Below are positions 1-64,000 of a DNA stretch of 64,000 nt, piece by piece. The stretch is from Candidatus Sungiibacteriota bacterium. Lineage in GTDB: Bacteria; Patescibacteriota; Minisyncoccia; Sungbacterales; SURF-37. The DNA lies in the NCBI GenBank assembly GCA_016186145.1, contig JACPMF010000004.1, forward strand, positions 345 through 64,344. The letters are read 5' to 3'. The notes beneath the pieces are model-generated. The model was not told where the DNA came from. It saw only the letters and a list, made by a program, of their open reading frames with translations, and did not search any database. The position numbers and the translations under genes were made by a program. How positions within the stretch are numbered: the first letter of the stretch is position 1; every line of letters begins with the position of its first letter.

Positions 1-872
1 GGTGCTGCGAACCGCATTTTTCAGCTCTTCGCGCCTCCGCTCGCCCTCTTCATCCGAAACCCCGGTATCCGCGGTAGACTCAAGAACACTAAAGTAAACT
101 CGGATACCAAGCATTCTGGTAAACTGCACCATCGTAAGCGGGTCGATACCGGCGTTATTCACGCCGTCCGTAAAAAGCACGATGATCATATTCCGCATTC
201 GTCCGATTTTCTTCACAACGAGTTCCGGATATCTCCAATTACCCTTCTCCAAGCCTTCGCGCAAAAGAAACCGGTCAATGTCATGATTCTGAAATTCCTG
301 ATCAAGCATGGAAGAAAGACAGGTAAAAATTCCTTCGCCGATTGATGTATAATTTCCTACAACACCGGGATTCGCTCCCTTGATTTGCTGTTTGATAAAA
401 TCGGCATTTTGGGTAGGCCGGACCAGAATCGTTGCATCTCCGTTTTCCGGACCATAATCCTTCCCGCCGTAGACCGTGACCGTGATGAAATCGGTTGTAG
501 CGCGTTTTTCAACAAATGGCATGGTAACCTCTTTAATCACCTCAACCGAAGAACGGCCTGTTTTACTACGGGTTGTTGCGCGCATGCTGTAAGAAAAATC
601 AAGCGAGATGCATTTGATTCTTCCCTCGATAGCGATCCCTTCCGTTGGAACACTTTTTACCGGTCCCGCGAGTGCTACAACCGCAAGAAATGCGACTGAA
701 AGCCAAAAAATTTTCGGAACAATCCTGGTAAAAAAGAAAAGAACCGATTTTGATTTCCCGATACTGGTACTCGAAACAGATACCGCCCTCGCCCGCTCCA
801 TCCTCTTTAAGAAAAAAAAGAGGAGGAGAAACGGGACGGTCGCAAGAAGCACGAGGCTCTGCGAAAACGCCA
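1..872 (-). CDS. VWA-domain protein, BatA-like (partial; continues past window start)
   Basis: Reverse-strand frame is open from the ATG at 872 to position 1 (checked by hand; absent from the ORF track because it lacks a stop). N-terminal hydrophobic TM segments, then a VWA-like metal-ion-dependent adhesion site DFSYS, then a TDG motif; lies downstream of MoxR/DUF58 genes. Confidence 0.6.
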
Positions 873-968
873 TATTCTCCTCCTTTTCAAAGGACGATAT
901 TTAACTTAAGCTCTACATTATTTTTAGTAAGTAGTCAACCCCTTTTAGAGATCCGGTTCTTCTTTGGG

Positions 969-2483
969 TTAAAAAGGCACTGGGGGCCAAACGGATTCTG
1001 AAGAAGAACGCCAGGACGACTTGCTTCGCAAAAAAGAACCGGCTTTCGAGATCATCCCCTCCGGAAGCGAAACAAATTTGTCGCCAGTCTCCGAAAGCGA
1101 GAGCGCCCGATCGCACCACCGAAGAAGATCGGTTACCGGCAAAACGTAATCCTTCCCGAACTTTTCCTCAAGCAGTGCCGCCATTTCATCGGCGCTTTTG
1201 GCCTGCGCTTCTTCATTCAGCATGCCGAGACCAGACCCTACAAGAGCAACAAGGCGTTCGCGGAAGATTTTCACCCCCCGCTCGCTCAAATTTCCGCCAT
1301 TCCATACCGGATTAAGAAAGGACACGAGCTCTCGGGAGGCCCTGCGAAAAGAAACGGGTTTCACTCTTTTCGTTTTTTCTCCGCGAAAAACACCGGCTCT
1401 CCTGCCAAAGAGCAACACTGCTCCCAGAAGGAAAAACCCGATGCTGGCGGCAAAGAGTCCATAATCAAAAAAGTAGACGGTGAACGCATTCCGCTCTCTC
1501 CGCTTCGGAAACACCGGGCCGTCAAGACGCCGGTCATTTCCGGAGAGACGGGAAGCGATAAAAAATTCTGGTACGGCGGCGGAAACCGACTTCGGCTCCG
1601 CATATCCGCCGGTCGATCCTGCGCCAGCGCCTGAAGCAACATACCAGACCTTAACAGGGGGGAGCCGAACCGGTTTCCCGGCAGTCTCATAGTAAGCGAT
1701 GCGATATCGGTAAAGCGCGAGAGCGTAATTTCCAGAACGAACCTCTTCGCTGCTCCGCCCAAGAACCGTAAAGGGCTTGACGTCAGGAGCTTCCGGATTG
1801 AACGCGGAATCCTTTCTTGCCTCAAGCGACTTCAGCCATCGCTTTACTTCCGCTTTCGCCGCTTCAGAAGCTTTCTCATCTTTCAAAACGCCGATAAATT
1901 GATTCAAAATCTTTACGCCATCGCTTGCGATACGGGCAGTCAATTCGACTTCTTCTCCAAGATGAAGGACTTTCGGAGAAGCAGAAACCGAAACTTTGAG
2001 CAAAACCCGCTCAACTTTCCACGGTCCGATTTTTGCTTTTTTCGTCACTACCCGTTCGCCGTCTTGCCAAGAATAGGAAACGGCGAACGCAGGAATAGCC
2101 ACTAACCCGGAAAGCTTTTTGTCTTCAAGCTGAAGAACAATACTAACCGGCCGTTCGTTCACGAATGCTTCTCTGCTTCTCCAACTCGGCTGCTCGGGAC
2201 CGACGTTTGCTTTTACGACCTTGAAGGGCGCCAGCTTCAGCTTTTCAGGAACAAGCTCGTCCCAATGAACATTAAAAAGCTGATCATACGCAATAACCCC
2301 GTCAAGCATAATGAGTTCTCCCGATACAAAACGTTCCGGCCGTGCGGACAGATCGACCTCAAAAAACTTGGGAACGAACCGTTCCGCCCCCGGCTGTCTC
2401 TTGTCATCGGTTTCCGCCGCCAAAACGGAGGTGGCTGAAGCAAGAAGCAACAGTGCTCCGCAAAGCGCCCTCAACCCACCCAT
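969..2483 (-). CDS. hypothetical secreted/membrane protein in the MoxR-DUF58-VWA (Bat-like) operon
   Basis: 504-aa ORF with an N-terminal signal peptide (LLLLASATSVLAAE) and a C-proximal TM helix; same strand as, and contiguous with, moxR/DUF58. Confidence 0.5.
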   Translation of the reverse strand: MGGLRALCGALLLLASATSVLAAETDDKRQPGAERFVPKFFEVDLSARPERFVSGELIMLDGVIAYDQLFNVHWDELVPEKLKLAPFKVVKANVGPEQPSWRSREAFVNERPVSIVLQLEDKKLSGLVAIPAFAVSYSWQDGERVVTKKAKIGPWKVERVLLKVSVSASPKVLHLGEEVELTARIASDGVKILNQFIGVLKDEKASEAAKAEVKRWLKSLEARKDSAFNPEAPDVKPFTVLGRSSEEVRSGNYALALYRYRIAYYETAGKPVRLPPVKVWYVASGAGAGSTGGYAEPKSVSAAVPEFFIASRLSGNDRRLDGPVFPKRRERNAFTVYFFDYGLFAASIGFFLLGAVLLFGRRAGVFRGEKTKRVKPVSFRRASRELVSFLNPVWNGGNLSERGVKIFRERLVALVGSGLGMLNEEAQAKSADEMAALLEEKFGKDYVLPVTDLLRWCDRALSLSETGDKFVSLPEGMISKAGSFLRSKSSWRSSSESVWPPVPF

Positions 2484-2485
2484 GG

Positions 2486-3325
2486 CTATCTCCTTTCACG
2501 CTCTCGTGCCGCAAAAAACTCCTCAAAGGCCTCGTCCCAATCTTCCCGGGAAGCAGAGGCGCTGACAGCAATAAAGGGCAGATTCAGCGAGCGGAATACG
2601 CCTTCAATTTCATTTCCATTCGCGGAGCCGGAAACAAAACAGCGCTCTCCCGACTCGGATGAATAAAGAAGAATGTCTCCAAAAAACCATGGAAGCCTGC
2701 CTTCTCGCGCATCCGCCACAACAACGGGGACGATATCAAGACCGGAAATCAGGCACCGCCTCAACTCTTCTTTGAAATCTCCCGTGTCATACCAGTCTGA
2801 AAATACGAAAGTGATCTGGGGTTTCCGGCCCATGGTACGAAGATATTCAAACAGTTTCGCCGGCCTCGTTGGAGGAACAGCGGCGGGAAGAATGGAAAGA
2901 TCGGCAAGCCGCTTTCGGGCCCTTACGCTACCGCTCAACGGCGGGAGATACGAGTCAACCTTCGAAGACCAAAGAAGAAATCCAACCTCGTTTGCGCCTT
3001 CCGAAAACCCCTCAGCAAGTTCACTGACGATTGCAAGCATCGCCAACCGTCGCGTCTCGTCTCCGAGGCTCGCTTCCATTGACGGAGTCCAGTCAAGCGC
3101 AAAGAGAATCCGCAGAGTGCGCTCCGCTCGCTTTACCCGAAGAAAAAATCTTTTATAAAGAGCGCTTCGCAGCGGATCAAAAGATGAGGAGGCAGGATGG
3201 TCTCCGGGCTGGAGCCGCCTTACCTCCTCAAGGTCGAAACCAACAAGCTCTTTTTGGTTTGACGGAAAACGCCCGGTTACCGATGTCTCTGCAAACCTCT
3301 TGAGCCGAAGCCGCGTTCTCTTCAC
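2486..3325 (-). CDS. DUF58 family protein (VWA-like, MoxR partner)
   Basis: 279 aa with LDWTPSM (DxSxS-like MIDAS); GTG start overlaps the moxR stop (gTGAag), indicating translational coupling. Confidence 0.7.
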   Translation of the reverse strand: MKRTRLRLKRFAETSVTGRFPSNQKELVGFDLEEVRRLQPGDHPASSSFDPLRSALYKRFFLRVKRAERTLRILFALDWTPSMEASLGDETRRLAMLAIVSELAEGFSEGANEVGFLLWSSKVDSYLPPLSGSVRARKRLADLSILPAAVPPTRPAKLFEYLRTMGRKPQITFVFSDWYDTGDFKEELRRCLISGLDIVPVVVADAREGRLPWFFGDILLYSSESGERCFVSGSANGNEIEGVFRSLNLPFIAVSASASREDWDEAFEEFFAARERERR

Positions 3326-4329
3326 GGCGAACTCCGTGATACCGGGACGCTCGCGAGGGCGGCCGCAATAACTTTATCGTTAGTTAGGCCCTTGCCCACG
3401 GCATCGGTATTCAAAAAGAACTTGCCGCGAAGAGCGGGATACGCCGCCTGCTTCACATGCCGCGGCAGCACCACAGACTCGCCTTCCAAAAAAGCGTAAA
3501 TCCGGCTTACCGTCTTAATGTCCTCAACACCGCGAACCGACGGGCTCGCCGGCATGCCGTTGATATCAAGAACAACGAAACCGGACTTGCGAATCCACTC
3601 GACAATTGCGCTTGCATACTCGACAAGCCAAGAACCCTCGTGAAAGTACGGGCGATACCAGTCAAAAATTCTGCCGGCGTACTCCAGAAGCTCCTCTGGC
3701 GTGAAAACCTTCTCAATCACGATCTCGCGCATCTTGCGATCTTCGGACGAGGCCGCGATTTTAAGGAGTTCAATATGGACAGGAAAATCGACACGAATCT
3801 TCACCAGGAAACGCTCGGCGAGCGCTTCGGGAATTTGGTACGTTCCGGTCGTCTCAATCGGATTAATGTCGGCTACCACGAAACGAAAATCAGGGAGACG
3901 GACAAGATCGCCTCGATAAGAAGAAACCCCTTCTTCCATGGCCGACATGAGATAGCTTTGGGTTTTTTCCGCTCCGCGGTTAAGCTCGTTTGCAAAGAAA
4001 ATTTCTGCATCAAGAAGCGGGCCGGGATCGATCCGCAGCCCCACTTCATGAGGCGAAACGGTGTGCGTCAGGTCATCTGGCATAAGGTTTGCATTAAATG
4101 GCAGCTTTCTAAAACGAGCTGAGACAACCGCGGCAATCGCCTCGATTGTCGTGGTCTTGCCAAGCCCCGGAGCGGACTCTACGAGAGCGTGCCCCTTGCC
4201 AAGCATCGCGACAAACGCATCGCGGACGAAATCATCGAGACCAATCACCACTTTCCCGATTTCTTTTCTTGCGCGCGAATATTTCTCCTGGAATTCTTCA
4301 CACATGCGGCGGAAATCTGCCTCATCCAT
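3322..4329 (-). CDS. moxR: MoxR-family AAA+ ATPase
   Basis: Walker A ESAPGLGKTT, typical MoxR length of 335 aa, GAAGGAG Shine-Dalgarno upstream. Confidence 0.85.
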   Translation of the reverse strand: MDEADFRRMCEEFQEKYSRARKEIGKVVIGLDDFVRDAFVAMLGKGHALVESAPGLGKTTTIEAIAAVVSARFRKLPFNANLMPDDLTHTVSPHEVGLRIDPGPLLDAEIFFANELNRGAEKTQSYLMSAMEEGVSSYRGDLVRLPDFRFVVADINPIETTGTYQIPEALAERFLVKIRVDFPVHIELLKIAASSEDRKMREIVIEKVFTPEELLEYAGRIFDWYRPYFHEGSWLVEYASAIVEWIRKSGFVVLDINGMPASPSVRGVEDIKTVSRIYAFLEGESVVLPRHVKQAAYPALRGKFFLNTDAVGKGLTNDKVIAAALASVPVSRSSP

Positions 4330-4440
4330 GGCCTTCTCCTTCTTTCAATGTTTTTTCAAAGTGCTCCCTTGTGAAAAAGCCCCGGAAGGACCCAAAAGAG
4401 GCGGCGAAAAGCCGGCTCCTTAGGGATAGAGTCGACTCCT

Positions 4441-4506
4441 CCGCGACTTACAACTTACAACCCGCGACTCACAACTTGTTGTTGGTCGTTAGTTGTTGGT
4501 TGTTAG
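4441..4506. repeat. hairpin/palindromic element with TACAACCAACAAC-type arms (copy 1)
   Basis: acttacaacttacaacc...gttgttggtcgttagttgttggttgt forms an imperfect inverted repeat; a related copy lies at 27236-27300 in opposite orientation. Confidence 0.5.
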
Positions 4507-4585
4507 TCACGAAGGTTTGCCCTTTCCTTTCCAGGACCCTTTGAACAAGGTTATTTGCCACAAGCATACCCCAACATACGGTTAT

Positions 4586-4716
4586 GTCAACCCCGTTAGA
4601 AGTAGTGCGCGTGCTCGTGGATTCATCGATATGCATTACTACCGGATGTATTTACCAGCTTCGTTTTATCGGTTTTGTGAAAAGAATTCGCGCACGCGAC
4701 TTCTAACGGGGTCAAC
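4586..4716. repeat. MITE-like element, CCCGTTAGAAG terminal-inverted-repeat family (divergent copy A)
   Basis: Left end gtcaaCCCCGTTAGAAGT and right end ACTTCTAACGGGGtcaac; sub-terminal GC-rich inverted repeats (gtgcgcgtgc / gcgcacgcgac). Confidence 0.6.
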
Positions 4717-4775
4717 CCATCCCCGTCATCCTTGTTGCTTCCCAAACCCGCATATTGTATAGGTATGAATAACCA

Positions 4776-5873
4776 ATGACAAAAGACAGCGACCAGAAAA
4801 AATTTCTCAATGCCCTGCTTTCAATTCCTGGAGTCGGGTACGATACGATCCAAAAAATAAAAGAGCGATTCCACTCTTATGAGAAAGCGTGGAATGCGTC
4901 CGGAGGAAAACTGACGAGCGCGGCAGTCGATGAAAAAACGGCCGACGCCATTGAGCGCGGAAAGAAAACAATCAATCCGGACCAAGAAATGCTGCGGCTT
5001 GAGAAAACAAAGATTATCCTTTTAGAAAAAGATGATCCCGCTTTCCCGAAAATCCTCCGGGAAATACCGTCGCCTCCGCTTTGGCTCTATAAAAAAGGGG
5101 CTGTTCCGGAAGATGAAGAAATGGTCGCAATTGTCGGCAGTAGAAAAGCAACATCATATGGAAAAGAAGCAACGGGAAAAATTATCTCCGGGCTTGCGGC
5201 AAAAACGTCGGTGGCCGTCATAAGCGGCCTTGCAATAGGAATTGACGGAGAAGCGCACCGCGCCGCAATCAAACACGGCCTTCGCACCATTGCCGTTATC
5301 GGCACGGGGCTTGATGAGAACTCGTTTTTTCCGCCTCAGCACTTAACGCTTGCGCGTGAAATTGTAGAACGGGGCGGAGCAATACTTTCCGAATATCCGC
5401 TTGGCATGCCGGCCCTCAAACAAAACTTTGTACAAAGAAACCGGCTCATCGCCGGACTTGCAAAAGGGACGCTCGTAATCGAGGCGGCTGAAAAATCGGG
5501 GGCCCTCATTACCGCTCGTTTTGCCCTTGAACAGGGAAAATCGGTGATGGCGGTTCCCGGATCGATCTTCTCTCCGTATTCAATCGGAACGAATTCTCTT
5601 ATTCGGGAAGGAGCCCGCGTCGTTATCTCGGCCGATGACGTAATAGACGAGTTGAATCTCGAAACCAAGGCCGAAGACATCCGGACAAACAATAAAAACC
5701 GGTTGACAGATGATAAAGAAAAGACTATTTATGAAAGCTTGGACAGGCCGCTAAAACTCGACGAACTTATTGAAAAACTCAATTTTCCCCTTTCCGATAT
5801 TATTTCCGGTCTTTCAATGCTAGAATTGAAAGGAATGGTCAAGAACGTCGGCGGAGAGTGGATCAGAATGTGA
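4776..5873 (+). CDS. dprA: DNA processing protein DprA (Smf)
   Basis: Rossmann-like DprA core (GSRKATSYG...AVISGLAIGIDGEAHRAA...) plus a C-terminal winged helix. Confidence 0.85.
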   Translation: MTKDSDQKKFLNALLSIPGVGYDTIQKIKERFHSYEKAWNASGGKLTSAAVDEKTADAIERGKKTINPDQEMLRLEKTKIILLEKDDPAFPKILREIPSPPLWLYKKGAVPEDEEMVAIVGSRKATSYGKEATGKIISGLAAKTSVAVISGLAIGIDGEAHRAAIKHGLRTIAVIGTGLDENSFFPPQHLTLAREIVERGGAILSEYPLGMPALKQNFVQRNRLIAGLAKGTLVIEAAEKSGALITARFALEQGKSVMAVPGSIFSPYSIGTNSLIREGARVVISADDVIDELNLETKAEDIRTNNKNRLTDDKEKTIYESLDRPLKLDELIEKLNFPLSDIISGLSMLELKGMVKNVGGEWIRM

Positions 5874-5931
5874 GCGCAAAATCAAAACACAAAAATTAAA
5901 CACAAAAATTTTACATTTTTGAATTTATTTT

Positions 5932-8169
5932 ATGAAGCTCCTCATTGTCGAATCTCCCGCTAAAGCAAAAACTATTTCAAAATATCTGCATGGAGAATAT
6001 ACCGTCCGCGCAAGCATCGGGCATATTCGAGATTTACCAAAATCAAACAAAAAAGCCATAGACGTAGCCGCCGGTTTTATTCCCCACTACGAAATTGTAA
6101 AAGGAAAAGAGCGGGTCGTGGACGAGCTTTCCTCTCTTTCGAAGGAAGCCGATGAGATAGTACTGGCAACCGACCCTGATCGCGAAGGAGAGGCCATCGC
6201 GTGGCATGTAGCCCAGGCTCTTGGCCTTGAAAACTCTAAGCCCGCCCCTCAGGTCCCGAACCCCGGGTCGAGGAAAACCCCAAACCCCAAACCGAAAGTG
6301 GAGCGAGTTGTTTTCAACGAAATAACCCAACGAGCTGTTCAAGAAGCAATGACCCATCCGCGTTCAATAGATATGAAGCTCGTTAGCGCCCAACAAGCGC
6401 GCAGAGTTCTCGATCGCCTCTTCGGGTACGACCTCTCCGGCCTCATATGGAAAAAAGTCCGTTACGGTCTTTCTGCGGGCCGGGTGCAATCGCCCGCACT
6501 TCGCATTATTGTCGAGCGCGAACGGGAAATCCGCGCCTTCGTACCGGAAGACTACTGGGTCATCTCCGGACAGTTCCAAACACCCCGGAAAGAAATTCTT
6601 GTTCTCATGTGCGCCGAAGAACCGAAAACCGAGAAAGAGGCCCTGCGCATAGTCAGCGCCGCAAAAGAAGGCTCATGGCATATTATTTCCGTGACGGAAA
6701 CAGAAACGAAACGCTCACCGCGACCGCCCTTTATAACCTCAACTCTCCAACAGACCGCAAGTTCTCGTTTTGGGTTCTCTCCTTCATACACCATGTCAAT
6801 TGCGCAAAAGCTCTATGAACAAGGGCATATCAGCTATATGCGGACCGACAGCCCGATTTTAAGCCAGGACGCCCTACCCGCGATTTACGCCGAAATTGAA
6901 AAAGCATATGGCGCCAACTTTCTTTTGCCGAGAACCTACACCGCAAAGTCAAAAACGGCCCAGGAGGCGCATGAAGCAATCAGGCCGAGCAATATAAAAG
7001 CAAAAACAGCAGGGTCGACTCCCGAACAAAAAAAACTTTATGCGCTCATTCGCGAACGAACTCTCGCCTCACAGATGGCGGACGCAAAAATTCTTCGAAC
7101 AAAAATATCAGCCAACATCGCCGAATCCAAAGAATCAATACCGGATTTTTCGATAAACGGCAGTATCATGGCTTTTCCGGGATGGCTGCAGGCCGACCAA
7201 ACAGCCAAAGGCGAGGAACTTGAACTTCCGAAATTGAAGGAGGGTGACCCGCTTATACTGCAAGACATCGCGAGTGAAGCAAAAAAAACAGAACCGCCGG
7301 CGCGTTATACAGAGGCCGGACTCGTAAAAGAACTTGAACGGCGAGAAATCGGGCGCCCTTCAACCTACGCAACGATATTAAAAACCCTTCAGGACCGCGG
7401 CTATGTAGAAAAATTGGGCAGGGCGTTAAAACCAACGGACACCGGCGAGGTGGTAAGCACGTTCCTCGAAGAAAATTTTTCTTCTTATATCAGCGACTCT
7501 TTCACGGCGGAAATGGAAAATGACTTGGACGAAATTGCCGACGGTAAACGAGAGTACGCCAAAACCCTGCGTGATTTTTACGGCCCGTTCACGAAGGAGG
7601 TTAAATCAAAAGAGAAAATAGCAAAGCTCACAAACCTCGGAGAAGCTCCGAAAGAATTCCCCTGCCCGGTCTGCGGGAGCCCTATGATAATAAAACTTTC
7701 CCGGACCGGAAAATTCTTGAGCTGCAGCCGCTTCCCAAAGTGTCATGGCGCAAGGAAAATAGATGGCACGGTGCTCGAAGCGCCGAAAGAAACCGGCGAG
7801 ATGTGCCCTGAATGCACGGAAGGCAAACTGATTGAACGCGAAGGACGTTTCGGAAAATTCATCTCTTGCAGCAACTATCCAAAATGCAAATACATTAAAA
7901 AGAGCGCCGAGGAAGAGGCGCGGGCAAAAACCGGAGTCCAATGCCCGAAGTGCAAAGACGGTGAAATCGTTGAACGAAGGGGCCGCTTTGGACCGTTTTT
8001 CAGCTGTTCAAATTATCCAAAATGCGACTTCGCCATAAAAGCGCGGCCAACCGGAACCGTTTGTCCGCTTTGCAGTTCGCTCATGATGGAAGGAACCAAA
8101 ACAATTCCTGAAAGATGTAGCAGCAAAAATTGTCCGAATCACAATCCACACTTGGCTCAAAAAACTTAG
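5932..8169 (+). CDS. topA: DNA topoisomerase I
   Basis: TOPRIM N-terminus (MKLLIVESPAKAKTISKYL...TDPDREGEAIAWH), catalytic core, and multiple C-terminal C4 zinc ribbons (CPVCGSP, CPECTEG, CPKCKDG, CPLCSS). Confidence 0.9.
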   Translation: MKLLIVESPAKAKTISKYLHGEYTVRASIGHIRDLPKSNKKAIDVAAGFIPHYEIVKGKERVVDELSSLSKEADEIVLATDPDREGEAIAWHVAQALGLENSKPAPQVPNPGSRKTPNPKPKVERVVFNEITQRAVQEAMTHPRSIDMKLVSAQQARRVLDRLFGYDLSGLIWKKVRYGLSAGRVQSPALRIIVEREREIRAFVPEDYWVISGQFQTPRKEILVLMCAEEPKTEKEALRIVSAAKEGSWHIISVTETETKRSPRPPFITSTLQQTASSRFGFSPSYTMSIAQKLYEQGHISYMRTDSPILSQDALPAIYAEIEKAYGANFLLPRTYTAKSKTAQEAHEAIRPSNIKAKTAGSTPEQKKLYALIRERTLASQMADAKILRTKISANIAESKESIPDFSINGSIMAFPGWLQADQTAKGEELELPKLKEGDPLILQDIASEAKKTEPPARYTEAGLVKELERREIGRPSTYATILKTLQDRGYVEKLGRALKPTDTGEVVSTFLEENFSSYISDSFTAEMENDLDEIADGKREYAKTLRDFYGPFTKEVKSKEKIAKLTNLGEAPKEFPCPVCGSPMIIKLSRTGKFLSCSRFPKCHGARKIDGTVLEAPKETGEMCPECTEGKLIEREGRFGKFISCSNYPKCKYIKKSAEEEARAKTGVQCPKCKDGEIVERRGRFGPFFSCSNYPKCDFAIKARPTGTVCPLCSSLMMEGTKTIPERCSSKNCPNHNPHLAQKT

Positions 8170-8245
8170 AAAAAATTTTGTGTCAAAAATCTTGCTATAG
8201 CAGGATTTTTGACCACTGAAAATTTTGCTGTGGGATAAATAGAAA

Positions 8246-8270
8246 AACGCCCGATAAATGGGCGCTTTGT
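8246..8270. terminator. rho-independent-terminator-like hairpin downstream of topA
   Basis: aaacgcccgataaatgggcgcttt: GC stem with a T-run. Confidence 0.45.
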
Positions 8271-8349
8271 GACTTTTATGTCCGTTCCAGACGTGACGGA
8301 ATTTGATTTCTCCTTGATTCAAGAAAAAACGCCCCTCGGGCGTTTTCGA

Positions 8350-8568
8350 CTATCGAGACAACACAAACCCTTTCCATTCGTCGCTTAGTCCCCCGCCAAG
8401 CTCGGGCGGAAAGACAACCATTCGGCTTCTGTCGGCATACTTACGAAGATAGCCCTCATAAGAAACCTCTTCAGTGTAACCGCATCGGGTATTTGTACAG
8501 CGCGCACCACGAGCCCTCGCATCATGAACTAAATACCATTCTTGGCATCTCGGACAACGATCAGTCAT
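8350..8568 (-). CDS. small zinc-ribbon protein (hypothetical)
   Basis: 72 aa with CPRC...C..C.. cysteine pairs; followed by a terminator hairpin at 8327-8348. Confidence 0.35.
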   Translation of the reverse strand: MTDRCPRCQEWYLVHDARARGARCTNTRCGYTEEVSYEGYLRKYADRSRMVVFPPELGGGLSDEWKGFVLSR

Positions 8569-8583
8569 GGCATCTCCCGACTT

Positions 8584-8877
8584 TCACTTTCCATCGCCGA
8601 CAAAATGCCTCACGAACTTTATGAAAAACGCTTTCTGACGAGCGGCCGTCATAAGAAGAAGATGATATTTCTTTGCATCGAGGGGGCCCGGCTCCAATCC
8701 AAGCGCCTTAGGAATGACAAAATCACACCCCAAAACCGGACAGTAGTTCAACTCTCCACAGCCGAAATTATTGTCGAGTTCCTCATCATAAACCCTTTCC
8801 AGTGGCTGGGGGTTTGAATGACGACCACAGTGACCTCGAGTGCCACCCACAGTTATCCTGACCATCACTCCCCCCAT
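8584..8877 (-). CDS. hypothetical small protein
   Basis: ORF 8584-9033, trimmed to the internal Met (MGGVMV) so that it does not overlap the upstream gene; Cys-rich. Confidence 0.3.
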   Translation of the reverse strand: MGGVMVRITVGGTRGHCGRHSNPQPLERVYDEELDNNFGCGELNYCPVLGCDFVIPKALGLEPGPLDAKKYHLLLMTAARQKAFFIKFVRHFVGDGK

Positions 8878-8878
8878 T

Positions 8879-9991
8879 TTAGAACCTAGTTGACGGAACA
8901 ATAATGTGCGGGTCGGGACTATTTCTACCGGCAAGCCATAAAGGATAGTCCTCTTCAACTTTAGTATAAGGATCAAGCCCAGCCGCTTTCCGAATTTGGT
9001 TAACGCTTTCTTGAAAAACTTCGCCAAGCTCAACGGTAGCCAGACGAGTCTCTACCACCATGGCGCTTCCATCTTCCAAAACTTCTTGGTTACGAATCTT
9101 TTGCTGCAATTCCGGGGAAAACTTCAATGCCCCGATTTCTGGACTCGACAGAGCTTTCGGCAACTCGTAGTCGGCAGGAAGAATAAGAAATTCCGTACCC
9201 TTTAACCGCGTAAGCACTGAAGACGAGCGAGCTCTTCCTTCATACATCTGCGCAAAAAGATGCGCTCGCTTAAAGAACGGAAGCGGCGGGCCAAACCCTC
9301 CGCCGGGAAGCGGAAGACTTGTGTATACATCATAGAACGACTCAAAACTAGCGATGACCTCAACCACTCCCCTGCCGTTATCAAAAGCCCTGAACGAAGA
9401 GCCGCGAAAGACGTTTATCCATTGGTCGTCAAAATCCTGAAGCCGCAACGCGCTTTCGTAAAGCAACGACCGCCGCTCTCGCAACATGGGAATTACATTA
9501 AGCGGCGGGACGCCACGAAAGACGTTCGCCGCGCGCTTCAAATTCCATTCCCTTAAATCTCGAAGAAACTTCGGATCAGTAATCGGCAATCCCTCTTTAA
9601 GCGCGCGCCTTAAGCAAGCGGTCATAGCGGTGGCACCGCTGTGAAGACGCGCCGGCTGCTCATGGATCAAACAGCGATACACTCTCTTTTTCTCATCAAC
9701 CTTTTCGTAATGTCGAAGATCCTGCCCACAGGCCCGGCATTCCGGCCACAGGGTCTGAAACTTGGTCTTTGTAACCGCATCGGTGAAATAAAAATTGATG
9801 GTATCAACCATGCCAAGAAACTGTACAAACTCAAGATCGTCTTCCGGGTAAATACCATCGCGCCACGACGGAGCCACGAGTTCCTGCAAGGCAATCTTTT
9901 CGGCAAACTCCCGCATCTTGTCAAAGTGCGGCCACGCATAAAAACGCGGGTAGTTTGAATAAGCGCTCAGCCGCAAAAGATATGGATTCAT
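8879..9991 (-). CDS. hypothetical protein (start placed at MNPYLL; the ORF-track N-terminal extension is spurious)
   Basis: The long ORF has a 5-prime extension that runs into MITE copy B. The ATGAAT start sits exactly at the element boundary. Confidence 0.5.
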   Translation of the reverse strand: MNPYLLRLSAYSNYPRFYAWPHFDKMREFAEKIALQELVAPSWRDGIYPEDDLEFVQFLGMVDTINFYFTDAVTKTKFQTLWPECRACGQDLRHYEKVDEKKRVYRCLIHEQPARLHSGATAMTACLRRALKEGLPITDPKFLRDLREWNLKRAANVFRGVPPLNVIPMLRERRSLLYESALRLQDFDDQWINVFRGSSFRAFDNGRGVVEVIASFESFYDVYTSLPLPGGGFGPPLPFFKRAHLFAQMYEGRARSSSVLTRLKGTEFLILPADYELPKALSSPEIGALKFSPELQQKIRNQEVLEDGSAMVVETRLATVELGEVFQESVNQIRKAAGLDPYTKVEEDYPLWLAGRNSPDPHIIVPSTRF

Positions 9992-10115
9992 CCCGTTAGA
10001 AGCAGGTCGCGGTAACGCCTCATTTCTATTGCTCCTATCTGTCATTGTTTTGCCTCCTGTCTTCCATATCCCGCTGATTTTTAGAGCTGCGACCGCGGCT
10101 TCTAACGGGATTCAT
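9984..10115. repeat. MITE-like element, CCCGTTAGAAGC family (copy B)
   Basis: ggATTCAT|CCCGTTAGAAGCaggtcgcggt ... accgcgGCTTCTAACGGG|ATTCATcc; terminal inverted repeats with ATTCAT direct flanks. Confidence 0.7.
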
Positions 10116-10236
10116 CCGAAACCCCCTCTCGGTTTTGTCTCAAAAAAATTTTAAAAGAGCAACAATAAACTACTGTATAATAAGGATTCGCTGCTTAAAT
10201 TGCAATCATTAAAAAAACGGCATACAATGAAATCCT

Positions 10237-11985
10237 ATGGGTGTCAAATCTGATGCGGAACAACTATTTTTCAAGCTTTCCAGCACGCTCCAAGAACAAG
10301 CGCGCGAACCGAAAGAAATCAAGTTAATCAGCAACGCATACAACTTTGCGGTTATTGCGCATGACGGGCAAAACAGAAAATCAGGAGAACCTTACATCAT
10401 CCACCCTCTCGCCGTGGCAAACCGTCTTGCCGCGATGCGTCTTGACGCGGAAACAATCGCCGCCGGGCTTTTGCATGACGTCTGCGAAGACACCGCGGCG
10501 ACAATTCAGGATATTCAAAAAGAGTTCGGCGAGAACATCGCGTTTCTCGTGGACGGCGTCACAAAGTTAGGACTCCTCCGGTACCGCGGCAGCGAGCGCG
10601 GCGCGGAAAACCTAAGGAAGATGTTCCTCGCCGTAGCCGAAGACATCCGCGTCGTACTGATTAAGCTCGCGGACCGGCTGCATAATATGGAAACCCTCGA
10701 ACATGTCGCTCTCGAAAAACAAAAACGCATAGCAATTGAAACTCTCGAAATTTATGCGCCGCTTGCATATCGCCTCGGGATCGGAGAATTTAAAGGGCGG
10801 CTCGAAGACCTCGCGTTTCCCCACATCTACCCGGAAGAACACCGCTGGCTGGTACACCACGTCCAGGAAACTTTTGAAGACCGCAAGTTATACACCGAAC
10901 GCCTCATTCCCCAAATCGGCAGCGAGCTTCGTGAAGAAAAACTGACCCCCCTCGACATTCACGCCCGCGCCAAGCACCACTACTCTCTCTATAAAAAACT
11001 GCTCGCCCACGATATGGACCTGGGAAAAGTTTATGACTTGGTCGCCGTGCGGATAATCGTCAAAAATATGGAGGATTGCTATCGCGCCCTCGGGGTCATA
11101 CACGCCCGTTGGAAACCCCTCCCCGGGCGCATCAAAGACTATATTGCGATGCCAAAGCCGAACGGTTATCGATCGCTTCATACCACCATCTTTGGCCCGG
11201 AAGGAAAGATCACCGAAATCCAAATTCGAACACCGGACATGCACGAAGAAGCTGAAAACGGCATTGTCGCGCACTGGGCATACAGCGAGGCAAAGGTAAG
11301 ACCGGAGTTCAAAAAACGTAACGGCGAAAACACGCGAAGCAAAAACCTTGCCTGGGTAAAACAGCTTCGGGAATGGCAAAAAGAATTCCAAAATCCGGAC
11401 GAATTTCTCGAGTCCCTGAAAATCGATTTTTTCAAAGACCGGATTTTTGTTTTCACGCCGAAAGGCGACGTCATTGACCTTCCCGAAGAATCGACGCCGA
11501 TTGATTTTGCATACCAAATCCACTCGACCATTGGAGGCACTGCGATTGGGGCGAAAGTAAACGGCAAAATCGCAGCCCTCGATTACCGGCTCTCTTCGGG
11601 CGACATGGTCGAAATACTTACCCAAAAAAACAAGATACCAAGTCGCGATTGGCTCGGATTCGTCAAAACCGCATCGGCCAGAAAAAAAATAGCGTCCATC
11701 CTCCGAAGGCGGCGGGAAGAAATTTCATTTTCACAAAAAAGCGGCACGGCCGTTGAACTTCGGCTGACCGCAAAAGACAGAATAGGGCTCCTAAAAGATG
11801 TCGCGCGCGTGATTGCCGACCACCGGATCAACATGAAAAACATTTCATCGGAAACAAAAAACCGCCTCTTTCCGGCGATCACGATCCAAATTACTCCGCG
11901 CTCAAAACAATCTCTTGAAAAGCTGCTGGTCCGCCTGAAAGCAATAAAAGGGGTAGAGGAAGTCGAGTATAAACTACTTAGTTAA
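10237..11985 (+). CDS. rel: bifunctional (p)ppGpp synthetase/hydrolase, RelA/SpoT family
   Basis: HD domain (HPLAVA...HDVCED), RelA/SpoT synthetase core (YRSLHTTI), TGS and C-terminal ACT (RLTAKDRIGLLKDVARVIADHRINM). Confidence 0.9.
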   Translation: MGVKSDAEQLFFKLSSTLQEQAREPKEIKLISNAYNFAVIAHDGQNRKSGEPYIIHPLAVANRLAAMRLDAETIAAGLLHDVCEDTAATIQDIQKEFGENIAFLVDGVTKLGLLRYRGSERGAENLRKMFLAVAEDIRVVLIKLADRLHNMETLEHVALEKQKRIAIETLEIYAPLAYRLGIGEFKGRLEDLAFPHIYPEEHRWLVHHVQETFEDRKLYTERLIPQIGSELREEKLTPLDIHARAKHHYSLYKKLLAHDMDLGKVYDLVAVRIIVKNMEDCYRALGVIHARWKPLPGRIKDYIAMPKPNGYRSLHTTIFGPEGKITEIQIRTPDMHEEAENGIVAHWAYSEAKVRPEFKKRNGENTRSKNLAWVKQLREWQKEFQNPDEFLESLKIDFFKDRIFVFTPKGDVIDLPEESTPIDFAYQIHSTIGGTAIGAKVNGKIAALDYRLSSGDMVEILTQKNKIPSRDWLGFVKTASARKKIASILRRRREEISFSQKSGTAVELRLTAKDRIGLLKDVARVIADHRINMKNISSETKNRLFPAITIQITPRSKQSLEKLLVRLKAIKGVEEVEYKLLS

Positions 11986-12043
11986 AACAAGCCGCATATA
12001 AAAATCTTTCATTAACGGCGATGTAACGAAAAAACCCGAACGA

Positions 12044-12206
12044 GCCATATCCTAAAATTTTCCATTGCAAAGATGTGAATACAAATTGACGAGCGAGCGA
12101 AACAAAATAACGGAAATTCGCTTATTTCGAATTTCCGTTATTCATTTTGTAAGGCTCGCGAGAATAATTTGCTCACATCGCTGCCTGGAAAATTTTAGGA
12201 TATGGC
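12044..12206. repeat. element bounded by 21-bp perfect inverted repeats (GCCATATCCTAAAATTTTCCA) with an internal 37-bp palindrome
   Basis: Inverted repeats at 12044-12064 and 12186-12206; inner palindrome aataacggaaattcgcttatttcgaatttccgttatt at 12106-12142. Lies between the convergent rel and parB genes. Confidence 0.55.
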
Positions 12207-12209
12207 GAG

Positions 12210-13328
12210 TCAGACTTCTCTGATAATCTTCCCGAGAATTGCCTGCAACTCTTCTTCCGAATAAAACTCAACGACTATTTTTCCGCGGGATCCGTCTTTT
12301 TGTAAAAGCACCTTGGTGCCAAGCGTTTCTTCAAGACGCGACTGCGCCACGCGTATTTCCGGGTCCATAAACATGGCATTCCGGCGCTTTGTAGGGCGGC
12401 GGGCGCCCAAGATGGCGCGAGTGGCAAGTTCTACATCCCGGACCGAAAGATTATTTGCTAGAGTCTCTTCAAAAAGCTTTGCCTGGTTTTCAGGAAGATC
12501 CTGAAGAGTCAAAAGCGCCCTTGCGTGACCTTCGGTTATGAGCCCGCCCCCCACCGCTTCTTGAATATTCCCGGGCAACGCCACCAAACGCACCGCATTT
12601 GCGACATATTCACGGGATTTACCAATACGCTCGCCCACCTGTTTATGGGTCAATTTGAATTCTTCAGAAAGCTGTTTGAACGCCTTGGCCCGTTCTATCG
12701 GATTAAGATCTTCGCGCTGAACATTTTCAATCAGAGCCAATTCCAACTTCTGCCGCTCCGGCGTCTGTCCGCGTTTGATTATGGAGGGAATCTCACGAAG
12801 CCCAGCCATAACTGACGCCCGCCATCTCCGCTCCCCAGCTATAATTTGATAGCGAACATCGAAGCCGCGCGGGGTTTCGAGCTCAACTTTCGATACCACA
12901 ATGGGCTGGAGTACGCCATGAACTTTTATTGAGTCAGCAAGGCTTTTTAGCGCCTCAATATCAAATTCCCGGCGCGGCTGAAAAGGATTTGGTTCTATTT
13001 TATCGATATCAATCCAGAAAACGCTCTCGCCTTTCGACCGGGCAAATTTCATTTCTTGATCGTAAGGGCCAACCGGAACCCCTGCCGGTATCTGTTGATT
13101 TAAAACTGGTTCTTGTTTAGGAAGAGTGTCGGCAACTGCAAAAACCGCGGGTTTTTGTTCTCCGGCCGGATCACCCGCATGCATAATTTTATAACTCGGC
13201 TCCAAAAGGTTTTCCTGCTCGCCAAGGACATCAAGCGGCTCTTTAATTACATAGCCGTTGAGTTCAGCACCCAATGGATTTAAATTGCCTTCAAAATTGT
13301 GTTGATTGTCGCTCGACATATCTACCAC
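12210..13328 (-). CDS. parB: ParB/Spo0J family partition protein
   Basis: ParB box (QPRREFD), GERRWRA, HTH; N-terminal extension of about 100 aa. Confidence 0.85.
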   Translation of the reverse strand: MVDMSSDNQHNFEGNLNPLGAELNGYVIKEPLDVLGEQENLLEPSYKIMHAGDPAGEQKPAVFAVADTLPKQEPVLNQQIPAGVPVGPYDQEMKFARSKGESVFWIDIDKIEPNPFQPRREFDIEALKSLADSIKVHGVLQPIVVSKVELETPRGFDVRYQIIAGERRWRASVMAGLREIPSIIKRGQTPERQKLELALIENVQREDLNPIERAKAFKQLSEEFKLTHKQVGERIGKSREYVANAVRLVALPGNIQEAVGGGLITEGHARALLTLQDLPENQAKLFEETLANNLSVRDVELATRAILGARRPTKRRNAMFMDPEIRVAQSRLEETLGTKVLLQKDGSRGKIVVEFYSEEELQAILGKIIREV

Positions 13329-13407
13329 AGCTTAAGATATTTTTTAAAAACGCGCAAGATGAGGTGTTGAAAACAGTAACTTTTTAATTTATAGTTGCAT
13401 GAGATCA

Positions 13408-13491
13408 GGGCATGTGGCGGAACTGGTTTACGCGCACGACTCAAAATCGTGTGGCCTCACGGCCGTGTGGGTTCGACTCCCACCATGCCCA
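13408..13491 (+). tRNA. tRNA-Leu (anticodon CAA)
   Basis: Hand-folded class II tRNA: acceptor GGGCATG/CATGCCC, anticodon loop CTCAAAA, long variable arm, T-arm GTGGG-TTCGACT-CCCAC; 84 nt. Confidence 0.8.
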
Positions 13492-14200
13492 TTTTGTACC
13501 CAAAACGAAACTAACATTTAAAGAATTCGAATGGACGCCGCAACTTGCTTATGTTGTAGGACTTTTAGTAACCGACGGTAATTTATCTAGTGACGGTCGA
13601 CATATAATAATGCGCTCGTCAGATGTAGAATTGTTGAACACTTTCAAAAATTGCCTTAATATCAATAACAGAATTGGAAGAACACAAAACGGCAAAACGA
13701 TTTCTTATAGAGTACAATTCGGAAGTATACAATTTTACAACTGGCTGAAGAAGATAGGACTATTCCCCGCAAAAAGTTACACGATCGGTGAAATAGATAT
13801 TCCAGATAAATTTTTTAGAGATTATCTTCGTGGATGTATAGACGGCGATGGCAATATTTGTACGTACAAAGATTTATATAACGTATATAAAGGAAGAAAA
13901 TACGTCACTCAGCGACTATTTATAAAAATTGTGTCTGCAAGTAAAAAACATATCGTTTGGCTTCGGAATAAAATTACTGCCCTTAACGGCAGTAACGGAG
14001 CAATAATTAAAGACAGCCCGGCAGATAAACAACGGGTTCCAATGTGGATACTGAAATTTGCCAAAAAGGAATCACTACGGCTTCTCAGTTGGATTTACTA
14101 TCAACCAGACATCCCTTGCCTTGAACGTAAACATATGACAGCTGTGTATGCCATCGAAGAGATTAGCAAACAAAAACGGCGTGTATATTCTAGAATATAA
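13492..14200 (+). CDS. LAGLIDADG homing endonuclease (double-motif), free-standing; start codon uncertain
   Basis: Motif 1 LAYVVGLLVTDGNL and motif 2 YLRGCIDGDGNI. The reading frame is open back into tRNA-Leu and there is no canonical start between the tRNA end and motif 1. Confidence 0.65.
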
Positions 14201-14260
14201 ACACTTGAAGGCAACCTCGTGAGAGTTCAACTCTCTCCCGCGGCATTACGAACCTACTTA

Positions 14261-14290
14261 AACCCCGGCAAAGGCCGGGGTTTAAAATTT
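14261..14290 (+). terminator. rho-independent terminator after the homing-endonuclease gene
   Basis: aaccccggcaaaggccggggtttaaaattt. Confidence 0.6.
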
Positions 14291-14587
14291 ACCCTTTTAA
14301 ACAGGTTTTGGGCAAACGCAATAAAATAATGGGCGCGTCTGGATTCGAACCAGAGTTCCCGGGTGTAGAACTGCGCAGCCGCTTCGCGGCTTGCTCGTTA
14401 CACCCGCGAAAAGTCACCGCACCATCCCGAACAAATTGAGGTTAGGGTGCGCGATCCCGTACTTCCGCGATACTGACTCTGTACCATTACGGGTCAGCAG
14501 TTCGGGAGATGCGGGATCTGCGCCAACTTCTCGCTCCCTCTGGTCGCGGAAGTTGCGGGACTATTTAAACGCTTTTCGCCCTTCTCA

Positions 14588-14706
14588 ATTCATCCCGTTG
14601 GATTTTATAAAAATGGGCACTGCAGGGATCGGACCTGCGGCCTTCACAATGTCAATGTGACGCTCTACCACTGAGCTAAGTGCCCTAGAAAATCTAACGG
14701 GATGTC
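14588..14706. repeat. 16-bp inverted repeat (CATCCCGTTgGATTTT / AAAATCTAACGGGATG) bracketing tRNA-Val; ends resemble the MITE terminal inverted repeats
   Basis: Left 14588-14603 and right 14691-14706; 15/16 matches; the left end is preceded by ATTCAT. Confidence 0.6.
14614..14685 (-). tRNA. tRNA-Val (anticodon GAC)
   Basis: GGGCACTTAGCTCAGTGGTAGAGCGTCACATTGACATTGTGAAGGCCGCAGGTCCGATCCCTGCAGTGCCCA; cloverleaf folds, but the T-loop is TCCGATC (C at position 55, unusual). Confidence 0.75.
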
Positions 14707-14865
14707 AACGAGACGCTCTAACCGGCCTCGGCTACGCGCCCTTAAAACGAATCGGACGATGCTGAACGACGTTAGAACCTACTTTCAGGGTATCAAAAAC
14801 TACGAAATGTTTCCAGATTTCAGCAGGATTTCAAAATAAAATCGGCTCTTTATGGAAGCCGATCT

Positions 14866-15456
14866 CTAACTTTCTGCTTTGGTAAGCAGTAATTGATAAG
14901 TTTCGCGACGATTGTCGTCGACTTTTCGGGGCAGGAACGGCAAGGCTTTTTCGTAAGTTTGTGCCAGGCTGCCATTTGCGTTCGAATACATCCGATCAAA
15001 TCTTTGGATAATCTCATGTGCAACGCTTTGAATAAGCGGCATCCGTGAAGAACGGTATCTGCTTCCGAATTTTGATGTCCACGCAGGCCCCTGCGTGTTT
15101 CTGATATTTTCCTTGAGTTTCGGGAAATCAGTTTCTCCCTCCATATTGATAAGGAGCGGTGCTTGTTCGTAGCAAAATGGCATTGAGGGTTGCCATCTGG
15201 CTTCCACGACATTTTCATGCACTAAAAGTTTAACTGAAGGGGAAAGATATACCAATCTCGTGCCTGCTTTTCCGCCTTGGGCAAAAGCGAAGCGACAACC
15301 TTCAATTTCACGGATCCTTTTTGGGTGCATGATATTCCTTCCATGGCAGCCAGTAAGCCCGAAGCTGCCAAATTCCCAAAATGGATCACGTCGCGTATCG
15401 TTCGGATCATTCAACCGCGGCCTTCTCAGGTGGATAAGTATGACCTTGTCTTTCAC
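14866..15456 (-). CDS. hypothetical protein
   Basis: 196-aa ORF (the longer of two overlapping frames); no recognisable motif. Confidence 0.4.
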   Translation of the reverse strand: MKDKVILIHLRRPRLNDPNDTRRDPFWEFGSFGLTGCHGRNIMHPKRIREIEGCRFAFAQGGKAGTRLVYLSPSVKLLVHENVVEARWQPSMPFCYEQAPLLINMEGETDFPKLKENIRNTQGPAWTSKFGSRYRSSRMPLIQSVAHEIIQRFDRMYSNANGSLAQTYEKALPFLPRKVDDNRRETYQLLLTKAES

Positions 15457-15609
15457 TTAAACCTCCACAATCACAATAAAGACCTGCCCGGATTCTATGG
15501 TGGACAGAGAGCGATTGTCAATATCACACACCCTGCCGCGTCATTCCTATTTCTGGATAGATTCTCTCACCTCTCTCACAAAAAACAGCCCCATAAAATA
15601 AGGCTGCTT

Positions 15610-15849
15610 TTATGACAAAAAATGTCTTTTCAAGAACGCCCTGCCGGAGCCTGATTTTAGATATTTTTCGAAATTGAAAGCAACATATTTATTTTGAAAA
15701 GCGAAATAAGAAATTAATTTGATCGGCAATCTATTTTTTGTGGCTGGAACTTGCGCTTTATTATGTCTTACGATTCTGTCTTTTAGATCAGAAGTACATC
15801 CAATATAAAATCTTCTATCACAACATTCTAAAATATAGACATAGTTCAT
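15610..15849 (-). CDS. GIY-YIG nuclease superfamily protein (small, UPF0213-like)
   Basis: YVYILECCDRRFYIGCTSDLKDRIVRHN matches the GIY-YIG core; terminator hairpin downstream. Confidence 0.7.
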   Translation of the reverse strand: MNYVYILECCDRRFYIGCTSDLKDRIVRHNKAQVPATKNRLPIKLISYFAFQNKYVAFNFEKYLKSGSGRAFLKRHFLS

Positions 15850-15927
15850 AATAACGGGTTTTACCTCGCCGAAGCCAAGCCGAGTCCCGCCTTCGTTTTG
15901 CGGAGCAAAACTTCGGCGAGGCGAAGG

Positions 15928-15998
15928 CGGGAGTGGCAGGAGTCGAACCTGCAGTCACGGTTTTGGAGACCGTTGGTTTGCCATTAACCGACACTCCC
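15928..15998 (-). tRNA. tRNA-Trp (anticodon CCA)
   Basis: GGGAGTG...ACGGT-CTCCAAA-ACCGT...GCAGG-TTCGACT-CCTGC-CACTCCC; immediately downstream of rpmG, a conserved arrangement. Confidence 0.85.
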
Positions 15999-16014
15999 AC
16001 AAAAAAACGAGAGA

Positions 16015-16200
16015 TCATTTTTTCGTTTCTTTGTGACCGGTGTGTTTTCTGCACCAATTGCAAAATTTCTTCAGCTCAATCTTTTTCTCGACCGTTTTCT
16101 TGTTCTTGCGCGACCAGTAATTAACGCGCTTGCACTTCGTGCATTGCAACTTTATTAAATTTGGTTGCGGCATATTTTTATCTCTTTCAGCTAAACGCAA
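16015..16200 (-). CDS. rpmG: 50S ribosomal protein L33
   Basis: 61 aa: KRVNYWSRKNKK...LELKKFCNWCRKHTGHKETK, the L33 signature. Confidence 0.85.
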   Translation of the reverse strand: MRLAERDKNMPQPNLIKLQCTKCKRVNYWSRKNKKTVEKKIELKKFCNWCRKHTGHKETKK

Positions 16201-16239
16201 AATTAAAAACTAAAATGCGAAACTGACTAAAAGAAATCC

Positions 16240-16479
16240 TTATCTAGTTCTTTTCAGGAGTTTTAAAAACTCTTTTACTGAAAATTTTGCTTGCTTCAAA
16301 ATTTCATTCAATAACCACCGGGGTATATCAGCATTGTGATAAGGAATCGTGGTTTGGCGAGTTACATCACGAAAGTGTTGCAAACGAATATGACTTCCGC
16401 CCTGTCTTACAATTTTAAATCCCGCCTTAAGCAGGACACGAAGCAACGCTCTTGAGCTTATCATCGGCAAAATGCTCAT
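16240..16479 (-). CDS. hicA: HicA-family toxin (mRNA interferase)
   Basis: 79 aa; GFKIVRQGGSHIRLQH motif; overlaps hicB by 4 bp. Confidence 0.7.
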   Translation of the reverse strand: MSILPMISSRALLRVLLKAGFKIVRQGGSHIRLQHFRDVTRQTTIPYHNADIPRWLLNEILKQAKFSVKEFLKLLKRTR

Positions 16480-16754
16480 GGAACTGGCGCAAACAACCTT
16501 GATTTTGGCAGTCTGCCTACCGCCTTTCTCGTTTCATCAACAACGATTTTTCCATCTTCTATCACGCAGTCGCAATAAATTTCTATAGCGTCCTTGGCCA
16601 TTTTTTTTGCTTCAGTAAGCGTTTTTCCAAACGTTGCTACTTCGGGAAGAGAAATTCCCTTCACAAGGTAAACTCCTTCTTTAGCATCACGCCAAATAAG
16701 CACCTTGTAAGTACCATTTCGCGTCTGGATGGTAAATTCCCTTTTATTTTTCAT
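16476..16754 (-). CDS. hicB: HicB-family antitoxin
   Basis: 92 aa, UPF0150-like N-terminal domain (YKVLIWRDAKEGVYLVKGISLPEVATFGKTLTEAKKMAKDAIE). Confidence 0.65.
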   Translation of the reverse strand: MKNKREFTIQTRNGTYKVLIWRDAKEGVYLVKGISLPEVATFGKTLTEAKKMAKDAIEIYCDCVIEDGKIVVDETRKAVGRLPKSRLFAPVP

Positions 16755-16856
16755 GTGTATACAATAACAAACCTTACCGGATTATTCAATCGTTCGTTCA
16801 TCTACAAACCGTGGGCTTATGATTTTGAGTCGGCAGGTTACACACTTACGTTTTTT

Positions 16857-16928
16857 AGCCTAGGGGGAGGATCGAACTCCCGACCTACTACTTACCATGC
16901 AGTTGCTCTACCACTGAGCTACCTAGGC
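16857..16928 (-). tRNA. tRNA-Thr (anticodon GGU)
   Basis: GCCTAGGTAGCTCAGTGGTAGAGCAACTGCATGGTAAGTAGTAGGTCGGGAGTTCGATCCTCCCCCTAGGC. Confidence 0.8.
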
Positions 16929-17505
16929 AATAATTCACAAGTATATTCCGAAGTTTTGTGTTATTAAAATAAACAGTCATAACACCATATTTTGTTTTCT
17001 CTCTGTAAGTTCCAATACTCCTAGCCGGAGTAATTGTTGGTTTCATAAACTGTTTTCTGCCAACACCTAATTGATTCTGCCAAAATACTATAGCATGATT
17101 TGGCTTAATATCGCTAAAAATTTGTAAGCCAAATTTTAATTTCGCCTTAGAAACACCACAGCATCTATGCAAAAACTTAATAAATATTTTAATTAGTGCT
17201 GGGTCTGTATTTCCAAGCCGTACCTGATTTTTACTCTTTTTACTTCCTTCACCCCAGTATAGTCCGACGCCGAGTCCAAATAATTTTGCATCTTCTAAGG
17301 TTGTGGGGATACGAATAATAAACGGGTCTCCCTTCGGATTATGCTTTATATACATTGCCTGAGAGATTGATCGTTTTTTAATTTTATGTTTCGCAAACCA
17401 GTAATTAACCTTGTGTTCTGAGCACTTAAGAAAAGAGGCGATTTCATGAACAGATTTTTTGTCGGCTTCATAAAGTTTTTTCAATTGTTTTGCCGGAAAC
17501 GACAT
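16888..17505 (-). CDS. LAGLIDADG-like homing endonuclease / HTH protein (single motif); 3-prime end overlaps tRNA-Thr by about 40 nt
   Basis: N-terminal HTH-like region, LFGLGVGLYWGEGSKK resembling a LAGLIDADG motif, and basic patches. Confidence 0.45.
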   Translation of the reverse strand: MSFPAKQLKKLYEADKKSVHEIASFLKCSEHKVNYWFAKHKIKKRSISQAMYIKHNPKGDPFIIRIPTTLEDAKLFGLGVGLYWGEGSKKSKNQVRLGNTDPALIKIFIKFLHRCCGVSKAKLKFGLQIFSDIKPNHAIVFWQNQLGVGRKQFMKPTITPARSIGTYREKTKYGVMTVYFNNTKLRNILVNYCLGSSVVEQLHGK

Positions 17506-17566
17506 TAACTTAATTATAAACCATACATTAAGGTGGTCAACAACAACCTTTAAAAGGTACTACTTA

Positions 17567-17650
17567 TGCCGAGGGTGGGATTTGAACCCACAAGTCCTTG
17601 CGGACACAGACTTCTAAGGCCTGCGCGTATTCCATTTCCGCCACCTCGGC
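17567..17650 (-). tRNA. tRNA-Leu (anticodon UAG)
   Basis: Class II tRNA GCCGAGGTGGCGGAAATGGAATACGCGCAGGCCTTAGAAGTCTG...GTGGGTTCAAATCCCACCCTCGGCA; 84 nt. Confidence 0.8.
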
Positions 17651-17703
17651 AAATTTCAACAGATACTTATACCATTCCGCCAGCCGCCCGCCGTAAACGA
17701 ATT

Positions 17704-19101
17704 CTAATTGAGTATTAAATTAAAATCAAACGCGGGAAGACCGTAAGTAAAACGGGCGTAGGTAACAAATCCGCCAATAACGGCAAGCGCGACGATGGAA
17801 AAAAATGCGATCTGCCGTTTTGGCGAAGATGCAAAAAACTTATGAGCAGATATTTTTTCAACTCCTAAAGCAAGAAGCCCTATGCCAAAAAGATACGCCG
17901 GGAAATAATGATAAAGGAATGTGCTCCTGTGGACTATGGTCGCAAAAGGAAGAAGCGAGCCGATGTAGCCGGCAAGCAGTATCAACACGATCGATGGCAA
18001 TACATTTTTTTCTTTACGGACGAGGCTGTAAATAAAGCGGCGTACGGCGGCAACCGCAATAATCACCGAAAGAGTCGCGCCAAACCAAACGGACGGATTG
18101 CCGTAGAGAGTAAGCGAACGGCTTTCATCGCCGTAGTAAAGCATCGGAAGCTGCATCGCTGGCCATAAATACCACGGACTTTGCAAATAATGGATGCCGC
18201 CCAACGTATAGTTTCCGAATGAAAGAAACCATTGAACAAGGGTTGCTGCCATGAATTGCACAGCAGCGCTGGATGCAGTAACGCTGGCAGGAGGAAAAAA
18301 CCGCTCCCCCATAAACCCATCTCTATAGAACACCGCTAAAAGTTCGACCGGCGAGAAAAAAAGGAAATTTGCGAGATAACCAAAAAAAAGCAGCGCTACC
18401 GCAACCGTACAAAAAACTTTCAGACGGCTCCAGAAGATTTTATCGCCCGTTTTCCCGCTAAGAAACGCGGCCACAAGAGCCGGAGCTAAAAACGTTATAG
18501 CAGTCAGCTTGACGCTCAAAGAAAGCCCAAACATGGCCCCGGCAAGATAAGGACTCTTATTTCTGTCAAAAAATAACCATAGGGCCGCGAAACCAAATGC
18601 AAGGAACATGCCGTTTAACAATATAAGGCGCGTTTCGAGAATAAACGCGTTCTCAAAAGTAACCATAAAAGCGCCGAAAAGCGCGCCGGCCTCTCCAAGG
18701 CCAACCGACCGGAGAAAAAGGTAAAAAAAGAGCGCGAGGGCGACGCCGAAAAGCGAAGCAAAAATCCGAAGCGCAACATAAGGATAGCTGCCGAAAGAAC
18801 GATCAAGTTTATTGACCCAAGGGCCGCCGTCTTTCGCGTGTTCAAAGGATATAAAATTCGCGCCAGCAAATTTGTCGTTCGGAAAAAAAGAGAGCGCTCC
18901 GGCAAACAAAATCTTACCGAGCGGCGGATGGATATCCCAAAACGGACGATCGTTTAAATAGTATGCGGCGTAACTTGCAAAATGCGCCTCGTCAAAAACG
19001 GGAGAAGCCGGATATGAGATACGATAAAAGTGCAGTCCGGCGCTAAGAATTAAAATTGCGGCGAGAATATAAACCTTTGGTTTGAAAGAAAAAATAGCCA
19101 T
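17704..19101 (-). CDS. PMT/ArnT-type (GT39/GT83-like) membrane glycosyltransferase
   Basis: Multi-TM protein with the conserved N-terminal DE...HPPLGK motif; start moved to the internal MAIFSF (the ORF-track 5-prime extension overlaps junk). Confidence 0.75.
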   Translation of the reverse strand: MAIFSFKPKVYILAAILILSAGLHFYRISYPASPVFDEAHFASYAAYYLNDRPFWDIHPPLGKILFAGALSFFPNDKFAGANFISFEHAKDGGPWVNKLDRSFGSYPYVALRIFASLFGVALALFFYLFLRSVGLGEAGALFGAFMVTFENAFILETRLILLNGMFLAFGFAALWLFFDRNKSPYLAGAMFGLSLSVKLTAITFLAPALVAAFLSGKTGDKIFWSRLKVFCTVAVALLFFGYLANFLFFSPVELLAVFYRDGFMGERFFPPASVTASSAAVQFMAATLVQWFLSFGNYTLGGIHYLQSPWYLWPAMQLPMLYYGDESRSLTLYGNPSVWFGATLSVIIAVAAVRRFIYSLVRKEKNVLPSIVLILLAGYIGSLLPFATIVHRSTFLYHYFPAYLFGIGLLALGVEKISAHKFFASSPKRQIAFFSIVALAVIGGFVTYARFTYGLPAFDFNLILN

Positions 19102-19320
19102 GCTCCGCAAATCTGCGTATATATAAGAATTGTAATTGAGTAGCGAAGTGAAATCAATTCTATCTGATTGCTGTAAAATCCAGCGATCGCTGGAAAATAC
19201 GGCAACGATAAAAAGTGGAAGATTAAAAAGGTGAAAGGGATAAAAATGGCAAATTAAATTGCCCTCCCCTGCGACCGCGTCTGCGATCTGCAAGGGAGGG
19301 CTGCTGCTGGCCGTCGGCGC

Positions 19321-19740
19321 CTATTGAGTCACGATCACCCGACGGCCGTTCGGGTAATCGCAGAAAACGCGGCCGGTCTTGACGAACCATCCCGGACCCC
19401 CGTTGGGGTCCGACATATTCGTCCACTCCTCCGACATCCTGCCCGGAGGCATGCAAATGACCGGCCTACGGAGGGGCGGCGCTGGGATCACGGTGATCAC
19501 CGGCTGGCTCACCACTTGCGGCCCGCCGGGCACCCAGATCACCGGCTGGCCGTTGGCGGCACGGTTGAAGTCGTAAATCGCGCCGGCACCGCCGCCGATC
19601 GCGGCACCGATCGCGGCTCCATGGCCGCCGCCGATCGCAGCACCCACACCAGCGCCGATCGCGCCGCCGACGAGAGTCCCGCAACCGGCAAGCGCAACCA
19701 CAGAAAGAAGAAGAACAGAAACGAGCAAGCGGCTCTTCAT
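19321..19740 (-). CDS. glycine-zipper lipoprotein (Rick_17kDa/YMGG-like) encoded in a high-GC island
   Basis: Lipobox LAGC; GAIGAGVGAAIGGGHGAAIGAAIGGGAG glycine zipper; local GC about 65% versus about 47% background. Confidence 0.6.
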   Translation of the reverse strand: MKSRLLVSVLLLSVVALAGCGTLVGGAIGAGVGAAIGGGHGAAIGAAIGGGAGAIYDFNRAANGQPVIWVPGGPQVVSQPVITVIPAPPLRRPVICMPPGRMSEEWTNMSDPNGGPGWFVKTGRVFCDYPNGRRVIVTQ

Positions 19741-19931
19741 GTTTGGCCCTCCTTTGGCCTTTATTCACGAGGCGAAATTGTCAGCGATCTTATAGCGCTT
19801 TGAGTATAGCATATTTTTACTCCGAAGTCAATATCCAAAAAGCCCGTAGATACTGCGCTTTTGTACTACAGAAAAACAAAATCCCGGGATCACCCGGGAT
19901 TTTATTGTTTCCTTGATCAAAGAAAAATCTA

Positions 19932-20267
19932 TTAACCGCCGAGAAAAGACGCAACAAAACTCTTGGCAACTCGGGCAAAAAGCGCTACCGCAATACCAAC
20001 CAACCCCCAAATAAGAGATTTTCGGGCAGTCGCCACTTTCTCTTCATTCCCGGCCGCAGTCAAAAATTGAAACGCGGCAACCAATATCATGATTATCGCA
20101 AGAATGAAAACAATTGCCTCAAACCATGTGGCGATTTGGTTAATTAAGTTGATAAGCTGTGAAACGCTCGACGGACCGGCGCCAGTTTGCGCAAGGGCAA
20201 CAAGCGGAAGTATCGTTACTCCGCCTGCAGCCGCTCCGATATAAGCCTTCTTAAATAAATTATACAT
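19932..20267 (-). CDS. TrbC/VirB2-like pilin-family small membrane protein (paralog 1)
   Basis: Signal/TM segment, then a conserved core (W/F..I.F..AIIMILVAAF.F.TAAGN.E.V...R.L...L.G.A.AL.A) shared by four tandem paralogs. Confidence 0.55.
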   Translation of the reverse strand: MYNLFKKAYIGAAAGGVTILPLVALAQTGAGPSSVSQLINLINQIATWFEAIVFILAIIMILVAAFQFLTAAGNEEKVATARKSLIWGLVGIAVALFARVAKSFVASFLGG

Positions 20268-20379
20268 ATGATGATGGATCTTTATGATATTACCAACCTC
20301 GACCTTTTATGTTAAAAAAATAATTCGCGTCGACCAACTTATGGAGTACGCGGAGGAATAATGTTTGTTATTTTGGTTT

Positions 20380-20727
20380 TTATATTTTTAATTTTGGTTC
20401 CGGTACCCCCAGAACATTAGCTACGAAACTTGCCGCAAGCTGGGCAACAAGTGCTACCGCGATGCCGAGGAGCGCATAAAGAAGCGTCCTCCTTGCCATA
20501 TCAACCCGTTCTTGATTTCCTGCTGCGGTGATGAAAAGAAAGGCGGCAACTAATATCATTATTATCGCAATGATAAAAATGATGGCCGTAAACCAACGCA
20601 CAATCTGGTCAAGCTGAACAGCTAAATCAGTAACTGACGTCAGCGCCGCAAACGCAAAAAAAGGAAGCACCAGCACCGTTGCTATCCCAAATACCGCGAT
20701 GTTCAAAAAGACCTTTTTTCTCAACAT
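20380..20727 (-). CDS. TrbC/VirB2-like pilin-family small membrane protein (paralog 2)
   Basis: Same conserved core (RWFTAIIFIIAIIMILVAAFLFITAAGNQERVDMARRTLLYALLGIAVAL). Confidence 0.55.
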   Translation of the reverse strand: MLRKKVFLNIAVFGIATVLVLPFFAFAALTSVTDLAVQLDQIVRWFTAIIFIIAIIMILVAAFLFITAAGNQERVDMARRTLLYALLGIAVALVAQLAASFVANVLGVPEPKLKI

Positions 20728-20743
20728 ATTTCACTTCTCAATC

Positions 20744-21130
20744 CTATGGCTGACCGCCTTTTAACACATCTTGAATTATATAGATAAATCCCTGGCCAAT
20801 CAAGACAATCGCAAGCCCAACCAATGCCCATGTCAATGCTTGCCGCGCCTTCTTAACCTTCTCCGGGTTCCCTGCGGAAAACATGTACAAAAGCCCTGCA
20901 TAAAGTATCACGAGAACCGATACGGGTGTTACGATCTTTGTGGCAAAGACAGTTATAGCTCCGACTATTTCAGTAAAACTCTCGGCTTTAATAGGGTTCG
21001 CAATCTTTCCCTGGGCATAAGAAATTCTTGAAAAAAAGAAAGAGCCCGCATAAACGGCAAACCGGACACCGTCAAGAACTCTAAAGCGGCTCATCATTTT
21101 CGAATCGCGCGCGCAAGAGGTATTGACCAC
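20744..21130 (-). CDS. TrbC/VirB2-like pilin-family small membrane protein (paralog 3, divergent)
   Basis: Related core (ILYAGLLYMFSAGNPEKVKKARQALTWALVGLAIVL). Confidence 0.5.
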   Translation of the reverse strand: MVNTSCARDSKMMSRFRVLDGVRFAVYAGSFFFSRISYAQGKIANPIKAESFTEIVGAITVFATKIVTPVSVLVILYAGLLYMFSAGNPEKVKKARQALTWALVGLAIVLIGQGFIYIIQDVLKGGQP

Positions 21131-21283
21131 TCAAAAATAACCGTGCCGACAAAATACAATAACGCCGCGATAAATCTTGTGTCTATTGCTTCCATATTGT
21201 TTAGTATAGCATAACAACCGACGTAAGTTATACACACCCAGCAACCGGAAACTCTAAACTCTAAAATTACCGGCCTAAAGAAT

Positions 21284-21748
21284 TTACAGCCTACACGCTC
21301 CTGAAGGAAGCTCGTTCCACGGAGCAAGCGTGCCAATGAATTTGCCGGCCGAACTTGTATCAAGATTGCCGGTAAGAACCTTAATTATAGTGCTAACTAA
21401 AAGCCATGAAATAAACACTATAACAACTCCGATAATGGCATTGGTAAGAATTTTCTTTCCTGCCGTCACTCGCGACTCCGAGGCCGCGCCAAACATAATC
21501 ATAAGGCCGCCGACGACTATCATCAACCCGGCAAGAGGAATGGCTATATTCGTAATAAGAAATTTGGTGATGCGTATTCCGAGAACCGCGAGGTCACAAA
21601 TAGTACACGCCGGCTGTATCGTACCGTCAGGGTTCGTGCCACCGCAATGAACAAGGCCTTGGGCAAGGACAATAGAGGGTAGAGCAAATAATACAACTAC
21701 TAAAGCCGAGGCCAGTAAAATATAATTGCTATGACTTAAAAACTTCAT
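21284..21748 (-). CDS. TrbC/VirB2-like pilin-family membrane protein (paralog 4, longer, Cys-containing)
   Basis: Signal peptide, two Cys pairs, then the core (GLMIVVGGLMIMFGAASESRVTAGKKILTNAIIGVVIV). Confidence 0.5.
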   Translation of the reverse strand: MKFLSHSNYILLASALVVVLFALPSIVLAQGLVHCGGTNPDGTIQPACTICDLAVLGIRITKFLITNIAIPLAGLMIVVGGLMIMFGAASESRVTAGKKILTNAIIGVVIVFISWLLVSTIIKVLTGNLDTSSAGKFIGTLAPWNELPSGACRL

Positions 21749-21853
21749 GCTATATCATCAGCGAATTGCGAATCGGTCGCGAATATGCGAATCTTACGAT
21801 TCATTATTATTCGCAAATTCGAAGGGATTCGTTATTCGCTGATTTATCTCATA
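21749..21853. promoter_or_regulatory. about 100-bp imperfect palindromic intergenic element rich in GCGAAT/ATTCGC hexamers (copy 1)
   Basis: atcagcgaattgcgaatcggtcgcgaatatgcgaatc...gattcgttattcgctgat; about 85% identical to 23716-23808; sits directly upstream of a minus-strand gene start. Confidence 0.5.
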
Positions 21854-23164
21854 TTACCGCGTCGGATTTAATAAACTATTAACCCTTACATTCGCCCTCC
21901 CAACAGCATCTCCGGCCGATGCTGACTTATTTACCACGGAATTGATCATTTCTTTTAAAATTTCGCTGACCTTCACGTCATCCGGAACCAACCACGTACG
22001 CGCGGCAAGCACTTGGCCATAGAAAACTTCGAGATAATCTTCTGTAGGGCGTCCACCAACAAGATCGCGGCGGCTGGGAGCAAGACCAAGGGAATCCGCA
22101 AAGAATTTATTGTTGTCGCGATCAGCCAACCAAAACAAAAACCTCCACGCCTCAACCGGATTCCTTGATTGTTTTGCAACACCGTTAAACCGATACCGGC
22201 CGTAGTAAACCTTGACCGTCGTATCTTTCGGCTGCGGGAACGAAGAAATATCAAAAGCGAGATGAGGATTTTTCCCCTCAATCCGAGGCACGTCTTCCGC
22301 ATACCCGAAAACGATCGCTGTCTTCCCTTGCGCAAACGCATCAAGAGAGTTCGGGAAAAAACTTGACCATGAATAGGTCCGCTTAACGCTATCCGCAAAC
22401 GCAGTGTAAAAACTAAGCGCTGATTCGGCCGGCCCCACGAAGTCGCCGGGAGATCGCAAACCCGCAAGTCCGCTTGTTAAATTCTTCCTATTCACAAGCT
22501 CAACACCCGATTGGGCCAAAAGCGCAGAAAGAATATCAACCGCATGTTCTACGTTTGCTGCCGTGCCGAGGGCGATACCGGAACGAGAGACCGTACCCAC
22601 CTCTGAATAACTCGTAAGGCGCGCTGCAACATCAACAAGCTCTTCCCATGTTTTAGGGGGCAGGGCGATATTAGCGGAATTGAAAAAATCGCGATTATAA
22701 AAAAGCGCCAGCGTATCAACGGTAAGCGGAAGTCCAATAATGTTGCCGTCGGGTGTTATCAAATCTTCTTCGGCAGCGCCAAAAAAAGTGCTGCGAAAAT
22801 CCCGCGGGCGGAACAAAAGTACTTCTTGCGGCAAAAGCGAAAGCTTATCTTTATGCTTAACAATTTGAGTGTTTGAGAGCGTAAAAATATCAGGTCCCGT
22901 TCCGGAAGCAAGCGCGTTTAAGAGCTCCTGCTCATAGGTTTCCTGGTTTTTCTTTACGTATGCGATCCTAACATTCGGGAACGCCGCGGTATAGCGCGCG
23001 AATGCTTCTTGCCAAAGCCGGCCCTCTTCGAGACTCCATACGGTAAGAGCAATAGAGGGCGGCCTTTGTCTGCGACCGAGCGGAATAATGTCAAAAACAA
23101 CAAGAAGGGCCGTGAGCACGATAACGCCTATAACACCGAACATTATAATCTGGGCTCTGTTCAT
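21854..23164 (-). CDS. extracellular solute-binding protein (ABC transporter family 1), membrane-anchored
   Basis: N-terminal TM anchor plus SBP_bac_1-like fold motifs. Confidence 0.7.
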   Translation of the reverse strand: MNRAQIIMFGVIGVIVLTALLVVFDIIPLGRRQRPPSIALTVWSLEEGRLWQEAFARYTAAFPNVRIAYVKKNQETYEQELLNALASGTGPDIFTLSNTQIVKHKDKLSLLPQEVLLFRPRDFRSTFFGAAEEDLITPDGNIIGLPLTVDTLALFYNRDFFNSANIALPPKTWEELVDVAARLTSYSEVGTVSRSGIALGTAANVEHAVDILSALLAQSGVELVNRKNLTSGLAGLRSPGDFVGPAESALSFYTAFADSVKRTYSWSSFFPNSLDAFAQGKTAIVFGYAEDVPRIEGKNPHLAFDISSFPQPKDTTVKVYYGRYRFNGVAKQSRNPVEAWRFLFWLADRDNNKFFADSLGLAPSRRDLVGGRPTEDYLEVFYGQVLAARTWLVPDDVKVSEILKEMINSVVNKSASAGDAVGRANVRVNSLLNPTR

Positions 23165-23169
23165 ATAAA

Positions 23170-23715
23170 CTACTTTTTATAAAGTAACCCGTAATGATGG
23201 GACCCCGCCTCAAATTCTCGGTCGTAAGAAAACCCGGCTCGCGAAAGAAAAGATTGCACGGCCCTCTTGTTTAACCGCATATCCGAAGGTGGACCGCCGG
23301 GAAACGGAGTTTCATCCCACTCAATAACCGCGACCCGGGCTCCTATTTTCAAGATTCGATGCGCTTCCATCAAAACTTCAAACTTTTTTTCAACCTGAAA
23401 AAGAATATTAGAAATCACGACAAGATTCACGGACTCGGCCGGCAAATGCGTTCCCTCCGAAAGTTCGAGATCAGCCCACACGGTCTCAACATTCAACAAA
23501 TGCTCAAGCCGCGCCCTTGATTTAACCAGATCAAGCGCCCGCTTTTGGACATCGAATGCAAAAACTTTTCCTTCCTCCCCGACCCGTCGCGCAAGAGGAA
23601 GTGTGTAAAAACCCGCCCCCGCTCCGAAATCGGCGACATGCATTCCTTTAATCACCTCGAGGTAACTAACGACACGCTCCGGGTTTAAGAAAGATGTGGG
23701 TTGAGAAATATTCAT
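23170..23715 (-). CDS. class I SAM-dependent methyltransferase
   Basis: Motif I VADFGAGAGFYTLPLA; 181 aa. Confidence 0.8.
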   Translation of the reverse strand: MNISQPTSFLNPERVVSYLEVIKGMHVADFGAGAGFYTLPLARRVGEEGKVFAFDVQKRALDLVKSRARLEHLLNVETVWADLELSEGTHLPAESVNLVVISNILFQVEKKFEVLMEAHRILKIGARVAVIEWDETPFPGGPPSDMRLNKRAVQSFLSRAGFSYDREFEAGSHHYGLLYKK

Positions 23716-23808
23716 GTTATATCATCAACGAATTACGAATCAATCGCGAATGTACGAATCTTACGACCCATTGCTATTCGTAAAAGATTCGTTATTCGTT
23801 GATTTGCT
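23716..23808. promoter_or_regulatory. GCGAAT/ATTCG-rich palindromic intergenic element (copy 2)
   Basis: atcatcaacgaattacgaatcaatcgcgaatgtacgaatcttacg...gattcgttattcgttgat; paralog of 21749-21853. Confidence 0.5.
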
Positions 23809-26277
23809 TCAGAGCACTATTACTGAAGCTACCGCATCTCCCTCGTCGAGCCTCATGACCCGCACACCCTGTGTGGCGCGCGAGAGAACCGGAATCGCAG
23901 AAAGAGGTGTGCGAATAACTTGTCCTCTTCGCGAGATAGCGATAAGCTCCGTTTCTTCAGAAAGAGCGTGCATGCTCACAATGATGCCGTTTTTCGGGGT
24001 AACCTTCGCGGTCTTTATACCGGATCCCCCTCGATGCTGGCGTTTATAGTCACTGATCGGCGTCCGTTTGCCATACCCGCGCTCGGACATAACAAGAAGT
24101 TCTTTGGCCTTTTTTCCAACGTCAGTAATAACATCAAAACCAATAACCTCATCGCCTTTCTTAAGCCGAATCGCCTTCACGCCCGATGCTGTCCTTCCCA
24201 TGGGCCGAATATCGCGCTCTGAAAACCGTATCGCCTGCCCGAACTTTGTCACCATCGCAATTTCATCTTTCCCGCGAGTAATTTTTACCCAGCGAAGCGA
24301 ATCGTCCTTCTTTAAAGTAATCGCCGCGAGCCCGGAACGGCGCACATTTTCAAACGCGCTGCCGGCAACTTTTTTAATAATACCATTCCTCGTCGCCATC
24401 ACTAAATAACCCTCATTCTTCTGGTCTTTAGAACGCTTCGGAGCGGCAAGAATCGAATGCACGGCATCGCTGCCTCCTATAGAAATGAAATTGTGGACCG
24501 CCTTACCTTTTGAGACCCTGGATCCTTCCGGAATTTCGTATGCTTTAATCTGGTACACCCTCCCTCCGGCAGTGAAAAACAAAAGATCGGAATGAGTATT
24601 CGCGGTGATGAAATGTTCTACCACGTCTTCTTCTTTTGTTTCGATCCCGATCGTCCCCTTCCCGCCGCGTTTCTGAAGCCGATAGCTTTCCGGACTAACC
24701 CGCTTCACATACCCGCCCCTGGTCAAAACGACAACCGTCTCTTCTTCCGGAACGATATCTTCTTCTGCAATTTCTTTGGCAGCGTTCCTTACCACCATAG
24801 TCCTCCGTTCGTCTGCATATTTTTCTTTGACTTCTGCGAATTCCTTTTTCACAACGTTAAGGATTTTTCTACGGTCTTTCAAAAGCGCCTCAAGTTCTTT
24901 AATAAGCGCTATTTTTTCTTTCAGCTCGTCTTCTATTTTTTGCTTCTCGAGCGCAGCGAGCGTTGAAAGCCTCATCTCCAAAATAGCCGATGCCTGCGCA
25001 TCGGAAAACTTGAAGCGCGCCATTAAATTCTTATGGGCGTCCTCGCGATCGCGTGATTTTTTTATCAGCTGTATTACGGCATCAATGTGATCGAGCGCCT
25101 TTTTCAGGCCTTCAAGGATATGCGCGCGTTCTTTGGCCCGAGCAAGATCGAATTCGGACCGGCGGCGAACCACAACCTCCCGATGCTTCAAGTACTCTTC
25201 AAGCGCGCTCTTAACGGACAACACCTGCGGCTGGATGCCGTCGACGAGTGCAAGCATATTCAAATTAAACTTCTTCTCGAGATCGGTAAATTTATAAAGC
25301 CCGTTTAAGACTTTTTGCGGAAAAGCGTCCTGCTTCAAATCAATAACAACCGAAAGCCCGTCTTTGTCGGATTCGTCCCGAATATCTTTTATTCCGTCTA
25401 TTTTTTTGTCTTTGACAAGTTCGGCGACTCTCATGACCATTTCGGCTTTATTCACCTGATACGGGATTTCGCTTATAACGATCTGTTTTGCGGCCCTGCC
25501 CTCTTGCCCTGAGCCTGTCGAACGGGTTTTTTCAACAATCTCCGCCCTGCCGCGCGTCAGAATGGCCCCACGCCCCGTTGCATAGGCCTGACGGATTTCC
25601 TTTTCGTTGAAGATAAAACCGCCGGTTGGAAAATCCGGCCCTTTGATAAAATCCATGAGTTCATCGACGGAAGCATTCGGATGGTCGGCCAGAAAAACAA
25701 GCGCATCAATAACCTCTCCGAGGTTATGCGGAGGAATATTGGTCGCCATGCCGACCGCAATCCCAAGCGTCCCGTTCAAAAGCAAATTCGGGAGAGCCGC
25801 GGGGAGCACCACGGGCTCTTTTCGGGTAGCGTCATAATTCTCCGTAAAATCAACCGTGTCCTTATCGATGTCTTTCAAAAGCTCTTCGGCAATCCTCGTC
25901 ATTTTTGCTTCGGTGTAACGCTGGGCCGCAGCGGCGTCTCCGTCAACCGACCCGAAATTCCCTTGTCCATAAACAAGGGGATAGCGAAGCGAAAATTGCT
26001 GGGCCATTCTTACTAAAGCATCATAAACCGCAAGGTCTCCATGCGGGTGATATTTACCAAGCACCTCGCCGACAATCCTTGCCGACTTTACAAACTTCAC
26101 GTTCGGCCGCAATCCCAACTCATGCATGGCATACAAAATCCTGCGGTGCACCGGTTTTAACCCATCGCGCACATCCGGCAAAGCGCGTGCGACAATAACC
26201 GACATTGCATAGTCAAGGTAAGACTCCCGCATCTCGTCGATTATTTCTCGATTTTGAATTTTACCTATGTCTGCCAT
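23809..26277 (-). CDS. gyrA: DNA gyrase subunit A
   Basis: Active-site region [20 protein letters not shown], six-bladed C-terminal domain; start set at [12 protein letters not shown]. Confidence 0.95.
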
Positions 26278-26321
26278 TTTTGTCAGCGAGCCCCGCGGGC
26301 GAGATGCTACAAAAATGAGCA

Positions 26322-26425
26322 CCCAGCACTAAAATTTTCGCGACTCGTTTTAAAACCAACCCTTCACCATTGACGCCAACACATCGAATCAATAATTACC
26401 ATCGATATAAATTTTAGTGCTGGGC
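26322..26425. repeat. short element bounded by 16-bp perfect inverted repeats (CCCAGCACTAAAATTT) in the gyrA upstream region
   Basis: Inverted repeats at 26322-26337 and 26410-26425; they share the CTAAAATTTT core with the 12044-12206 element. Confidence 0.5.
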
Positions 26426-26440
26426 GCCATACTTCAATAC

Positions 26441-27247
26441 TTACTCCGTAAGGTATTCAAAAAAATCACTCATTGCCTGACCCATGATCGCGAAATTACT
26501 GGAAAGTACGGAAACGGGGCTAAATTTTTTAACGGGCTTCACTGCGACCCCCTGGTTACTCTGCCAATCCGCCCTATTTGTCTGGGACATATCGTTCATT
26601 TCAACAAAAACAAGTTGTAAAACATCACCTTCTCCGCCAGAAGCTTCGGGGTCTCCAGAGCCCTCTGACTCGCTCTTCGCCTCATCGCCGACTGAAACTT
26701 CCGATCCTAAAACAAGAACCGCCTCATTCCCGGAGGACGCAAAGACATCAACGGGTTCTTCCTCCAACAAACCGGGTTTATCAGAAAGCGGCTGAACTAC
26801 AGGCGGAAGTTTCTCTTCCGGTCCGCTGCCCTCCTCCGGCAAAACAGGCGACAACTCTGTCATAGCAGGAAGGCTCTGAAGAAAAGGAGAAAGCGCGGAA
26901 AAAAGATTTGCCGTGCCCTCTCTCACAAGCTGAACATTTTCTCTAAAAATACCAAGCGGCCCTTTTAATCCACCCGCGTCTTCCGAAAAAGAATCCTGCC
27001 GCCCCGTTCCGCCGGCAAATGAAATACCGCCCACCCCCGCTTCTCTGCTTTGGTTCACAAAAGCAACACCAAATCGGTTATACATATGACTCGCCCACAA
27101 AGAAAGTATGGTGGTACCAAAAATCAAAAAGCACGCAAGAAACATAGCCCTCCGTTCATAAAGGGGCCGGCCATGAAGTTGGGACATTCCACTTTGAATT
27201 TTAACAACGGTTTTTGCAATCATGCCCACGAAACCTACAACCAACAA
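26441..27247 (-). CDS. hypothetical membrane-anchored acidic protein
   Basis: N-terminal TM, then an Ser/Glu/Gly/Pro-rich low-complexity region. Confidence 0.4.
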   Translation of the reverse strand: MLVVGFVGMIAKTVVKIQSGMSQLHGRPLYERRAMFLACFLIFGTTILSLWASHMYNRFGVAFVNQSREAGVGGISFAGGTGRQDSFSEDAGGLKGPLGIFRENVQLVREGTANLFSALSPFLQSLPAMTELSPVLPEEGSGPEEKLPPVVQPLSDKPGLLEEEPVDVFASSGNEAVLVLGSEVSVGDEAKSESEGSGDPEASGGEGDVLQLVFVEMNDMSQTNRADWQSNQGVAVKPVKKFSPVSVLSSNFAIMGQAMSDFFEYLTE

Positions 27248-27300
27248 CCTACAACAATCCGTCCATATTGTCAGTTATTGGTTGTTGGTTGTTGGTCAAG
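27236..27300. repeat. hairpin element with TACAACCAACAAC-type arms (copy 2)
   Basis: ctacaaccaacaacctacaac...ttattggttgttggttgttgg; related to 4441-4506 in reverse orientation. Confidence 0.5.
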
Positions 27301-27303
27301 CGC

Positions 27304-27945
27304 CTATGCCGGCTGCAACACGACGACTTTTGTCTCTTCCTCCGGCAAATCTTTCTTTTTTATCACAAATTTCTCAAGCGAATCAGCTTCTTTCACGCCC
27401 ATTTCCTTCAAAAACGATTCTTTCCCAGCAAGAGAGGCCCCAAGCTTCGGAATTTTGTAATGCATCGGTATTACGACCCTCGGTTCAATCTGGCTGACAA
27501 CAAAAGCGGCCTGTTTGCCGTCAATCGTATAGGTGCCGCCGATCGGAACCATAAGAATATCTACATCTCCAATTTCTTCCAGAACGTCCTGACGAAGCCG
27601 CTCTTCTCCAAAGTCGCCAAGATGACAAATTTTTGCATCTTCAAGATTGATGATATAGACCGTATTTACACCCCGCTCTTTTCCCGATGCCGAGTCGTGA
27701 AATGTGCGCACACCGCGGACACCAATCCCTTTCACTTCGTATTCTCCGGGCCCGTCTATAATAAATGGTTCTCCTTGAATAGCATTCTGATTTTGATGAT
27801 CAAAATGAGCGTGGGTGATCAGTACCAAATCCGCCTTAAAACGCGGCGGAGTAAGGCCGATTTCTTTTCCAAAGGGATCAATAGCTAAAACAGCCCCGCG
27901 GGACTCGATTTTGAAACATGACTGGCCGTACCACGTGATGACCAT
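27304..27945 (-). CDS. MBL-fold metallo-hydrolase
   Basis: VLITHAHFDH metal-binding motif. Confidence 0.8.
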   Translation of the reverse strand: MVITWYGQSCFKIESRGAVLAIDPFGKEIGLTPPRFKADLVLITHAHFDHQNQNAIQGEPFIIDGPGEYEVKGIGVRGVRTFHDSASGKERGVNTVYIINLEDAKICHLGDFGEERLRQDVLEEIGDVDILMVPIGGTYTIDGKQAAFVVSQIEPRVVIPMHYKIPKLGASLAGKESFLKEMGVKEADSLEKFVIKKKDLPEEETKVVVLQPA

Positions 27946-28088
27946 AATGAGGAATTATGAATAACGAATTATGAATCAGGGACAATTGAGGCACTCTCCG
28001 CATTCTTAATTCATAATTCCTGATTCCTAATTCAGTTCTAGAATAACATTTTTTTGTAAAGAATAAAAGCTCTTTCCCCTGGCGGGGC

Positions 28089-29372
28089 TTGCAAAAGCAC
28101 GCCCAAATGGGTACTATGCCACTTATGACCGAAGTCGATACAACAAGCTCCGCCGTTGCACCCACTGTCGCCGAAAAAGGGCAACACCCCCTAGAACTCC
28201 TTCTCAAAGAACGGGGTGGCCGCGACTACGCCCTGAAAGAAGGGGACCTTATCGAAGGAACAATTATGGAAAAACGAGGCAGCCGCCTCTTTATAGACTT
28301 GAAAAACCGGGGTACCGGAATTGTCTACGGGCGGGAATTTTACGACGCGCAGAACGTTATAAAAACACTGAAGCCGGGAGACCGAGTGAGCGCAAAGGTT
28401 GTCGACCTAGATAACGACGATGGATTCATAGAACTTTCGCTTTCCGAAGCGGGCAGAGAAAAAGAATGGCAGGAAATAAAACACGCGATAGACGAAAACA
28501 CGGTACTCACATTAAAAGTTGCCGACGCAAACCGGGGCGGACTCATTATAAACTACAAGGGGGCATCGGGATTTTTGCCGGCCTCGCAGCTCTCTTCAGA
28601 ACATTACCCCCGCGTTGACGGTGGCGACAAAAAGAAAATATTCACCGAGTTAAAAAAACTTGTGGGCACCGAACTTCAATTAAAAATCATCGACGCCAAC
28701 CAAGAGGAAGGAAAGCTGATTTTTTCTGAAAAAACAATGGGAGGAGCCGGTGCCCAAGAGAAGCTTTCGGCATATAACGTGGGGGACACGGTCGAAGGAG
28801 AAATAACCGGAGTTGTCACCTTCGGAGCATTCGTAAAATTCGACGAGGGACTGGAGGGCCTTGTGCACATCTCCGAAATTGATTGGCAACTTATCGAAAA
28901 TCCAACCGATGTCTTGAAAGTCGGTGAAAAAGTAAAGGCAAAAATAATCGACATCTCAGGAGACCGCGTATCACTTTCCCTTAAGGCCCTCAAAAGCGAC
29001 CCGTGGCTGAAGGCGCCGGAGCGCTATAAAAAAGGCGACCTTGTCCACGGGAAAGCCGTGAAGTACAACCCATTTGGGGTTTTCATAAAACTTGACCCGG
29101 AAATTCAGGGTCTTCTCCACATTTCTGAATTCGGAACAGAACAAAAAATGCGCGAAAAAATAAGGCTGAACGAAGAATATCAACTCAGAATTCTCTCGGT
29201 TGACGCAAAGGACCACCGCCTCGCCCTTGGCCTGACCGAACGTCACCCGGACAAGGAAACCCGGGAAGAACAGGAGGAAGAGGTCTCAAAAACACCAGCA
29301 ACCGAAGAACCAAAAGAAGTTCCTCCCGCCCCGGAAGAAAACCCGGAAAAAGCGCTTCCTGAAGGAACCTAA
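28089..29372 (+). CDS. S1 RNA-binding domain protein (ribosomal protein S1-like, four S1 repeats)
   Basis: Repeated GD.V.G.V..V..FGAFV...EGL.GLVHISE modules; acidic/Pro-rich C-terminal tail. Confidence 0.8.
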   Translation: MQKHAQMGTMPLMTEVDTTSSAVAPTVAEKGQHPLELLLKERGGRDYALKEGDLIEGTIMEKRGSRLFIDLKNRGTGIVYGREFYDAQNVIKTLKPGDRVSAKVVDLDNDDGFIELSLSEAGREKEWQEIKHAIDENTVLTLKVADANRGGLIINYKGASGFLPASQLSSEHYPRVDGGDKKKIFTELKKLVGTELQLKIIDANQEEGKLIFSEKTMGGAGAQEKLSAYNVGDTVEGEITGVVTFGAFVKFDEGLEGLVHISEIDWQLIENPTDVLKVGEKVKAKIIDISGDRVSLSLKALKSDPWLKAPERYKKGDLVHGKAVKYNPFGVFIKLDPEIQGLLHISEFGTEQKMREKIRLNEEYQLRILSVDAKDHRLALGLTERHPDKETREEQEEEVSKTPATEEPKEVPPAPEENPEKALPEGT

Positions 29373-29374
29373 AC

Positions 29375-29403
29375 AATCCCGCCGAAGGCGGGATTTTGGT
29401 TTG
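29375..29403 (+). terminator. rho-independent terminator
   Basis: aatcccgccgaaggcgggattttggttt. Confidence 0.6.
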
Positions 29404-29670
29404 TTTATCCGCCTTCGCAGAAAACCGCGGGCGTTAGCCCGCGGGATGAATGCGGGGCGGACCCTCCGAAGCCTTGGCGAAGGAGGGTGGAATGCTACGG
29501 CGGATTCCACTCCGCGGTCAATCTTTGAGAGAAGATACCGCGGGCGTGAGCCCGCGGAGCTTCATAAACCGGATGCAATAATTCTCGGTTTTGACCTTTG
29601 GGTCGCCTTCTATGAATTACCGCGCTGCAAACAGCGCGGTATCTTACCCCAGCCCCAATTTTGCTGTTTT

Positions 29671-29835
29671 GACGAGGCGAAGCGCTTCGCCCATATACAG
29701 GATGCGCTATTCGCGCACGCGCTTCGCTTTGTTTATTATAGGTTTTTGCTTACCTCATGATTCACCTGTTTTACAAAGGCACAATTGGAGCGGGGTTAAT
29801 TTCGTACTCCGCAATTCACCCCACACATAACTATA
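29671..29835. repeat. direct repeat (left copy) flanking the lipoprotein gene; contains GAAGCGCTTCGCCC and GGAGCGGGGTTA blocks
   Basis: About 75-80% identical to 30911-31070 with the same block order and spacing. Confidence 0.5.
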
Positions 29836-29943
29836 AGTTATGTGTGGGGTTCATCCGTCCCGCTTCAAGCGGGACGGAATTCTTGCGGACGAAATTAAAA
29901 AAATAAACCCGCCAAGATAGCTTGGCGGAAAATTTCCTCATCA

Positions 29944-30753
29944 CTACGGAATAAACATATTAACTCCCCTACTTACTCCGCTCTTGAAAAGATCGCCGAT
30001 AAACCCGGCAGGACACTTGAATAAAGCGCTTTCCTTTTTCGGATTATTGATCAATCCGCCTTTGATCAGACGGCTCAACACGTAATCTCCGCGCCAGACG
30101 ATAATGAAAGAAAAATCGTTCCCGATCTCAAGCGACTCGTCATTGTTTATACAAATGCGATCCGTAACCTTTTTAAGGCCGCGCTCAAAATACTGTTCGC
30201 CATAGTGACTCTTCATAAATTCGGTGTAGGCCTTGATCTCTTCGGGCTTCTGGAGCGGCGGCGGGCTTACGGACATACCGACCTCGGCAAGCGCGTCATT
30301 CCCGGAGAGCACCCGCGTATTCTGCCGATGAACCCTCTCTGTCTCGTCAGAATAAATGGTAAAACCCTTTTTTCTTACCTCGGCTCGGGTATCCCCTAAA
30401 ATGCCACTTTTCTCATCCGTTTCCCGAATCGACTTGAAAACTTCAACCATGCGCTCAATATCAGGAATCGTACAATCGTTTACAGTTGTTTGAAGTTTTT
30501 CAACTCGCTCTTTTGGATCCGACTTAAACAAAGAAACCGGATTAAGCTTCGCAAGAAATCCCTTCTTCGGTGGAGACTCTATTTCGCGTTCTGCCTGTTT
30601 AAGTTCCTGACACGACTTTACAAAAAGCCCGGTGGTCCTGAAATCAAACGACTCTTTTTTGATAATGGACAAGCCTGTTGAAGCGCATCCGGAAAGAAAA
30701 ACCGCCAAAACAATAATGCCGGCAAAAAAAACGGCGTCCCGACGAACCATCAT
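29944..30753 (-). CDS. hypothetical lipoprotein
   Basis: Signal peptide plus lipobox (LSGCAS). Confidence 0.5.
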   Translation of the reverse strand: MMVRRDAVFFAGIIVLAVFLSGCASTGLSIIKKESFDFRTTGLFVKSCQELKQAEREIESPPKKGFLAKLNPVSLFKSDPKERVEKLQTTVNDCTIPDIERMVEVFKSIRETDEKSGILGDTRAEVRKKGFTIYSDETERVHRQNTRVLSGNDALAEVGMSVSPPPLQKPEEIKAYTEFMKSHYGEQYFERGLKKVTDRICINNDESLEIGNDFSFIIVWRGDYVLSRLIKGGLINNPKKESALFKCPAGFIGDLFKSGVSRGVNMFIP

Positions 30754-30910
30754 GGCTGTACCTCTTTTCAGATTTCAAAAAACTATTGTTGTATTTACCC
30801 CAACATTAGTTCTCTCGTCACCCCTTGTCAATACGATACGATTCTGAACTATGCGAAGGCAAGCCCCCGCGGTTCTTAAGGATAACTACCCAGCTCAAAT
30901 TTTGCTTCAC

Positions 30911-31070
30911 GGGCCAAAGCGAAGCGCTTCGCCCGAATGCGGGATGTGCCTATTCGGCACGCGCGCTTCGCTCTGTTTTCAGACGACATTCCTTTGATAA
31001 AAACAGCACTGCGGGATAATGGCAAAATTTGAGCGGGGTTAGCCCTCGTGCTCCGCCATTCATCGCGGCG
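30911..31070. repeat. direct repeat (right copy) flanking the lipoprotein gene
   Basis: See 29671-29835. Confidence 0.5.
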
Positions 31071-31101
31071 GCAAGCCGCCGCGGTTTCTGGCGGACTCGG
31101 G

Positions 31102-31611
31102 CTAAAAAGCGCCAGCAACACGCCCAATCGCAACGCCAACCGCTATCGCAATTCCCCCAATCGACGCCATCCGAAGACTACCTTTCCAGATATTCGTCTT
31201 GGAAAGTTTCGCGCCGATAATGCCGAGAACGAAAAGAGCGGCAAGCGAAAGACCGATTGAATACCATAGTGCGTTTCCCGGCGTCAAAAAAATATAAGGA
31301 AAAAGGGGTATGAAACCGGAGAAAAAATAAGAAACAAACATTATGCCCCCGCTGGTGATCGGGAACGCGAACGGCGCTTCGGTTTGGCGCAAATACCCTT
31401 CTGCGGAGTGCTCGGAAAGAAAACTCCCGACAGCCATAGAAAACGCTTCGACAAAAACAAGAATAATGCCCGTGATAAGAATTGCCCGCGCCCCCACTCC
31501 GGCAATAGAAACCCCGGAAAGCAGCCCAACGGTCGACACCAAGCTGTCTTCAACCCCGAAAACGAAATTTCGGAGATAGGACGCAGAATATAAATTTTGT
31601 TCGCGAGCCAT
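31102..31611 (-). CDS. VIT1/CCC1 (DUF125) family membrane protein
   Basis: EDSLVSTVGLLSGV motif and multiple TM segments; start moved to MAREQNLY. Confidence 0.65.
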   Translation of the reverse strand: MAREQNLYSASYLRNFVFGVEDSLVSTVGLLSGVSIAGVGARAILITGIILVFVEAFSMAVGSFLSEHSAEGYLRQTEAPFAFPITSGGIMFVSYFFSGFIPLFPYIFLTPGNALWYSIGLSLAALFVLGIIGAKLSKTNIWKGSLRMASIGGIAIAVGVAIGRVAGAF

Positions 31612-31630
31612 ATTCTTTAAAAGAGTTGTG

Positions 31631-32398
31631 TTACTGGGCAAGCCATCCCCCGTCCGCATAAAATGTCGCGCCGGTAACATAGCTTGCCTCGGATGACGCC
31701 AAGAACACAACCAGTGCTGAAATTTCTTCCGGCCTCCCGATTCTTTTCAAAGGAACCCGTTCCAAAATTTCTTTCAACATCTCCTTCCCAAGTTTCTTTC
31801 CTGACGCGCGAACCATCGGCGTATCAATCGCTCCGGGGGCGATTGCATTGACCGTAATGCCGAACCGCGCAAATTCCACCGCCATGCTTTCCGTCATGCC
31901 GATTATCCCGCCCTTTGAAGCCGCATAATGCACAGCCCCTTCAAAACCGATGCCGACCCCGCCCGAGGCGATCGAAGAAATATTAATGATCCGGCCCCAT
32001 TTCCTTTTTGCCATTTCCTTGGCCGCGCGCTGGGCGCATAAAAACTGGCCCTTCAAGTTGATATCGACGGTTCGGTCCCAATCCGCTTCAGTAAGCTTCA
32101 GGGCGGATTTCGGGGAATAAATGCCGGCATTGTTAACAAGGATATCCAGACGCCCAAACTGTTTTATCACACGGTCAAAAACCTGATCAACGGCAGTTTT
32201 ATTCGAGACGTCCATTTCGAAACACGCTGCCCGTCCCCCTTTTGACCTTACCTCTTTGACAACCCGCAAACACTCTTTTGCATCAATATCCGTTATAACA
32301 ACCCGTGCGCCCTGTCGCGCCAGCGCAAGCGCATGGGTCCGGCCCATCCCGCGCCGTGCGCCGGTAATAAATGCAACCTTATTTTTAAGTTCAAACAT
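31631..32398 (-). CDS. SDR-family oxidoreductase
   Basis: TGARRGMG Rossmann motif; YAASK catalytic motif. Confidence 0.9.
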   Translation of the reverse strand: MFELKNKVAFITGARRGMGRTHALALARQGARVVITDIDAKECLRVVKEVRSKGGRAACFEMDVSNKTAVDQVFDRVIKQFGRLDILVNNAGIYSPKSALKLTEADWDRTVDINLKGQFLCAQRAAKEMAKRKWGRIINISSIASGGVGIGFEGAVHYAASKGGIIGMTESMAVEFARFGITVNAIAPGAIDTPMVRASGKKLGKEMLKEILERVPLKRIGRPEEISALVVFLASSEASYVTGATFYADGGWLAQ

Positions 32399-32408
32399 AT
32401 TTTTATTT

Positions 32409-32789
32409 TTAGCGGAACCACTCTCTTAATGTCCTAGGCCAACCGACCACAAGAAACAACGCCAACGGCGCTCCCCAGTTTGCCCAACGTTCTACAAAAT
32501 CCCAAACCGGCATGCCAACAAGCGGCCGCACCAGCGCAGTCCAAAACCCCCAAAACGCCATCCACAACAGCACGATCCGAACCGGCTTTACTAAAATAAG
32601 CAGGGCGAGAATAACGTCAATAACGCCGACGAAAAACAAAAGCTGCGTCGCTGTTACAGAATCCGCAACCCCGAATCGGGCAAACCACCCGATCCATTCC
32701 TTTTTACCCTGAAGCGCAAAAACACCGTGGCCGATAAATTCTCCGGCGACCGAAATTCTTAAGACCCATTCAACAAATTTTGTATTCAT
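32409..32789 (-). CDS. DoxX-like membrane protein
   Basis: Four-TM small protein. Confidence 0.45.
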   Translation of the reverse strand: MNTKFVEWVLRISVAGEFIGHGVFALQGKKEWIGWFARFGVADSVTATQLLFFVGVIDVILALLILVKPVRIVLLWMAFWGFWTALVRPLVGMPVWDFVERWANWGAPLALFLVVGWPRTLREWFR

Positions 32790-32896
32790 AGTGCTTTTAC
32801 AATAACTTTTTTAACCAGTAAAGCATCTTTCGACCAACGGATGCCGGATTAAAATCAAATAATAAGAGGTTTTCCGCATACAATTTTATTGTACCA

Positions 32897-33898
32897 CTAT
32901 ACGCCGCATCCTCCGCCGCTGGGCGTCGGAGCAGGTGTGATTTCGTTCAAAATCTGCCGATAACCAGACGCGCTTGAGTAGCGGGCGCCTAGGACCTCTT
33001 TCGGATCGGCGCTCCCCCATGAAACACCTTTCATTTCGAGATATTTTGCAATGGTAAGATACGTCCCGGGAAACCAATACGCATTCACCTGCAGAGCAAC
33101 TTTGTACATTTCGTTTTCGCTCACCCCCTGCGACGCCAAAAGTTCAAGAAGACCGAGCATTGCCATGCCGTGATTGCAATCGGGGAAATGAGTCGGGTTA
33201 TTACAGCACGGGCGATAGATATTTTTACTTACTCGTTCAACAATTTTCTGCTGAAGAGGCGTGAGGACAACAAAGGGGTGCCGGGAATAATGATCCATTG
33301 CGTCCCCCTTTGCGAGCGTCCATCCGCCGGTTGATGCAAAATTAGCCGCCTTTGCGAGCGCCTCCTCCGGCGAAGCGGGCGCTCTGCCGTCATAAGTCAC
33401 CATCGGTCCTCTGTCCAAAACGTCATTCTTATTTCCGAGGCCGAGGGCCCAAAAAAGGTTCAAAAGAAATCCCGAATTTTCCGGTGTGATTTTAATATTG
33501 CCGTTATCCGACCGCTCTAGAAACCGCAAATATTCATCACTAAGCCCTCCGCGACTCGCGTAAACGGATTTAAACCTCTCCCCGTCAATCACTCCGACAC
33601 TCACCATCTTAACGCCGAGATCCCCCCACCGAACCGGCAAAATTATCCCCGACGAAGGCAGAACTTTTTCTTCAAACGCGTCTCGCGCCGGCGCCTGCCC
33701 GTTTAAAGGAGGTTGAAATTCTGCCCGGCCCTGCCATGACTTTGGATCTGCTGTATAAAGCCAGGCCCCAACCAAGATAACCGCGGAAATCACTACGCTT
33801 GCAGGCAACAGATAACCCTCTTCCGCACCCCTTTCACTCTCTTCAGATTTTTCCACCAAGGGCGGATCCGTCTTAAACGAAAAGTTTTGGTTTGCCAT
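32897..33898 (-). CDS. hypothetical membrane-anchored protein with CCNNPTHFPDCNHG Cys/His motif
   Basis: N-terminal TM; Cys/His cluster suggests metal or redox function; adjacent to CcdA. Confidence 0.45.
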   Translation of the reverse strand: MANQNFSFKTDPPLVEKSEESERGAEEGYLLPASVVISAVILVGAWLYTADPKSWQGRAEFQPPLNGQAPARDAFEEKVLPSSGIILPVRWGDLGVKMVSVGVIDGERFKSVYASRGGLSDEYLRFLERSDNGNIKITPENSGFLLNLFWALGLGNKNDVLDRGPMVTYDGRAPASPEEALAKAANFASTGGWTLAKGDAMDHYSRHPFVVLTPLQQKIVERVSKNIYRPCCNNPTHFPDCNHGMAMLGLLELLASQGVSENEMYKVALQVNAYWFPGTYLTIAKYLEMKGVSWGSADPKEVLGARYSSASGYRQILNEITPAPTPSGGGCGV

Positions 33899-33948
33899 AA
33901 TATTCTTCCCATTAGAACCAGACTATCACTGTGTGGTCTAACAAGAAC

Positions 33949-34413
33949 CTAACAACAATCCTCCATCTTTTTTTCAAGCTCCCCAACCGCCTTTCCACTC
34001 TCCTTCCCGGACCCGGCCAACCAATAGGGTTTCTTAAAAAACCATACTGCCAACAAAAGAAGAAACACTATTGATACGGCAAACGCAAATAACCAAGAAA
34101 GAATCAGGGCGTAAACAGCAATAAATCCGATGGGGATAAAAAGCGTTTTCCAGAGGAGCAAAGAAGAGCCTTGCGGCAGGCGTTTTTCCAATTGATACGC
34201 AATGCCCGCCACCGATCCGCCCATGGCTAACAAAGCTATCATCCTCCAACTCTCGGCTTCCAGCAAACCGGCGTACAGGCCAAAAAGAATCCAGAACCAC
34301 GTTCCGGAAACCCCGGCGCAAATCGGGCAAACGGTAAACGGCAGTATTTTATTCGACAACAACACCAGCCCCGTCAGGGCGAAAATCGAAACGGTTGCAA
34401 TAAAGATTTCCAT
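33949..34413 (-). CDS. hypothetical integral membrane protein (CPIC motif in the first TM region)
   Basis: Four predicted TM segments. Confidence 0.4.
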   Translation of the reverse strand: MEIFIATVSIFALTGLVLLSNKILPFTVCPICAGVSGTWFWILFGLYAGLLEAESWRMIALLAMGGSVAGIAYQLEKRLPQGSSLLLWKTLFIPIGFIAVYALILSWLFAFAVSIVFLLLLAVWFFKKPYWLAGSGKESGKAVGELEKKMEDCC

Positions 34414-34421
34414 ACTTGGAT

Positions 34422-35213
34422 TTATAACAAAAAAATAATTACTCCCAGAGCAACCATCGCAAGGCCCCCCCCGAAACGCATCAATCCTTTTTCTTTCTGC
34501 TGCCAGCCCCTCACTTTCTCAACAAGCGTTGCGTTGCCGGCAACCAAAAGAATAATCACAAGCGGCAATATGAAAATGGCATTGTAAAGAAGCAGATAAC
34601 CAAGTCCTCTAAAATATGTCGCTTGGTCGTGCAAAAGCCCCAACACCATCAGATATGGTCCGCCGGTACACGGAAATTCGCAAAGCCCCACGAGACCGCC
34701 AAGAAAAAATGCCGTCGGCACCGATCCCTTTTCCATAAGCTCTGCCATTTTTCGATGGGCGGCAGAGGGAATCCGAAGCTTGATCGGAAATGAAGGGAAA
34801 AATTCATTTATGAGATTTATGAGTCCAAGAAGAACAAGAAGGAACGCCCCGACCCGCGCCATGAAATGAGGCGTGTTAAAGATATGGAGTGTTTGCAGAA
34901 CCCCAAGCCCGATCAGAATGTATATAACGAAAATGCCGGCAATATAAGCGCTGCCGATTTTCAGAACGCTTGAACGAACTTTCCCGATGCTGAAGAGAAA
35001 CGCGATCGTAAGAATCAAAATCGAGAACGCGCACGGATTTATGCTATCGATGAGTGCCGCAACACCGACAAGAGGCAAAAGCCACCTCCCGCCGTCTGAT
35101 AACTTCCACAGCGTCTCGGTCCCGATTCCGCTGAAACGGAAAAAAATAAATGTCGCAAGGAGAACAACGCCAACGGCAATAAGAACGGTAATTTTGAGTT
35201 TTGACTTTTCCAT
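34422..35213 (-). CDS. ccdA: cytochrome c biogenesis CcdA / DsbD-beta family thiol:disulfide transporter
   Basis: Six TM segments with conserved Cys in NPCAF and CEFPCTGGP. Confidence 0.8.
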   Translation of the reverse strand: MEKSKLKITVLIAVGVVLLATFIFFRFSGIGTETLWKLSDGGRWLLPLVGVAALIDSINPCAFSILILTIAFLFSIGKVRSSVLKIGSAYIAGIFVIYILIGLGVLQTLHIFNTPHFMARVGAFLLVLLGLINLINEFFPSFPIKLRIPSAAHRKMAELMEKGSVPTAFFLGGLVGLCEFPCTGGPYLMVLGLLHDQATYFRGLGYLLLYNAIFILPLVIILLVAGNATLVEKVRGWQQKEKGLMRFGGGLAMVALGVIIFLL

Positions 35214-35222
35214 TTTAGATCG

Positions 35223-35720
35223 CTACGGAGTGACAAGGACTGTGAATCCGAGCTTGAGCGGCTCTCCGGCATTATTCTCTATAATTATTGCCCTATGAAT
35301 TCGACCGATCCCCGCAGGACCGTGGGCCGCCGGGTCAAAAACGACGTTAACAACGGCTTCCGCACCCGAAGCTATCGCTTCTTTAATGCTCGGCGAAAAT
35401 CCGTGCCCCGGCATGCCGTACGGACCGAAAACCTTACCCCCCACTTCAAGCGTGGCGCTGGTGCACATGCACGAGGTATACATTTTTTCTATAACCACCG
35501 ATTCTTGCCCGGTGTTTTTGATCCGAAACAAATGACTAACATTCCCGGCCGCCATCGAAACCGTACCAAAGTCAAAATCTTTCTCTTCTGCGCTTATTGC
35601 GCCGGTGGAACCCGAAACCGAAGGGGTGACAATACCACCCTCCGGAGAAGGACGCATGGCCCAAACAATCCCGGCAAAAGCAATTACTCCCGCCGCGATT
35701 CCAATAGTTATTTTATTCAT
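35223..35720 (-). CDS. DUF1573-like secreted/anchored protein
   Basis: FDFGTV...NTG motif; ATGAAT start directly abuts MITE copy C. Confidence 0.55.
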   Translation of the reverse strand: MNKITIGIAAGVIAFAGIVWAMRPSPEGGIVTPSVSGSTGAISAEEKDFDFGTVSMAAGNVSHLFRIKNTGQESVVIEKMYTSCMCTSATLEVGGKVFGPYGMPGHGFSPSIKEAIASGAEAVVNVVFDPAAHGPAGIGRIHRAIIIENNAGEPLKLGFTVLVTP

Positions 35721-35862
35721 CCCGTTAGAAGCAGATCGCGATTAAATATCCACAATCTGCCTTTTTAATTATTTAAGCGTTAATAAAGATTTGTGAATCC
35801 CGAATAATCTCACAAGCAATCGCACCTGCCTACCGACAGGCAGGGCTTCTAACGGGATTCAT
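35715..35862. repeat. MITE-like element, CCCGTTAGAAGC family (copy C)
   Basis: ATTCAT|CCCGTTAGAAGCagatcgcg...cagGGCTTCTAACGGG|ATTCAT; internal hairpin cctgcctaccgacaggcagg. Confidence 0.75.
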
Positions 35863-35953
35863 ATGTTTTTAGGTTAGAGATTGGAATTAACAACAAGCCC
35901 CTTTTAAGGGACAAAGAAAAGACGCTCGACAAGCTAGTTACTGGTAACTAGTT

Positions 35954-36364
35954 TTATCGGCGCAGAAGAAAAGAGGCCGGACTGTTTTCGTGCAATGCAA
36001 GCCAATGGGTTAGTTCCCGTCGAACCAACCACGAAGAATCTAAAAATCGGTATGCCGCAAACGGCCGATTGAATAGAAAGTAAAACTGGAATCTTGGTAT
36101 TACGCCAAACCAAAAAACAATAAAAAACAAAAGCAAAAGAAGCCCGCCGATGCTGTCGCTAAAAATGGCCGCTGAAAAACTTCTAAAAGTGTCGAGATGA
36201 AACTTCGCAAATGAAAAAGTATTCCACCCTTCAGGACAATCTATTCCTTTGGCGATCGCCACGATACATCCGCCGTGGTCGTTTCCATGCCCCATAATCA
36301 TAAACCCAAAAACGGCAATTCCGACAAAACCGATAAGCACAAAAAGTGTAAAGAGTGGCTTCAT
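35954..36364 (-). CDS. hypothetical small membrane protein
   Basis: 136 aa, two or three TM segments; ATGAAG start abuts MITE copy D. Confidence 0.4.
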   Translation of the reverse strand: MKPLFTLFVLIGFVGIAVFGFMIMGHGNDHGGCIVAIAKGIDCPEGWNTFSFAKFHLDTFRSFSAAIFSDSIGGLLLLLFFIVFWFGVIPRFQFYFLFNRPFAAYRFLDSSWLVRRELTHWLALHENSPASFLLRR

Positions 36365-36584
36365 CCCGTTAGAGACCCGCCTGCCATCGCCTTTGTGTGA
36401 AGAAAGGAGGCGGTTCTATACTTTAACTTACTAATGTGTGATTTCTCAACTCTATAGAAGGGCATATGGCGGGCAGGTAGGACGCGGACGCACAAAACAC
36501 CCAACGCCCTATATTGTTATTGCTTACAAATTTTTACTCTTCTATAAAATTTTATTCGCGTCCGCGATCTCTAACGGGATTCAT
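36360..36584. repeat. MITE-like element, CCCGTTAGAG/CTCTAACGGG family (copy D, 225 bp)
   Basis: cTTCAT|CCCGTTAGAGacccgcctgcc...gcgtccgcgatCTCTAACGGG|ATTCAT. Confidence 0.7.
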
Positions 36585-36752
36585 CCCGTTAGAAGCAGAT
36601 CGCAATCGCATAATTGCTATCTGAATACATTATTGTTCTATATCCCAATAATATTTTATGAATCTCGTAACTTCTACAAGCGATCGCGCCTGCCTGCCTA
36701 CTGGCAGGCAGGCCGACAAGCAGGGCTTCTAACGGGATTCATAACCACAGTA
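36578..36752. repeat. MITE-like element, CCCGTTAGAAGC family (copy E, tandem to D, sharing the ATTCAT junction)
   Basis: ATTCAT|CCCGTTAGAAGCagatcgcaatcgc...gcctgcctgcctactggcaggcaggc...GGCTTCTAACGGG|ATTCAT. Confidence 0.75.
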
Positions 36753-36829
36753 TAGCAAAGCGTGAGAAAAACACAAAAAGGAAATGGACCTCGTCCGTGC
36801 CAGTTGGAACCAGGTTATACAGTTTCTGC

Positions 36830-37239
36830 TTACTTGGCAGAAACTGCCAACTCTTGGAGTTTCTTCAGAGCTTCTTCTACAGAGTTGACTATAAAACCAG
36901 TTTTCTTTACGAACTCAATAGACCATTTCGGGTTCCTGTCTTCATGCCAAATGATAATCAGTTTATTACAAAAGTCACCAGGCATTTTCGTGTTGTTCGC
37001 ATAAAAATAACCTATTTCTATCCACGTTCCTTCCGAAGTCGCTAAACCAGGATTGGCAACCATAAAGTCAGCACTTTTTATTCCATTCAAATCATCAGGA
37101 AAAAATGTATCTGGAGAAGTTTGGTCTGAATCAAATTCATAATCGTGAAAATCAAAACTGTCTAACTTCTTGAATTCTTCCTTCCAATCATTTTCGTATT
37201 CGTTAGGTTGACCAGCAAGATATACTTTTTTCTTTTGCA
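36830..37239 (-). CDS. nucleoside 2-deoxyribosyltransferase-like protein
   Basis: KVYLAG...W...F..., then ADFMVANPGLATSEGTWIEIGYFYA; start placed at MQKKKVYLAG. Confidence 0.55.
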
Positions 37240-37544
37240 TAGATATACATGGATACAAGCATTTTAATATGGATTTGGTGGTCATTATACGATAAAATCA
37301 GAACCTTTTTTGAGCAAAATCCCGATTGATTTACCTAGTCATTCGGGTAGTCATTCACCCTACCTCGGAATGACTACCTTGCGTTTCTAAATCTGCCCAT
37401 CATTCCTATCTTTTCTGACTTAACTACCTCTAAAATCAAAGTCCGACTTTCCTCCTCCGGAGGACTGGCTCGCCGCCCTGCTGGTCGGCTCGCTTGGTCG
37501 CCGAAATTCCTCCCCTCAAACCCCTCCTTCCGGCTCCTTTTCCC

Positions 37545-38420
37545 CTAATTCTTGAGCCTCGAATTCAGGACTTCTTTAAGGGTAATCCCATCTTTGCTTT
37601 TCCATTCCAGTGGGCCAGAAGCAGATCTTCCTAATATGACACCACATGCTGCACTTGAGCTATCAAATACATAATCGTCAGTAAAGACAAGGGTGGTACC
37701 CTGGACACTTAATCGTTGCATTGCCACAAGTTCATCCTTGAGTTTTTTATACGGATGAGTCTGAAAAGACGGCGTTTCTTCTAATGAGGCCGTAGAAGAT
37801 TTCAAAACTTTCATTTTTCCGTCTTCTAAGAGATGGCCCGTAGCTATGATATTGGATCCTTTTTTGCAGATAAAAACCAAAGGGGTAACAGGTGTTTTCC
37901 CAGAAGTAAATTCACTTTGCACAAATATATCGTATCCGAGCAGAGGCATAATTGTTGCTAGGTTTTCATAAAACACCTCTAATCCACTTACATCTTCTTT
38001 TGGGATCGTAGGCACGCCAGGATTGTTAGCATTTTTTAGGTTACACTTCCCGATTTTCTTGAGACGTTCAATACAAACACTTTCGAGGTATTGAATTCCT
38101 GTTTTTGTTAATGATCCATCTTGACTTACAAAAACAACAACATCCTGCCACCAATCTTTTTTATAATCGTGATCTCTAATTCTTTCCTTGAAACCATCAG
38201 CTTCACCAACGTACACATTGAGCAATCCACCTTCATCAGAGCTACCAATGAGAAAGTAAACGCAAGCTCCACTTTCTATTTCAGGCAACGTAATGATTTC
38301 ATTTAAAGCGTTACGAGGGCCACAAATGGCTTTGCCACTCCACTGATCAATCCTCACTTCCCTTACTCCCTTCGGAAGTCCTGCTGCCAAAAAAATTGTG
38401 ATCTTCTTACCTTGATTCAT
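37545..38420 (-). CDS. GIY-YIG nuclease domain protein with a C-terminal DUF4357-like domain
   Basis: CVYFLIGSSDEGGLLNVYVGEADGFKERIRDH (GIY-YIG-like); overlaps the methyltransferase stop by 14 bp. Confidence 0.55.
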   Translation of the reverse strand: MNQGKKITIFLAAGLPKGVREVRIDQWSGKAICGPRNALNEIITLPEIESGACVYFLIGSSDEGGLLNVYVGEADGFKERIRDHDYKKDWWQDVVVFVSQDGSLTKTGIQYLESVCIERLKKIGKCNLKNANNPGVPTIPKEDVSGLEVFYENLATIMPLLGYDIFVQSEFTSGKTPVTPLVFICKKGSNIIATGHLLEDGKMKVLKSSTASLEETPSFQTHPYKKLKDELVAMQRLSVQGTTLVFTDDYVFDSSSAACGVILGRSASGPLEWKSKDGITLKEVLNSRLKN

Positions 38421-39603
38421 AAGTTTTTTTCGGTTTTAGAAGCAGCACTAGTTCTTCCGACTTTACTCTAGATTTCTTCTCGCGGTTATGTTTATTAAAC
38501 TTATTATTGCCACCTAAGGTACTGAATCTGCCAATCACATGCTTGTGAATGCGGCTTTTATTTTTATCCAGATTAAAATATTTTTTAGCCAATTCAATAA
38601 CCTTATCTCCAGACAATCCATTGCTAGATTTTCCTTTAGGAAAGGTAAAAATAACTTTAACCTTCTTTCTCGACAGGCCGGATAAGAGTTGCTCTAAAGC
38701 TTTATATGATTGTCCCGCATTACTAAATTCTGATTGTGGACGCTCAGATATATCCGGATAACGTCCAATACCGGTAACTTCTCCGCAGTAACCACGTGCA
38801 ATTGTTTCAAGTACATGATAAAAACGACTATATTGGACACCGGAATAGGGCGGATCAAGAAGAACCAAATCTCCTCTTTTTAATTTAGGTATTAATTTTT
38901 TAGCGTCTGAAACCATCGCCCTACCTTTTACTTTCGCGTGTAGAGGGACGAGTTCTTTTAACGCGCTATCGCAGGATTTAAAAATATCAGTGCGCCATGC
39001 AATTTCAATAAATTTTCCGGCCCCGGCAGTTGGCTGAAAAGGTTGGGCGGTATGTCCAGGAGCAGCAGCAGCCCTAGAAGCAGCAATTATGGTTGCTGCT
39101 AAGCAAATATCTCTGTATTTAGTTTGCTTAGGTAATGTATTTAAAAGATAGTCGATGGTAATGGCTTGTTTCGGACTAAAATAATGGCCTCCGTAAGCAC
39201 GCCAAACGGGACCAATCTTAGAGGGAGTTTTGCAAAGTTTCCTTGCCGCATTAACTCTCAACTTTATTTTTCCGGAATACTTTTGATCTACTCCATTGGC
39301 TTTATTTAGAAGCTTCGAAGTATTTAGTTTCTTTTTTGCTTTCTCTATCCAAGCTCTCTTTAAATATTCCGCATCGAATACCTTAGTGCGTCCAATTACG
39401 GCTCTTGCGAGAACAACAGCGTATTTTTGCAGATCACCTGCAATAATTTCGCCTTTAAAATTCAGATTTTTAGCAACAAAATTTATTACTCCTCCGGAAC
39501 CGCAAAATGGGTCAATGAATCTATTGGCATACGGAAGCTGCTCACGGAGTAAGTCTCCGAGACCATTGCTCAACATAAACCTTTTTGAACCCATGTATTT
39601 CAT
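38407..39603 (-). CDS. DNA N6-adenine methyltransferase, Dam-like (D12 class)
   Basis: Motif I FIDPFCGSGGV and motif IV LLDPPYSG; N-terminus KYMGSKRF as in Dam; ATGA overlap with the upstream gene. Confidence 0.85.
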   Translation of the reverse strand: MKYMGSKRFMLSNGLGDLLREQLPYANRFIDPFCGSGGVINFVAKNLNFKGEIIAGDLQKYAVVLARAVIGRTKVFDAEYLKRAWIEKAKKKLNTSKLLNKANGVDQKYSGKIKLRVNAARKLCKTPSKIGPVWRAYGGHYFSPKQAITIDYLLNTLPKQTKYRDICLAATIIAASRAAAAPGHTAQPFQPTAGAGKFIEIAWRTDIFKSCDSALKELVPLHAKVKGRAMVSDAKKLIPKLKRGDLVLLDPPYSGVQYSRFYHVLETIARGYCGEVTGIGRYPDISERPQSEFSNAGQSYKALEQLLSGLSRKKVKVIFTFPKGKSSNGLSGDKVIELAKKYFNLDKNKSRIHKHVIGRFSTLGGNNKFNKHNREKKSRVKSEELVLLLKPKKTYESR

Positions 39604-40940
39604 AGGCAAAGTTGCGAAAGAGCTATTCTTTCGCATCCCGATAGCGCCAACAGCTCTGTTGCGAAATTTGAACGCCATTGGTAGTGATTGTTTACAGAAG
39701 AAGAACTACTGCTCATACTTGCCAGCGCTTCTTCCACTTCAATCCACATATCAGAGATGGGATTTACTTGCCCGGGCTCCCATAGTCCATAATTTTCTCC
39801 TAATGTTTCCCACCAAAATTTTATGTCGTTTCTTGAGATACGAGCGTTTTCAATCATAGTCATCCCTGCTCCTGTTGCTAACCTTAAAAGTAGAGTCGCC
39901 CTGCTCAACATCTGAATATGATAATCAGGATCAGTCGTTTTCCCCTTTTTACTTGCTTCGACAATCAACATAGGATCTCTTTGCTGTGTTTTTCGACTAA
40001 AAATCTGAGTTAGGGTGGTTAGTTCAGGATCACTTATGCCAAGATCTGTAAGTATTTTTCTAATCTGAGATTGCGAGAGTTGCCCGTTATTATATTTTTC
40101 CCAGCTCAATCTTAATAAAAAGGTATCTGCGACAAAACCACCAGTTCCATTCATGCTACACATGCGCCATATATTTTCTACTATCCCCAAAGAATTCCTG
40201 ATCTGAATAGAATTCCTAAAACTAAGGTCGTTCAAAATACCGCTTGGTCTATAGCTTGCGTGTTCACGTGCAGATTGATCTATTCCCAATGTTGTTATGT
40301 CGTACCCCCAATGTTTAAGCCAATCTTTTGCTAAATAATTGAGTGGCGCTGTTGAGATCTCAGAAAACCAAGTTTCTAAAGTTATACTATTAGGCCGAAT
40401 AATTTTTTGAAATAGTCTTCCAGAATCAGGGCGACCGAGCCAATCAATAAATTGCTTTCTTACTAGTGCGTGGGTTTTTTCTGAAATCGGCCCGTAAATA
40501 TCTGAAGACTTTCCATTAGCACCCACTATTGAAAAATGTTTTGCACTGAAAACACCTATGCCATCACTTGCAAGTAAAGACATCACAGCTCTCAGTTGGG
40601 CATAATATGCAAAATGCTTACAAGCCTGGATGTCGCCAACGGCATGACTAATTATAGCTTTACCCAAGAAACTCCAACCATCCACGCAGTGTAAGGGAAC
40701 TGAAGCGGCTATGTACTCTGCTAATTGAGTTTTTTTAGGTCCCGTTATTCGGTGAGGTGCTCTTCTGGGACAATCCTTTTCTATTTTTTCCGTACAGTTT
40801 TTTGCATATCTATTTTGAACACCAAGCCAGCCACCCCTTACAAAGTGTCTTTTAAGACGATTAAAGGTTTCTTGGGTAGCTATCCGAGAATAATGTCTAG
40901 TTGAAAATTTATCTGGCATTCTTGGCATCTTCTTTAGCAA
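39600..40940 (-). CDS. hypothetical protein (446 aa) inside the defence cassette
   Basis: No recognisable motif; translationally coupled between the DGQHR and methyltransferase genes. Confidence 0.5.
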   Translation of the reverse strand: MLKKMPRMPDKFSTRHYSRIATQETFNRLKRHFVRGGWLGVQNRYAKNCTEKIEKDCPRRAPHRITGPKKTQLAEYIAASVPLHCVDGWSFLGKAIISHAVGDIQACKHFAYYAQLRAVMSLLASDGIGVFSAKHFSIVGANGKSSDIYGPISEKTHALVRKQFIDWLGRPDSGRLFQKIIRPNSITLETWFSEISTAPLNYLAKDWLKHWGYDITTLGIDQSAREHASYRPSGILNDLSFRNSIQIRNSLGIVENIWRMCSMNGTGGFVADTFLLRLSWEKYNNGQLSQSQIRKILTDLGISDPELTTLTQIFSRKTQQRDPMLIVEASKKGKTTDPDYHIQMLSRATLLLRLATGAGMTMIENARISRNDIKFWWETLGENYGLWEPGQVNPISDMWIEVEEALASMSSSSSSVNNHYQWRSNFATELLALSGCERIALSQLCL

Positions 40941-42444
40941 ATCCTAAAATCTTATATGTTTCTCTGGCAAGACTGCCAAAATCTTTACTAATAAAAAGGT
41001 GTTTTAACAGTTGACGCCTAAATTGTTTATAACCACTACCTCCTCGATAGGAAAGTTTAAGAACAAGATCATCTTCGCTTAATCCTTTCGCCGCTGAAGA
41101 TCTCCAATCAAATTTAGACAATTCTTTGGCAAGTTTAAATACAAAATCAGCAAGTATTTTTTTCTTCTTTAAATCTTTAAGTTCCGATGCTGAGCTCGAC
41201 TCCGCGTTCGGATTCCACTCTTGTAATCTCAACTTTTCTCGATTGATAAATAGTAGATCATTTGTAACATTTAAAACCACAGAAATTCCTTGGTCATTGT
41301 TAAGCATTGTGTAAGGACCAACAAACGCAGGATCTCCGCTGACTGCCTTTTTATATTCTTGTTTCTTGGCATCGCGCAACTCAAGAGCCCACTTTGCCTT
41401 AGATTTTCTAACAGCGTCCCTTAATTCGTTCCAGAGATAAATAAGCAGGGCCGCTTGTTGGCTTTTATTCCAAGGAATTGCAATTTTATCCTGACCAACC
41501 GGTGCTCCAAATAGTCCGCCGATAGATATGCCTCTACCCTCAAATGACTTAACGTATGTTTTTAATAAAGCTCTTACCCAAGCTGCTTGAGTAACAGAGG
41601 GACCACCACTTTCCCCAAGCATGTTGATTCTATCGTACCAAGCACTATCCTTTTCTGACCATAGTATCTCAACTAGCTCTTGTGCTCGAGTTTCTCGGTA
41701 AACCTTATGGCCTTCAAATCTCTCAAGCCAATCTTCTGTCCGAAGTAAGGGGTACAGATCAAAAGCAAGGCTTGGGTTAATTCTTTTGGGCTTAATATTG
41801 ATTGTCCAAAAAAGATACGCTTGCCAACTTATATCAAGACCGTAAAATGCAACAACTGGAAGTTCATAATCTTCAGCAATACTTTTATCCTCAAACGCTA
41901 ACAGTCGGTGTTGCCCATCAATAATCTCAATGGGAAGTCTCTGTTTGGCCTGCCAGGTATTTGAATTATTAAAAGAAGCTGGCAACTGAACCTCGGCTAT
42001 GTTTCCTGCTAAATCCCTTACAGTCACTAGATCGTTCGGATCAACCCTTTCTCCATCACGCGTATCTTTGGCAGCTAAAATATTTACAACGATAGCTGTA
42101 GGTAACCAGCCTGGCTTTTGTAAATCATCAAACCTTTTCTCCTTACGTTGGGAATCAGTCAAATCTGACCAGGGATATCCGTATTTTATGTATTTCGCAA
42201 TTTTTTCTGATCGTGACGGTTCGTGAGCTCGTTGTAAACCGGTCCGCGACGCTAGACTCCTGCGATAGACACCTGAGAGTACCTGAAGTTGACGGGCGGA
42301 AAGTGAAAAAACGTAAAAATGATTTTGAGGCTCTCTACGATGCTCATTATTACTCCACTGAACAGAATCCCAGCCTTTAAGCCATTGGTTCACTTTTAAG
42401 GCCTGTATCTTATTTGGTTTGCGAGGCTGGGACTTCTTTTTCAT
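40909..42444 (-). CDS. DGQHR-domain protein (DndB-like, ParB-like nuclease superfamily)
   Basis: Exact IIDGQHRLLAF motif; 511 aa. Confidence 0.8.
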   Translation of the reverse strand: MKKKSQPRKPNKIQALKVNQWLKGWDSVQWSNNEHRREPQNHFYVFSLSARQLQVLSGVYRRSLASRTGLQRAHEPSRSEKIAKYIKYGYPWSDLTDSQRKEKRFDDLQKPGWLPTAIVVNILAAKDTRDGERVDPNDLVTVRDLAGNIAEVQLPASFNNSNTWQAKQRLPIEIIDGQHRLLAFEDKSIAEDYELPVVAFYGLDISWQAYLFWTINIKPKRINPSLAFDLYPLLRTEDWLERFEGHKVYRETRAQELVEILWSEKDSAWYDRINMLGESGGPSVTQAAWVRALLKTYVKSFEGRGISIGGLFGAPVGQDKIAIPWNKSQQAALLIYLWNELRDAVRKSKAKWALELRDAKKQEYKKAVSGDPAFVGPYTMLNNDQGISVVLNVTNDLLFINREKLRLQEWNPNAESSSASELKDLKKKKILADFVFKLAKELSKFDWRSSAAKGLSEDDLVLKLSYRGGSGYKQFRRQLLKHLFISKDFGSLARETYKILGFAKEDAKNAR

Positions 42445-42515
42445 ATAATTTATTTAGATTTTCTACATCTATATAATAGCAAGTTGAGATCTGCTAAGCA
42501 TGTTTCTTTATAATA

Positions 42516-42731
42516 TTAAAATTTGGCAAAAAAGTTTCCGATTTTTAAATTTAAAGCCTTCGCAATTTTTTCTATATTTTCCAATGTTATATTTTTCTCG
42601 GCTCTCTCAATCATGCCGATGTAAGTCCTATGAACGCCAGCGCGGGTGGCTAGTTTTTCTTGAGATAATCCTAATTTAGTTCGCTCCTCACGAACTCTTT
42701 TGCCAAATTTGATTAAGATTTCTCGTTTCAT
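42516..42731 (-). CDS. XRE-family HTH transcriptional regulator (controller-protein-like), first gene of the cassette operon
   Basis: 71 aa; canonical XRE HTH (LGLSQEKLATRAGVHRTYIGMIERAEKNITLENIEKIAKAL). Confidence 0.8.
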   Translation of the reverse strand: MKREILIKFGKRVREERTKLGLSQEKLATRAGVHRTYIGMIERAEKNITLENIEKIAKALNLKIGNFFAKF

Positions 42732-43032
42732 AGTTGATAACTATAGTATATGCACTTGCTAACTTTGGTGCTACATACTATAGTTAGCATAGTTTGAGGG
42801 GAGGAATTTCGGCGACCAAGCGAGCCGACCAGCAGGGCGGCGAGCCAGTCCTCCGGAGGAGGACTTTGTGGAAAACAGTAGAAGTGTGGAATGGGGGCGT
42901 AGCGTAGTGAAGTCGGACTTTGATTTTAGAGGTAGAAACGCAAGGTAGTCATTCCGAGGTAGGGTGAATGACTACCCGAATGACTAGGTAAATCAATCGG
43001 GATTTTGCTCAAACGGCGTCCGAACAGTCTCA

Positions 43033-43098
43033 TAAAGACACCACAATTCAAAACTTTTCGACTTGTCCCCGGTGAAAAAGGCGAAAAGTTTTGAATTG
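43033..43098. repeat. long hairpin (ccacaattcaaaacttttcg ... cgaaaagttttgaattgtgg) between tRNA-Ala and the right repeat of the cassette
   Basis: 20-bp perfect inverted repeat around a 26-nt loop. Confidence 0.5.
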
Positions 43099-43170
43099 TG
43101 GACCGGATGGGATTCGAACCCACGGTCTCCTCAATGCCATTGAGGCGCTTTACCACTAAGCTACCGGCCC
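43099..43170 (-). tRNA. tRNA-Ala (anticodon GGC)
   Basis: GGGCCGGTAGCTTAGTGGTAAAGCGCCTCAATGGCATTGAGGAGACCGTGGGTTCGAATCCCATCCGGTCCA. Confidence 0.85.
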
Positions 43171-43234
43171 TAGAATAATTTCGCAGAAATTATTCGGGCG
43201 ATCCCGCCATTGGCGGGATTTAGCCCAAAAATTC

Positions 43235-43759
43235 TTATTTTCTCAATTTCTTAACAACTTTATTTATCTGCGGCAGGAGCGATCGCGCATTGTTGATAAC
43301 AAAACCCGGTTTTAATTGCAATTTCTTTTTCTTGCGATGCAGGGCTCTTCGTAGATAGTGAACACGAATGGCCTCTTCGGCGCTCTGAAAAAGGTCCTTT
43401 CGTGAATACCGATGTTCCCTCAATCTTTTCAAGATTAACCTTTCCGGAGTCAGCACCCTGATAAACAAAGTCCCCGCACCGAATTGTTTTGCAAAACGAA
43501 CAAGCTCTTTTTGCCTTTGCGGCCGGACCGCGTCGAAATCAAGCACAACGGATTTTCCGGAGCAAAAAGCTTTTTGCGCCATCTGTTTTGCAATCAGCGG
43601 CGCCCGTGAATACGGCTTTCCTTTTTTGCGAAGGAGTACGCGGATATCGTCGGTTCTTATATGAACGGCTCCAATTCTTCGGGCAACAATTCGCGCAACA
43701 TGCGTCTTGCCTGACCCTACCGGCCCGATAAACGCAATAAGAAAGAGTCTCATTGTCAC
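43235..43759 (-). CDS. P-loop NTPase / predicted kinase (AAA_33/zeta-toxin-like)
   Basis: Walker A IGPVGSGKTHVAR; 174 aa. Confidence 0.6.
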   Translation of the reverse strand: MTMRLFLIAFIGPVGSGKTHVARIVARRIGAVHIRTDDIRVLLRKKGKPYSRAPLIAKQMAQKAFCSGKSVVLDFDAVRPQRQKELVRFAKQFGAGTLFIRVLTPERLILKRLREHRYSRKDLFQSAEEAIRVHYLRRALHRKKKKLQLKPGFVINNARSLLPQINKVVKKLRK

Positions 43760-44103
43760 TCCTTGCTATCTGCTAATACGCCCCCAACCTCCTGCAGGCG
43801 TCCAATGAAATCGTCTCGCTCTCCTTCGGAAAAATTTTCTCCGTCTCGCTGTAGTTTTAGCCGGTTGACGTCTTCGCGAAGCTGCTTCAGTAAATCAAGG
43901 GCCTGAAAGTACCGTTCTCTCCCCAACTCGCGCTCTAGACGCGGATCATAAACACCCGCCTCCACGCGGAAGAGAACGCCGTCAAACGCATTAAGCCAAC
44001 CGGCTTTTTCTCCAGCATCTTTTTCGGCGATTTCACGGACTGCGCTTATTATCTCTCTGATTTCAGAAAGACGGCTTGTTTCTTGTAAAAATTCTTTGCT
44101 CAT
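43756..44103 (-). CDS. hypothetical protein
   Basis: 115-aa ORF with a 4-bp overlap on the kinase gene. Confidence 0.4.
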   Translation of the reverse strand: MSKEFLQETSRLSEIREIISAVREIAEKDAGEKAGWLNAFDGVLFRVEAGVYDPRLERELGRERYFQALDLLKQLREDVNRLKLQRDGENFSEGERDDFIGRLQEVGGVLADSKE

Positions 44104-44185
44104 ATATTTTTACCAGCACGCTGCAGTAAGACTGAATCATTAAAGCCAACTTATAATAGTTTTAAAAACGAGAACCCGCCACTTG

Positions 44186-44464
44186 CTACTGCAATTTTAC
44201 ATCAGGCCGTTTTAATGCAACCTCTTCACGCAACACTTCACTCGCTTGCATATTAAAACCGAACGAATCTAATTTGGTTTGAATTTCTTTTTGAGTACCC
44301 TGCTCAACAAGAAACTTTCTCATAGCGTCGCGCTCCTCTGTTGTAATACTTCCCTCATTTCCTTTTAGGTAACTTTCCCATTTATCTTTTGCGGCCTCGC
44401 GAAACCAACGGCCGAAACTTTCGTCGTTTTCTTCATATGGCAACTTTTTTACTCCTTCTTCCAT
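44186..44464 (-). CDS. hypothetical protein
   Basis: 92-aa acidic ORF. Confidence 0.35.
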   Translation of the reverse strand: MEEGVKKLPYEENDESFGRWFREAAKDKWESYLKGNEGSITTEERDAMRKFLVEQGTQKEIQTKLDSFGFNMQASEVLREEVALKRPDVKLQ

Positions 44465-44480
44465 GAGCCGTAATTATCTG

Positions 44481-44552
44481 ACGCCCTCGAAGGGAATCGG
44501 ACCCCCATCTGCCCCTTAGGACGGGGCCGTTCTATCCATTGAACTACGAGGG
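44481..44552 (-). tRNA. tRNA-Arg (anticodon CCU)
   Basis: GCCCTCGTAGTTCAATGGATAGAACGGCCCCGTCCTAAGGGGCAGATGGGGGTCCGATTCCCTTCGAGGGCG; T-arm has G-U pairs and an unusual TCCGATT loop. Confidence 0.6.
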
Positions 44553-44679
44553 CAATGAATGGTTATTATCATAATAATATAGCGCATTGTTTCCCTTTTT
44601 TCCACACTTTCGGTATAATATAATTCGTTACCGAAATTTCCTAAATAAACTAAAAACTATAAACTAATATCTATTTTTT

Positions 44680-45729
44680 ATGACCCACGAAGAACAAGTC
44701 ATCCGAACGGTTCAAAAAGCAATGCCGGCGGTAGTAAGCGTTGTGGTCGCCAAAGATCTCTCATCGCTTGAAGCGCAGGGATTTCCTTTTTTCGGCATGC
44801 CCGAAGAGCTTTTTGAAGAATCGGAAGACGAAATCATCGACCGCCTCCCCAAAACCGATGACGGCAAGATACGCATCGGCGGGGGCTCGGGGTTTGTTGT
44901 TGATTCATCGGGAATTGTCCTGACGAACAAACACGTGGTTACCGACAAAGATGCCGAATATACGGTCGTAACCCAGGACGAAAAAAAGTACAGCGCCCGC
45001 GTTGTGGCGCGCGACCCGATCAACGATGTCGCTATTTTAAAAGTTGAAGCAAAAGATATGCCGATACTGGAGCTTGGCGATTCAAACAACATAATACTTG
45101 GGCAAACGGTAATCGCGGTCGGCAACGCTCTGGGAGAATTCAAAAACACGGTATCAACAGGAATTGTTTCGGGGCTTTCCCGGCTCATCAGCGCCGTCAC
45201 CGATATGAAAGGAAACGTCGAACGCCTCCGAGGACTGATCCAAACAGACGCGGCAATCAACCCCGGAAACTCCGGCGGCCCGCTCGTGAACTTGAGAGGC
45301 GAAGTAATCGGCATTAACTCGGCCGTCGTCTTTGGCGCGCAAAATATCGGATTCGCAATCCCGATAAACAAAGCAAAAGAGGATTTGGAAGACGTGAAAA
45401 AATACGGCCACATCAGGAAACCGTTTTTGGGCGTCCGATATCTCATGCTCAATAAAGCGATCCAGCGGAAACTCAATCTAATCACCGATCACGGCTGTCT
45501 GGTGCTTCGCGAAAAACATGGCCATGGCATTGTAAAGGGAAGTGCCGCTGATCTTGCCGGCATCCGCGAGGGCGACGTGATCATTGAAGCGGCCGGCACG
45601 AAACTTGACGAAAAAACAACGCTGGAAGACATCCTCGATAAAATGAAAATCGGCGACGCCCTCCAAATGAAAATATGGCGAGCGGGAAAAGAATTTGAAG
45701 CAGAAGTTAAACTTGGAGAACGATCTTGA
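44680..45729 (+). CDS. htrA: HtrA/DegP-family serine protease with a PDZ domain
   Basis: Catalytic Ser in GNSGGPL, His in TNKHVV, C-terminal PDZ. Confidence 0.9.
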   Translation: MTHEEQVIRTVQKAMPAVVSVVVAKDLSSLEAQGFPFFGMPEELFEESEDEIIDRLPKTDDGKIRIGGGSGFVVDSSGIVLTNKHVVTDKDAEYTVVTQDEKKYSARVVARDPINDVAILKVEAKDMPILELGDSNNIILGQTVIAVGNALGEFKNTVSTGIVSGLSRLISAVTDMKGNVERLRGLIQTDAAINPGNSGGPLVNLRGEVIGINSAVVFGAQNIGFAIPINKAKEDLEDVKKYGHIRKPFLGVRYLMLNKAIQRKLNLITDHGCLVLREKHGHGIVKGSAADLAGIREGDVIIEAAGTKLDEKTTLEDILDKMKIGDALQMKIWRAGKEFEAEVKLGERS

Positions 45730-45867
45730 TAAATTAACCTAATTATTCTAATTGACCTAATCAAATCCTAATGCTCAAATATCTAATGTCTAAAACTTTT
45801 GGTATTTAGTCATTGGGTATTGGGAATTTTTTAGAGTAATTAGAGCAATTAGAATAATTAGACTTTT

Positions 45868-47442
45868 TTAGCGGCTTTCCGGCTTCTGGTGGCGATACTT
45901 CGGCGTTACCCAAAAACCGAGGCGCCATCCGAACATAAGCCGTGTTTGCGCCTCAAGGCCGGGAAGAGAGCCAAAGAGAACTATCGTGAAAGGCAATAAT
46001 ACCCACTGCAAAACCATCCAAAGCCGCGTCCGGATGGGTTTCGACACCGGCCTCTTGGGAAGAAGCGAAACGGAAATAATGGCTGAGGTAACAAGCCCGA
46101 ACATCGCAAGCGTCATAATGCTTCTCGTGATCCGCGGCAGGTTATGAGAAAGCACCGTTGTCCCGAAACGCGTTCCTCCCAAAATCACCGGCAGCCAGCC
46201 GAGAAAGAACAGAATAAACGCATTCGTCGCCCACGCCCAAAATCCTTCAAGCTGATTGAACGCGAAATAAATTTTTTTCTGAAGCGGAATTTTTTTGTTT
46301 TTCCAAAACCCGAAAAGCGTGTAGGGCACATTCTCAACCCCCCACCCCCACCGCCGCTGCTGAATGTATACGTTCTTCGCGGTTTCGCGAAGAGTCGGCC
46401 CGACATTCGCATCCATGGAAACCGGATAGAAAAGCGGAACCGTGCGCCAATCGCCGTCGTAAAAAAGAAAAGCCTGCCAAAAAATCCGGGAATCTTCGGA
46501 AACGATATTCGTCTGCCAATATCCGATCTCAACAAGCGCTTTCATCGGCATGGAGTGAGAAGAAAAAGTAGTAAGCCGTTCTGGCCGGGACTGCTGCATC
46601 GTCTGCCAAAATGTTCCGGAGACCGCAACGACCCGGGAGAAAGCCGGCGAATCCCAAATGTTATTATTATAAACCGGAATCGGTTGATACGAAGAACGAA
46701 GCGGTTTTGAGGACGTCAGGTATTCATGGGTCAGGACAGAAAAGTATCCGGGAGGAATCTGGGTATCGATATCCAAAGAAGAAACAAGGACATGCTCGAG
46801 CGGAACGCTTTCTTTGTCGAGAATTTCTTCCTTTGCCCGCCGGGCCGCCCATGTCTCATTCGAACCTTTTCCGGGCATTTCGCCCGGAAGATTTGCCGGA
46901 TGGACAACCGCAAGGATCCTCCCGAAAAAAGCAGAGTTCTCCTTTTCTATATTTTCTGCTACCACCCGCGCCTCATCCCCCGCCCGTTCTTCGGCCGCAA
47001 GAACAACCCAAAGATTCTCATGCGGATAGTCCGAATTCCGTATCGCCTCTACAGCCTCGCTCACAACCACATACGACTCTTTATAGAACGGCAAAATAAC
47101 GAGATGGCGTATATCGCGCCATGAGCGCACCCCGAGTTCTGAAGGATACTCGGTTATCCCGTCAAGCTTTTCCCGCCAATTTATTTTCATCCTGCGACGC
47201 ATCTCGCGATACCCGGCGCGCAGATGAATCGACAAAAATACGGTTTTAAAAAGCCAGTAAAGATCAAAAGCGATTATAAAAAAACTGGTAAACACCGGGA
47301 GAAGCCATGAAAAAACAAAAATCCCCGCGATGGTAAACCACGCGACCCCTCCGGGCAGAACCTCAAAAAAACGATACAACAACCGATCTCCCTGACTTTT
47401 TATATCCGCGGCCCCGACCGCCTTCAAATAAGAGTCGTCCAT
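45868..47442 (-). CDS. family 2 glycosyltransferase, processive (cellulose-synthase-like)
   Basis: D,D,D and QQRRW(GWG) motifs plus multiple TM segments. Confidence 0.8.
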   Translation of the reverse strand: MDDSYLKAVGAADIKSQGDRLLYRFFEVLPGGVAWFTIAGIFVFSWLLPVFTSFFIIAFDLYWLFKTVFLSIHLRAGYREMRRRMKINWREKLDGITEYPSELGVRSWRDIRHLVILPFYKESYVVVSEAVEAIRNSDYPHENLWVVLAAEERAGDEARVVAENIEKENSAFFGRILAVVHPANLPGEMPGKGSNETWAARRAKEEILDKESVPLEHVLVSSLDIDTQIPPGYFSVLTHEYLTSSKPLRSSYQPIPVYNNNIWDSPAFSRVVAVSGTFWQTMQQSRPERLTTFSSHSMPMKALVEIGYWQTNIVSEDSRIFWQAFLFYDGDWRTVPLFYPVSMDANVGPTLRETAKNVYIQQRRWGWGVENVPYTLFGFWKNKKIPLQKKIYFAFNQLEGFWAWATNAFILFFLGWLPVILGGTRFGTTVLSHNLPRITRSIMTLAMFGLVTSAIISVSLLPKRPVSKPIRTRLWMVLQWVLLPFTIVLFGSLPGLEAQTRLMFGWRLGFWVTPKYRHQKPESR

Positions 47443-47787
47443 AACTTCAAGATTAACGCATGGGGAAGGAAATGAAATACCTCACCGCGAGTCCTTGGGG
47501 TGTATAACAATAAACATATTTAGGCATCAATTTAGCAAATTCGTCAATATTGACTACAACTAAGATGCTTCTACAGTTGGTATTAAGATATTGATGCTGG
47601 AAAGAAAAGGGCAACCAAACACTTAACGCGGTTAAGTGCTCGGCCAGTCTATTCCTAGGCAACATACCATCGCCGGTTTTTTGTTTACCAGTGCGATGAT
47701 CTTGTTCCTTAATAAAATTTCCAGTAGGGAAAACGTATCGAGGCTCAAACTTCTGACTTTGAATTCTGAAAAAAAGGAGGGTGCGAA

Positions 47788-49845
47788 ATGGAAATCCGAG
47801 ACAACGAACGACTCGCCTTCCACATTGGCGAAGTCGTGCGTGGAAGCAGAAAGTTTGAAAATGCTGCCACAAGCGTATCGCGGATGATTTTGGGACGAGG
47901 AGTAAAGAAAAGCACAAGAGCCGGGCAGACTACATTTGAGTTCGGCTTCTTCCGTGGAGGCCGCAAGCACGTTGTCGGCTGGTTCGATGAGATCAACGAC
48001 CTCGTTAACTTCGTGAAGGATGCCGCCGAAGGCGGGTCCTCGCAGGAAATGGCATTCGTGCTCGTTGGCGAACCCGGCAACGGAAAAACCTTCTTTGTTG
48101 AAAGCCTCTGCTCCGCGTACCGACAGTTCATTGCGCAACCGGAAAACAGAAGGTACACGTTCGAATTCGTCGGCTTGGAAGAACTGGGGCGCTACGGAAA
48201 TATTGGGGTCATCCAATCCCAAACCTTTGAAGACCCGCTCGTCTTGGCCATGAACCTTGGCGTGTCAAAAGATCAGAACAAGGAACGCCTGGCAAAGACG
48301 GGATTCGAAGACCACGACATCGACCGGCTCTATGGAGACTATCGCCCGCTTGGGGCATGCACGGAATTCATCTGGAACGATATTCTCACCCACTGCGACG
48401 GCGATGTGGAACGGGCGCTCGGATTCGTACGGATTGTGCCCGTACCGATCGCCGAAAGCCTGGGAACCGTTACCGGCAAATACTCGGCTCGCGACAAAAT
48501 CACTTCTTCCGCAACCGACCTCCTCGGAGAAGAAGACCTGTCGCGTCTTTTGAACCTTAAGGATACGTCCAATCCCTATAAGTACAACATCCGGAGGGGC
48601 GCGATCGCGCGTGTCGCCGGTGGCGGCATTCACTTTTCAGACGAGCTTTTCAAGAACAAAAAAGACCTTGTTCAGATTTACCTTCAGGTTATTCAGAACC
48701 GAACGATCGAACTCGACGGGTACCGCTGGCCCATTGATACGCTCATCATCGCAACCAGCAACAACTGGGAATACAACCGCTTTACCGGCGAACGAGAAGA
48801 GGCTCCGATCAAAGACCGCTGCCGCATTTGCTACGTTTCCCACAACACCGACTACAGGCTTCAACAAGTGCTGAACCGGTACGCGATCGGAAGCGAAAAG
48901 AAAGTCACCGTAACCGGCGAGGGGCTCCATGAGGATCCTAACCTTGTGTACGCCCTTTCGGTCGCCGTAACACTGACTCGTCTTCCGCATAGCGACAAGC
49001 TCACCCCGATTGAAATGATGAAGCTTGAAGCCGGAGAAACTGCCGGAGAGAAAAATGTCAAGACGCTGGCTGAAATAAAGGGAATGCTGAATGCCAACCC
49101 TGACGTTACAAAGCGTTGGGGGCAAAAAGGAATCGGACACCGCGGCCTCGGAAGAGTCGTCCAGATCATGCTTGCTATGCCGGAGACGCACGAAGGCAAA
49201 TGCCTTTTTGCGAAAGACTGCTTTGAGGCCGCTGAAAGAGAAATTCTTGACTATATCCCCGATGCGGTCGACCGCGAAAAATTCATGAAGGACCTGAAGG
49301 TTGCCCGGAAACTCTACCGAGGCGAGATCAAGACCTCGATCTTCAACGCTTATCGCGACGACCCGGAAGCCATCCGCAAGGATGTCATCGCCTATGTCAA
49401 CATGATCATCGGTATGGACTCCGACCAGCTGGGTCCGGACAAGATTTGGCGGTATCGTGATCCGCAAACCGGCGAGATGAAGGCGATCAAGGTTGAAGAA
49501 CGCTTCATCGACAGCGTTGAAAGCCGTCTCGGCCTTTCAACGAGAGAACGGAAAGAAACGTTCCGCACGTCCATCCGGAAGATTTACGGCCAGAAGGTTT
49601 CTACGGAACCGAACTACGACTTTATGGATAACGAGGCGCTCGTGAAAGCCGTAACCGACGTCCGCCTCGAATCCGACGTCGCCGGAGCCGCGAGTCTCGT
49701 CGGAGCGCTCGCAAACCGCGCGAATGAAGAAAACGTGCGCATCTACAACAGGATGATTGAAACCATGCTCAACAAGCTGAACTACTGCAGGACATGCGCG
49801 CAAAAAACCATTGAGTACTTCTGCGAAAAAACGGATGAGGACTAA
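47788..49845 (+). CDS. prkA: PrkA-family serine protein kinase (YeaG-like), paralog 1
   Basis: Walker A LVGEPGNGKT, 685 aa; collinear with YeaG (GGIHFSDE...IIATSN); strong Shine-Dalgarno AAGGAGG. Confidence 0.85.
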   Translation: MEIRDNERLAFHIGEVVRGSRKFENAATSVSRMILGRGVKKSTRAGQTTFEFGFFRGGRKHVVGWFDEINDLVNFVKDAAEGGSSQEMAFVLVGEPGNGKTFFVESLCSAYRQFIAQPENRRYTFEFVGLEELGRYGNIGVIQSQTFEDPLVLAMNLGVSKDQNKERLAKTGFEDHDIDRLYGDYRPLGACTEFIWNDILTHCDGDVERALGFVRIVPVPIAESLGTVTGKYSARDKITSSATDLLGEEDLSRLLNLKDTSNPYKYNIRRGAIARVAGGGIHFSDELFKNKKDLVQIYLQVIQNRTIELDGYRWPIDTLIIATSNNWEYNRFTGEREEAPIKDRCRICYVSHNTDYRLQQVLNRYAIGSEKKVTVTGEGLHEDPNLVYALSVAVTLTRLPHSDKLTPIEMMKLEAGETAGEKNVKTLAEIKGMLNANPDVTKRWGQKGIGHRGLGRVVQIMLAMPETHEGKCLFAKDCFEAAEREILDYIPDAVDREKFMKDLKVARKLYRGEIKTSIFNAYRDDPEAIRKDVIAYVNMIIGMDSDQLGPDKIWRYRDPQTGEMKAIKVEERFIDSVESRLGLSTRERKETFRTSIRKIYGQKVSTEPNYDFMDNEALVKAVTDVRLESDVAGAASLVGALANRANEENVRIYNRMIETMLNKLNYCRTCAQKTIEYFCEKTDED

Positions 49846-49930
49846 AAACTGAAACATGGTGTCCCTCTCTCTAGAGAGGGACTTATTTCCAAGGAAGTAT
49901 TTAAAAGCTATCTTAAAAATCATTTTTTCC

Positions 49931-50027
49931 GCGTTTTTCCGCGTAGCATTCCGCACTTATCCGCGGAGTCTCCGCGGAAGTGTGCAGATTGCAACGCAGA
50001 TTTATGCGGAAATTGAATTTTGAGATG
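49931..50027. repeat. about 95-bp inverted repeat, left arm, flanking the yeaH-like gene
   Basis: About 88% identical to the reverse complement of 51638-51728; contains the palindrome ccgcggagtctccgcgg. Confidence 0.7.
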
Positions 50028-50099
50028 AATTCTAGAATGAAATGCTTCTTAGGAAATGAGTAAAATCAATCTTTAAAATCTCTTTTTTCCGCATCTATA

Positions 50100-50212
50100 A
50101 TGCGAAACACGCTGATGATTTATGCGAATAAGACTAACTGTTCGCATAATTCGCATCATGTATTCGCATCGTTCGCATTGTAATGACACGGAAATTGAAA
50201 TTTGGGATGCTT
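50100..50212 (+). promoter_or_regulatory. array of TTCGCAT heptamers (2 inverted plus 4 direct) and a third partial copy of the repeat end, upstream of the yeaH-like gene
   Basis: aatgcgaaac, tatgcgaataag, then gttcgcataattcgcatcatgtattcgcatcgttcgcattg, then acggaaattgaaatttgggatg. Confidence 0.5.
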
Positions 50213-50268
50213 ACTCAGAGCACTTTTAAAATTTAAATTCCACACGACGAAAAGGGGGGAAGACCGCA

Positions 50269-51630
50269 ATGCGGAAAGACAGCAAGAAAGAAACGGCTGG
50301 AAATGAACACGCCACCAATCTTGATGTTCTCGGCATGGAACTCGCGCTTAAAGCGAGAATTGAAAGACGTATTGCGAACTGGAACGGACAAGGAGTTACC
50401 GGCGCTATCACCTCTTTGGAGTCCCTCCAGGACCTCTTGAAGAGGGACAAAGAAAGACAGCAGGACGGTTTTCCTTCCAAAATAAAATTCAGAAGGGTTC
50501 TCGCGGCAAATAATCGAGTAGTCAACGTTCCGTATGTCGACGAAGAAAAGCTGTTCCATGGACCATTTGAACCGAAGGGCGCAAAGCTTGTCGCCCAAAC
50601 CGCTGATTTTCTCGAGCTTCCGGACATTGACGAAGCCACCGGACACGGAGACGGCGATGTCGGCGACGTAATCGGTGAAGTGCCGATGCCCGGCAGGGGC
50701 GGTGGCGGCGATGACGGCGACGAAGGCGATGGAAACGGATCACAGCCCGGCGCCGGAGATGAAGACGCGGATCACGCGCTTGAAGAAGAAGCGTATGAGT
50801 TGGGAAGACGGCTGATGGAACAACTCAAGCTCCCCAACCTCAAAGACAAGGCAAGAAAAGTTCCTACCGATGAATACACCTACGATCTTACCGACCGCCA
50901 TCGCGGTTCGGGACAGGTTCTCGACAAAAAAGAAACATTGCGGCGCGTTGTCAAAACAAACCTGATTCTCGGCAGAATAGAAAAAGACGCCGTCGATACG
51001 AGAAAAATGATCGTCAGCCCGGGAGATCTGGTATTTCGAGTTCTTTCCCGAGAACGGGTCTGGAAAGCGCAAGCCTTGGCATGTTTTCTCCGAGACTACT
51101 CCGGTTCAATGTGGGGGGATCCTACAAAAGCCCTCGTATCCCAGCACCTTATGATTTACGCGTGGCTTCTGGTTCAATATGAAAAACGCGTTATCCCGCG
51201 ATTCTTCGTTCACGACCATAACGCGCGCGAAGTGAGCGCAAAAGAATACTTCGGACTCGGGTCTTACGGCGGAACACTTATCGCTTCCGGCTACAAAAAA
51301 ATCAACGAAGTAGTTGAGGGTGAAGGCCTTGAGAACGACTACAACATTTATGTCTTCCAAGGCACGGACGGCGATGACGGCGACGAAGGCGAATTCGCCC
51401 TTCCGGAGCTCAACAAAATCCTGAATTATGTAAGTCGCATGGGAGTCACCCTGTTTAAACATCCTTACTACACAAGCCAGGGCCAGAAAACAATCTTTGA
51501 GCAATACATTGAAAAAGGCGGCATCCTGGAAAGAAAGGATGTCTTCCGCATGCATACCATGCCGCGATATACCAACGTGACCGAAGAGATGAATGTTGAA
51601 GCGCTTCGCACGCTCATTGCCCAAGACTAA
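50269..51630 (+). CDS. DUF444 family protein (YeaH/YhbH-like, vWA-type), PrkA partner
   Basis: Position between prkA and spoVR; Gly/Asp-rich low-complexity segment typical of YeaH. Confidence 0.75.
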   Translation: MRKDSKKETAGNEHATNLDVLGMELALKARIERRIANWNGQGVTGAITSLESLQDLLKRDKERQQDGFPSKIKFRRVLAANNRVVNVPYVDEEKLFHGPFEPKGAKLVAQTADFLELPDIDEATGHGDGDVGDVIGEVPMPGRGGGGDDGDEGDGNGSQPGAGDEDADHALEEEAYELGRRLMEQLKLPNLKDKARKVPTDEYTYDLTDRHRGSGQVLDKKETLRRVVKTNLILGRIEKDAVDTRKMIVSPGDLVFRVLSRERVWKAQALACFLRDYSGSMWGDPTKALVSQHLMIYAWLLVQYEKRVIPRFFVHDHNAREVSAKEYFGLGSYGGTLIASGYKKINEVVEGEGLENDYNIYVFQGTDGDDGDEGEFALPELNKILNYVSRMGVTLFKHPYYTSQGQKTIFEQYIEKGGILERKDVFRMHTMPRYTNVTEEMNVEALRTLIAQD

Positions 51631-51637
51631 ACCTAAT

Positions 51638-51728
51638 CTCAAATTCAATTTCCGTGTAAATCCGCGTTGCAATCTGCGTGTTTCCGCGGAGACTCCGCGG
51701 ATCAATGCGGAATGCTACGCGGAAAAAC
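51638..51728. repeat. about 95-bp inverted repeat, right arm, flanking the yeaH-like gene
   Basis: See 49931-50027. Confidence 0.7.
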
Positions 51729-51829
51729 GCTGATATAGAACTTTTGAGATGGCTTCAAGAAGCCAAGGTTGAGCCGGGCCCCGACTCCGTCGGGGCTTTT
51801 CTATAACGGTTACAGAAAGAAAGGAGGAG

Positions 51830-53551
51830 GTGATGGAGCTTTTGAGCCAAAGCATGAAAGGTGAAATGGAAGCGTGCAAGAGGCGGGCAAGAGAAGCCGG
51901 TCTCGTGTTTCAAGACAACACCCTCGAATATGTCGTAACCAACCAAGACATGCTGGAGTTAAGCCCTCGAGTGATGATCCCGACCCTCTACGACTATTGG
52001 GCGTTTGACGTCGAAGTCCACCAAAACCGATGGATGTATGACATCCATCCGCACAATCCCTATGAGACCGTAATCAACACGAGACCTCCGATTTCCTTCT
52101 ACAACCAGGATAATGCGGACTGGTTTAACGTGATGATTTTCTATCATGTCCTGGGACACATCGACTTCTTCCAGAACAATACGTTCTTCCGCAGGACATG
52201 GGACGACGATTTCTGCGGGCAAGCCCTCGCGGATAAACGGCTCATCAACCGGATCCGCGCGGAACACGGAGACCAAAAACGATGGGTCGACTATCTGATT
52301 GAATTTGCGCGCGCTATCGACAATTTGGTGGGATACCACCAGGAGCTCAAAGAAGGCGACGAAGCGGAACAACCGGAAATTTTCGGCGCATTTTCTGAAA
52401 AAGCGGATTTTTACTTCGGGCAATTCCTGAAAGAGCTCTACGAAGCAAAAAGAGTCAAGCTCGAATTCTACTACGAAGAAATCGAACGCTACAACCGCTG
52501 CGTGAGGACATTCGGGAAAAAGCAGGGCGAACTCGCCTTCTTCGAAGACAACACGTTCAGAAGCAAGCTCCCCGAATTCAACGATGTATTCAAGAAACGG
52601 AAAGAAAAGGGCGAGAAACCGAAGCCCAAAGACATTTTTGAGCACCTCGCGGAGCGTTCGGACTCCCTGAACCAGGAAGAGAACCGGTGGATGAAAGAAG
52701 TGCTGCAGGTAATCAGAAGAACGTCTCTCTACTTCCAGCCGCAGATGAGAACTAAGATCGCGAACGAAGGTTGGGCAAGCTTATGGCACCAAACCCTCTT
52801 CATGGCAGATGAACGAATGAGCACCCATGAAGTAGATTTCGCAAGAGTAGATTCGGCGGTCACTTTTGATCCGCGGCTCGGAATCAATCCGTACGCCGCA
52901 GGCAAGCACCTTTTTGAATTCATCGAGGCGCTTGCCCGAAAGGGACGCCTTTCACCGGAATACCGTCTGCTCAAAAACATAGATACGCGAAAGAAGTACG
53001 ACCGGGATTGCGGACAAGCTGCCGGGCGAAAAGCGCTCTTTGAGGCACGGAGGCATTTTGACGACTATCTCCTGGTCAACTTCCTTTCTGATGAAGACTT
53101 CCAGGATTTTGTGGATGAACACAAGCTATTCATTGCAGGAGTCCGGCCAAGCCGCGAAAGATGGGACAGGGCTGAAATCTACATCAAATCGCGGAGCGGA
53201 AAAGAATACCGACGCCTTCTCAACCGAATGCTCTACCATCCGCCATATGTTGATTTCTCCGGAGCGAAAGCAAAAGACGGAGAACTGTATCTTGATCATG
53301 TGTACGAAGGCAGGTCGCTCTTCAGAAAGTACATCGGCCCGGTCCTAATCGGACTCGAATTCCTTTGGGGACGTCAGGTAAAACTCGAAACGACGGAATA
53401 TGAAGAAACCCAACCGAAAAACTGGTGGGAGTGGAGAAGTTCCCAGTACCAGCCGGAATACAAAAAAATCAGGGTCCTTTACGCCTGTGACAAGCGAAAA
53501 ATAACGAGAACGATTCTCGACCAAACTACCACGGATTCCTATGGAGGCTAG
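51830..53551 (+). CDS. spoVR: SpoVR/YcgB family protein
   Basis: N-terminal region with HVLGHIDFF-type motif; 573 aa. Confidence 0.85.
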   Translation: MMELLSQSMKGEMEACKRRAREAGLVFQDNTLEYVVTNQDMLELSPRVMIPTLYDYWAFDVEVHQNRWMYDIHPHNPYETVINTRPPISFYNQDNADWFNVMIFYHVLGHIDFFQNNTFFRRTWDDDFCGQALADKRLINRIRAEHGDQKRWVDYLIEFARAIDNLVGYHQELKEGDEAEQPEIFGAFSEKADFYFGQFLKELYEAKRVKLEFYYEEIERYNRCVRTFGKKQGELAFFEDNTFRSKLPEFNDVFKKRKEKGEKPKPKDIFEHLAERSDSLNQEENRWMKEVLQVIRRTSLYFQPQMRTKIANEGWASLWHQTLFMADERMSTHEVDFARVDSAVTFDPRLGINPYAAGKHLFEFIEALARKGRLSPEYRLLKNIDTRKKYDRDCGQAAGRKALFEARRHFDDYLLVNFLSDEDFQDFVDEHKLFIAGVRPSRERWDRAEIYIKSRSGKEYRRLLNRMLYHPPYVDFSGAKAKDGELYLDHVYEGRSLFRKYIGPVLIGLEFLWGRQVKLETTEYEETQPKNWWEWRSSQYQPEYKKIRVLYACDKRKITRTILDQTTTDSYGG

Positions 53552-53667
53552 TTTCTAAGACGCCGGCAATTCGTACGCGCGAAACCCGCAAGCGCGGGGC
53601 AGCGCATGCGAATTGCTGGCTTTTCTAAAAGACCGGCGGCCGTTAGTAAAACGAAAGGAGGAAAACC

Positions 53668-55869
53668 ATGCCCGCGGTGAAAGACGCCCTGACATATCTC
53701 GGATCTGAAATCGGAAAAACGGAAAAAGTGGTAACCTTAAGCTTCGAAGAATATCTTGACCTTGCCGCACGAGAACCGGGACGAGTATTGCGAAATATCT
53801 TCCAACTCTTTTACGACATGGTCAACGAATGCGTGGACAAAGGGACCGATGAGTACCCTGATGATCCGGAATCAATCGGTTTTGTAAAATACGATTGCAC
53901 CCGGCTTTTTGCCGAAAGAGCGGACAATCCATTCTTCGCCGACCGGCTTTTCGCGAACCGGTTCATACGCCAGATTGAAAGTCTTCGGCAGGGTTTCCAG
54001 CAAAACCGCATCTATGCCTACGAAGGCCCTTCCGGCTGCGGCAAAAGCACATTTCTGAACAATCTTTTGAGAACCTTTGTCGCTTACACCAACACAAGAG
54101 CGGGACAAATCTTCGAGCTTGTCTGGGAGATAGACGGAACTCTTTTTTCTCAAGATGCCGGAGCCTCCAAGAAACTGGTTGTTCCGTGCCCGAGCCATGA
54201 CTACCCGATTTTGGTCGTCCCGAAAGAACACCGGCCTGAATTCTTGAGAAAACTCCTCCCGGACGGGGAAGCCAAGCAAAAGATTCTCGGAAGCAAGGAA
54301 TACGAATGGCTTTTCACCGGAGAAGTGTGCACCGTTTGTAAGTCAATTTTTGAGCTCGCGCTCGAAAAACTCGGTTCTGTCGAAAAAGTATTCACAATGC
54401 TCCGGGCGAGAACCTATAAATTTGATCGGCGCCTCGGGGAAGGCATTAGCGTCTTCAATCCGGGCGACCAATCGGTATGGGTCGGAAACGACGGCAAACC
54501 GACCGGCGGCGTTTTCACCAACAAACCTCTACAACAAGATCTCGATCGGCTATTCGGCGCAGGAAGGGTCAAGTATGTCTTCTCTTCTCTCGCGCAGACC
54601 AACAACGGCATCCATGTGCTGATGGATGTAAAGGGATACAACAAGGCGCGGCTTCTCGAGCTTCACAATGTCATCAGCGAAGGCGTACATAAAGTGGGCG
54701 GTGTAGAAGAAGGCGTTACGGCCCTTTTCTTTGCCCTCATGAACCCGGAAGACAAACGAGTCATCACCGACGAGAAAATGGAGTCCTTTGAAGGAAGAAT
54801 CCAATACAACAAAATCCCCTATGTACTGGCACCCGACACCGAAGTGGATATCTATCGCAGCATTTTCGGATCCTCGATCGTGGCAAGCTTTCTCCCGCGA
54901 GTCCTTGAAAACTTCGCGCGCGTAATTATTTCTTCCCGCATGAACATGGAGTGCAAGCCGCTGAAAGAGTGGATCCCGGATGTCGCAAAATACAAAAAGT
55001 ACTGCGATGAAAGCGGCTTATTGCTTCGCATGGCAATCTATATGGGAGTTATCCCGAACTGGCTTTCCGAAGAAGACAGAAAAAAATTCGCCGCTCCGGT
55101 ACGCCGGGCATTGATCGCAGAGGGCGAAAACGAAGGTGGCAAAGGATTTTCCGGCAGAGACTCTTTGCGTCTCTTTGGCGAATTTTTCAGCCGCTACAGC
55201 GGGCGGCCAAGCTTGATTACCATGGAGAATGTTGAAGACTTCTTCAAGCACCGCATCGGAAGAGAACGTCGCGATGAATTCATACCGAAAAACTTCCTTG
55301 CGGCACTCATCGGAGCATATGATTATGCGATCTTGAACGAAATGAAAGAAGCCATGTACTTCTACAACAAAGAACGGATCTCGAGAGATATCCTGAACTA
55401 TCTCCATGCGGTCAATTACGAAGTCGAGACAAAGATACAATGCCCCTTTACCGGCGAAGAAATGGAAGTAACAATGGTCTTCCTCAAGCTTATGGCAAGC
55501 CGTATTGCCGGAAGAGAAATGAGCGATTCCGACGCCTTGAAATTCGCGCAGGATATCCAGAAGAAGTTTACGGTCGCTGCCGCCAAAGGAGGCGGCATAA
55601 CGGAAACAGAACTTTATAATGATCTTTTTGCCGCTTACGTGAGAAATCTTAAGGAAAAAGTGCTGCAACCGTTTGCCAAGAATGCAAATTTCCGCGAAGC
55701 CATCAGGGCGTTCGGAACAAGAGAGTTCGAAACGTTCGATACCCGGCTGAAAGAACACGTAATCGCTATGATCAAAAACATGATGGAGAAGTTCGGGTAC
55801 ACCGAACAGGGAGCAAAAGAAATCTGTCTTTACGTGATAGACAAAAACCTAGCAGAAAAGTATTCATAA
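53668..55869 (+). CDS. PrkA-family serine protein kinase, paralog 2
   Basis: Walker A YEGPSGCGKSTFLNNLL (compare YeaG LLGPVGGGKSSL); 733 aa; collinear PrkA core. Confidence 0.75.
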   Translation: MPAVKDALTYLGSEIGKTEKVVTLSFEEYLDLAAREPGRVLRNIFQLFYDMVNECVDKGTDEYPDDPESIGFVKYDCTRLFAERADNPFFADRLFANRFIRQIESLRQGFQQNRIYAYEGPSGCGKSTFLNNLLRTFVAYTNTRAGQIFELVWEIDGTLFSQDAGASKKLVVPCPSHDYPILVVPKEHRPEFLRKLLPDGEAKQKILGSKEYEWLFTGEVCTVCKSIFELALEKLGSVEKVFTMLRARTYKFDRRLGEGISVFNPGDQSVWVGNDGKPTGGVFTNKPLQQDLDRLFGAGRVKYVFSSLAQTNNGIHVLMDVKGYNKARLLELHNVISEGVHKVGGVEEGVTALFFALMNPEDKRVITDEKMESFEGRIQYNKIPYVLAPDTEVDIYRSIFGSSIVASFLPRVLENFARVIISSRMNMECKPLKEWIPDVAKYKKYCDESGLLLRMAIYMGVIPNWLSEEDRKKFAAPVRRALIAEGENEGGKGFSGRDSLRLFGEFFSRYSGRPSLITMENVEDFFKHRIGRERRDEFIPKNFLAALIGAYDYAILNEMKEAMYFYNKERISRDILNYLHAVNYEVETKIQCPFTGEEMEVTMVFLKLMASRIAGREMSDSDALKFAQDIQKKFTVAAAKGGGITETELYNDLFAAYVRNLKEKVLQPFAKNANFREAIRAFGTREFETFDTRLKEHVIAMIKNMMEKFGYTEQGAKEICLYVIDKNLAEKYS

Positions 55870-55885
55870 CCGTGAATGACTAAAA

Positions 55886-55915
55886 CACAAAACACCGGCA
55901 CGCCGGTGTTTTTTA
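55886..55915. terminator. bidirectional rho-independent terminator
   Basis: aaaacaccggcacgccggtgttttttatt; T-runs on both strands. Confidence 0.6.
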
Positions 55916-56160
55916 TTGGGTGCGCCTGGATTTGAACCATCAACCTAAAATAAAAATGGGTCAGGATGGACTCGGACCATCGATCCCCAAGGTACCGCGC
56001 CCGACTTCGCCTTGACGAATAAATTTTGCGAGCGCCTGGATTCGAACCAGGAACCCCGGAGGTATAAGCTCCGTGCTCTAACCGTTGAGCTACGCTCGCG
56101 TAGCGGCGAAGTCAAGGCGGGCGGGTAAGCTCGATGCTTTAGCCGCTAAGCTACTGACCC
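55916..56160 (-). pseudogene. tRNA-like half-fragments bracketing an intact tRNA-Ile(UAU): 5-prime half at 56101-56160, 3-prime half at 55957-56026, and an extra 3-prime fragment at 55916-55956
   Basis: 5-prime half GGGTCAGTAGCTTAGCGGCTAAAGCATCGAGCTTACCC... and 3-prime half ...GATGGTCCGAGTCCATCCTGACCCA have complementary acceptor strands. Their inner ends also base-pair with each other (GACTTCGCC with GGCGAAGTC, CGCCC with GGGCG). Fragment GGTTGATGGTTCAAATCCAGGCGCACCCA duplicates the tRNA-Ile 3-prime end. Confidence 0.45.
56027..56099 (-). tRNA. tRNA-Ile (anticodon UAU)
   Basis: GCGAGCGTAGCTCAACGGTTAGAGCACGGAGCTTATACCTCCGGGGTTCCTGGTTCGAATCCAGGCGCTCGCA; anticodon loop CTTATAC. Confidence 0.8.
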
Positions 56161-56255
56161 TCTTTTATTGCACTTAACATTAAACACAAAAGCGAGCATA
56201 TCCTTTTCTCGCACAATAGCGGAGGTTTTGGAAAATATGTGGAAAGATATGCGAG

Positions 56256-58070
56256 CTAATCCTTCACCAACTTTTCAAATTCTTCCCGCTCAATGGTTTC
56301 TTTCTCAATAAGAATTTTTGCAATTTGTTCAAACTTCCCACGGCGTCTTATCAAAATTTCTTTTGCGCGACGGTTTGCGGCGTCCACCAGTTTTTTAACT
56401 TCCTGGTCAATAAGCCGCGCTGTCTCTTCGGAATATTGACGACCGGTGGAAAAATCTCGGCCAAGAAAAACCGCCTCCTCCTTTTCACTCCAAACGCTTG
56501 GGCCTAATTTTTCCGACATACCAAACCGCGCGACAACGCTTCTCGCAATATCTGTTGCTTTTTCAAGATCATTGTGCGGTCCGGTGGTAACTTCATTAAA
56601 TATCAACTTCTCAGCGGCATATCCACCGAGAGCTACCGCCAACTCATCTAAAAACTGTGAATAAGAAAACAAATGGCGCTCCTCTATCGGAATCTTTAAC
56701 GTGTAGCCGCCGGCGCGTCCACGGGACACAATAGTAATTTTATGAACGGGATCTGCGTGCTCAACCGAGGCCGCAACCAGAGCATGCCCGGCTTCGTGGT
56801 AAGCCGTTATTTTTTTCTCCTCGACGGTCAGAAGACGCGACTTTCGTTCCGGTCCTAACATTACTTTCTCTATAGACTTTATAAGATCGATCTGCGAAAC
56901 CTTTTTCCGATTTTCGCGCGCGGCAAGAATCGCCGCCTCGTTCATAAGATTCTCAAGGTCCGCGCCGGAAAAACCAGGCGTGCGCTCGGCAATCACCCGT
57001 AGTCGCACATCATCCGTAAGCGGCTTATTCCGGCCGTGGATATGAAGAATTTCCTCCCGGCCATTAATATCCGGCAAATCCATCACCACCCTCCGGTCAA
57101 ACCTGCCGGGCCGCAAAAGCGCGGGATCCAAAACATCGGGTCGGTTGGTCGCGGCAATGACAATAACGCGATCGTCCGTTTCCATGCCGTCCATTTCAAC
57201 GAGAATTTGATTGAGCGTCTGCTCTCTCTCGTCATGTCCACCGCCAAGCCCGGCCCCACGCACCCTTCCTACCGCATCAAGCTCATCGACAAAAATTATC
57301 GCCGGCGCGGCTTTTTTGGCAAGACGAAAGAGGTCCCTGACTCTCGAAGCCCCTACCCCGACAAACATTTCAATAAATTCCGAAGCCGACATGTGAAAAA
57401 ACGGAACGCCGGCCTCGCCCGAAACCGCTTTTGCAAGAAGCGTTTTCCCGCATCCTGGCGGCCCCATTAACAAAACTCCTTTTGGAATTTTTGCGCCGAT
57501 ATCCAAAAACTTCTTGGGGTTCTTCAAAAAATCAACAACTTCTTTCAGCTCTTCTTTCGCCTCTTCCGCTCCCGCGACATCTTTGAAGGTAACCTGCTCT
57601 TTCTGGCCGGGCGAAATAAGCCGCGCCCGCGACTGGCCGAAGGTAAATGCCTGCATAGAGCCGCGCTGAACCTGGCGCGCCGTCCACCAGATAAAAAACC
57701 CGATCAACAAAATCGGTAAAAGAATCGGCAACAAAGCGCCGAGCCAAAACGAAATCCCGCCTTCGGTTTTCACTTCTATCGTAATCTCCCGAAGGCGTTC
57801 TTCCGAAACCCCGTAATCCCGCAGAATTTCAATCAAGCCGACCCCGGTTTCTTTTCGTGAAGTAACAATAACGCCGTCTTTTCGCAATGCCTCGAGCTGG
57901 CTTTCTGCAATGGTAATTTTTTGGAGTTCGCCTTGATTAACCGCGCTCACCAATTCAGAAAGCGAAACTTCTTTCTTCTCTTGCAGTGATTCGGTTATAA
58001 GGGCGTAAACCCCTGAAACCAAAACAAGAATGATAAGGGCGTAAATAATATGTTTGGAAAAATCGCGCAT
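56256..58070 (-). CDS. ftsH: ATP-dependent zinc metalloprotease FtsH
   Basis: N-terminal TM segments, AAA module (GPPGCGKT), HEAGHAL zinc-binding motif. Confidence 0.95.
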
Positions 58071-58189
58071 AATTAAAATCGTACTATATTTTCGTCACGC
58101 ATTCAAGAGGGCGACTCTTCTCCTGCAAAACGAAGGCCGATCAATAAAACGGAGATCGATCAATTCTCTCATTTCTCTCATCCCCGCCA

Positions 58190-58225
58190 AATAAAACCTA
58201 TCGGTTTTATTTGGCGGAAAAGGCA
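58190..58225. repeat. perfect 15-bp-stem palindrome ccgccaaataaaacc-tatc-ggttttatttggcgg; a related half copy at 58850-58880
   Basis: These flank the 58235-58831 gene. Confidence 0.45.
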
Positions 58226-58234
58226 AAACCCGTA

Positions 58235-58831
58235 TTACCAGACTCTGAAATGACGGCGGATGGCAACCTCCCCATTCCCGAGTGACGAGGTTTCGAAAAA
58301 GCAAACATGGCGATTAATATCTAAAAATTGAACAAGAAAATCAATTTCATCCTCACAGGGGTAGGGGTACGCGAAAACGCTTTTTTGTAAACCGAATAGC
58401 CCCAAATCTTTGAGCCGGTCGCTAAAAATTCTCCTCTCCTTCTTCTTATTTTCCGGGATGTCGAAAATGACCACCCGCCACTTCTTATCCCACCGCCGCG
58501 GTTTTTCCGGTAACCGCAACGCATCAAATTCAAATTTACGCAGTTTCTTCCGACCGCTTTCCGTAATTACAATATATGTTTCATTTCCGCGTTGTTCGTA
58601 TTCCACATATCTTCTCTTCCGTAGACGCTCAATACCCCTTTGGAGCTGCCATTGCCCGTATTCGCGACGCAATCGCGCCGGATCACTCCGAAGAATCGGC
58701 GCAAGCAATATTCCCATATTCGGCGCCACCAACATTGATGCCACAACCGCACCGCCGCCGACAATCTTCAAAATATCCAGCGCAATAGATCCGTAATGAA
58801 TATCTCTCCCCATACAAAACGAACCTATCAA
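58235..58831 (-). CDS. membrane-anchored winged-helix plus Cas2-fold-like (PaaX-C-like) domain protein
   Basis: KKWRVVIFDIPENKKKERRIFSDRLKDLGLFGLQKSVFAYP resembles the Cas2/PaaX C-terminal pattern; N-terminal TM. Confidence 0.4.
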   Translation of the reverse strand: MIGSFCMGRDIHYGSIALDILKIVGGGAVVASMLVAPNMGILLAPILRSDPARLRREYGQWQLQRGIERLRKRRYVEYEQRGNETYIVITESGRKKLRKFEFDALRLPEKPRRWDKKWRVVIFDIPENKKKERRIFSDRLKDLGLFGLQKSVFAYPYPCEDEIDFLVQFLDINRHVCFFETSSLGNGEVAIRRHFRVW

Positions 58832-59064
58832 ACACTTTCTATCGTGTCAAATAAGTCCTATAGGATCTATTTGGCGGATGTGAAAGTTCGAAAAAAACGG
58901 AGCTCTTTCGACGGAGTTCTTGCGGAGGAAATTAAAAAACGGGCTCTGGCGAATCGCTCGATAGCGATCACCAGAACCCGCGCTTGTCCTCCGAAGCGCC
59001 TGTGCGCGTAGGAGGATGTTACTTGCCCGCCCCGCTTAGAAGCGGGACGGGGCTAATTGTTGAA

Positions 59065-60405
59065 CTACTCGTCGTCCTGGCGGCTCGAATCGCCGCGGCG
59101 ACCGCGACCACCCTTGCCACCCTTGCGACCCTTGGCCTGGCGGGGTCCCCGGTCCTCGTCGGACCGGTGGTAGCGCGGCGTCTGCGGCTTGAACTGCCGC
59201 TGGTCGCCGGCCGGGGTCTGCGACTGGAACTTCCAGCCGCCGGCCTTCCGGAAGAGAACCATCAGGAAGACCATCGGCCTCCCGTCTTCCATGGCCTGCA
59301 TGCCGTCGAAGCTGTACTTGAGCTTCCACTGGAAGAGCGTTGCGGCTCGCGCCTCACGCTCCTCTGTCGCCGGCTTCGCAGTGAACCGGGCGAGCCCAGG
59401 CCACACCGAGCCCACCGCGCCGAGGAGCTCGCCCTTGGCGATCCCCTGGCCGTCCACGCCGTGGTACCGAACCCACCCGGTGCCCTCGAGCTGATAGCCC
59501 GACCGCGTGTCTTTGAAGTCTTGCTCACGCTTGAGCACGAACTCCACGACATCACCGATGTTGAGCTGGCCGGCGTCCAGATCGGCGAGCGTCTTGCCCT
59601 CGACGGGCTTGAACTGCTCGCGGTACTTCGCGAGAAGCGCTTCGCTCGCCTCACGCTTCTCAGCGTAAGTCTCCTTGGTCACCCTCTGATGCGTGACCCA
59701 CGCGCCGATCAGCGTATCCGCGACCTTCGGGTCATACCCTTCGGGCTTCGGCTCGTCCTTCCCGAAGTACCTCTTCGCGAAGTGCCGATAGGCTCTGGTG
59801 TTGCCGACGACCGGCAACGACCAGATCGTCTGCGGCTTCGCGGGCGGCCGCGGGGCATCCGGGATGTCCGCCTCTTCGTCGCCCTTCTCGACGACGGCGC
59901 CGTACATGGCGTCGTAGTCGGCCTTCTCGGCCTCGTACTTCACCATCTTCGGCTTCCATTCGTCCCAGGCCGTGCGATTGGCCTGCTTTTCCGCATCGTC
60001 CACCCCACGCATGATGCCGCGGGCGATGAGGTCGTCGATGACCTCGTGCGCCTCGGGCAAGGTGTAGAGCCCGGCGATGAACGCCGAGTACACCTCCGGA
60101 AGCGAACGGATCTTGGCCATCACGACGGCGATCTGCTCGCGGAACGACACCGCTGCGGCATCGTCGTGCTTCTTCTCGGCCTCGCGGAGGCCGTTCTTCC
60201 TCTCGGCAAGAGCCGTGAGGAACTTTTCCGTCAGCGCATCCCGCTTGACTTCGTCAGCGAGGACGCGCTTCACCGGCGCCGGCTTCGGCGTTCCGGTGGT
60301 CACCTGCTGGGCCGCTGGCCGCGGCCTCTCCACGATCGCGATCGTCGGCAGTGCGACGACCGCTTCGAACGCCTTCTCGATCTCCTTCAGGTCCATCAGG
60401 TCCAT
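59065..60405 (-). CDS. hypothetical protein with a C-terminal RG-rich tail, in a high-GC (about 65%) island
   Basis: 446-aa ORF with normal amino-acid composition; the overlapping plus-strand ORF is R/L/P-rich antisense junk. Confidence 0.5.
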   Translation of the reverse strand: MDLMDLKEIEKAFEAVVALPTIAIVERPRPAAQQVTTGTPKPAPVKRVLADEVKRDALTEKFLTALAERKNGLREAEKKHDDAAAVSFREQIAVVMAKIRSLPEVYSAFIAGLYTLPEAHEVIDDLIARGIMRGVDDAEKQANRTAWDEWKPKMVKYEAEKADYDAMYGAVVEKGDEEADIPDAPRPPAKPQTIWSLPVVGNTRAYRHFAKRYFGKDEPKPEGYDPKVADTLIGAWVTHQRVTKETYAEKREASEALLAKYREQFKPVEGKTLADLDAGQLNIGDVVEFVLKREQDFKDTRSGYQLEGTGWVRYHGVDGQGIAKGELLGAVGSVWPGLARFTAKPATEEREARAATLFQWKLKYSFDGMQAMEDGRPMVFLMVLFRKAGGWKFQSQTPAGDQRQFKPQTPRYHRSDEDRGPRQAKGRKGGKGGRGRRGDSSRQDDE

Positions 60406-60447
60406 CTTTCCCCTCCTGGGAATGGCGCATTGCTACGCCGGTTATGT

Positions 60448-61044
60448 TTAGGTTTCAGCCAAGAGAGCGCGAATTTCTTCGGCACCCCGCTCGGCTCTCA
60501 TCAAAAGCTCGCTCTTCCCCCCTTTCGGTTCTTCCGACACGCAATCACCGTTTGACCGGCAATGCGCATCGAGTTTTTCGATTTCCTCTTCGGACAACCT
60601 GTAAGCGCCCTTCCCAAGAGGAAAGAGCACCAGCTCTTCCGCCCAGCACTCCGCAAACCTCCCGTTGTTGATAAAAAGCGTTGCCTTGCCGAGCTGGTCA
60701 ACTTCCCACACCCCGACAATGCGTTGCCAGTCGCTATCAAAAAAAACTGCGTGTTCGCCAATCGGAGATCGTGAAGAACCGACTATATCCTTTGCCTTGT
60801 AAGCAGAAGAAGGTACGAAAAAGTTCTCACCGACGAAACCGAGGACCTGCTCGTTCGGAACATCCTCGTCCGAATAACCTCTCGGGCCGAGAAACCGAAC
60901 CTTGACGGACTCGCCGCCGTTGTCATCAGAAAAAAGAAGGAATCCAAACCTTCGTCCTTCCACTCCCTTGGTTGCCGTTCCGCAATGCGCGCAAACCTCG
61001 TCGGCTGGCACGCGGACGGCGACCCGCTTCAGTCCGTGAACCAT
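60448..61044 (-). CDS. hypothetical protein (GC-rich island, second gene)
   Basis: 198 aa; CAHCG motif. Confidence 0.45.
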   Translation of the reverse strand: MVHGLKRVAVRVPADEVCAHCGTATKGVEGRRFGFLLFSDDNGGESVKVRFLGPRGYSDEDVPNEQVLGFVGENFFVPSSAYKAKDIVGSSRSPIGEHAVFFDSDWQRIVGVWEVDQLGKATLFINNGRFAECWAEELVLFPLGKGAYRLSEEEIEKLDAHCRSNGDCVSEEPKGGKSELLMRAERGAEEIRALLAET

Positions 61045-61293
61045 CGCATAACCACCATCCTTTCTTTGATGTAGTCTCGATTTTTAAGGATCAACTCGGG
61101 TTGTTACCCCGAAATAACAAACCTTGATTACTTATTTTCGGCTCCAGATCTGTTATTTCAGAATACTTGCCTACATTATATCATTTCTGTATAACTTGTC
61201 AACCCCACTAAAGAAACGCTAAAAAACCAGCTATTGCTGAACTTAATAGCTGCGGCAAAATAAGCCGCTTTACCCCTTTTCGGCTTTTAGTCT

Positions 61294-61890
61294 TTAACGG
61301 GCCAAATAGTTATGAGCTATCCCGAATTCACTAAGACGATGTGCAAGAAGGTCGAGCGGCAAGCCCAGCACATTAAAATAGTCCCCTTGAATACGGTCAA
61401 CAAAAAGACCCGCCAAACCCTGTACCGTGTAACCGCCGGCCTTGCCGAACGGCTCCTGTGACTTAACGTATGCGTCTATTTCTGCGTCGGAAATCGGTTT
61501 AAAAGAGACGAACGTTTCAACGGCATCCACGACAAATTGGTGCGTATCGGCATCATACAAAGAAAGACCGGTTATGACGCTGTGCGTGTCGCCGTTCAGC
61601 TTCTTTAGCATTTCTTTGGCATGCGCCGCGCTTTGGGGCTTGCCAAAAATCTCGCCATTATGAAACACAACGGTGTCTGCGCCGACAACAAGAGAACCCG
61701 AAAACCTCTCGGCAACGCCCTTTGCTTTTGCGAGCGCCAGGGTCTTCACTAATTTCTCCGGGTCCCCGATTTCAACTGCCCGCTCGTCAAAATCGCTCGG
61801 TTGAACGATAAACTCAAAACCGAACTTTTTAAAAAGTTCCTGGCGTTGAAGTGACGACGATGCAAGTATGATTTTTTTACTAATCGGCAT
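61294..61890 (-). CDS. maf: Maf-like nucleoside triphosphate pyrophosphatase
   Basis: ILASSSLQRQELFKKFGFEF..., GADTVV; start set at MPISKK. Confidence 0.85.
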   Translation of the reverse strand: MPISKKIILASSSLQRQELFKKFGFEFIVQPSDFDERAVEIGDPEKLVKTLALAKAKGVAERFSGSLVVGADTVVFHNGEIFGKPQSAAHAKEMLKKLNGDTHSVITGLSLYDADTHQFVVDAVETFVSFKPISDAEIDAYVKSQEPFGKAGGYTVQGLAGLFVDRIQGDYFNVLGLPLDLLAHRLSEFGIAHNYLAR

Positions 61891-62025
61891 ACTTAATAGT
61901 TTAACAAAAATCTTGGTGCTGTAATTATACACTTCGCGCGAACCTTTTTTGAGAAGAACTGACCGCCTCCGCTTCGCTCCGACGGAACGCTCGGGCGCGG
62001 CGGAATTCCCCCCACACCCCCCTTC

Positions 62026-62065
62026 CGCCGCGCCTTCGCGGGAAGCCACAATTTTTTCGCCGCCA
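62026..62065. repeat. 40-bp perfect inverted repeat (left arm), CGCCGCGCCTTCGCGGGAAGCCACAATTTTTTCGCCGCCA
   Basis: Reverse complement is identical to 63961-64000 at the window end; this GC-rich repeat sits in AT-rich DNA. Confidence 0.75.
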
Positions 62066-62067
62066 AA

Positions 62068-63681
62068 TCAAATAATTTTAGCTTCTCTCAAAACCTGTCT
62101 AACGCTTTTATTACAGTTATGAATTTTCTCCAAAGCCAGCTTTGCTTGTTTCTTGCTGATAAAGCCCACCGTAACTTCGCGCGCTAGACGCGTAGCGTCT
62201 GGATGAAAACCGAGCATTCGTCTTGCTTTATTTTCTGCCGCTTTCGCAAAAAGACAAGAGTTCGCATTTGATTCAATCAACCTTTCGCCTCGTGGAATTT
62301 TCCACCCCAATTTCCTTAAAATCTTCTCCGTATCTTTAATTGTTCTTTGCAAAAGAAAGGGCAGGTGAACGATATAGACAGGCGGCTTGTTTTTGAATGG
62401 TTGTAATTTCCGAGTTGCCGAAAAAACAAACTTTTTTGACTCACCATCTTGGCTTAATCCAGCCCATTCGTTAATACCTAAAATAATCACACCAACACCA
62501 TGTTTTTGCGCCTCTCCGTAGTATGAACGAATAACAAGCCGCCTGCATAATTGGCAAGTTCTTATAAATGGAATTTTGTGCTGACATTTTGCCGAATAGT
62601 GCCTCCTGCCCTCCACATACCATTTTCTAAATTTTTCTTTTAACTCTAGCGAATCACGTTCATCGTATAAGTCAGCCGTTTTTTCGAAACAAATACGATC
62701 AACTGGTCGCATATATTTTCTCGCATCGATTTTTTCGTAATCAACATCAAGCTGTTTTGCTACTTGTTTTGCCCTCTGAAAAATATGTTTTGGGTAATAG
62801 CGTGTATCAAGTGAAAAAGCCAAAGGCGTAAATCCCATACGTTTAGCTTCATGGAGAGTGGCAGTGCTGTCTTTGCCGCCAGATATACCAACCATTGCAT
62901 CGTATTTGCCACGACCAGAACTCCTAAGCGAAAGTAGAAATTCTAACTCTTTTCTCAAATGTTCTTTGCTAAAGTTTTTTTCGTATCTTTCACAAACATC
63001 ACATAAACCGGATTTCTCTATCGTGCTAGACATATTAGTGCTGACATTTACGCATTTCTTGCACTCTACCGCTTCAACCAATGCTTTGATTTGATTAACG
63101 ATTTCTTTCTTGATTGTAACAGCCGTGTTGAAAGAAATATGAGCGATTTTTTCTACTTTATTTGTCGAAAAAAGACGCTCCTCAATTTGCCGTTCTTTTT
63201 CTGCTTCTTTTTGTGAGAAACTTTCTCGCTTGGAGACACGCACCGAAAGATGTTTGTCGGGAGTTTTCAAATAAACAACAAGGTAGCCATTCTTTTTGAA
63301 ATGAGTTGAATTTTTATAACCCCTGATTCCTGCGATTACAATAAACTTTTTAGAAAATGTTTTTTGATGAATATGAATTATTGTTTTCGCAATAACCGAC
63401 GAGGAATAACGGTTTTTGAGATGAGAGAAAAAATTGCGAGCTTCCTCGCGATCAATTTTCTGTTTAATCTTTTTCCCGTAGAGTTTATTTATTTGTTGGA
63501 TAAAACCACTTTCATTTTCTGACAACTTTTCCTTAATGGAAGCGGCGGGGTTTATAACCGTATTAAACGCCTCGATATATTTTGCATCAAGAAAAGAAGC
63601 CAAGAACAATTTGGCTATGGTTGTCTTGCCGCTTCCGGGGGCTCCAAAAACCGCTATTCCTTTGTATTTTCTTTTTATCAT
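62068..63681 (-). CDS. fusion protein: N-terminal P-loop kinase-like domain plus zinc ribbon plus TtcA/TtuA(Ncs6)-like PP-loop ATPase
   Basis: Walker A GAPGSGKTT; CKKC...CDVC zinc ribbon; PP-loop VGISGGKDS; then CQLCRRL (compare TtcA CSLCSRL). Confidence 0.65.
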   Translation of the reverse strand: MIKRKYKGIAVFGAPGSGKTTIAKLFLASFLDAKYIEAFNTVINPAASIKEKLSENESGFIQQINKLYGKKIKQKIDREEARNFFSHLKNRYSSSVIAKTIIHIHQKTFSKKFIVIAGIRGYKNSTHFKKNGYLVVYLKTPDKHLSVRVSKRESFSQKEAEKERQIEERLFSTNKVEKIAHISFNTAVTIKKEIVNQIKALVEAVECKKCVNVSTNMSSTIEKSGLCDVCERYEKNFSKEHLRKELEFLLSLRSSGRGKYDAMVGISGGKDSTATLHEAKRMGFTPLAFSLDTRYYPKHIFQRAKQVAKQLDVDYEKIDARKYMRPVDRICFEKTADLYDERDSLELKEKFRKWYVEGRRHYSAKCQHKIPFIRTCQLCRRLVIRSYYGEAQKHGVGVIILGINEWAGLSQDGESKKFVFSATRKLQPFKNKPPVYIVHLPFLLQRTIKDTEKILRKLGWKIPRGERLIESNANSCLFAKAAENKARRMLGFHPDATRLAREVTVGFISKKQAKLALEKIHNCNKSVRQVLREAKII

Positions 63682-63935
63682 ACGAAAAAATCTAGACTTT
63701 TCTTGTAGAGTCGCGCAAAAGCCTTAAGTTCTACAACATCAACTCTACGCTCTCCACGCTCGATTTTTGAAATATATGATTGAGGCTTGCCTAGCTTTTG
63801 CGCGACGTCTTCTTGTCTCAAACCAGCGTTTTCTCGCGCTTTTCGTAGGTTTTCCACAACCTTTTTGTATTCTGCTCCGTAAATACTCTTTGGCATATTG
63901 AATATATCATAGTATCCTATTGTGGTATATACCAA
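63678..63935 (-). CDS. XRE-family HTH regulator
   Basis: LRKARENAGLRQEDVAQKLGKPQSYISKIERGERRVDVVELKAFARL; 4-bp overlap with the downstream gene. Confidence 0.6.
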   Translation of the reverse strand: MVYTTIGYYDIFNMPKSIYGAEYKKVVENLRKARENAGLRQEDVAQKLGKPQSYISKIERGERRVDVVELKAFARLYKKSLDFFV

Positions 63936-63960
63936 AACGGGTTATGCTTATTTTATGAAT

Positions 63961-64000
63961 TGGCGGCGAAAAAATTGTGGCTTCCCGCGAAGGCGCGGCG
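63961..64000. repeat. 40-bp perfect inverted repeat (right arm, truncated by the window end)
   Basis: See 62026-62065. Confidence 0.75.

Follow-up and report, generated by a model that had tools for sequence, protein, structure and literature searches.

Inverted repeats around a yeaH-like gene of a Parcubacteria-group bacterium are probably copies of a short palindromic repeat family

When two long inverted repeats lie on either side of a single gene, do they form a device that serves this gene, or is the gene enclosed by two copies of a repeat that has no special relation to it? The question is raised by a cluster of four genes found in the window, i.e. the whole 64-kb stretch of DNA analysed here, whose host is a Parcubacteria-group (CPR) bacterium. 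Pfam assigned PrkA, DUF444 (YeaH), SpoVR and a second PrkA paralogue to the products of the cluster:

47788-49845, + strand: prkA-like gene, 685 aa (Pfam PrkA, AAA_PrkA)
50269-51630, + strand: yeaH-like DUF444 gene, 453 aa (Pfam DUF444)
51833-53551, + strand: spoVR-like gene, 572 aa from ATG (Pfam SpoVR)
53668-55869, + strand: second prkA-like paralogue (Pfam; gene tables of relatives)

The exact SpoVR product (ATG start) is also encoded on Logan contig L101, and no exact matches to the YeaH and PrkA products of the window are on record; YeaH homologues of 74-77% identity occur in Parcubacteria-group MAGs. The original prediction held that inverted repeats of about 95 bp precisely bracket yeaH and might clamp the whole gene in a giant stem-loop or, alternatively, mark it as an invertible or mobile segment.

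The repeats themselves are real. A repeat search of the window revealed two arms of 93 nt each (49928-50020 and 51641-51733), placed 1620 nt apart and 89% complementary, which is far beyond chance, and BLAST comparison of the elements containing them (A and C) within the window gave 90% identity over 90 nt (E = 2.5e-26), with a longest exact match between the arms of 25 nt. The predicted size and identity (about 88%) of the repeats were thus borne out, as was the palindrome common to both arms, whose core, CCGCGGAGWCTCCGCGG, occurs exactly twice in the 64 kb (49961-49977 and 51684-51700). The arms also proved to lie where they had been placed, the left one in the prkA-yeaH spacer (49846-50268) and the right one in the yeaH-spoVR spacer (51631-51832). 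The bracketing is precise on the 3' side, where C begins at or beside the yeaH stop codon, but not on the 5' side, where A ends approximately 235-250 nt before the yeaH ATG and a further element, B, intervenes. Each arm is in turn an imperfect palindrome (71-74% self-complementary), and because of this A and C match in direct orientation as well (71%). The elements identified are as follows:

49905-50035, + strand: element A, imperfect palindrome of about 120-130 nt comprising the left arm (covariance model R1, 159 bits)
49961-49977, unstranded: apical core palindrome CCGCGGAGTCTCCGCGG of A (exact match; apical stem in the fold of A)
50064-50212, + strand: element B, diverged sibling of A (R1, 25.3 bits, E = 0.002, full length)
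51626-51755, - strand: element C, of the same family as A in opposite orientation, comprising the right arm (R1, 141.9 bits on the - strand)
51684-51700, unstranded: apical core palindrome CCGCGGAGACTCCGCGG of C (exact match)

Folded alone, each of these elements forms its own hairpin. The values obtained were -51.7 to -58.9 kcal/mol (z = -6.4) for A and -56.7 to -57.5 kcal/mol (z = -9.2) for C on the + strand, and an outer stem (ATCTYAAAA... / ...TTTTGAGAT) pairs in both folds. The fold of C is better by 10 kcal/mol on the transcribed strand (-57.5, compared with -47.8 on the opposite one), since G-U pairs replace C-A mismatches on the transcribed strand. A TCCGCG/CGCGGA motif recurs in A about every 10-12 nt; the TCCGCG copies of the left half are spaced by 10, 12 and 10 nt, and the motifs make up 4+4 convergent half-sites. 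As shown by internal repeats and alignment, B has in common with A the termini TTAAAAnTC..TTTTTTCCGC and CGGAAATTGAAnTTTGnGATG and nothing else, its interior being built, unlike that of A, from TTCGCAT/ATGCGAA; its hairpin has -41.1 kcal/mol (z = -4.3). The third partial copy that had been noticed nearer to the yeaH start is therefore real (50186-50209), but it is the 3' terminus of this separate hairpin element of about 140 nt. Exact, similarity and covariance-model searches revealed no further copies within the 64-kb window.

A full-length homologue of A and C was found in another metagenome organism, on contig L068 (positions 775-905; nhmmer E = 3e-27; covariance model 146 bits), and the terminal motif alone sufficed to retrieve it. 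This copy fills a 136-nt spacer between a gene for a 141-aa membrane protein and a PBP_dimer (FtsI-like) gene, upstream of the latter, at a locus unrelated to yeaH. It is 80-82% identical to A and C, which are more similar to each other (89-90%), it keeps the hairpin (-55.2 kcal/mol, z = -6), and it stands alone, the roughly 750 nt to its left and to its right containing no partner. The known members of the family are thus three full copies and one diverged copy, three of the four lying within 2 kb of each other. A special association of the repeats with yeaH is not supported in view of this finding, which corresponds in kind to the dispersed element that the original prediction had itself named as its refutation. 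Across the three copies A, C and L068, the local hairpin pairs are formed in 92.7% of cells, compared with 18-55% when the partners are slid, and two compensatory pairs are present, although this covariation comes from three sequences only and does not beat the shuffle control (108/500 shuffles).

Several other database matches were rejected. The 27 single matches to a 19-mer core in unrelated GC-rich GTDB representative genomes are due to chance, none of them extending past the core, and the same applies to one viral-contig match to the terminal motif, for which neither BLAST against the window nor the covariance model gave extended similarity. A 21-mer core had 0 matches in JGI metagenomes, and six-frame translation of the repeat identified no matching proteins in the protein database, from which the 31-aa ORF called on contig L028 is absent as well. 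A search with the L068 PBP fragment produced one match, of 42% identity.

Comparison with orthologous clusters, proposed as a check of the original prediction, also spoke against a yeaH-specific function. The prkA-yeaH-spoVR-prkA2 gene order is kept in all eight relatives (YeaH identity 73-77%), none of which has a copy of the repeat in this cluster. Their spacers are 63-143 nt (prkA-yeaH) and 10-42 nt (yeaH-spoVR) long, compared with 423 and about 200 nt here, and since these compact spacers contain no copy, the elements are considered lineage-specific insertions. The spacers of the relatives, compact and element-free as they are, differ too much in sequence for the insertion point to be located, and no consistent flanking direct repeat (target-site duplication) was seen in the three copies A, C and L068.

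Taking these observations together, we consider it probable that A and C are opposite-orientation copies of a short non-coding palindromic repeat family of the MITE/REP-like type, and that their position on either side of yeaH arose incidentally, from two insertions into adjacent spacers, and does not reflect a yeaH-specific device. Our best reading is that this family is new. Its unit would be an element of about 120 nt, with terminal inverted repeats around interior TCCGCG/CGCGGA motifs placed approximately 10-12 nt apart, copies of which may have inserted into the spacers on both sides of yeaH in this Parcubacteria lineage, with the diverged third member, B, next to A. The elements resemble MITEs in their small size (120-150 nt, MITEs being shorter than about 300-500 bp), in their lack of coding capacity (the six frames contain short incidental open frames only) and in the terminal inverted repeats common to the members (the outer stem of A and C, the termini of A and B). 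As regards dispersal, A, B and C are clustered in 2 kb of DNA, one full copy resides at the unrelated L068 locus and no other is present in the window, which does contain further families of small elements that are palindromic or have terminal inverted repeats. No transposase domain, and no transposase with matching ends, was detected in the window ORFs that were scanned, and the copies would presumably have spread by transposition in trans. Each transcribed copy is predicted to form its own long hairpin co-transcriptionally, and this hairpin, like those of ERIC, Correia or REP elements, might have no more than a modulating effect on read-through and on the stability or processing of the mRNA between the genes of an operon; in the present case it may loosen the otherwise tight yeaH-spoVR linkage.

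One alternative is a long-range RNA clamp, in which A and C are part of one transcript and form a double-stranded stem of about 90 bp, with B, the ribosome-binding site and the yeaH ORF in the loop. The stem would act as an RNase III substrate or a translation block and would uncouple yeaH expression from prkA and spoVR. Known precedents are the RNase III processing stems that flank the rRNAs in rRNA operons and are conserved with the gene they flank. The likeness, which serves as an analogy for the clamp only, lies in long-range complementary flanks able to pair into an extended duplex, whereas the repeats described here are absent from all eight relatives and are each self-folding. The following putative transcription signals lie around the elements:

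49861-49882, + strand: terminator-like hairpin followed by UUAUUU, after prkA and upstream of A (consensus scan and fold)
50072-50101, + strand: putative promoter-like site TTTAAA-18-TATAAT at the 5' end of B, between A and yeaH (consensus scan, 10/12 matches)
51775-51800, + strand: GC-rich hairpin (GGGCCCCGAC/GUCGGGGCUU) followed by UUUUCU, between C and spoVR (sequence and fold)

A hairpin homologous to the first of these, with covarying stems, follows prkA in all eight relatives, while the GC-rich hairpin between C and spoVR is absent from their 10-42-nt spacers. The number of promoter-like sites in the region does not exceed that in shuffles. With a terminator-like hairpin upstream of A and a promoter-like site between A and yeaH, A may not be part of the yeaH transcript, and the former, which is conserved, argues against the co-transcription of A and C.

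If both arms were nevertheless present on one RNA, the clamp would be physically feasible, and this part of the original prediction stands. The A:C duplex was calculated at -168.4 kcal/mol, compared with a total of -116.4 kcal/mol for the local hairpins of A (-58.9) and C (-57.5), and in the MFE fold of 49846-51829 (1984 nt) all 88 paired positions of A pair with C; the thermodynamic optimum of a co-transcript is thus the long-range duplex and not the local hairpins of our best reading. Since the two apical loops (GAGUCUC and GAGACUC) can pair with each other, the duplex could be nucleated by loop-loop kissing. The special relation of the stem to yeaH is the part that is not supported, given the single L068 copy and an A/C arrangement seen in none of the eight relatives. 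Each arm would moreover fold locally on synthesis, the left one 1.6 kb ahead of its partner and with yeaH translated in between, and A is placed after the conserved terminator-like hairpin and before the promoter-like site. The similarity of A and C to each other, which exceeds that of both to the L068 copy, is in line with the clamp, but recent copying within the genome would equally produce it. We therefore regard the clamp as unlikely.

It is quite improbable, as a variant of the same idea, that the A/C pair has been co-opted, the two copies zipping via their apical loops into about 90 bp of dsRNA in prkA read-through transcripts, from which RNase III would excise the B-RBS-yeaH message; more broadly, these CPR hairpins, in which an internal loop recurs every 10-12 nt, would then be protein-bound RNA or DNA scaffolds and not selfish DNA. 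If this were true, yeaH dosage would depend on terminator read-through.

It is also quite improbable that the elements are protein-binding arrays, whose 4+4 TCCGCG/CGCGGA half-sites, about one helical turn apart, would act as operator-like DNA sites or as a bulged RNA hairpin bound along one face, i.e. as regulatory modules recruited to several operons, the stress-response cluster included. For the left arm, the sequence and the motif positions show the spacing of 10, 12 and 10 nt, and sibling hairpins in the window are built likewise from other motifs, namely TTCGCAT in B and GCGAAT in two elements that lie directly beside start codons (21739-21840 and 23706-23812). The variable positions of the elements (in operon spacers, after stop codons, in either orientation) speak against such arrays, as do the differences between their motifs, which argue against one shared regulator; furthermore, no binding protein was identified, and the TCCGCG and GCGAAT hexamers are not generally enriched in the intergenic DNA of the window outside the elements. 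The roughly helical spacing of TCCGCG finds no explanation under a purely selfish-element model.

Mobility of yeaH itself is likewise not supported. That the inverted repeats are recombination sites between which yeaH, B and the promoter-like site are flipped to switch expression is highly improbable: a single gene is indeed flanked by 93-nt inverted repeats, and contigs assembled by Logan from the same strain, or from one nearly identical to it, end within C, but Pfam scans of 45 ORFs of the window detected no recombinase or invertase domain, the exact match between the arms extends to 25 nt at most, the repeat is single at another locus, and the inverted configuration was visible in neither of two independent assemblies, whose one informative junction, on contig L028 (SRR12113420), runs from yeaH through the C core and on to the outer sequence GGATCAATGCGGA, which is specific to C, as in the window; inversion would give GGATAAGTGCGGA instead.

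The palindromic repeat family that we favour can be set beside several known systems. ERIC sequences (IRU, enterobacterial intergenic repeat units) are 127-bp imperfect palindromes. The elements described here resemble them in consisting of a single long imperfect palindrome of about 120 nt that is non-coding, lies in transcribed operon spacers in either orientation and has a predicted long RNA hairpin; they differ in having no sequence relation to ERIC, in residing in a CPR bacterium and in an interior made from a short motif every 10-12 nt, which to our knowledge is not a described feature of ERIC. The enterobacterial units have been described as MITE-like small mobile sequences (PMC2759123, PMC2229807). 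Correia elements (CREE/NEMIS) of Neisseria produce hairpin RNAs that are bound or cleaved by RNase III, and their ends can create promoters (PMC2649163). Like them, our elements carry terminal inverted repeats, are about 100-150 nt long and lie beside genes, B having a promoter-like TTTAAA-18-TATAAT at its 5' end, whereas there is no sequence similarity and neither a TA target duplication nor an IHF site is shown here. A further likeness is to the REPIN, a hairpin-forming, non-autonomous intergenic unit thought to be copied in trans (PMC3116915, PMC3337134). The tags of the REP/REPIN-RAYT system, which stand at the end of the palindrome, are GTAG and CGTC (PMC3733652). In our family GTAG is not conserved: A and C contain it, as CGCGTAGC, whereas CGCGTGTT takes its place in the L068 copy. 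Moreover, the window ORFs that were scanned included no RAYT (Y1 transposase) gene, which in that system is single-copy.

Other classes were rejected. TIGR arrays (TIGR-Tas), which are common in CPR, consist of 36-nt units with two alternating 8-12-nt repeats, 9-nt spacers and box C/D motifs, adjacent to a Nop-domain Tas gene (PMC12045711). Short periodic repeats in non-coding CPR DNA are common to both, but a TIGR array is ruled out by the period of 10-12 nt, the 3-5 nt between motifs, the single palindrome and the lack of a Nop-domain match in the scanned ORFs. No Rfam family accounts for the elements, as only tRNAs passed in the whole window and the matches in 49800-51900 had E above 0.5 and scores far below the gathering threshold. 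Integron attC sites also appear unlikely: no GTTRRRY-type ends were visible by eye, yeaH is orthologous and syntenic in the relatives, and no integrase was found. A limited literature search gave no reports of MITE/REP-like repeats in CPR/Patescibacteria genomes.

The main result of this analysis is the removal of a tempting account that lacks support, in which yeaH has an RNA clamp or an invertible switch of its own. The genomes of CPR/Patescibacteria are small and streamlined. In the window, several palindromic or terminal-inverted-repeat families widen the spacers of a conserved stress-response cluster (prkA-yeaH-spoVR-prkA2) that is otherwise compact. In short-read assemblies of this strain, contig ends fall at repeats of this kind. 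Through their insertion, genes that almost adjoin each other in relatives are separated by strong hairpins and by structures resembling terminators.

The gene encoding the DUF444 protein YeaH is bracketed by inverted repeats, as originally noted. A repeat search of the window delimited arms of 93 nt (49928-50020 and 51641-51733) that are 89% complementary and separated by 1620 nt, and BLAST inside the window aligned one with the other over 90 nt (90% identity; E = 2.5e-26). The palindrome noted within each arm was also recovered: its core, CCGCGGAGWCTCCGCGG, is exact and occurs exactly twice in 64 kb, while the 19-mer TTCCGCGTAGCATTCCGCA occurs exactly twice, once per strand. Pfam confirmed the prkA, yeaH and spoVR gene context. 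The repeat is thus real, and a chance match is excluded. The features of this region are as follows.

47788-49845, PrkA gene (Pfam)
49861-49882, terminator-like hairpin and U-run after prkA, conserved at the orthologous loci L029-L031 and L102-L106
49905-50035, element A (homologous unit with flanks), orientation opposite to C
50064-50212, hairpin element B, whose 3' end is the third partial copy
50269-51630, DUF444/YeaH gene (Pfam)
51626-51755, element C (homologous unit with flanks), orientation opposite to A
51775-51800, additional terminator-like hairpin, then U-run, after C
51833-53551, SpoVR gene (Pfam)
53562-53625, additional terminator-like hairpin, then U-run, after spoVR
53668-55869, second PrkA paralogue, prkA2 (Pfam)

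The arms are imperfect palindromes in their own right (self-complementarity 71-74%), which explains why the two copies also align directly (71%). Folded alone, the left copy is predicted to form one long hairpin (-51.7 kcal/mol, z = -6.4), and the right copy reaches -56.7 kcal/mol (z = -9.2). The stems are composed of 4-9 bp blocks with small internal loops between them, one arm carrying TCCGCG-like motifs at intervals of about 10-12 nt and the other their CGCGGA-like complements, and the homologous unit including flanks spans approximately 120-130 nt. The third partial copy noted near the yeaH start lies at 50186-50209, at the end of element B, which has both termini in common with A (TTAAAAnTC..TTTTTTCCGC and CGGAAATTGAAnTTTGnGATG) but an interior unlike it, with TTCGCAT motifs (fold -41.1 kcal/mol, z = -4.3). 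A covariance model of three full copies (A, C and the metagenomic copy described below) matched B over its full length (25.3 bits, E = 0.002) and gave no convincing match in the window beyond A, B and C; no Rfam family matched these elements. Element C folds 10 kcal/mol better on the transcribed strand (-57.5 vs -47.8), since G-U pairs replace C-A mismatches there, which hints, weakly, that tolerance or selection may act on the local RNA hairpin.

The exact YeaH and PrkA products of the window had no match on record. Searches with the core, in collections that lack the source genome, returned only 27 single chance matches in GTDB representative genomes (19-mer) and none in JGI metagenomes (21-mer). 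A second metagenome scan, using the terminal motif common to A, B and C, yielded 66 loci, 65 of them chance matches and one a homologue. This full-length copy (positions 775-905 of the 1644-bp contig L068, Ga0213870_1036796; nhmmer E = 3e-27; covariance model 146 bits) is 80-82% identical to A and C, takes up almost all of a 136-nt spacer whose neighbours are a gene for a 141-aa membrane protein and a PBP dimerisation-domain (FtsI-like) gene, and has no partner on the contig. It is predicted to form the same hairpin (-55.2 kcal/mol, z = -6). Across the three copies 92.7% of hairpin pair cells are standard pairs, vs 18-55% with partners slid, and two pairs are altered on both sides; with three sequences the covariation signal was not above that of shuffles (108/500), so the pairs are taken as conserved, short of proof that they covary. 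Given this lone copy beside an FtsI-like gene, the repeat family is not tied to yeaH, and the suspected special association with yeaH was not upheld. Another intergenic region of the contig (1390-1475) holds a separate, very stable nested palindrome (-70.9 kcal/mol for a 170-nt stretch); that genome is likewise given to long intergenic palindromes.

The window, whose housekeeping genes include dprA, topA, relA/spoT, parB, gyrA, S1 and ftsH, belongs to a CPR genome, and the nearest YeaH homologues (74-77% identity) come from Parcubacteria-group/Patescibacteria MAGs. We compared the orthologous cluster of eight relatives (loci L029-L033 and L102-L106). The prkA-yeaH-spoVR-prkA2 order is kept in all eight, to the extent of each contig, with spacers of 63-143 nt between prkA and yeaH (423 nt in the window) and 10-42 nt between yeaH and spoVR (about 200 nt in the window). 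In none of these eight clusters did BLAST, nhmmer or the covariance model detect the repeats that flank yeaH, which points to A, B and C as lineage-specific insertions into otherwise compact spacers. The hairpins at 51775-51800 and 53562-53625 (the latter -45 kcal/mol, z = -5.1) are also missing from the relatives, whose orthologous spacers are too short for either (spoVR-prkA2, about 11-150 nt); structure has been gained in every spacer of the cluster in the window lineage. The post-prkA hairpin is conserved in all eight, its stems carrying compensating changes (e.g. GTCCCTCTC/GAGAGGGAC, ATCCCTCC/GGAGGGAT, ACCCCTCT/AGAGGGGT), and a conserved GGTATTGACAA comes next in six of them (not L104-L106). 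This hairpin and U-run probably give prkA at least partial insulation from yeaH, and in this clade the two genes are probably transcribed as separate units or with attenuation between them.

These results bear on the proposal that A and C pair on one RNA and clamp yeaH in a giant stem-loop. Thermodynamically such pairing is feasible, the A:C duplex being favoured over two local hairpins (-168.4 vs -116.4 kcal/mol) and A pairing with C throughout in the MFE structure of the whole 49846-51829 RNA. Its occurrence in the cell, however, seems unlikely: each arm can fold upon transcription, 1.6 kb ahead of its partner, the ORF between them is translated, the L068 copy is single, and A lies just downstream of the post-prkA hairpin, whose stems covary across the eight relatives. 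A promoter-like site (50072-50101), a consensus match no commoner here than in shuffles, also lies between A and yeaH. That yeaH is a mobile segment is unsupported, and that it is an invertible one is highly improbable, as none of 45 scanned window ORFs encodes a recombinase, invertase or transposase domain and a Logan contig (L028) crosses the C core from yeaH into the C-specific GGATCAATGCGGA, the window configuration and not the post-inversion one. This contig (SRR12113420; 99.7% identical to 50162-51711) and L101 (SRR12113424; 100% identical to 51696-55077) are from independent runs of the same or a near-identical strain; their ends fall inside B or the core of C, which suggests that the elements break short-read assemblies, via repeats or hairpin-related coverage loss.

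The reading we prefer is two insertions of a MITE/REP-like palindromic repeat, each copy of which would form a local hairpin. The elements resemble ERIC/IRU, Correia (CREE) or REPIN-type small repeats (PMC2759123, PMC2229807, PMC2649163, PMC3116915, PMC10969869). Like MITEs they are small, lack coding capacity and have terminal inverted repeats in common, and they may be dispersed, the L068 copy lying at an unrelated locus; no flanking direct repeat recurs across the three full copies, and the scanned window ORFs yielded no cognate transposase. They depart from REP elements in their tag, GTAG not being conserved in the L068 copy (PMC3733652). A TIGR array was rejected, A, B and C falling outside its definition.

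Further repeats and hairpins occur elsewhere in the window.

9986-10116, 35715-35863 and 36579-36743, terminal-inverted-repeat elements (about 130-165 nt) with identical ~21-nt termini, GATTCATCCCGTTAGAAGCAG ... CTTCTAACGGGATTCAT
12045-12205, long imperfect palindrome (about 160 nt) between a relA/spoT-like gene and parB
21739-21840 and 23706-23812, GCGAAT/ATTCG motif-array hairpins, a direct repeat (82%)

The first three, with variable interiors, constitute a second MITE-like family. The palindrome (apex AACGGAAATTCG...CGAATTTCCGTT) is a weak covariance-model match (E = 0.45). The motif-array hairpins, built on the same principle as A and B with a different motif, each abut a minus-strand ATG, that of a T4SS-pilin-like gene (21284-21748) and of a methyltransferase gene (23170-23715). 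Four tandem minus-strand genes at 19932-21748 all match the T4SS pilin (TrbC/VirB2-like) family.

Several other features were recorded. Near-perfect (98-100%) inverted repeats of about 210 nt (37309-37521/42792-43013) surround a 5.3-kb low-GC (39-41%) island. Encoded there are a DUF4357 protein and a DndB-like protein, along with an unknown 446-aa ORF. The island, which has a tRNA (43099-43170) as its neighbour, resembles a defence or mobile cassette. A 51-nt inverted repeat (62026-62076/63950-64000; 94%) encloses two ORFs, one at 62068-63681, with weak matches to P-loop AAA-type NTPase and QueC-like domains, and one at 63678-63935; its right arm is cut off by the edge of the window, and the full repeat may exceed 51 nt. 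Within yeaH, an exact 24-nt duplicate, CGGCGATGACGGCGACGAAGGCGA (50706-50729 and 51369-51392), belongs to 9-nt periodic GAYGGCGAY runs coding acidic Asp/Gly-rich stretches. The GC-rich block at 58000-61000 (53-56% vs about 48% overall) includes several of the window's most stable predicted local structures; its longest ORF (58984-60555) has no Pfam match, and ORF 58235-58831 carries a PaaX/Cas2-like domain.

Our rough ORF map leaves about 22% of the window uncovered, a high share for a CPR genome. The repeats around yeaH are real and well observed; they probably represent a palindromic repeat family of MITE/REP-like type not described before, inserted twice in this Parcubacteria genome as local hairpins, and A, B and C fit a genome that accumulates small palindromic or terminal-inverted-repeat insertions.

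What the first reader, a model, noticed from the sequence alone, without database searches (positions are those of the whole stretch)
55916..56160. Same nested architecture at tRNA-Ile(UAU): intact tRNA flanked by tRNA half-fragments with complementary acceptor stems and mutually pairing inner ends
A 5-prime tRNA-like half (GGGTCAG acceptor, good D-arm) and a 3-prime half (T-arm plus CTGACCCA) flank the intact tRNA-Ile. Their inner ends can form a 9-bp plus 5-bp helix (GACTTCGCC with GGCGAAGTC; CGCCC with GGGCG), reminiscent of how split tRNA halves or intron-containing pre-tRNAs pair. A further 3-prime fragment duplicates the tRNA-Ile 3-prime end, which looks like an att-site-style partial duplication. 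Two independent loci with the same geometry point to a recurring mechanism, for example tRNA-carrying elements homing into paralogous tRNA genes, rather than random decay.
Basis: seen in the sequence. Interest (0 to 1): 0.75.

Follow-up and report, generated by a model that had tools for sequence, protein, structure and literature searches.

The report
tRNA gene nested inside tRNA gene
An intact isoleucine tRNA gene sits on a short helical stalk inside the anticodon loop of an older, split copy of the same kind of tRNA gene; the pattern recurs at the same spot in related groundwater bacteria and suggests an undescribed way of replacing an essential tRNA gene.

Summary
All features are on the minus strand. 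Positions 56160-56126 and 55994-55957 are the two halves of one tRNA gene. Joined at anticodon position 35/36, they are 69/73 identical to an intact tRNA-Ile(UAU) from another groundwater metagenome. The split gene is therefore tRNA-Ile(UAU) too. Between the halves lie 131 nt: a 9+5 bp stalk carrying a different, intact tRNA-Ile(UAU) (56099-56027). Positions 55946-55917 are a 30-nt 3' remnant of a third tRNA-Ile type, not a copy of the intact one.

The genome is a Candidatus Sungbacteria (CPR) MAG. Its closest relative (FtsH 95% identical) has one uninterrupted tRNA-Ile(UAU) here. Two other lineages have independent nests with different tRNAs, stalks and insertion points, and others keep only remnants.

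Best reading: serial gene replacement, in which a compact stalk-plus-tRNA cassette lands in a loop of the resident gene, supplies the function, and the old halves decay. No group I core, bulge-helix-bulge motif, recombinase or second cassette copy was found, so the insertion mechanism is unknown. A functional intron is less likely but not excluded. I found no prior description.

The parts
56126..56160 (-). 5' half (positions 1-35) of the interrupted resident tRNA-Ile(UAU) gene ('outer', type A): acceptor 5' strand, D arm, anticodon stem 5' strand, loop CTTA
   Evidence: nhmmer profile positions 1-35, E 1e-5. Rfam tRNA truncated hit, model 1-34, 20.0 bits. 35/35 collinear with intact homologues L030-L032.
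56100..56125 (-). Left flank of the insert: CCCGCCCGCCTTGACTTCGCC (5' strand of the stalk) plus a 5-nt unpaired leader GCTAC
   Evidence: Pairs with 55998-56011 in the MFE fold. Unique in the window and in all fetched loci.
56027..56099 (-). Intact inner tRNA-Ile(UAU), type B, 73 nt, no encoded CCA; presumed to be the working gene
   Evidence: ARAGORN. Rfam RF00005, 71.3 bits. Positions 8-48 are identical to the single tRNA-Ile(UAU) of the closest relative L033.
55995..56026 (-). Right flank of the insert: 15-nt unpaired trailer AAATTTATTCGTCAA, then GGCGAAGTC GGGCG CGG (3' strand of the stalk)
   Evidence: Leader/trailer duplex -34.5 kcal/mol, z -2.8, among the top 4 of 42 tRNAs.
55957..55994 (-). 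3' half (positions 36-73) of the interrupted outer tRNA-Ile(UAU): TAC, anticodon stem 3' strand, variable loop, T arm, acceptor 3' strand, discriminator A
   Evidence: nhmmer profile positions 36-73, E 1e-3. Rfam truncated hit, model 35-71, 15 bits. Joined with the 5' half it is 69/73 identical to L031.
55947..55956 (-). T-rich trailer TTTTTATTTT after the outer tRNA. The same TTTTTAT trailer follows tRNAs in related loci.
55917..55946 (-). 30-nt 3' remnant (positions 44-73) of a third, older tRNA-Ile gene; T stem no longer pairs (3/5); acceptor strand CGCACCC
   Evidence: nhmmer profile positions 44-73, E 7e-4. 26/30 identical to the L037 outer 3' end. Same acceptor strand as the L040 intact tRNA.
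55889..55912 (-). Intrinsic terminator hairpin plus T tract that closes the ftsH-tRNA unit; shared with relative L033
   Evidence: conserved in the alignment with L033.

Best explanation
The locus is a record of serial replacement of an essential tRNA gene.

A resident tRNA-Ile(UAU) gene just downstream of ftsH (type A) was split between anticodon positions 35 and 36. The split was made by a 131-bp insert: a helical stalk carrying a complete, different tRNA-Ile(UAU) gene (type B). The insert destroys the resident gene and at the same time supplies its function, which is why only same-anticodon inserts are seen. The 30-nt fragment further downstream is what is left of a still older resident.

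Inferred working. The whole array is transcribed from ftsH read-through or a weak upstream promoter and ends at the terminator at 55912-55889. The stalk lets the inner tRNA fold as a separate domain. RNase P and a 3' nuclease, followed by CCA addition, release the inner tRNA. The outer halves are non-functional leftovers that will decay.

Shown: the anatomy, the homology of each piece, and the recurrence in relatives.

Inferred: the direction of events, the processing steps, and that the insert arrives as one compact unit aimed at tRNA loops by an unidentified enzyme.
For: 1. The outer halves joined at 35/36 are 69/73 identical to an intact tRNA-Ile(UAU), L031. L030-L032 all have this tRNA type right after ftsH.
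2. The closest relative L033/L034 (FtsH 95%, well-aligned flanks) has a single uninterrupted tRNA-Ile(UAU) and no fragments. One gene therefore suffices and the rearrangement is recent.
3. Independent nests occur at the orthologous locus. L036 has a different inner tRNA and stalk, with a junction at 33/34 or 34/35. L037 has its inner tRNA on an 18-bp perfect stalk in the D loop. The tRNA-Val(GAC) locus of this window is also nested.
4. Outer copies decay elsewhere. In L037 the anticodon stem pairs at 1 of 5 positions and the gene carries two inserts. L038/39 and L045/46 keep only a ~15-nt 5' remnant. This window keeps a 30-nt 3' remnant with a broken T stem.
5. Five clean single genes were found among 11 lineages, against six with nests or remnants.
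6. The tRNA type does not follow the FtsH tree. Type A otherwise occurs in organisms whose FtsH is only 56-58% identical.
7. The four nested tRNAs rank as the top four of 42 for leader/trailer complementarity.
8. No splicing signature was found.
Against: - The outer halves are almost undamaged. All four stems still pair, and the four differences from L031 are two loop changes and two C-to-T changes that give G-U pairs. This fits a recent event but also fits continued selection.
- In L036 versus L037 the insert helices keep pairing through about six two-sided changes, and a 28-nt block is identical although neighbouring intergenic DNA cannot be aligned. This hints at selection on the RNA fold beyond the inner tRNA, or at recent transfer.
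- All four insertion points are in loops (anticodon loop three times, D loop once). A pure survivorship argument does not predict that.
- No recombinase, transposase or homing endonuclease lies within 5 kb.
- No second copy of the stalk sequence was found.
- There are no expression data.
Confidence: 0.52

Rival explanations
1. The insert is a genuine intron of an unknown kind. One transcript yields two tRNA-Ile(UAU) molecules: the inner one released by RNase P and RNase Z, and the outer one after removal of stalk plus tRNA and ligation of the halves.
For: - The insertion sites are all in loops.
- 35/36 is the site enriched for group I introns in Patescibacteria tRNAs (PMC13011429).
- The stalk brings the two junctions face to face: U34-A37, A35-U36, C+1-G-1 and C+2-G-2 continue the helix.
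- The outer stems are intact in the window and in L036.
- The helix is maintained by compensatory changes between L036 and L037.
Against: - No group I core: 58 nt of non-tRNA sequence, no RF00028 hit at E<=10, and A rather than U before the junction.
- No bulge-helix-bulge motif at the homology-defined junction (central helix 1/4 pairs, exon helix 0/3). The best BHB-like arrangement nearby gives an impossible 5-nt anticodon loop and is matched by 86 of 300 shuffles.
- Bacteria are not known to have the tRNA splicing endonuclease (established knowledge; not testable in 64 kb).
- RNase P/Z cuts would leave 26-nt and 32-nt tails on the halves.
- Carrying the same anticodon would be pointless if the host gene still worked.
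- Outer copies decay in L037, L038 and L045.
Confidence: 0.13
2. These are ordinary scars of integrase-driven mobile elements that target tRNA genes. Large elements carrying a tRNA copy integrated and were later almost completely deleted, so no dedicated small cassette exists.
For: - The downstream 30-nt 3' fragment looks like a displaced att-type remnant.
- In L030 a large serine recombinase gene converges on and overlaps the ftsH-linked tRNA-Ile(UAU).
- The L036/L037 insert is bracketed by anticodon-arm-like repeats.
- An archaeal population study proposed tRNA disruption by an integrating element that brings a new tRNA and leaves a 5' fragment (PMC3293823).
- Anticodon loops are classic integrase targets (established knowledge).
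Against: - There is no duplicated core at the 35/36 junction; the halves abut without overlap.
- The insert is only 131 bp, with the tRNA centred 5 nt and 15 nt from the stalk.
- Four independent nests are all compact and all stalked, which would need repeated precise double deletions.
- No recombinase lies within 5 kb.
- Integrase models give an intact tRNA plus a 3' fragment, not a 5' half upstream.
Confidence: 0.22
3. It is a chance resemblance or an assembly chimera.
For: The sequence comes from a metagenome-assembled genome, and tRNA genes are repeat-like.
Against: - Profile E-values are 1e-5 to 1e-3 for fragments that occur only at two loci, and the background is almost free of such hits.
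- The joined halves are 69/73 identical to an independent intact gene.
- Analogous nests occur in independent assemblies, including a closed 923-kb genome, CP066690.1.
Confidence: 0.03

Closest known systems
Group I introns in the anticodon loop of Patescibacteria tRNA genes (PMC13011429)
   Same: Same phylum. The insertion is in the anticodon loop, here at 35/36, which is the site that paper found enriched. The insert ends in G. The interior is a self-contained folded domain whose ends are brought together.
   Different: There is no ribozyme core: 131 nt, of which 73 are a tRNA, and no RF00028 hit. A rather than U precedes the junction. The cargo is a tRNA of the same anticodon rather than nothing or a homing endonuclease. 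The paper reports no nested tRNA.
Archaeal intron-containing and split tRNAs (bulge-helix-bulge substrates of the splicing endonuclease)
   Same: The two tRNA halves are held by acceptor pairing plus an extra helix formed by the sequences next to the break.
   Different: This is a bacterial genome (FtsH, PrkA/YeaH/SpoVR, intrinsic terminators). No BHB motif forms at the junction. The halves are contiguous on one strand around a second tRNA.
Integrative elements that insert into tRNA genes and restore them; the Caldiarchaeum tRNA-Thr disruption model (PMC3293823)
   Same: Mobile DNA lands in a tRNA gene, brings a replacement so the cell survives, and leaves fragments of the old gene next to the new one. 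The downstream 3' remnant here fits this picture.
   Different: Here a whole tRNA is supplied, not just the 3' part. The insert is 131 bp and has no recombinase. There is no duplicated core. Both halves of the old gene remain, flanking the new one.
Intervening sequences (IVS) of bacterial 23S rRNA
   Same: An extra stem-loop is inserted at a loop of a structured RNA gene, with helical ends that keep the host fold intact.
   Different: IVS are excised by RNase III and the host rRNA works in pieces. A tRNA broken within the anticodon cannot decode.
Free-standing homing endonuclease genes ('intronless homing') next to tRNA genes
   Same: The window has LAGLIDADG and GIY-YIG genes beside tRNA genes at 13.4-15.9 kb, one of them adjacent to the nested tRNA-Val locus. 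Cleavage of a resident tRNA gene and repair from a resistant allele could drive replacement.
   Different: No endonuclease gene lies near the tRNA-Ile locus. Homing predicts replacement by conversion, not a nested insert with a stalk.

Membership tests
Group I intron in a tRNA gene | Catalytic core (P3-P9, roughly 200 nt or more) recognisable by a covariance model | tested here: not met
   The insert is 131 nt, of which 73 are a tRNA. No RF00028 hit at E<=10 in a 501-nt search.
Group I intron in a tRNA gene | U as the last exon nucleotide (U-G pair in P1) and G as the last intron nucleotide | tested here: not met
   The junction is fixed by homology as CTTA|...GG|TAC. The last exon base is A35; the last insert base is G.
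Group I intron in a tRNA gene | Located in the anticodon loop | tested here: met
   Located at 35/36, the site enriched in Patescibacteria according to PMC13011429.
Archaeal-type BHB intron / split tRNA | Bulge-helix-bulge motif (3-nt bulges flanking a 4-bp helix) with the splice sites in the bulges | tested here: not met
   At the homology junction the central helix pairs 1/4 and the exon helix 0/3. The best alternative is no better than shuffles (86/300) and gives an invalid loop.
Archaeal-type BHB intron / split tRNA | Splicing endonuclease (EndA) and ligase encoded by the organism | not testable with these tools
   Only 64 kb of the genome is available, and none of the proteins scanned is EndA or RtcB. 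The genome is bacterial.
Integrase att-site remnant at a tRNA gene | Partial tRNA copy (3' part) in direct orientation downstream of an intact tRNA | tested here: met
   55946-55917 covers tRNA positions 44-73 on the same strand.
Integrase att-site remnant at a tRNA gene | The remnant is near-identical to the corresponding part of the intact gene (shared core) | tested here: not met
   24/30 identical to the inner tRNA with a different acceptor strand. It is closer (26/30) to tRNAs of other genomes. There is no overlap or duplication at the 35/36 break.
Integrase att-site remnant at a tRNA gene | Integrase or recombinase gene adjacent | tested here: not met
   The neighbours are FtsH, a PaaX-like protein, PrkA, SpoVR, DUF444 and Maf, with no recombinase. 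A serine recombinase is present at the orthologous site in L030.
MITE-like non-autonomous transposon | Terminal inverted repeats | tested here: inconclusive
   An imperfect 9+5 bp inverted repeat lies near the insert ends. The stalks of the four nests share no sequence.
MITE-like non-autonomous transposon | Target-site duplication and multiple copies per genome | tested here: not met
   There is no duplication at CTTA|TAC. No other copy of either flank with <=3 mismatches occurs in the window or in the 72 fetched loci. The whole genome was not available.
tRNA pseudogene / gene remnant | Clear homology to a functional tRNA together with a lesion that abolishes function | tested here: met
   69/73 identical to the intact L031 tRNA, and the anticodon is split between A35 and U36 by 131 nt.
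tRNA pseudogene / gene remnant | Accumulating disruptive substitutions | tested here: inconclusive
   The outer gene has only two G-U-forming changes in the anticodon stem. The third fragment has a broken T stem. Outer copies in L037, L038 and L045 are clearly degraded.

The most novel reading that the evidence does not exclude
Stalk-plus-tRNA units are a previously unrecognised kind of mobile cassette in CPR bacteria. A complete tRNA gene flanked by self-pairing ends is inserted, by a structure-directed mechanism, into exposed loops (anticodon or D loop) of the resident gene for the same anticodon. The insertion kills the resident gene and replaces it in one step, making the host dependent on the newcomer. 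Repeated rounds would give nested 'Russian-doll' tRNA loci and rapid turnover of acceptor-stem sequences. A bolder version of this reading is that the unit is a new protein-dependent bacterial tRNA intron and that both tRNAs are made.
Probability: 0.3. Interest if true: 0.9.

Novelty: new variant of a known kind. Interest (0 to 1): 0.68.

Why it matters
tRNA genes are usually among the most stable genes in a genome. In this clade the single gene for tRNA-Ile(UAU) is turned over again and again, by insertion of whole replacement genes into the loops of the old one. This tRNA is presumably the decoder of AUA codons here.

If a dedicated mechanism exists, it would be a new class of selfish or addictive genetic element, or a new bacterial intron type. 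It would also explain why acceptor stems of orthologous tRNAs differ in almost every lineage.

There is a practical side as well. Such loci mislead tRNA annotation, because half-genes are missed or miscalled. They also provide natural filled-site and empty-site pairs (the window versus L033) that make the process testable in metagenomic reads and in vitro.

Tried and rejected
1. My first reading of the outer gene as tRNA-Val(UAC) with a 36/37 junction. I rejected it after the metagenome scan returned only intact tRNA-Ile(UAU) homologues, which fix the junction at 35/36.
2. A synteny search through the PrkA neighbour in genome contigs. Relatives have no tRNA locus after PrkA, so it was uninformative.
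3. An exact look-up of the PrkA protein: not on record.
4. Viral-contig scans:
   - The inner anticodon arm gave no hit.
   - A degenerate 5'-half pattern found only free-standing, phage-borne tRNA-Ile(UAU) genes.
   - A stalk 19-mer hit one unrelated phage coding region by coincidence.
   - The L036/L037 motif ATCGAGCGAAGCGAAGAT occurs in about eight unrelated phage contexts as a generic small hairpin, which is not informative.
5. Rfam at permissive thresholds on all nests: no ribozyme, intron or other family.
6. ARAGORN intron mode does not find the outer gene.
7. The bulge-helix-bulge test was negative.
8. The search for more copies of the stalks was negative.
9. The shared ...GGGATGAA end of the tRNA-Val and L037 cassettes is weak evidence, because the 8-mer occurs seven times in the window.
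10. Literature searches found no description of a tRNA gene nested in a tRNA gene.

Full report
**What is there**

On the minus strand, between the stop codon of ftsH (56256) and a terminator shared with the convergent PrkA gene (55912-55889), the sequence reads as follows:
- 56160-56126: GGGTCAG TA GCTT AGCGGCTA AAGC A TCGAG CTTA
- 56125-56100: CCCGCCCGCCTTGACTTCGCCGCTAC
- 56099-56027: an intact 73-nt tRNA-Ile(TAT)
- 56026-55995: AAATTTATTCGTCAAGGCGAAGTCGGGCGCGG
- 55994-55957: TAC CTTGG GGATC GATGG TCCGAGT CCATC CTGACCC A
- 55956-55947: TTTTTATTTT
- 55946-55917: AGGTT GATGG TTCAAAT CCAGG CGCACCC A

ARAGORN and Rfam call only the middle tRNA (71.3 bits).

**Are the flanking pieces really tRNA halves?**

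It gives partial hits only here and at the tRNA-Val(GAC) locus. The hits here are 56160-56126 (profile 1-35, E 1e-5), 55994-55957 (36-73, E 1e-3) and 55946-55917 (44-73, E 7e-4).
- The same scan over 283 kb of other fetched loci gives 20 full tRNAs and one partial hit, which lies at a contig end.
- The Rfam tRNA covariance model does not report the halves in situ. When the searched stretch ends at the junction it reports them as truncated tRNAs: model 1-34 at 20.0 bits and model 35-71 at 15 bits.
- Joined, the halves are called a tRNA by ARAGORN.
- The predicted fold of the 204-nt and 296-nt precursors is fully nested. The outer acceptor and T arm, the stalk and the inner cloverleaf all form (z -3.0 and -4.3).

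**Identity of the outer gene**

I first read the outer gene as tRNA-Val(UAC). A metagenome scan with a pattern from its 5' half returned three contigs, each with an intact tRNA-Ile(UAU). The best one, L031, is 69/73 identical to the window halves joined as ...CTTA|TAC....

The four differences are one D-loop base, one T-loop base, and C27>T and C41>T. Both stem changes give G-U pairs. The outer gene is therefore a tRNA-Ile(UAU) interrupted between positions 35 and 36 by 131 nt, and the profile boundaries (1-35 and 36-73) agree with this. The inner tRNA is a clearly different tRNA-Ile(UAU), about 50/73 identical to the outer one.

**Organism and comparative picture**

The FtsH protein is 100% identical to one from a Candidatus Sungbacteria MAG, and the other neighbours are bacterial. 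I fetched the ftsH-downstream region from ten further Sungbacteria-like lineages whose FtsH is 68-95% identical.

Lineages with one clean tRNA-Ile(UAU):
- L033/L034, the closest relative (FtsH 95%). Its flanks align well with the window, including the same terminator. Its tRNA is identical to the window's inner tRNA at positions 8-48, but three acceptor pairs and one T-stem pair differ.
- L040/41, L042, L043/44 and L071.

Lineages with nests or remnants:
- L036 has a perfect-looking outer tRNA-Ile(UAU) split at 33/34 or 34/35. The insert carries another tRNA-Ile(UAU) at the tip of a long interrupted helix.
- L037 is a closed 923-kb genome. Its outer gene has a tRNA-Ile(UAU) on an 18-bp perfect stalk in its D loop. 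It also carries the L036-type insert in its anticodon loop, but with a plain hairpin where L036 has the tRNA. Its outer anticodon stem pairs at only 1 of 5 positions.
- L038/39 and L045/46 keep only a ~15-nt 5' remnant and the start of the L037-type stalk upstream of an intact tRNA.
- L035 starts with a similar 5' remnant before its contig ends.

The window's third fragment shares its acceptor strand (CGCACCC) with the L040 tRNA and the L037 outer gene. It is closer to these (26/30) than to the window's inner tRNA (24/30).

Type A, the window's outer type, is otherwise found after ftsH in organisms whose FtsH is only 56-58% identical. The tRNA type therefore does not follow the organismal tree.

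**The second locus in the window**

At 14741-14330 (minus strand) the outer gene is a tRNA-Val(GAC) with these features:
- its acceptor strands pair 7/7 (GGGCGCG/CGCGCCC);
- its D stem is partly broken;
- an intact tRNA-Val(GAC) on a 6+6 bp stalk sits in its anticodon loop;
- a further ~225-nt highly structured stretch lies before its T arm.

The whole 415 nt folds with z -6.4, and no Rfam family, including group I introns, matches it. So the same-anticodon-inside-same-anticodon rule holds at both loci.

**Common features of the four nests**

- The inserted tRNA has the same anticodon as its host gene.
- The insertion is in a loop: the anticodon loop three times and the D loop once.
- The insert is compact.
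- The inner tRNA's flanks pair with each other. The four nested tRNAs are the four best of 42 tRNAs for leader/trailer complementarity, with z -9.5, -5.0, -3.5 and -2.8.
- The stalks share no sequence.
- Between L036 and L037 the homologous insert keeps its helices through about six two-sided changes and no disruption.

**Mechanism**

I tested and rejected three mechanisms:
- A group I intron. There is too little sequence, no model hit, and A at position -1.
- An archaeal-type intron. No bulge-helix-bulge motif forms at the junction.
- A multicopy MITE. There is no target duplication and no other copy.

No recombinase, transposase or endonuclease gene lies within 5 kb.

An integrase history is plausible for the downstream 3' remnant, and a serine recombinase abuts the orthologous tRNA in L030. 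It does not explain a 131-bp insert with no duplicated core and both halves retained.

The best-supported account is insertion-type gene replacement. A stalked tRNA cassette enters a loop of the resident gene, the cell survives because the cassette supplies the same tRNA, and the old halves decay. Decay stages are seen across lineages. The processing steps (read-through transcription, RNase P/Z release, CCA addition) are inferred from general bacterial tRNA biology and are not shown. How the cassette is inserted is unknown.

The loop preference and the stalks suggest a mechanism, or a selection, that acts on folded nucleic acid. That keeps the intron reading alive at low probability.

**Comparison with what is known**

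Group I introns at 35/36 are known in Patescibacteria tRNAs (PMC13011429). That paper contains no mention of nested tRNAs. Archaeal work has proposed tRNA disruption by integrating elements that bring a new tRNA and strand a 5' fragment (PMC3293823). Full-text searches for nested, embedded or intron-encoded tRNAs found nothing comparable.

I therefore rate this a new variant of a known kind: mobile DNA that disrupts and simultaneously restores a tRNA gene. There is a real chance that it represents a new class of element.

**Verdict**

Interest is 0.68.

Noticed in passing
window 14330-14741 (minus strand): The tRNA-Val(GAC) locus is nested in the same way: an outer tRNA-Val(GAC) with 7/7 acceptor pairing and an intact tRNA-Val(GAC) on a 6+6 bp stalk in its anticodon loop. 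It also has an extra ~225-nt strongly structured stretch (about 14355-14577) between the variable loop and the T arm that matches no Rfam family. The whole 415 nt folds with z -6.4.
   Followed up: partly
window 13412-14200 (+), 15610-15849 (-), 16240-16754 (-): Three gene sets are interleaved with five tRNA genes in 13.4-17.7 kb: a free-standing LAGLIDADG endonuclease gene between tRNA-Leu(CAA) and the nested tRNA-Val locus, a GIY-YIG nuclease gene just after tRNA-Trp, and a HicA/HicB toxin-antitoxin pair beside tRNA-Thr.
   Followed up: partly
L036 4905-5057 and L037 4546-4640: A ~95-nt insert in the anticodon loop of the outer tRNA-Ile is conserved between two genomes whose neighbouring intergenic DNA cannot be aligned. 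A 28-nt block (TTATATCGAGCGAAGCGAAGATATAATC) is identical, tandem G-A motifs (GCGAGG/CCGAGC) are present, and there are about six compensatory pair changes. It carries a tRNA in L036 and only a hairpin in L037. No Rfam match.
   Followed up: partly
L030 143-1746: A 523-aa serine recombinase ORF converges on and overlaps the 3' end of the ftsH-linked tRNA-Ile(UAU). This suggests the site is also used by integrating elements in other Parcubacteria.
   Followed up: no
ftsH-downstream loci L030-L046, L071 and window 56027-56256: tRNA-Ile(UAU) directly follows ftsH across distant Parcubacteria (FtsH 56-95% identical). Its acceptor stem differs in almost every lineage, while the D and anticodon arms can be identical. 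From memory, tilS-hprT-ftsH is an operon in Firmicutes, so AUA decoding and ftsH may be linked in both groups.
   Followed up: partly
window L1 14588-14596 and L037 about 4525-4533: The tRNA-Val cassette of the window and the D-loop tRNA-Ile cassette of L037 both have TTTTT(T)AT right after the inner tRNA, and both end with GGGATGAA just before the host sequence resumes. This may be a shared cassette end or chance, since the 8-mer occurs seven times in the window.
   Followed up: partly
window 47788-49845 and 50269-55869: There are two PrkA-family paralogues, with a YeaH/DUF444 gene and a SpoVR gene between them. This is an unusual duplication of the PrkA module for a reduced CPR genome.
   Followed up: no
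window tRNAs at 14614-14685, 44480-44554, 55957-55994: Several tRNAs have T loops reading TCCGA, with C instead of the near-universal U at position 55, and still score as good tRNAs.
   Followed up: no
protein P0107: One FtsH homologue of 1031 aa carries LAGLIDADG and intein-splicing domains, so it is an intein-containing FtsH in a related organism.
   Followed up: no

Follow-up and report, generated by a model that had tools for sequence, protein, structure and literature searches.

At the end of the window (the whole stretch of DNA that we analyzed, 64,000 nt long), inverted arms bracket two overlapping minus-strand genes. One encodes an XRE-family regulator and the other a 537-aa protein, and the two reading frames share a 4-nt ATGA overlap. 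The features of the locus are listed here in order of position.

61920..62066, minus strand: cargo-side terminal inverted repeat (TIR), complete, ~148 nt (blastn to the 150-nt consensus: q1-148, 91%)
61924..61929, minus strand: outward-facing -10-like TATAAT at the outer TIR end, ~30 nt upstream of the Maf start codon (61896)
61994..62034, minus strand: main TIR hairpin, a 10-12 bp G+C stem (GGCGCGGCGGAA / TTCCGCCGCGCC) with a G-rich loop, read from the sequence
62068..63681, minus strand: kinase/PP-loop fusion gene, 537 aa (ORF; Pfam and NCBIfam; 292 homologues; AF2; Foldseek)
62254..62586, minus strand: second cysteine set, C366, C376-x2-C379 (RTCQLCRR) and C476, invariant in 30 homologues
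62866..62883, minus strand: PP-loop SGGKDS, aa 267-272, invariant in 30 homologues, aligning with the TtcA, NASAT, QueC and NadE PP-loops
62992..63063, minus strand: zinc ribbon, C207-x2-C210 ... G225-x-C227-x2-C230, invariant in a 30-homologue alignment
63678..63935, minus strand: XRE-family HTH regulator, the head gene (HTH_3, E 1e-16; ORF start TTG 63935, 85 aa)
63906..63935, minus strand: promoter-like site TTGGTA-18-TATGAT (promoter scan), overlapping the palindrome TTGTGGTATATACCAAAA (63910-63927)
63960..64000, plus strand: XRE-side TIR, inner 41 nt (q1-41, 93% to the consensus)

A repeat search of the window placed the inverted arms at 62026-62076 and 63950-64000 (51 nt, 94% identity), within which the exact inverted stretch, judged by eye, is 41 nt long (62026-62066 versus 63960-64000). 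A 39-mer of the arm has exact copies on both strands, and none of 100 shuffles contained a match. The preliminary description had reported a perfect inverted repeat of 40 bp; the exact copy holds, but the length does not, since this stretch is the tip of a terminal repeat of ~150 nt, and the arm noted earlier (62026-62065) is the inner third of the cargo-side TIR. Only the inner 41 nt of the XRE-side arm are seen because the window stops at 64000. In L129, a cassette 91% identical to this one, the right arm is present in full (128-150 nt), and behind it lie a 114-nt spacer and a large serine recombinase gene; the XRE-side arm of the window would likewise run on beyond 64000. On the other side, the TIR inner tip TTGGCGGCGAAAAAATTGTGGC begins 1-2 nt past the stop codon of the fusion gene. 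The module has a GC content of 38-41%, versus about 47-48% in its surroundings.

The consensus TIR of 150 nt was built from 65 copies and has a sharp inner boundary; the alignment comprises 50 distinct copies. In these 50 copies the hairpin stem is 98% paired, with one compensatory GC to AT pair in 3 copies, and it varies too little to tell a role in RNA from one in DNA. The TIR fold has a z-score of about -2, RNAalifold found neither a good consensus nor covariation across the 50 copies, and an Rfam search of 61800-64000 at E<=1 returned no match. Nearly all TIR copies, divergent variants included, retain a TATAAT or TAGAAT box at their outer end. The consensus promoter scan did not call the outward TATAAT in the window, where its -35 is poor; the box is a possible promoter of the flanking gene, the Maf gene downstream of the fusion gene. 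Since the hairpins face the cassette and the -10-like box faces outward, the arms would insulate the cassette yet drive the flanking genes.

The XRE reading frame probably starts at ATG 63897 rather than at the TTG, giving a protein of 72 aa, and its homologue in locus L058 is called as 72 aa. The palindrome TTGTGGTATATACCAAAA is conserved in L058 and L059 and is likely the operator of the regulator.

In the 537-aa protein, aa 1-200 form a P-loop domain like that of small-molecule kinases, aa 207-230 a zinc ribbon, and aa 255-537 a PP-loop domain of the ATP pyrophosphatase type. Its Walker A motif (G13-K19) is invariant in 30 homologues, and the same is true of the zinc ribbon, SGGKDS and RTCQLCRR, which confirms the features that had been read from the sequence at the outset. 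The conserved cysteines are compatible with zinc as well as with Fe-S binding, and the second set may hold an Fe-S cluster or a second metal. We identified 292 homologues of the fusion, 47-92% identical over the full length. Among 1.84 billion protein representatives, the family forms 47 clusters at 50% identity, hosted by CPR bacteria and DPANN archaea and, in a few cases, by actinomycetes; beyond these 47 clusters, matches in the same library shrink from the full domain to the first ~115 residues. The joining of a kinase to a PP-loop domain, initially called unusual, is instead a conserved architecture across CPR bacteria and DPANN archaea. An exact-protein look-up of the fusion returned no match, and a look-up of FtsH returned only one Logan contig of 5.6 kb, ending inside Maf.

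The AF2 model of the fusion (pLDDT 88.6) gave its best Foldseek match to the N-acetyl sugar amidotransferase (NASAT) structure 8wex (E 5e-9), then to TtuA structures (E 1e-5 to 4e-4), and the N-terminal domain matched dephospho-CoA, cytidylate, and adenylate kinases. The best HMM match was likewise NASAT (TIGR03573, E 1e-18), at 67.7 bits versus a cut-off of 203.2 and covering positions 4-142 of 344. NCBIfam TtcA (PRK10696) scored 19.4 bits versus a cut-off of 272 and NCBIfam QueC (TIGR00364) 21.3 versus 150.3, while Pfam QueC reached 23.6 bits, just over its cut-off of 22, on the generic PP-loop part (positions 2-96 of 210). The comparison with TtcA, TtuA, and QueC gave no end-to-end match, and assignment of the fusion to TtcA, TtuA, NASAT, or QueC was rejected, as the scores fall below every curated NCBIfam cut-off. 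A plasmid search for fusion homologues returned distant NASATs only, 29% identical and over the first third only.

Based on sequence and modeled fold, the closest relative of the fusion is the NASAT family and not TtcA/TtuA. NASATs (WbuX / PseA / WbpG; TIGR03573; PDB 8WEX) carry the zinc-binding signature CxxCxn[GN]xCxxC (PMC10607449), and the fusion has both this tetracysteine signature (C207KKC ... G225LC227DVC230) and, following it as in NASATs, the SGGKDS form of the SGGxDS PP-loop. It differs from them in that its second half is unrelated and contains a TtcA-like CxxC, in that it is fused to a kinase, and in that no polysaccharide genes surround it: no O-antigen or nonulosonic-acid glycan genes were found in ~40 fusion neighborhoods. 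The proposal that the C-terminal half is TtcA/TtuA-like survives in part. The fusion shares with the TtcA / TtuA / Ncs6 thiolases a PP-loop and, in the corresponding place, a CxxC(S/R)RL(R) motif, and with TtuA an N-terminal zinc finger. In hhalign its C376 and C379 fall opposite the CxxC of E. coli TtcA (probability 95%, over 102 columns only); they also match positions 106-150 of the NCBIfam TtcA profile, and TtuA folds match at E 1e-5, but NASAT is closer. In these thiolases a distal cysteine joins the CxxC in holding the Fe-S cluster; C476 lies outside the alignment, 97 residues after the CxxC, which is about the right spacing for such a cysteine.

The genes that recur beside the fusion elsewhere point to nucleotide metabolism. 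An IMP-cyclohydrolase-like MGS protein overlaps the start of the fusion gene in 6 independent loci, a Ham1 gene overlaps or adjoins it in L001 and L025, HD-protein genes adjoin it in L004 and L025, and it is overlapped by a phosphoribosyltransferase gene in L029 and by a uridine-kinase-family gene in L027. The neighborhoods of homologues P0098, P0105, and P0075 were uninformative. In Streptomyces, a uridine-kinase-like neighbor was considered as part of a split version of the fusion; this candidate was rejected, as BLASTP found no significant similarity between it and the N-terminal kinase domain. The fusion gene sits in unrelated contexts at 80-92% identity, and around 32 other homologous genes we found no flanking inverted repeats outside the XRE-bearing clade. 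The regulator is no dedicated partner of the enzyme: the XRE gene is absent or decayed beside the enzyme elsewhere and is a generic head gene of the cassettes described below.

From these gene partners we propose a purine nucleoside or nucleotide as the substrate, most likely a 6-oxo or 2-oxo purine compound of the IMP / XMP / FAICAR type. The N-terminal P-loop kinase domain is of the shikimate / gluconate / NMP-kinase type, and the PP-loop domain would activate the substrate by adenylation of a carbonyl or carboxyl oxygen, which would then give way to nitrogen or sulfur. The neighboring genes suggest that the fusion has a nucleotide-salvage or pool-repair function and would be neither a tRNA enzyme nor a defense gene.

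The possibility of defense or counter-defense had been raised early for this locus: the two-gene unit would be an XRE-controlled anti-phage module that modifies nucleic acids and travels on mobile DNA. XRE-headed operons are typical of defense systems, and the regulator matches PADLOC HTH, CapH, and C-protein models. The other repeat-bounded module of the window (37309-43013) has DndB-like, D12 methylase, and DUF4357 genes; one distant relative (P0134) is joined to a kinase domain of the TCAD9/APH-like kind that occurs in conflict systems, an OLD-like ATPase is encoded close to one homologue, and QueC-like PP-loop proteins act in QatABCD (PMC13376578). However, the fusion itself has no significant match in PADLOC or PHROG and was not found in viral contigs or phage records, the unit has no nuclease or other effector partner, the recurrent partners are those named above, and the sibling cassettes carry mostly housekeeping-like hydrolases and repair enzymes. 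We therefore consider a defense role unlikely, with the neighbors pointing to nucleotide salvage and pool cleaning instead.

The repeat is not confined to this locus. Its 22-nt tip was found in 91 metagenome loci, and a metagenome scan with the 150-nt TIR recovered 137 copies at 97 loci, including 39 complete inverted pairs. An XRE gene is the first gene reading inward in all 39 pairs, whose interiors span 1172-2182 nt at 38.6% GC and hold 30 distinct cargo sets. Cargo Pfams include NUDIX, Nuc_deoxyrib_tr, ASCH, DNA_alkylation, DinB, methyltransferases, and HAD, and further APH, GrpB, RibD_C, SDR, MFS, DUF3800, and NTPase_I-T; AlkD-like genes also occur, and in a sibling cassette whose XRE is 90% identical, an ITP/XTPase takes the place of the fusion. 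The XRE+fusion cassette, bounded by repeats of this family, recurs at 91-92% DNA identity in independent samples (L058, L106, L129), which bears out the earlier view of two overlapping genes bracketed by repeats as a discrete unit. Neither the cassette family nor the fusion enzyme is described in the literature that we searched, and the family, which belongs to ultra-small groundwater bacteria, is large and apparently undescribed.

Cassettes and flanks combine in various ways, and together with the 30 cargo sets in common repeats this upholds the suggestion that the genes are mobile cargo. One cassette (99.1%) lies in differing flanks in L149/L079 versus L071/L082, and flanks that are 99.5-100% identical hold different cassettes in L147 versus L149 and, upstream of rpsL, in L132 versus L094. 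The cassettes of L147 and L149 lie in opposite orientation at one site, with different cargo. The comparative loci are short-read metagenome contigs, except for the window and L001, and repeats of 150 nt can lead to false joins in assembly, which means that pairs with the same flanks and different cassettes could in some cases be chimeras; the constant orientation of cassettes toward the recombinase, given below, argues against random joins. The arms of one cassette share private variants, which fits whole-unit movement or gene conversion between arms better than simple att-site recombination. Adjacent cassettes number at most two (L131, L094), and no long arrays were seen. We also considered whether the arms are halves of a palindromic target split by insertion, and rejected this: the 91 loci hold no empty full-arm, tip-to-tip palindrome. 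One minimal junction of two 35-nt tips lies between the adjacent cassettes of L094.

A large serine recombinase (Resolvase+Recombinase+Zn_ribbon_recom) adjoins the XRE-side arm in at least 10 loci, L129 included, and the XRE end faces the recombinase in 10/10 of them. No recombinase lies in the 64-kb window, which ends before the XRE-side flank. On both sides the recombinase gene has an inverted repeat of its own (114 nt, 92-100% complementary), which starts at a tRNA 3' end. Recombinases that are 88-100% identical lie at five different tRNAs, and a distance of 85-125 nt separates other cassettes from the 3' ends of tRNA or tmRNA genes.

Based on these observations, we think it fairly probable that 61920-64000+ is a member of this cassette family, moved as a unit, and that it carries a bifunctional enzyme for purine nucleotides. 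In each cassette, a ~150-nt G+C-rich hairpin TIR is followed by a promoter and XRE repressor gene, 1-4 same-strand cargo genes, and the TIR again in inverted form. Such cassettes would move or swap as units between chromosomal sites of groundwater CPR (Parcubacteria-type) bacteria, often just downstream of tRNA/tmRNA genes and beside a serine recombinase gene. The agent would likely be the large serine recombinase, or homologous recombination across identical arms. Recombination between two arms in inverted orientation can only turn the cargo around, never remove it. No recombination event or circular intermediate was seen.

Several known systems share parts of this organization. Integron cassettes (IntI / attI / attC) are similarly small, mostly with 1-3 genes, with diverse accessory cargo (NUDIX, DinB, methyltransferases, hydrolases), structured palindromic boundaries, a divergent site-specific recombinase gene adjacent, and different cassettes at one chromosomal site. 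They have a single 3' attC, are usually promoterless, and use a tyrosine recombinase, whereas the present family has two ~150-nt inverted arms, its own promoter-like site and XRE gene, and a serine recombinase as neighbor. The pdif (XerC/XerD) modules of Acinetobacter plasmids also have varied cargo, no recombinase of their own, and inverted recombination sites in varied contexts and orientations. Their sites are 28 bp long, are recognized by host XerCD, and lie on plasmids; the cassettes instead have 150-nt arms with hairpins and an outward -10 box, are chromosomal and tRNA-adjacent, and show no recognized Xer-type site. SCCmec (CcrAB), Tn4451/Tn5397 (TnpX/TndX), and serine-integrase islands share the Resolvase+Recombinase+Zn_ribbon_recom recombinase beside variable cargo and insertion at the 3' end of a conserved gene, which for the cassettes is a tRNA gene. 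In those elements the recombinase is inside the mobile unit, with short imperfect repeats around a 2-bp crossover, whereas here the cargo unit and the recombinase gene each have their own near-perfect inverted repeats (150 nt and 114 nt).

MICs and cargo MITEs resemble the family in their terminal inverted repeats, passenger genes, and lack of an internal transposase, and they underlie a further alternative: the unit would be a non-autonomous TIR transposon moved by a DDE transposase acting in trans, with the serine recombinases merely co-located at tRNA hot spots. The many copies with different cargo, the presence of one unit in differing flanks, and the private variants shared by arms, as whole-unit copying predicts, are in keeping with it. 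We nevertheless regard it as quite unlikely. No target-site duplication was seen at 16 repeat pairs, whose outer ends are defined only to within a few nt; no DDE transposase lies beside the repeat copies in 97 CPR loci, where the outer neighbors are diverse host genes and serine recombinases; and no matching IS for the cassette ends was found in the loci with repeat copies. In addition, the 150-nt structured arms are far longer than typical IS ends, insertion beside tRNA 3' ends is typical of site-specific recombinases, and the uniform XRE head gene is a further difference from MICs and MITEs.

It is very unlikely, in our judgment, that the fusion is a housekeeping TtcA/TtuA/Ncs6-type tRNA thiolase with an added kinase domain and that the repeats are terminators of a normal chromosomal operon. 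The PP-loop and CxxC aligned to TtcA and the TtuA Foldseek matches are in its favor, as are a widespread family conserved in reduced genomes, the tRNA genes often close by, and weak fold matches of the N-terminal domain to PSTK, T4 PNK, and Pnkp. However, the TtcA score is far below its cut-off (19 versus 272) and only ~100 columns align, with the alignment stopping past the CxxC; the family is small, patchy, and not universal, and its gene, in 47 clusters at 50% identity and with changing surroundings even between close relatives, has a nucleotide-metabolism context. The proximity of tRNA genes is explained by the insertion preference of the cassettes, which those with unrelated cargo show too, and the repeats bracket 30 unrelated cargo sets.

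We give the least credence, and very little of it, to an invertible DNA switch in which genes are turned on or off through inversion of the 1.9-kb segment by the recombinase. Long perfect inverted repeats, a serine recombinase beside many copies, the opposite orientations in L147 and L149 (with differing cargo), and a flipped hairpin loop in one arm of L150 would suit it. However, the cassette brings along a promoter and a regulator, and as the outward ends of its two arms are identical, flipping would leave both the interior and the surroundings as they were. The cassettes also keep a constant orientation toward the recombinase (10/10 loci), the recombinases are large and of integrase/transposase type rather than small Hin/Gin invertases, and both orientations of one cassette at one site were not found among the loci compared.

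Returning to a mobile cassette that carries a nucleotide enzyme, we can tentatively go further. It is possible, though rather doubtful at present, that CPR bacteria have a cassette-exchange system analogous to integrons in function but of different build, in which self-regulated cassettes, headed by XRE genes and lying between 150-nt hairpin arms, are captured, moved or swapped near tRNA genes by a large serine recombinase with a second inverted repeat around its own gene, and that one of its cargoes is a new folate-independent purine-salvage enzyme, the kinase and PP-loop protein, working with a stand-alone IMP cyclohydrolase.

CPR and DPANN organisms are host-dependent, and their tiny genomes are regarded as poor in classical mobile elements. 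The cassette family is uniform and easily recognized, and it would offer a handle on their flexible gene pool as well as a candidate recombination system; its cargo has a theme of nucleotide-pool cleaning and DNA-damage repair. The 150-nt insulating arms and XRE switches might become genetic tools for organisms that have none. If the proposed function is true, the fusion enzyme would fill a nucleotide-metabolism gap of CPR and DPANN symbionts, and its link to a stand-alone IMP cyclohydrolase makes the interconversion of scavenged purines by these symbionts testable.

The inverted repeat that a preliminary description placed around two overlapping genes at the end of the window is real. A repeat search paired 62026-62076 with 63950-64000 (51 nt, 94% complementarity); by eye, 41 nt are exactly inverted, and the stretch is truncated by the window end. 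The 39-mer core of the repeat is exact on both strands and was never found twice in 100 shuffles. Two minus-strand genes with an ATGA overlap lie between the arms, and the module has a GC content of 38-41%, compared with ~47-48% in the surrounding sequence. The start codon of the regulator gene is probably ATG 63897. The features of the module are as follows:

61920-62066, complete arm, 91% to the family consensus
62068-63681, minus strand, second gene, ORF of the 537-aa fusion of a P-loop kinase, a zinc ribbon and a PP-loop domain
63678-63935, minus strand, first gene, XRE/HTH_3 regulator (HTH_3 E 1e-16)
Upstream of ATG 63897, promoter-like TTGGTA-18-TATGAT, overlapping a palindrome at 63910-63927
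63960-64000, other arm, its first 41 nt only

A repeat of 40 bp had been described; the repeat exists, but its size needs revision, since the arm measures ~150 nt both in the consensus of 65 copies and in the window. About 150 nt of G+C-rich DNA 3' of the fusion stop codon (window 61924-62076) accompanies the gene at three comparison loci (L001, L003, and L004), and the sequence beyond it differs. Of the XRE gene, L003 and L004 retain only a decayed 3' end, located behind a tRNA gene. The pair of XRE and fusion genes recurs in relatives of the window module, including Logan metagenome contigs of 1.94-1.97 kb at 90-92% identity. One of these short contigs, L058, ends in the inverted repeat on both sides, which fits an assembly graph broken by a repeat. 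We also scanned the metagenome collection with the 22-nt inner tip of the arm, TTGGCGGCGAAAAAATTNTGGC, and matched 91 loci; most came from groundwater, including the Hainich samples, and only three of the loci carried the fusion or its XRE.

The 65 aligned arm copies gave a consensus of 150 nt whose inner boundary is sharp. It consists of an almost invariant tip (45 nt), a G+C hairpin (10-12 bp), a second hairpin region built around GCGAAGC, and a conserved outer end, TTCAAAAAATGTTCGAGCAGAGTTGTATAAT, whose TATAAT or TAGAAT box is retained even among divergent arm variants. Within the invariant 40-nt tip, an imperfect palindrome surrounds AAAAAATTTT. The tip is the exact point at which conserved sequence switches to variable sequence; because it marks this boundary, it is the likely recombination site. 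Private insertions and substitutions are common to both arms of one cassette at five loci (L119, L138, L140, L150, and L099), indicating that either the whole unit moves with both arms or gene conversion homogenises them.

Two loci show unusual arms. Those of L150 (463-614 versus 2167-2318) differ in that the loop of the main hairpin is inverted, GGGGGGTTTAAGGGGGG versus CCCCCCTTAAACCCCCC, a flip/flop state resembling that seen when strand transfer copies hairpin ends. In L094 (181-245), two inner tips of 30-39 nt (~35 nt each) are joined outer end to outer end in a ~65-nt palindrome without any of the outer 110 nt of the arm, apparently a minimal boundary between two adjacent cassettes. The flipped loop and the tip-tip junction point to hairpins and tips as active DNA structures.

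Across the comparison loci, we observed a recurrent architecture with diverse cargo, changing context, and a recombinase neighbourhood. There were 137 arm copies in 97 loci, including 39 complete inverted pairs. In all 39, an XRE-family gene comes first beside one arm, reading inward, and is followed by one to four same-strand genes that end a few nucleotides short of the other arm. The interiors span 1172-2182 nt, with a mean GC content of 38.6%, and fall into 30 distinct types. Pfam matches of the cargo include several NUDIX proteins, nucleoside 2-deoxyribosyltransferase-like proteins (alone or NUDIX-fused), ASCH, NTPase_I-T, DNA_alkylation (AlkD-like, in at least six cassettes), DinB, SAM methyltransferases, HAD, APH, GrpB, RibD_C/DHFR-like, SDR, saccharopine dehydrogenase, serine hydrolase, MFS transporters, and DUF3800. 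The earlier reading of the module as mobile cargo is well supported by these pairs, types, and changes of context, and it applies more widely than could be seen from the window.

In comparisons of short-read metagenome contigs, where a 150-nt repeat can produce mis-joins, one cassette occurred in two flanks (99.1% identity over 1.1 kb, L149/L079 versus L071/L082), and flanks that are 99.5-100% identical carried different cassettes. Among the latter, L147 and L149 have the same adjoining gene and cassettes in opposite orientations, and L132 and L094 share 3.7 kb of identical DNA upstream of rpsL. Cassettes often lie downstream of a tRNA or tmRNA gene, at a distance of 85-125 nt, and no target-site duplications were seen at the ends of the pairs inspected.

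Beyond the XRE-side arm, ten loci have a 114-nt spacer and, after it, a gene pointing away from the cassette, which encodes a large serine recombinase (500-530 aa; Resolvase, Recombinase, and Zn_ribbon_recom). The XRE end faces the recombinase in 10 of 10 loci, an agreement with a chance of ~0.002 under random orientation, and this constancy speaks against random mis-joins. One of the ten, L129, carries a cassette 91% identical to that of the window. The spacer forms an inverted pair (114-115 nt, 92-100% complementary) with a second arm that starts where a tRNA gene has its 3' end; inverted repeats thus enclose the recombinase gene as well (L107 1099-1212 / 2627-2740; L114 4091-4204 / 5645-5758; L138 400-514 / 1925-2039). 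The motif GCGAAGC, an exceptionally stable DNA mini-hairpin, is present both in the cassette arms and in this 114-nt repeat. Recombinases that are 88-100% identical occur at five different tRNAs, and three loci have, on the cargo side, a second type with 47-48% identity. There is no recombinase gene within the 64-kb window, and the relevant flank lies past 64000.

The window contains another module (39-41% GC) of the same plan, bounded by an unrelated ~200-nt repeat:

37309-37521 and 42792-43013, arms of the module at 37309-43013, 98-100% complementary
42516-42731, minus strand, XRE gene
40909-42444, DndB-like gene, after the XRE gene
Later genes, an unknown 446-aa ORF, a D12 adenine methylase, and a DUF4357 protein

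A gap of 85 nt separates this module from the 3' end of tRNA-Ala(GGC) (43098-43170); in a comparison locus, L134, the same site at tRNA-Ala(GGC) is occupied by a member of the main cassette family. Separately, a 93-nt inverted repeat (49928-50020 / 51641-51733, 89% complementary) precisely brackets a DUF444 (YeaH-like) gene within an apparent conserved PrkA-DUF444-SpoVR operon, which means that repeat-bounded genes in this genome are not confined to obviously foreign cargo.

The fusion enzyme gave only weak matches in Pfam and NCBIfam. Over its first 200 residues, it is similar to P-loop kinases (AAA_18, shikimate-kinase, and cytidylate-kinase type). The PP-loop in its C-terminal part best matched TIGR03573, the N-acetyl sugar amidotransferase family (NASAT, WbuX; E 1e-18), over profile positions 4-142 of 344 only and at 68 bits against a cut-off of 203. 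The TtcA profile matched only the region of residues 358-402, at 19 bits versus a cut-off of 272, and the domain reached no named family's curated threshold. The motifs noted in the preliminary description hold up, as an alignment of 30 sequences showed invariant Walker A, C207xxC ... G225xC227xxC230, and SGGKDS, along with C366, C376xxC379 (RTCQLCRR), and C476. The first cysteine set exactly matches the zinc-binding NASAT signature, CxxCxn[GN]xCxxC (PMC10607449).

An alignment-based AlphaFold model was confident (pLDDT 88.6). Its top Foldseek match in the PDB was the Legionella NASAT 8wex (E 5e-9), followed by TtuA (E 1e-5 to 4e-4), and the N-terminal domain matched dephospho-CoA, cytidylate, adenylate, and gluconate kinases. 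When profiles were compared with E. coli TtcA, a result that serves as a lead only, the probability was 95% from the PP-loop through the CxxC, and C376/C379 fell on the TtcA cluster ligands. Based on the NASAT signature and matches and on the TtcA alignment, the domain combines a NASAT-like front with a TtcA-like CxxC. The TtcA/TtuA label first given to it is only partly right: it holds for the CxxC and for TtuA among the matched folds, but NASAT is the best match overall.

We found 292 homologues of the fusion, most of them 530-545 aa with a common architecture and 47-92% identity, so the kinase fusion, at first considered unusual, is not so within its family. The hosts are bacteria (Sungbacteria, Harrisonbacteria, Paceibacteria, Yanofskybacteria, and Vogelbacteria) and archaea (Woesearchaeota, Micrarchaeota, and Nanoarchaeota). 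An exhaustive search of 1.84 billion representatives with the PP-loop half returned only 47 clusters at E<=1e-30, about half fused and half stand-alone (about 330 aa), followed by a sharp fall to proteins with only the first 115 residues in common. The stand-alone form is further present in Saccharibacteria, in ARMAN-5, and in a small number of actinomycetes (Streptomyces thermocoprophilus, Sphaerisporangium, and a Micromonosporaceae MAG). The enzyme belongs to a PP-loop ATPase branch that is uncharacterised. One distant member, P0134 (878 aa), has an extra N-terminal protein-kinase-like TCAD9/APH domain before the P-loop kinase and PP-loop; TCAD9 was described from biological-conflict systems.

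Gene neighbourhoods repeatedly point to nucleotides as the probable field of this enzyme. A 200-aa protein with an MGS and an AICARFT_IMPCHas N-terminal domain is encoded directly upstream of the PP-loop gene, usually overlapping it, at five stand-alone loci (L018, L019, L021, L023, and L032) and one full-length fusion locus (L155/L156). It retains the catalytic Lys/Tyr/Asp/Lys by eye and is predicted to be a stand-alone IMP cyclohydrolase. Ham1, an ITP/XTP pyrophosphatase, overlaps the fusion gene in a complete Sungiibacteriota genome (L001) and lies 3' of the homologue in a Saccharibacteria contig (L025); HD hydrolases flank the gene in L004 and L025. A phosphoribosyltransferase gene overlaps the homologue in L029, and a uridine-kinase-family gene overlaps that of Streptomyces (L027). 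In the window, the next gene after the module is Maf, and the cassette whose XRE comes closest (90% identity) has an NTPase_I-T inosine/xanthosine triphosphatase in place of the fusion. These neighbourhoods put three routes to a nucleoside monophosphate beside the PP-loop domain (the fused kinase, phosphoribosyltransferase, and uridine-kinase type) and tie three hypoxanthine/xanthine nucleotide enzymes to it.

From this context, the kinase domain would phosphorylate a nucleoside or nucleotide, and the PP-loop domain would adenylate a carbonyl or carboxyl oxygen of an IMP-, XMP-, or FAICAR-type purine nucleotide. Nitrogen would then displace the activated oxygen, or sulfur would do so, should the second set of cysteines hold an Fe-S cluster. 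The defence or counter-defence role proposed earlier found no support, as the enzyme had no match in PADLOC or PHROGs and was absent from the viral contigs and phage records searched.

Several other observations accompany these loci. In L001 (CP066690), 21 tRNA genes occupy 3 kb (11698-14596) about 2 kb downstream of the fusion gene copy. The stand-alone homologue of S. thermocoprophilus (L027 3162-5897, 48% identical) immediately follows a DDE transposase gene and also overlaps a 109-aa ORF, suggesting a small, transposon-associated accessory operon of the actinomycete. Within the window, 58984-61044 is a 65% GC island in a ~48% GC genome; its ORFs of 446 aa (59065-60405) and 198 aa (60448-61044) had no match in Pfam, PADLOC, or PHROG, and a Logan contig (L057) has the same genes. 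Adjoining FtsH, 58235-58831 encodes a 198-aa protein with a PaaX central Cas2-like domain (E 4e-20) and weak Cas2 matches; neither a CRISPR array nor other cas genes lie close by. A tRNA-Ile with anticodon UAU (tat) lies at 56027-56099; some bacteria without the lysidine synthase TilS use this tRNA. A short dispersed repeat with GCTTCTAACGGGATTCAT (4690, 9986-10117, 35715-35864, and 36558-36744) has at least five intergenic copies on both strands.

We compared the cassettes with known systems and rejected integron, mobile insertion cassette, and inverton identities, each on its defining features. Invertons differ in that the cassettes keep a single orientation relative to the recombinase. Mobile insertion cassettes likewise lack a transposase, but the present family showed neither target-site duplications nor a matching IS at the loci compared. 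Integron cassettes and Acinetobacter pdif modules are likewise small, diverse accessory units exchanged at fixed sites; integrons, however, use one attC and a tyrosine recombinase, whereas these cassettes have two arms, their own promoter and regulator, and a serine recombinase, which is similar to those of SCC-type and Tn4451-type elements.

These are mobile gene cassettes of a kind for which, as for the enzyme family, full-text literature searches found no description. Their hairpins would stop transcription out of or into the cassette, and the outward -10 box would restore transcription of the flanking gene, in the window Maf, whose start codon lies ~30 nt past the box. The XRE protein would autoregulate the cassette via the promoter palindrome. 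Cassettes would move by the serine recombinase or be swapped by homologous recombination across both arms, and their inverted arms permit flipping of the cargo, never its deletion.
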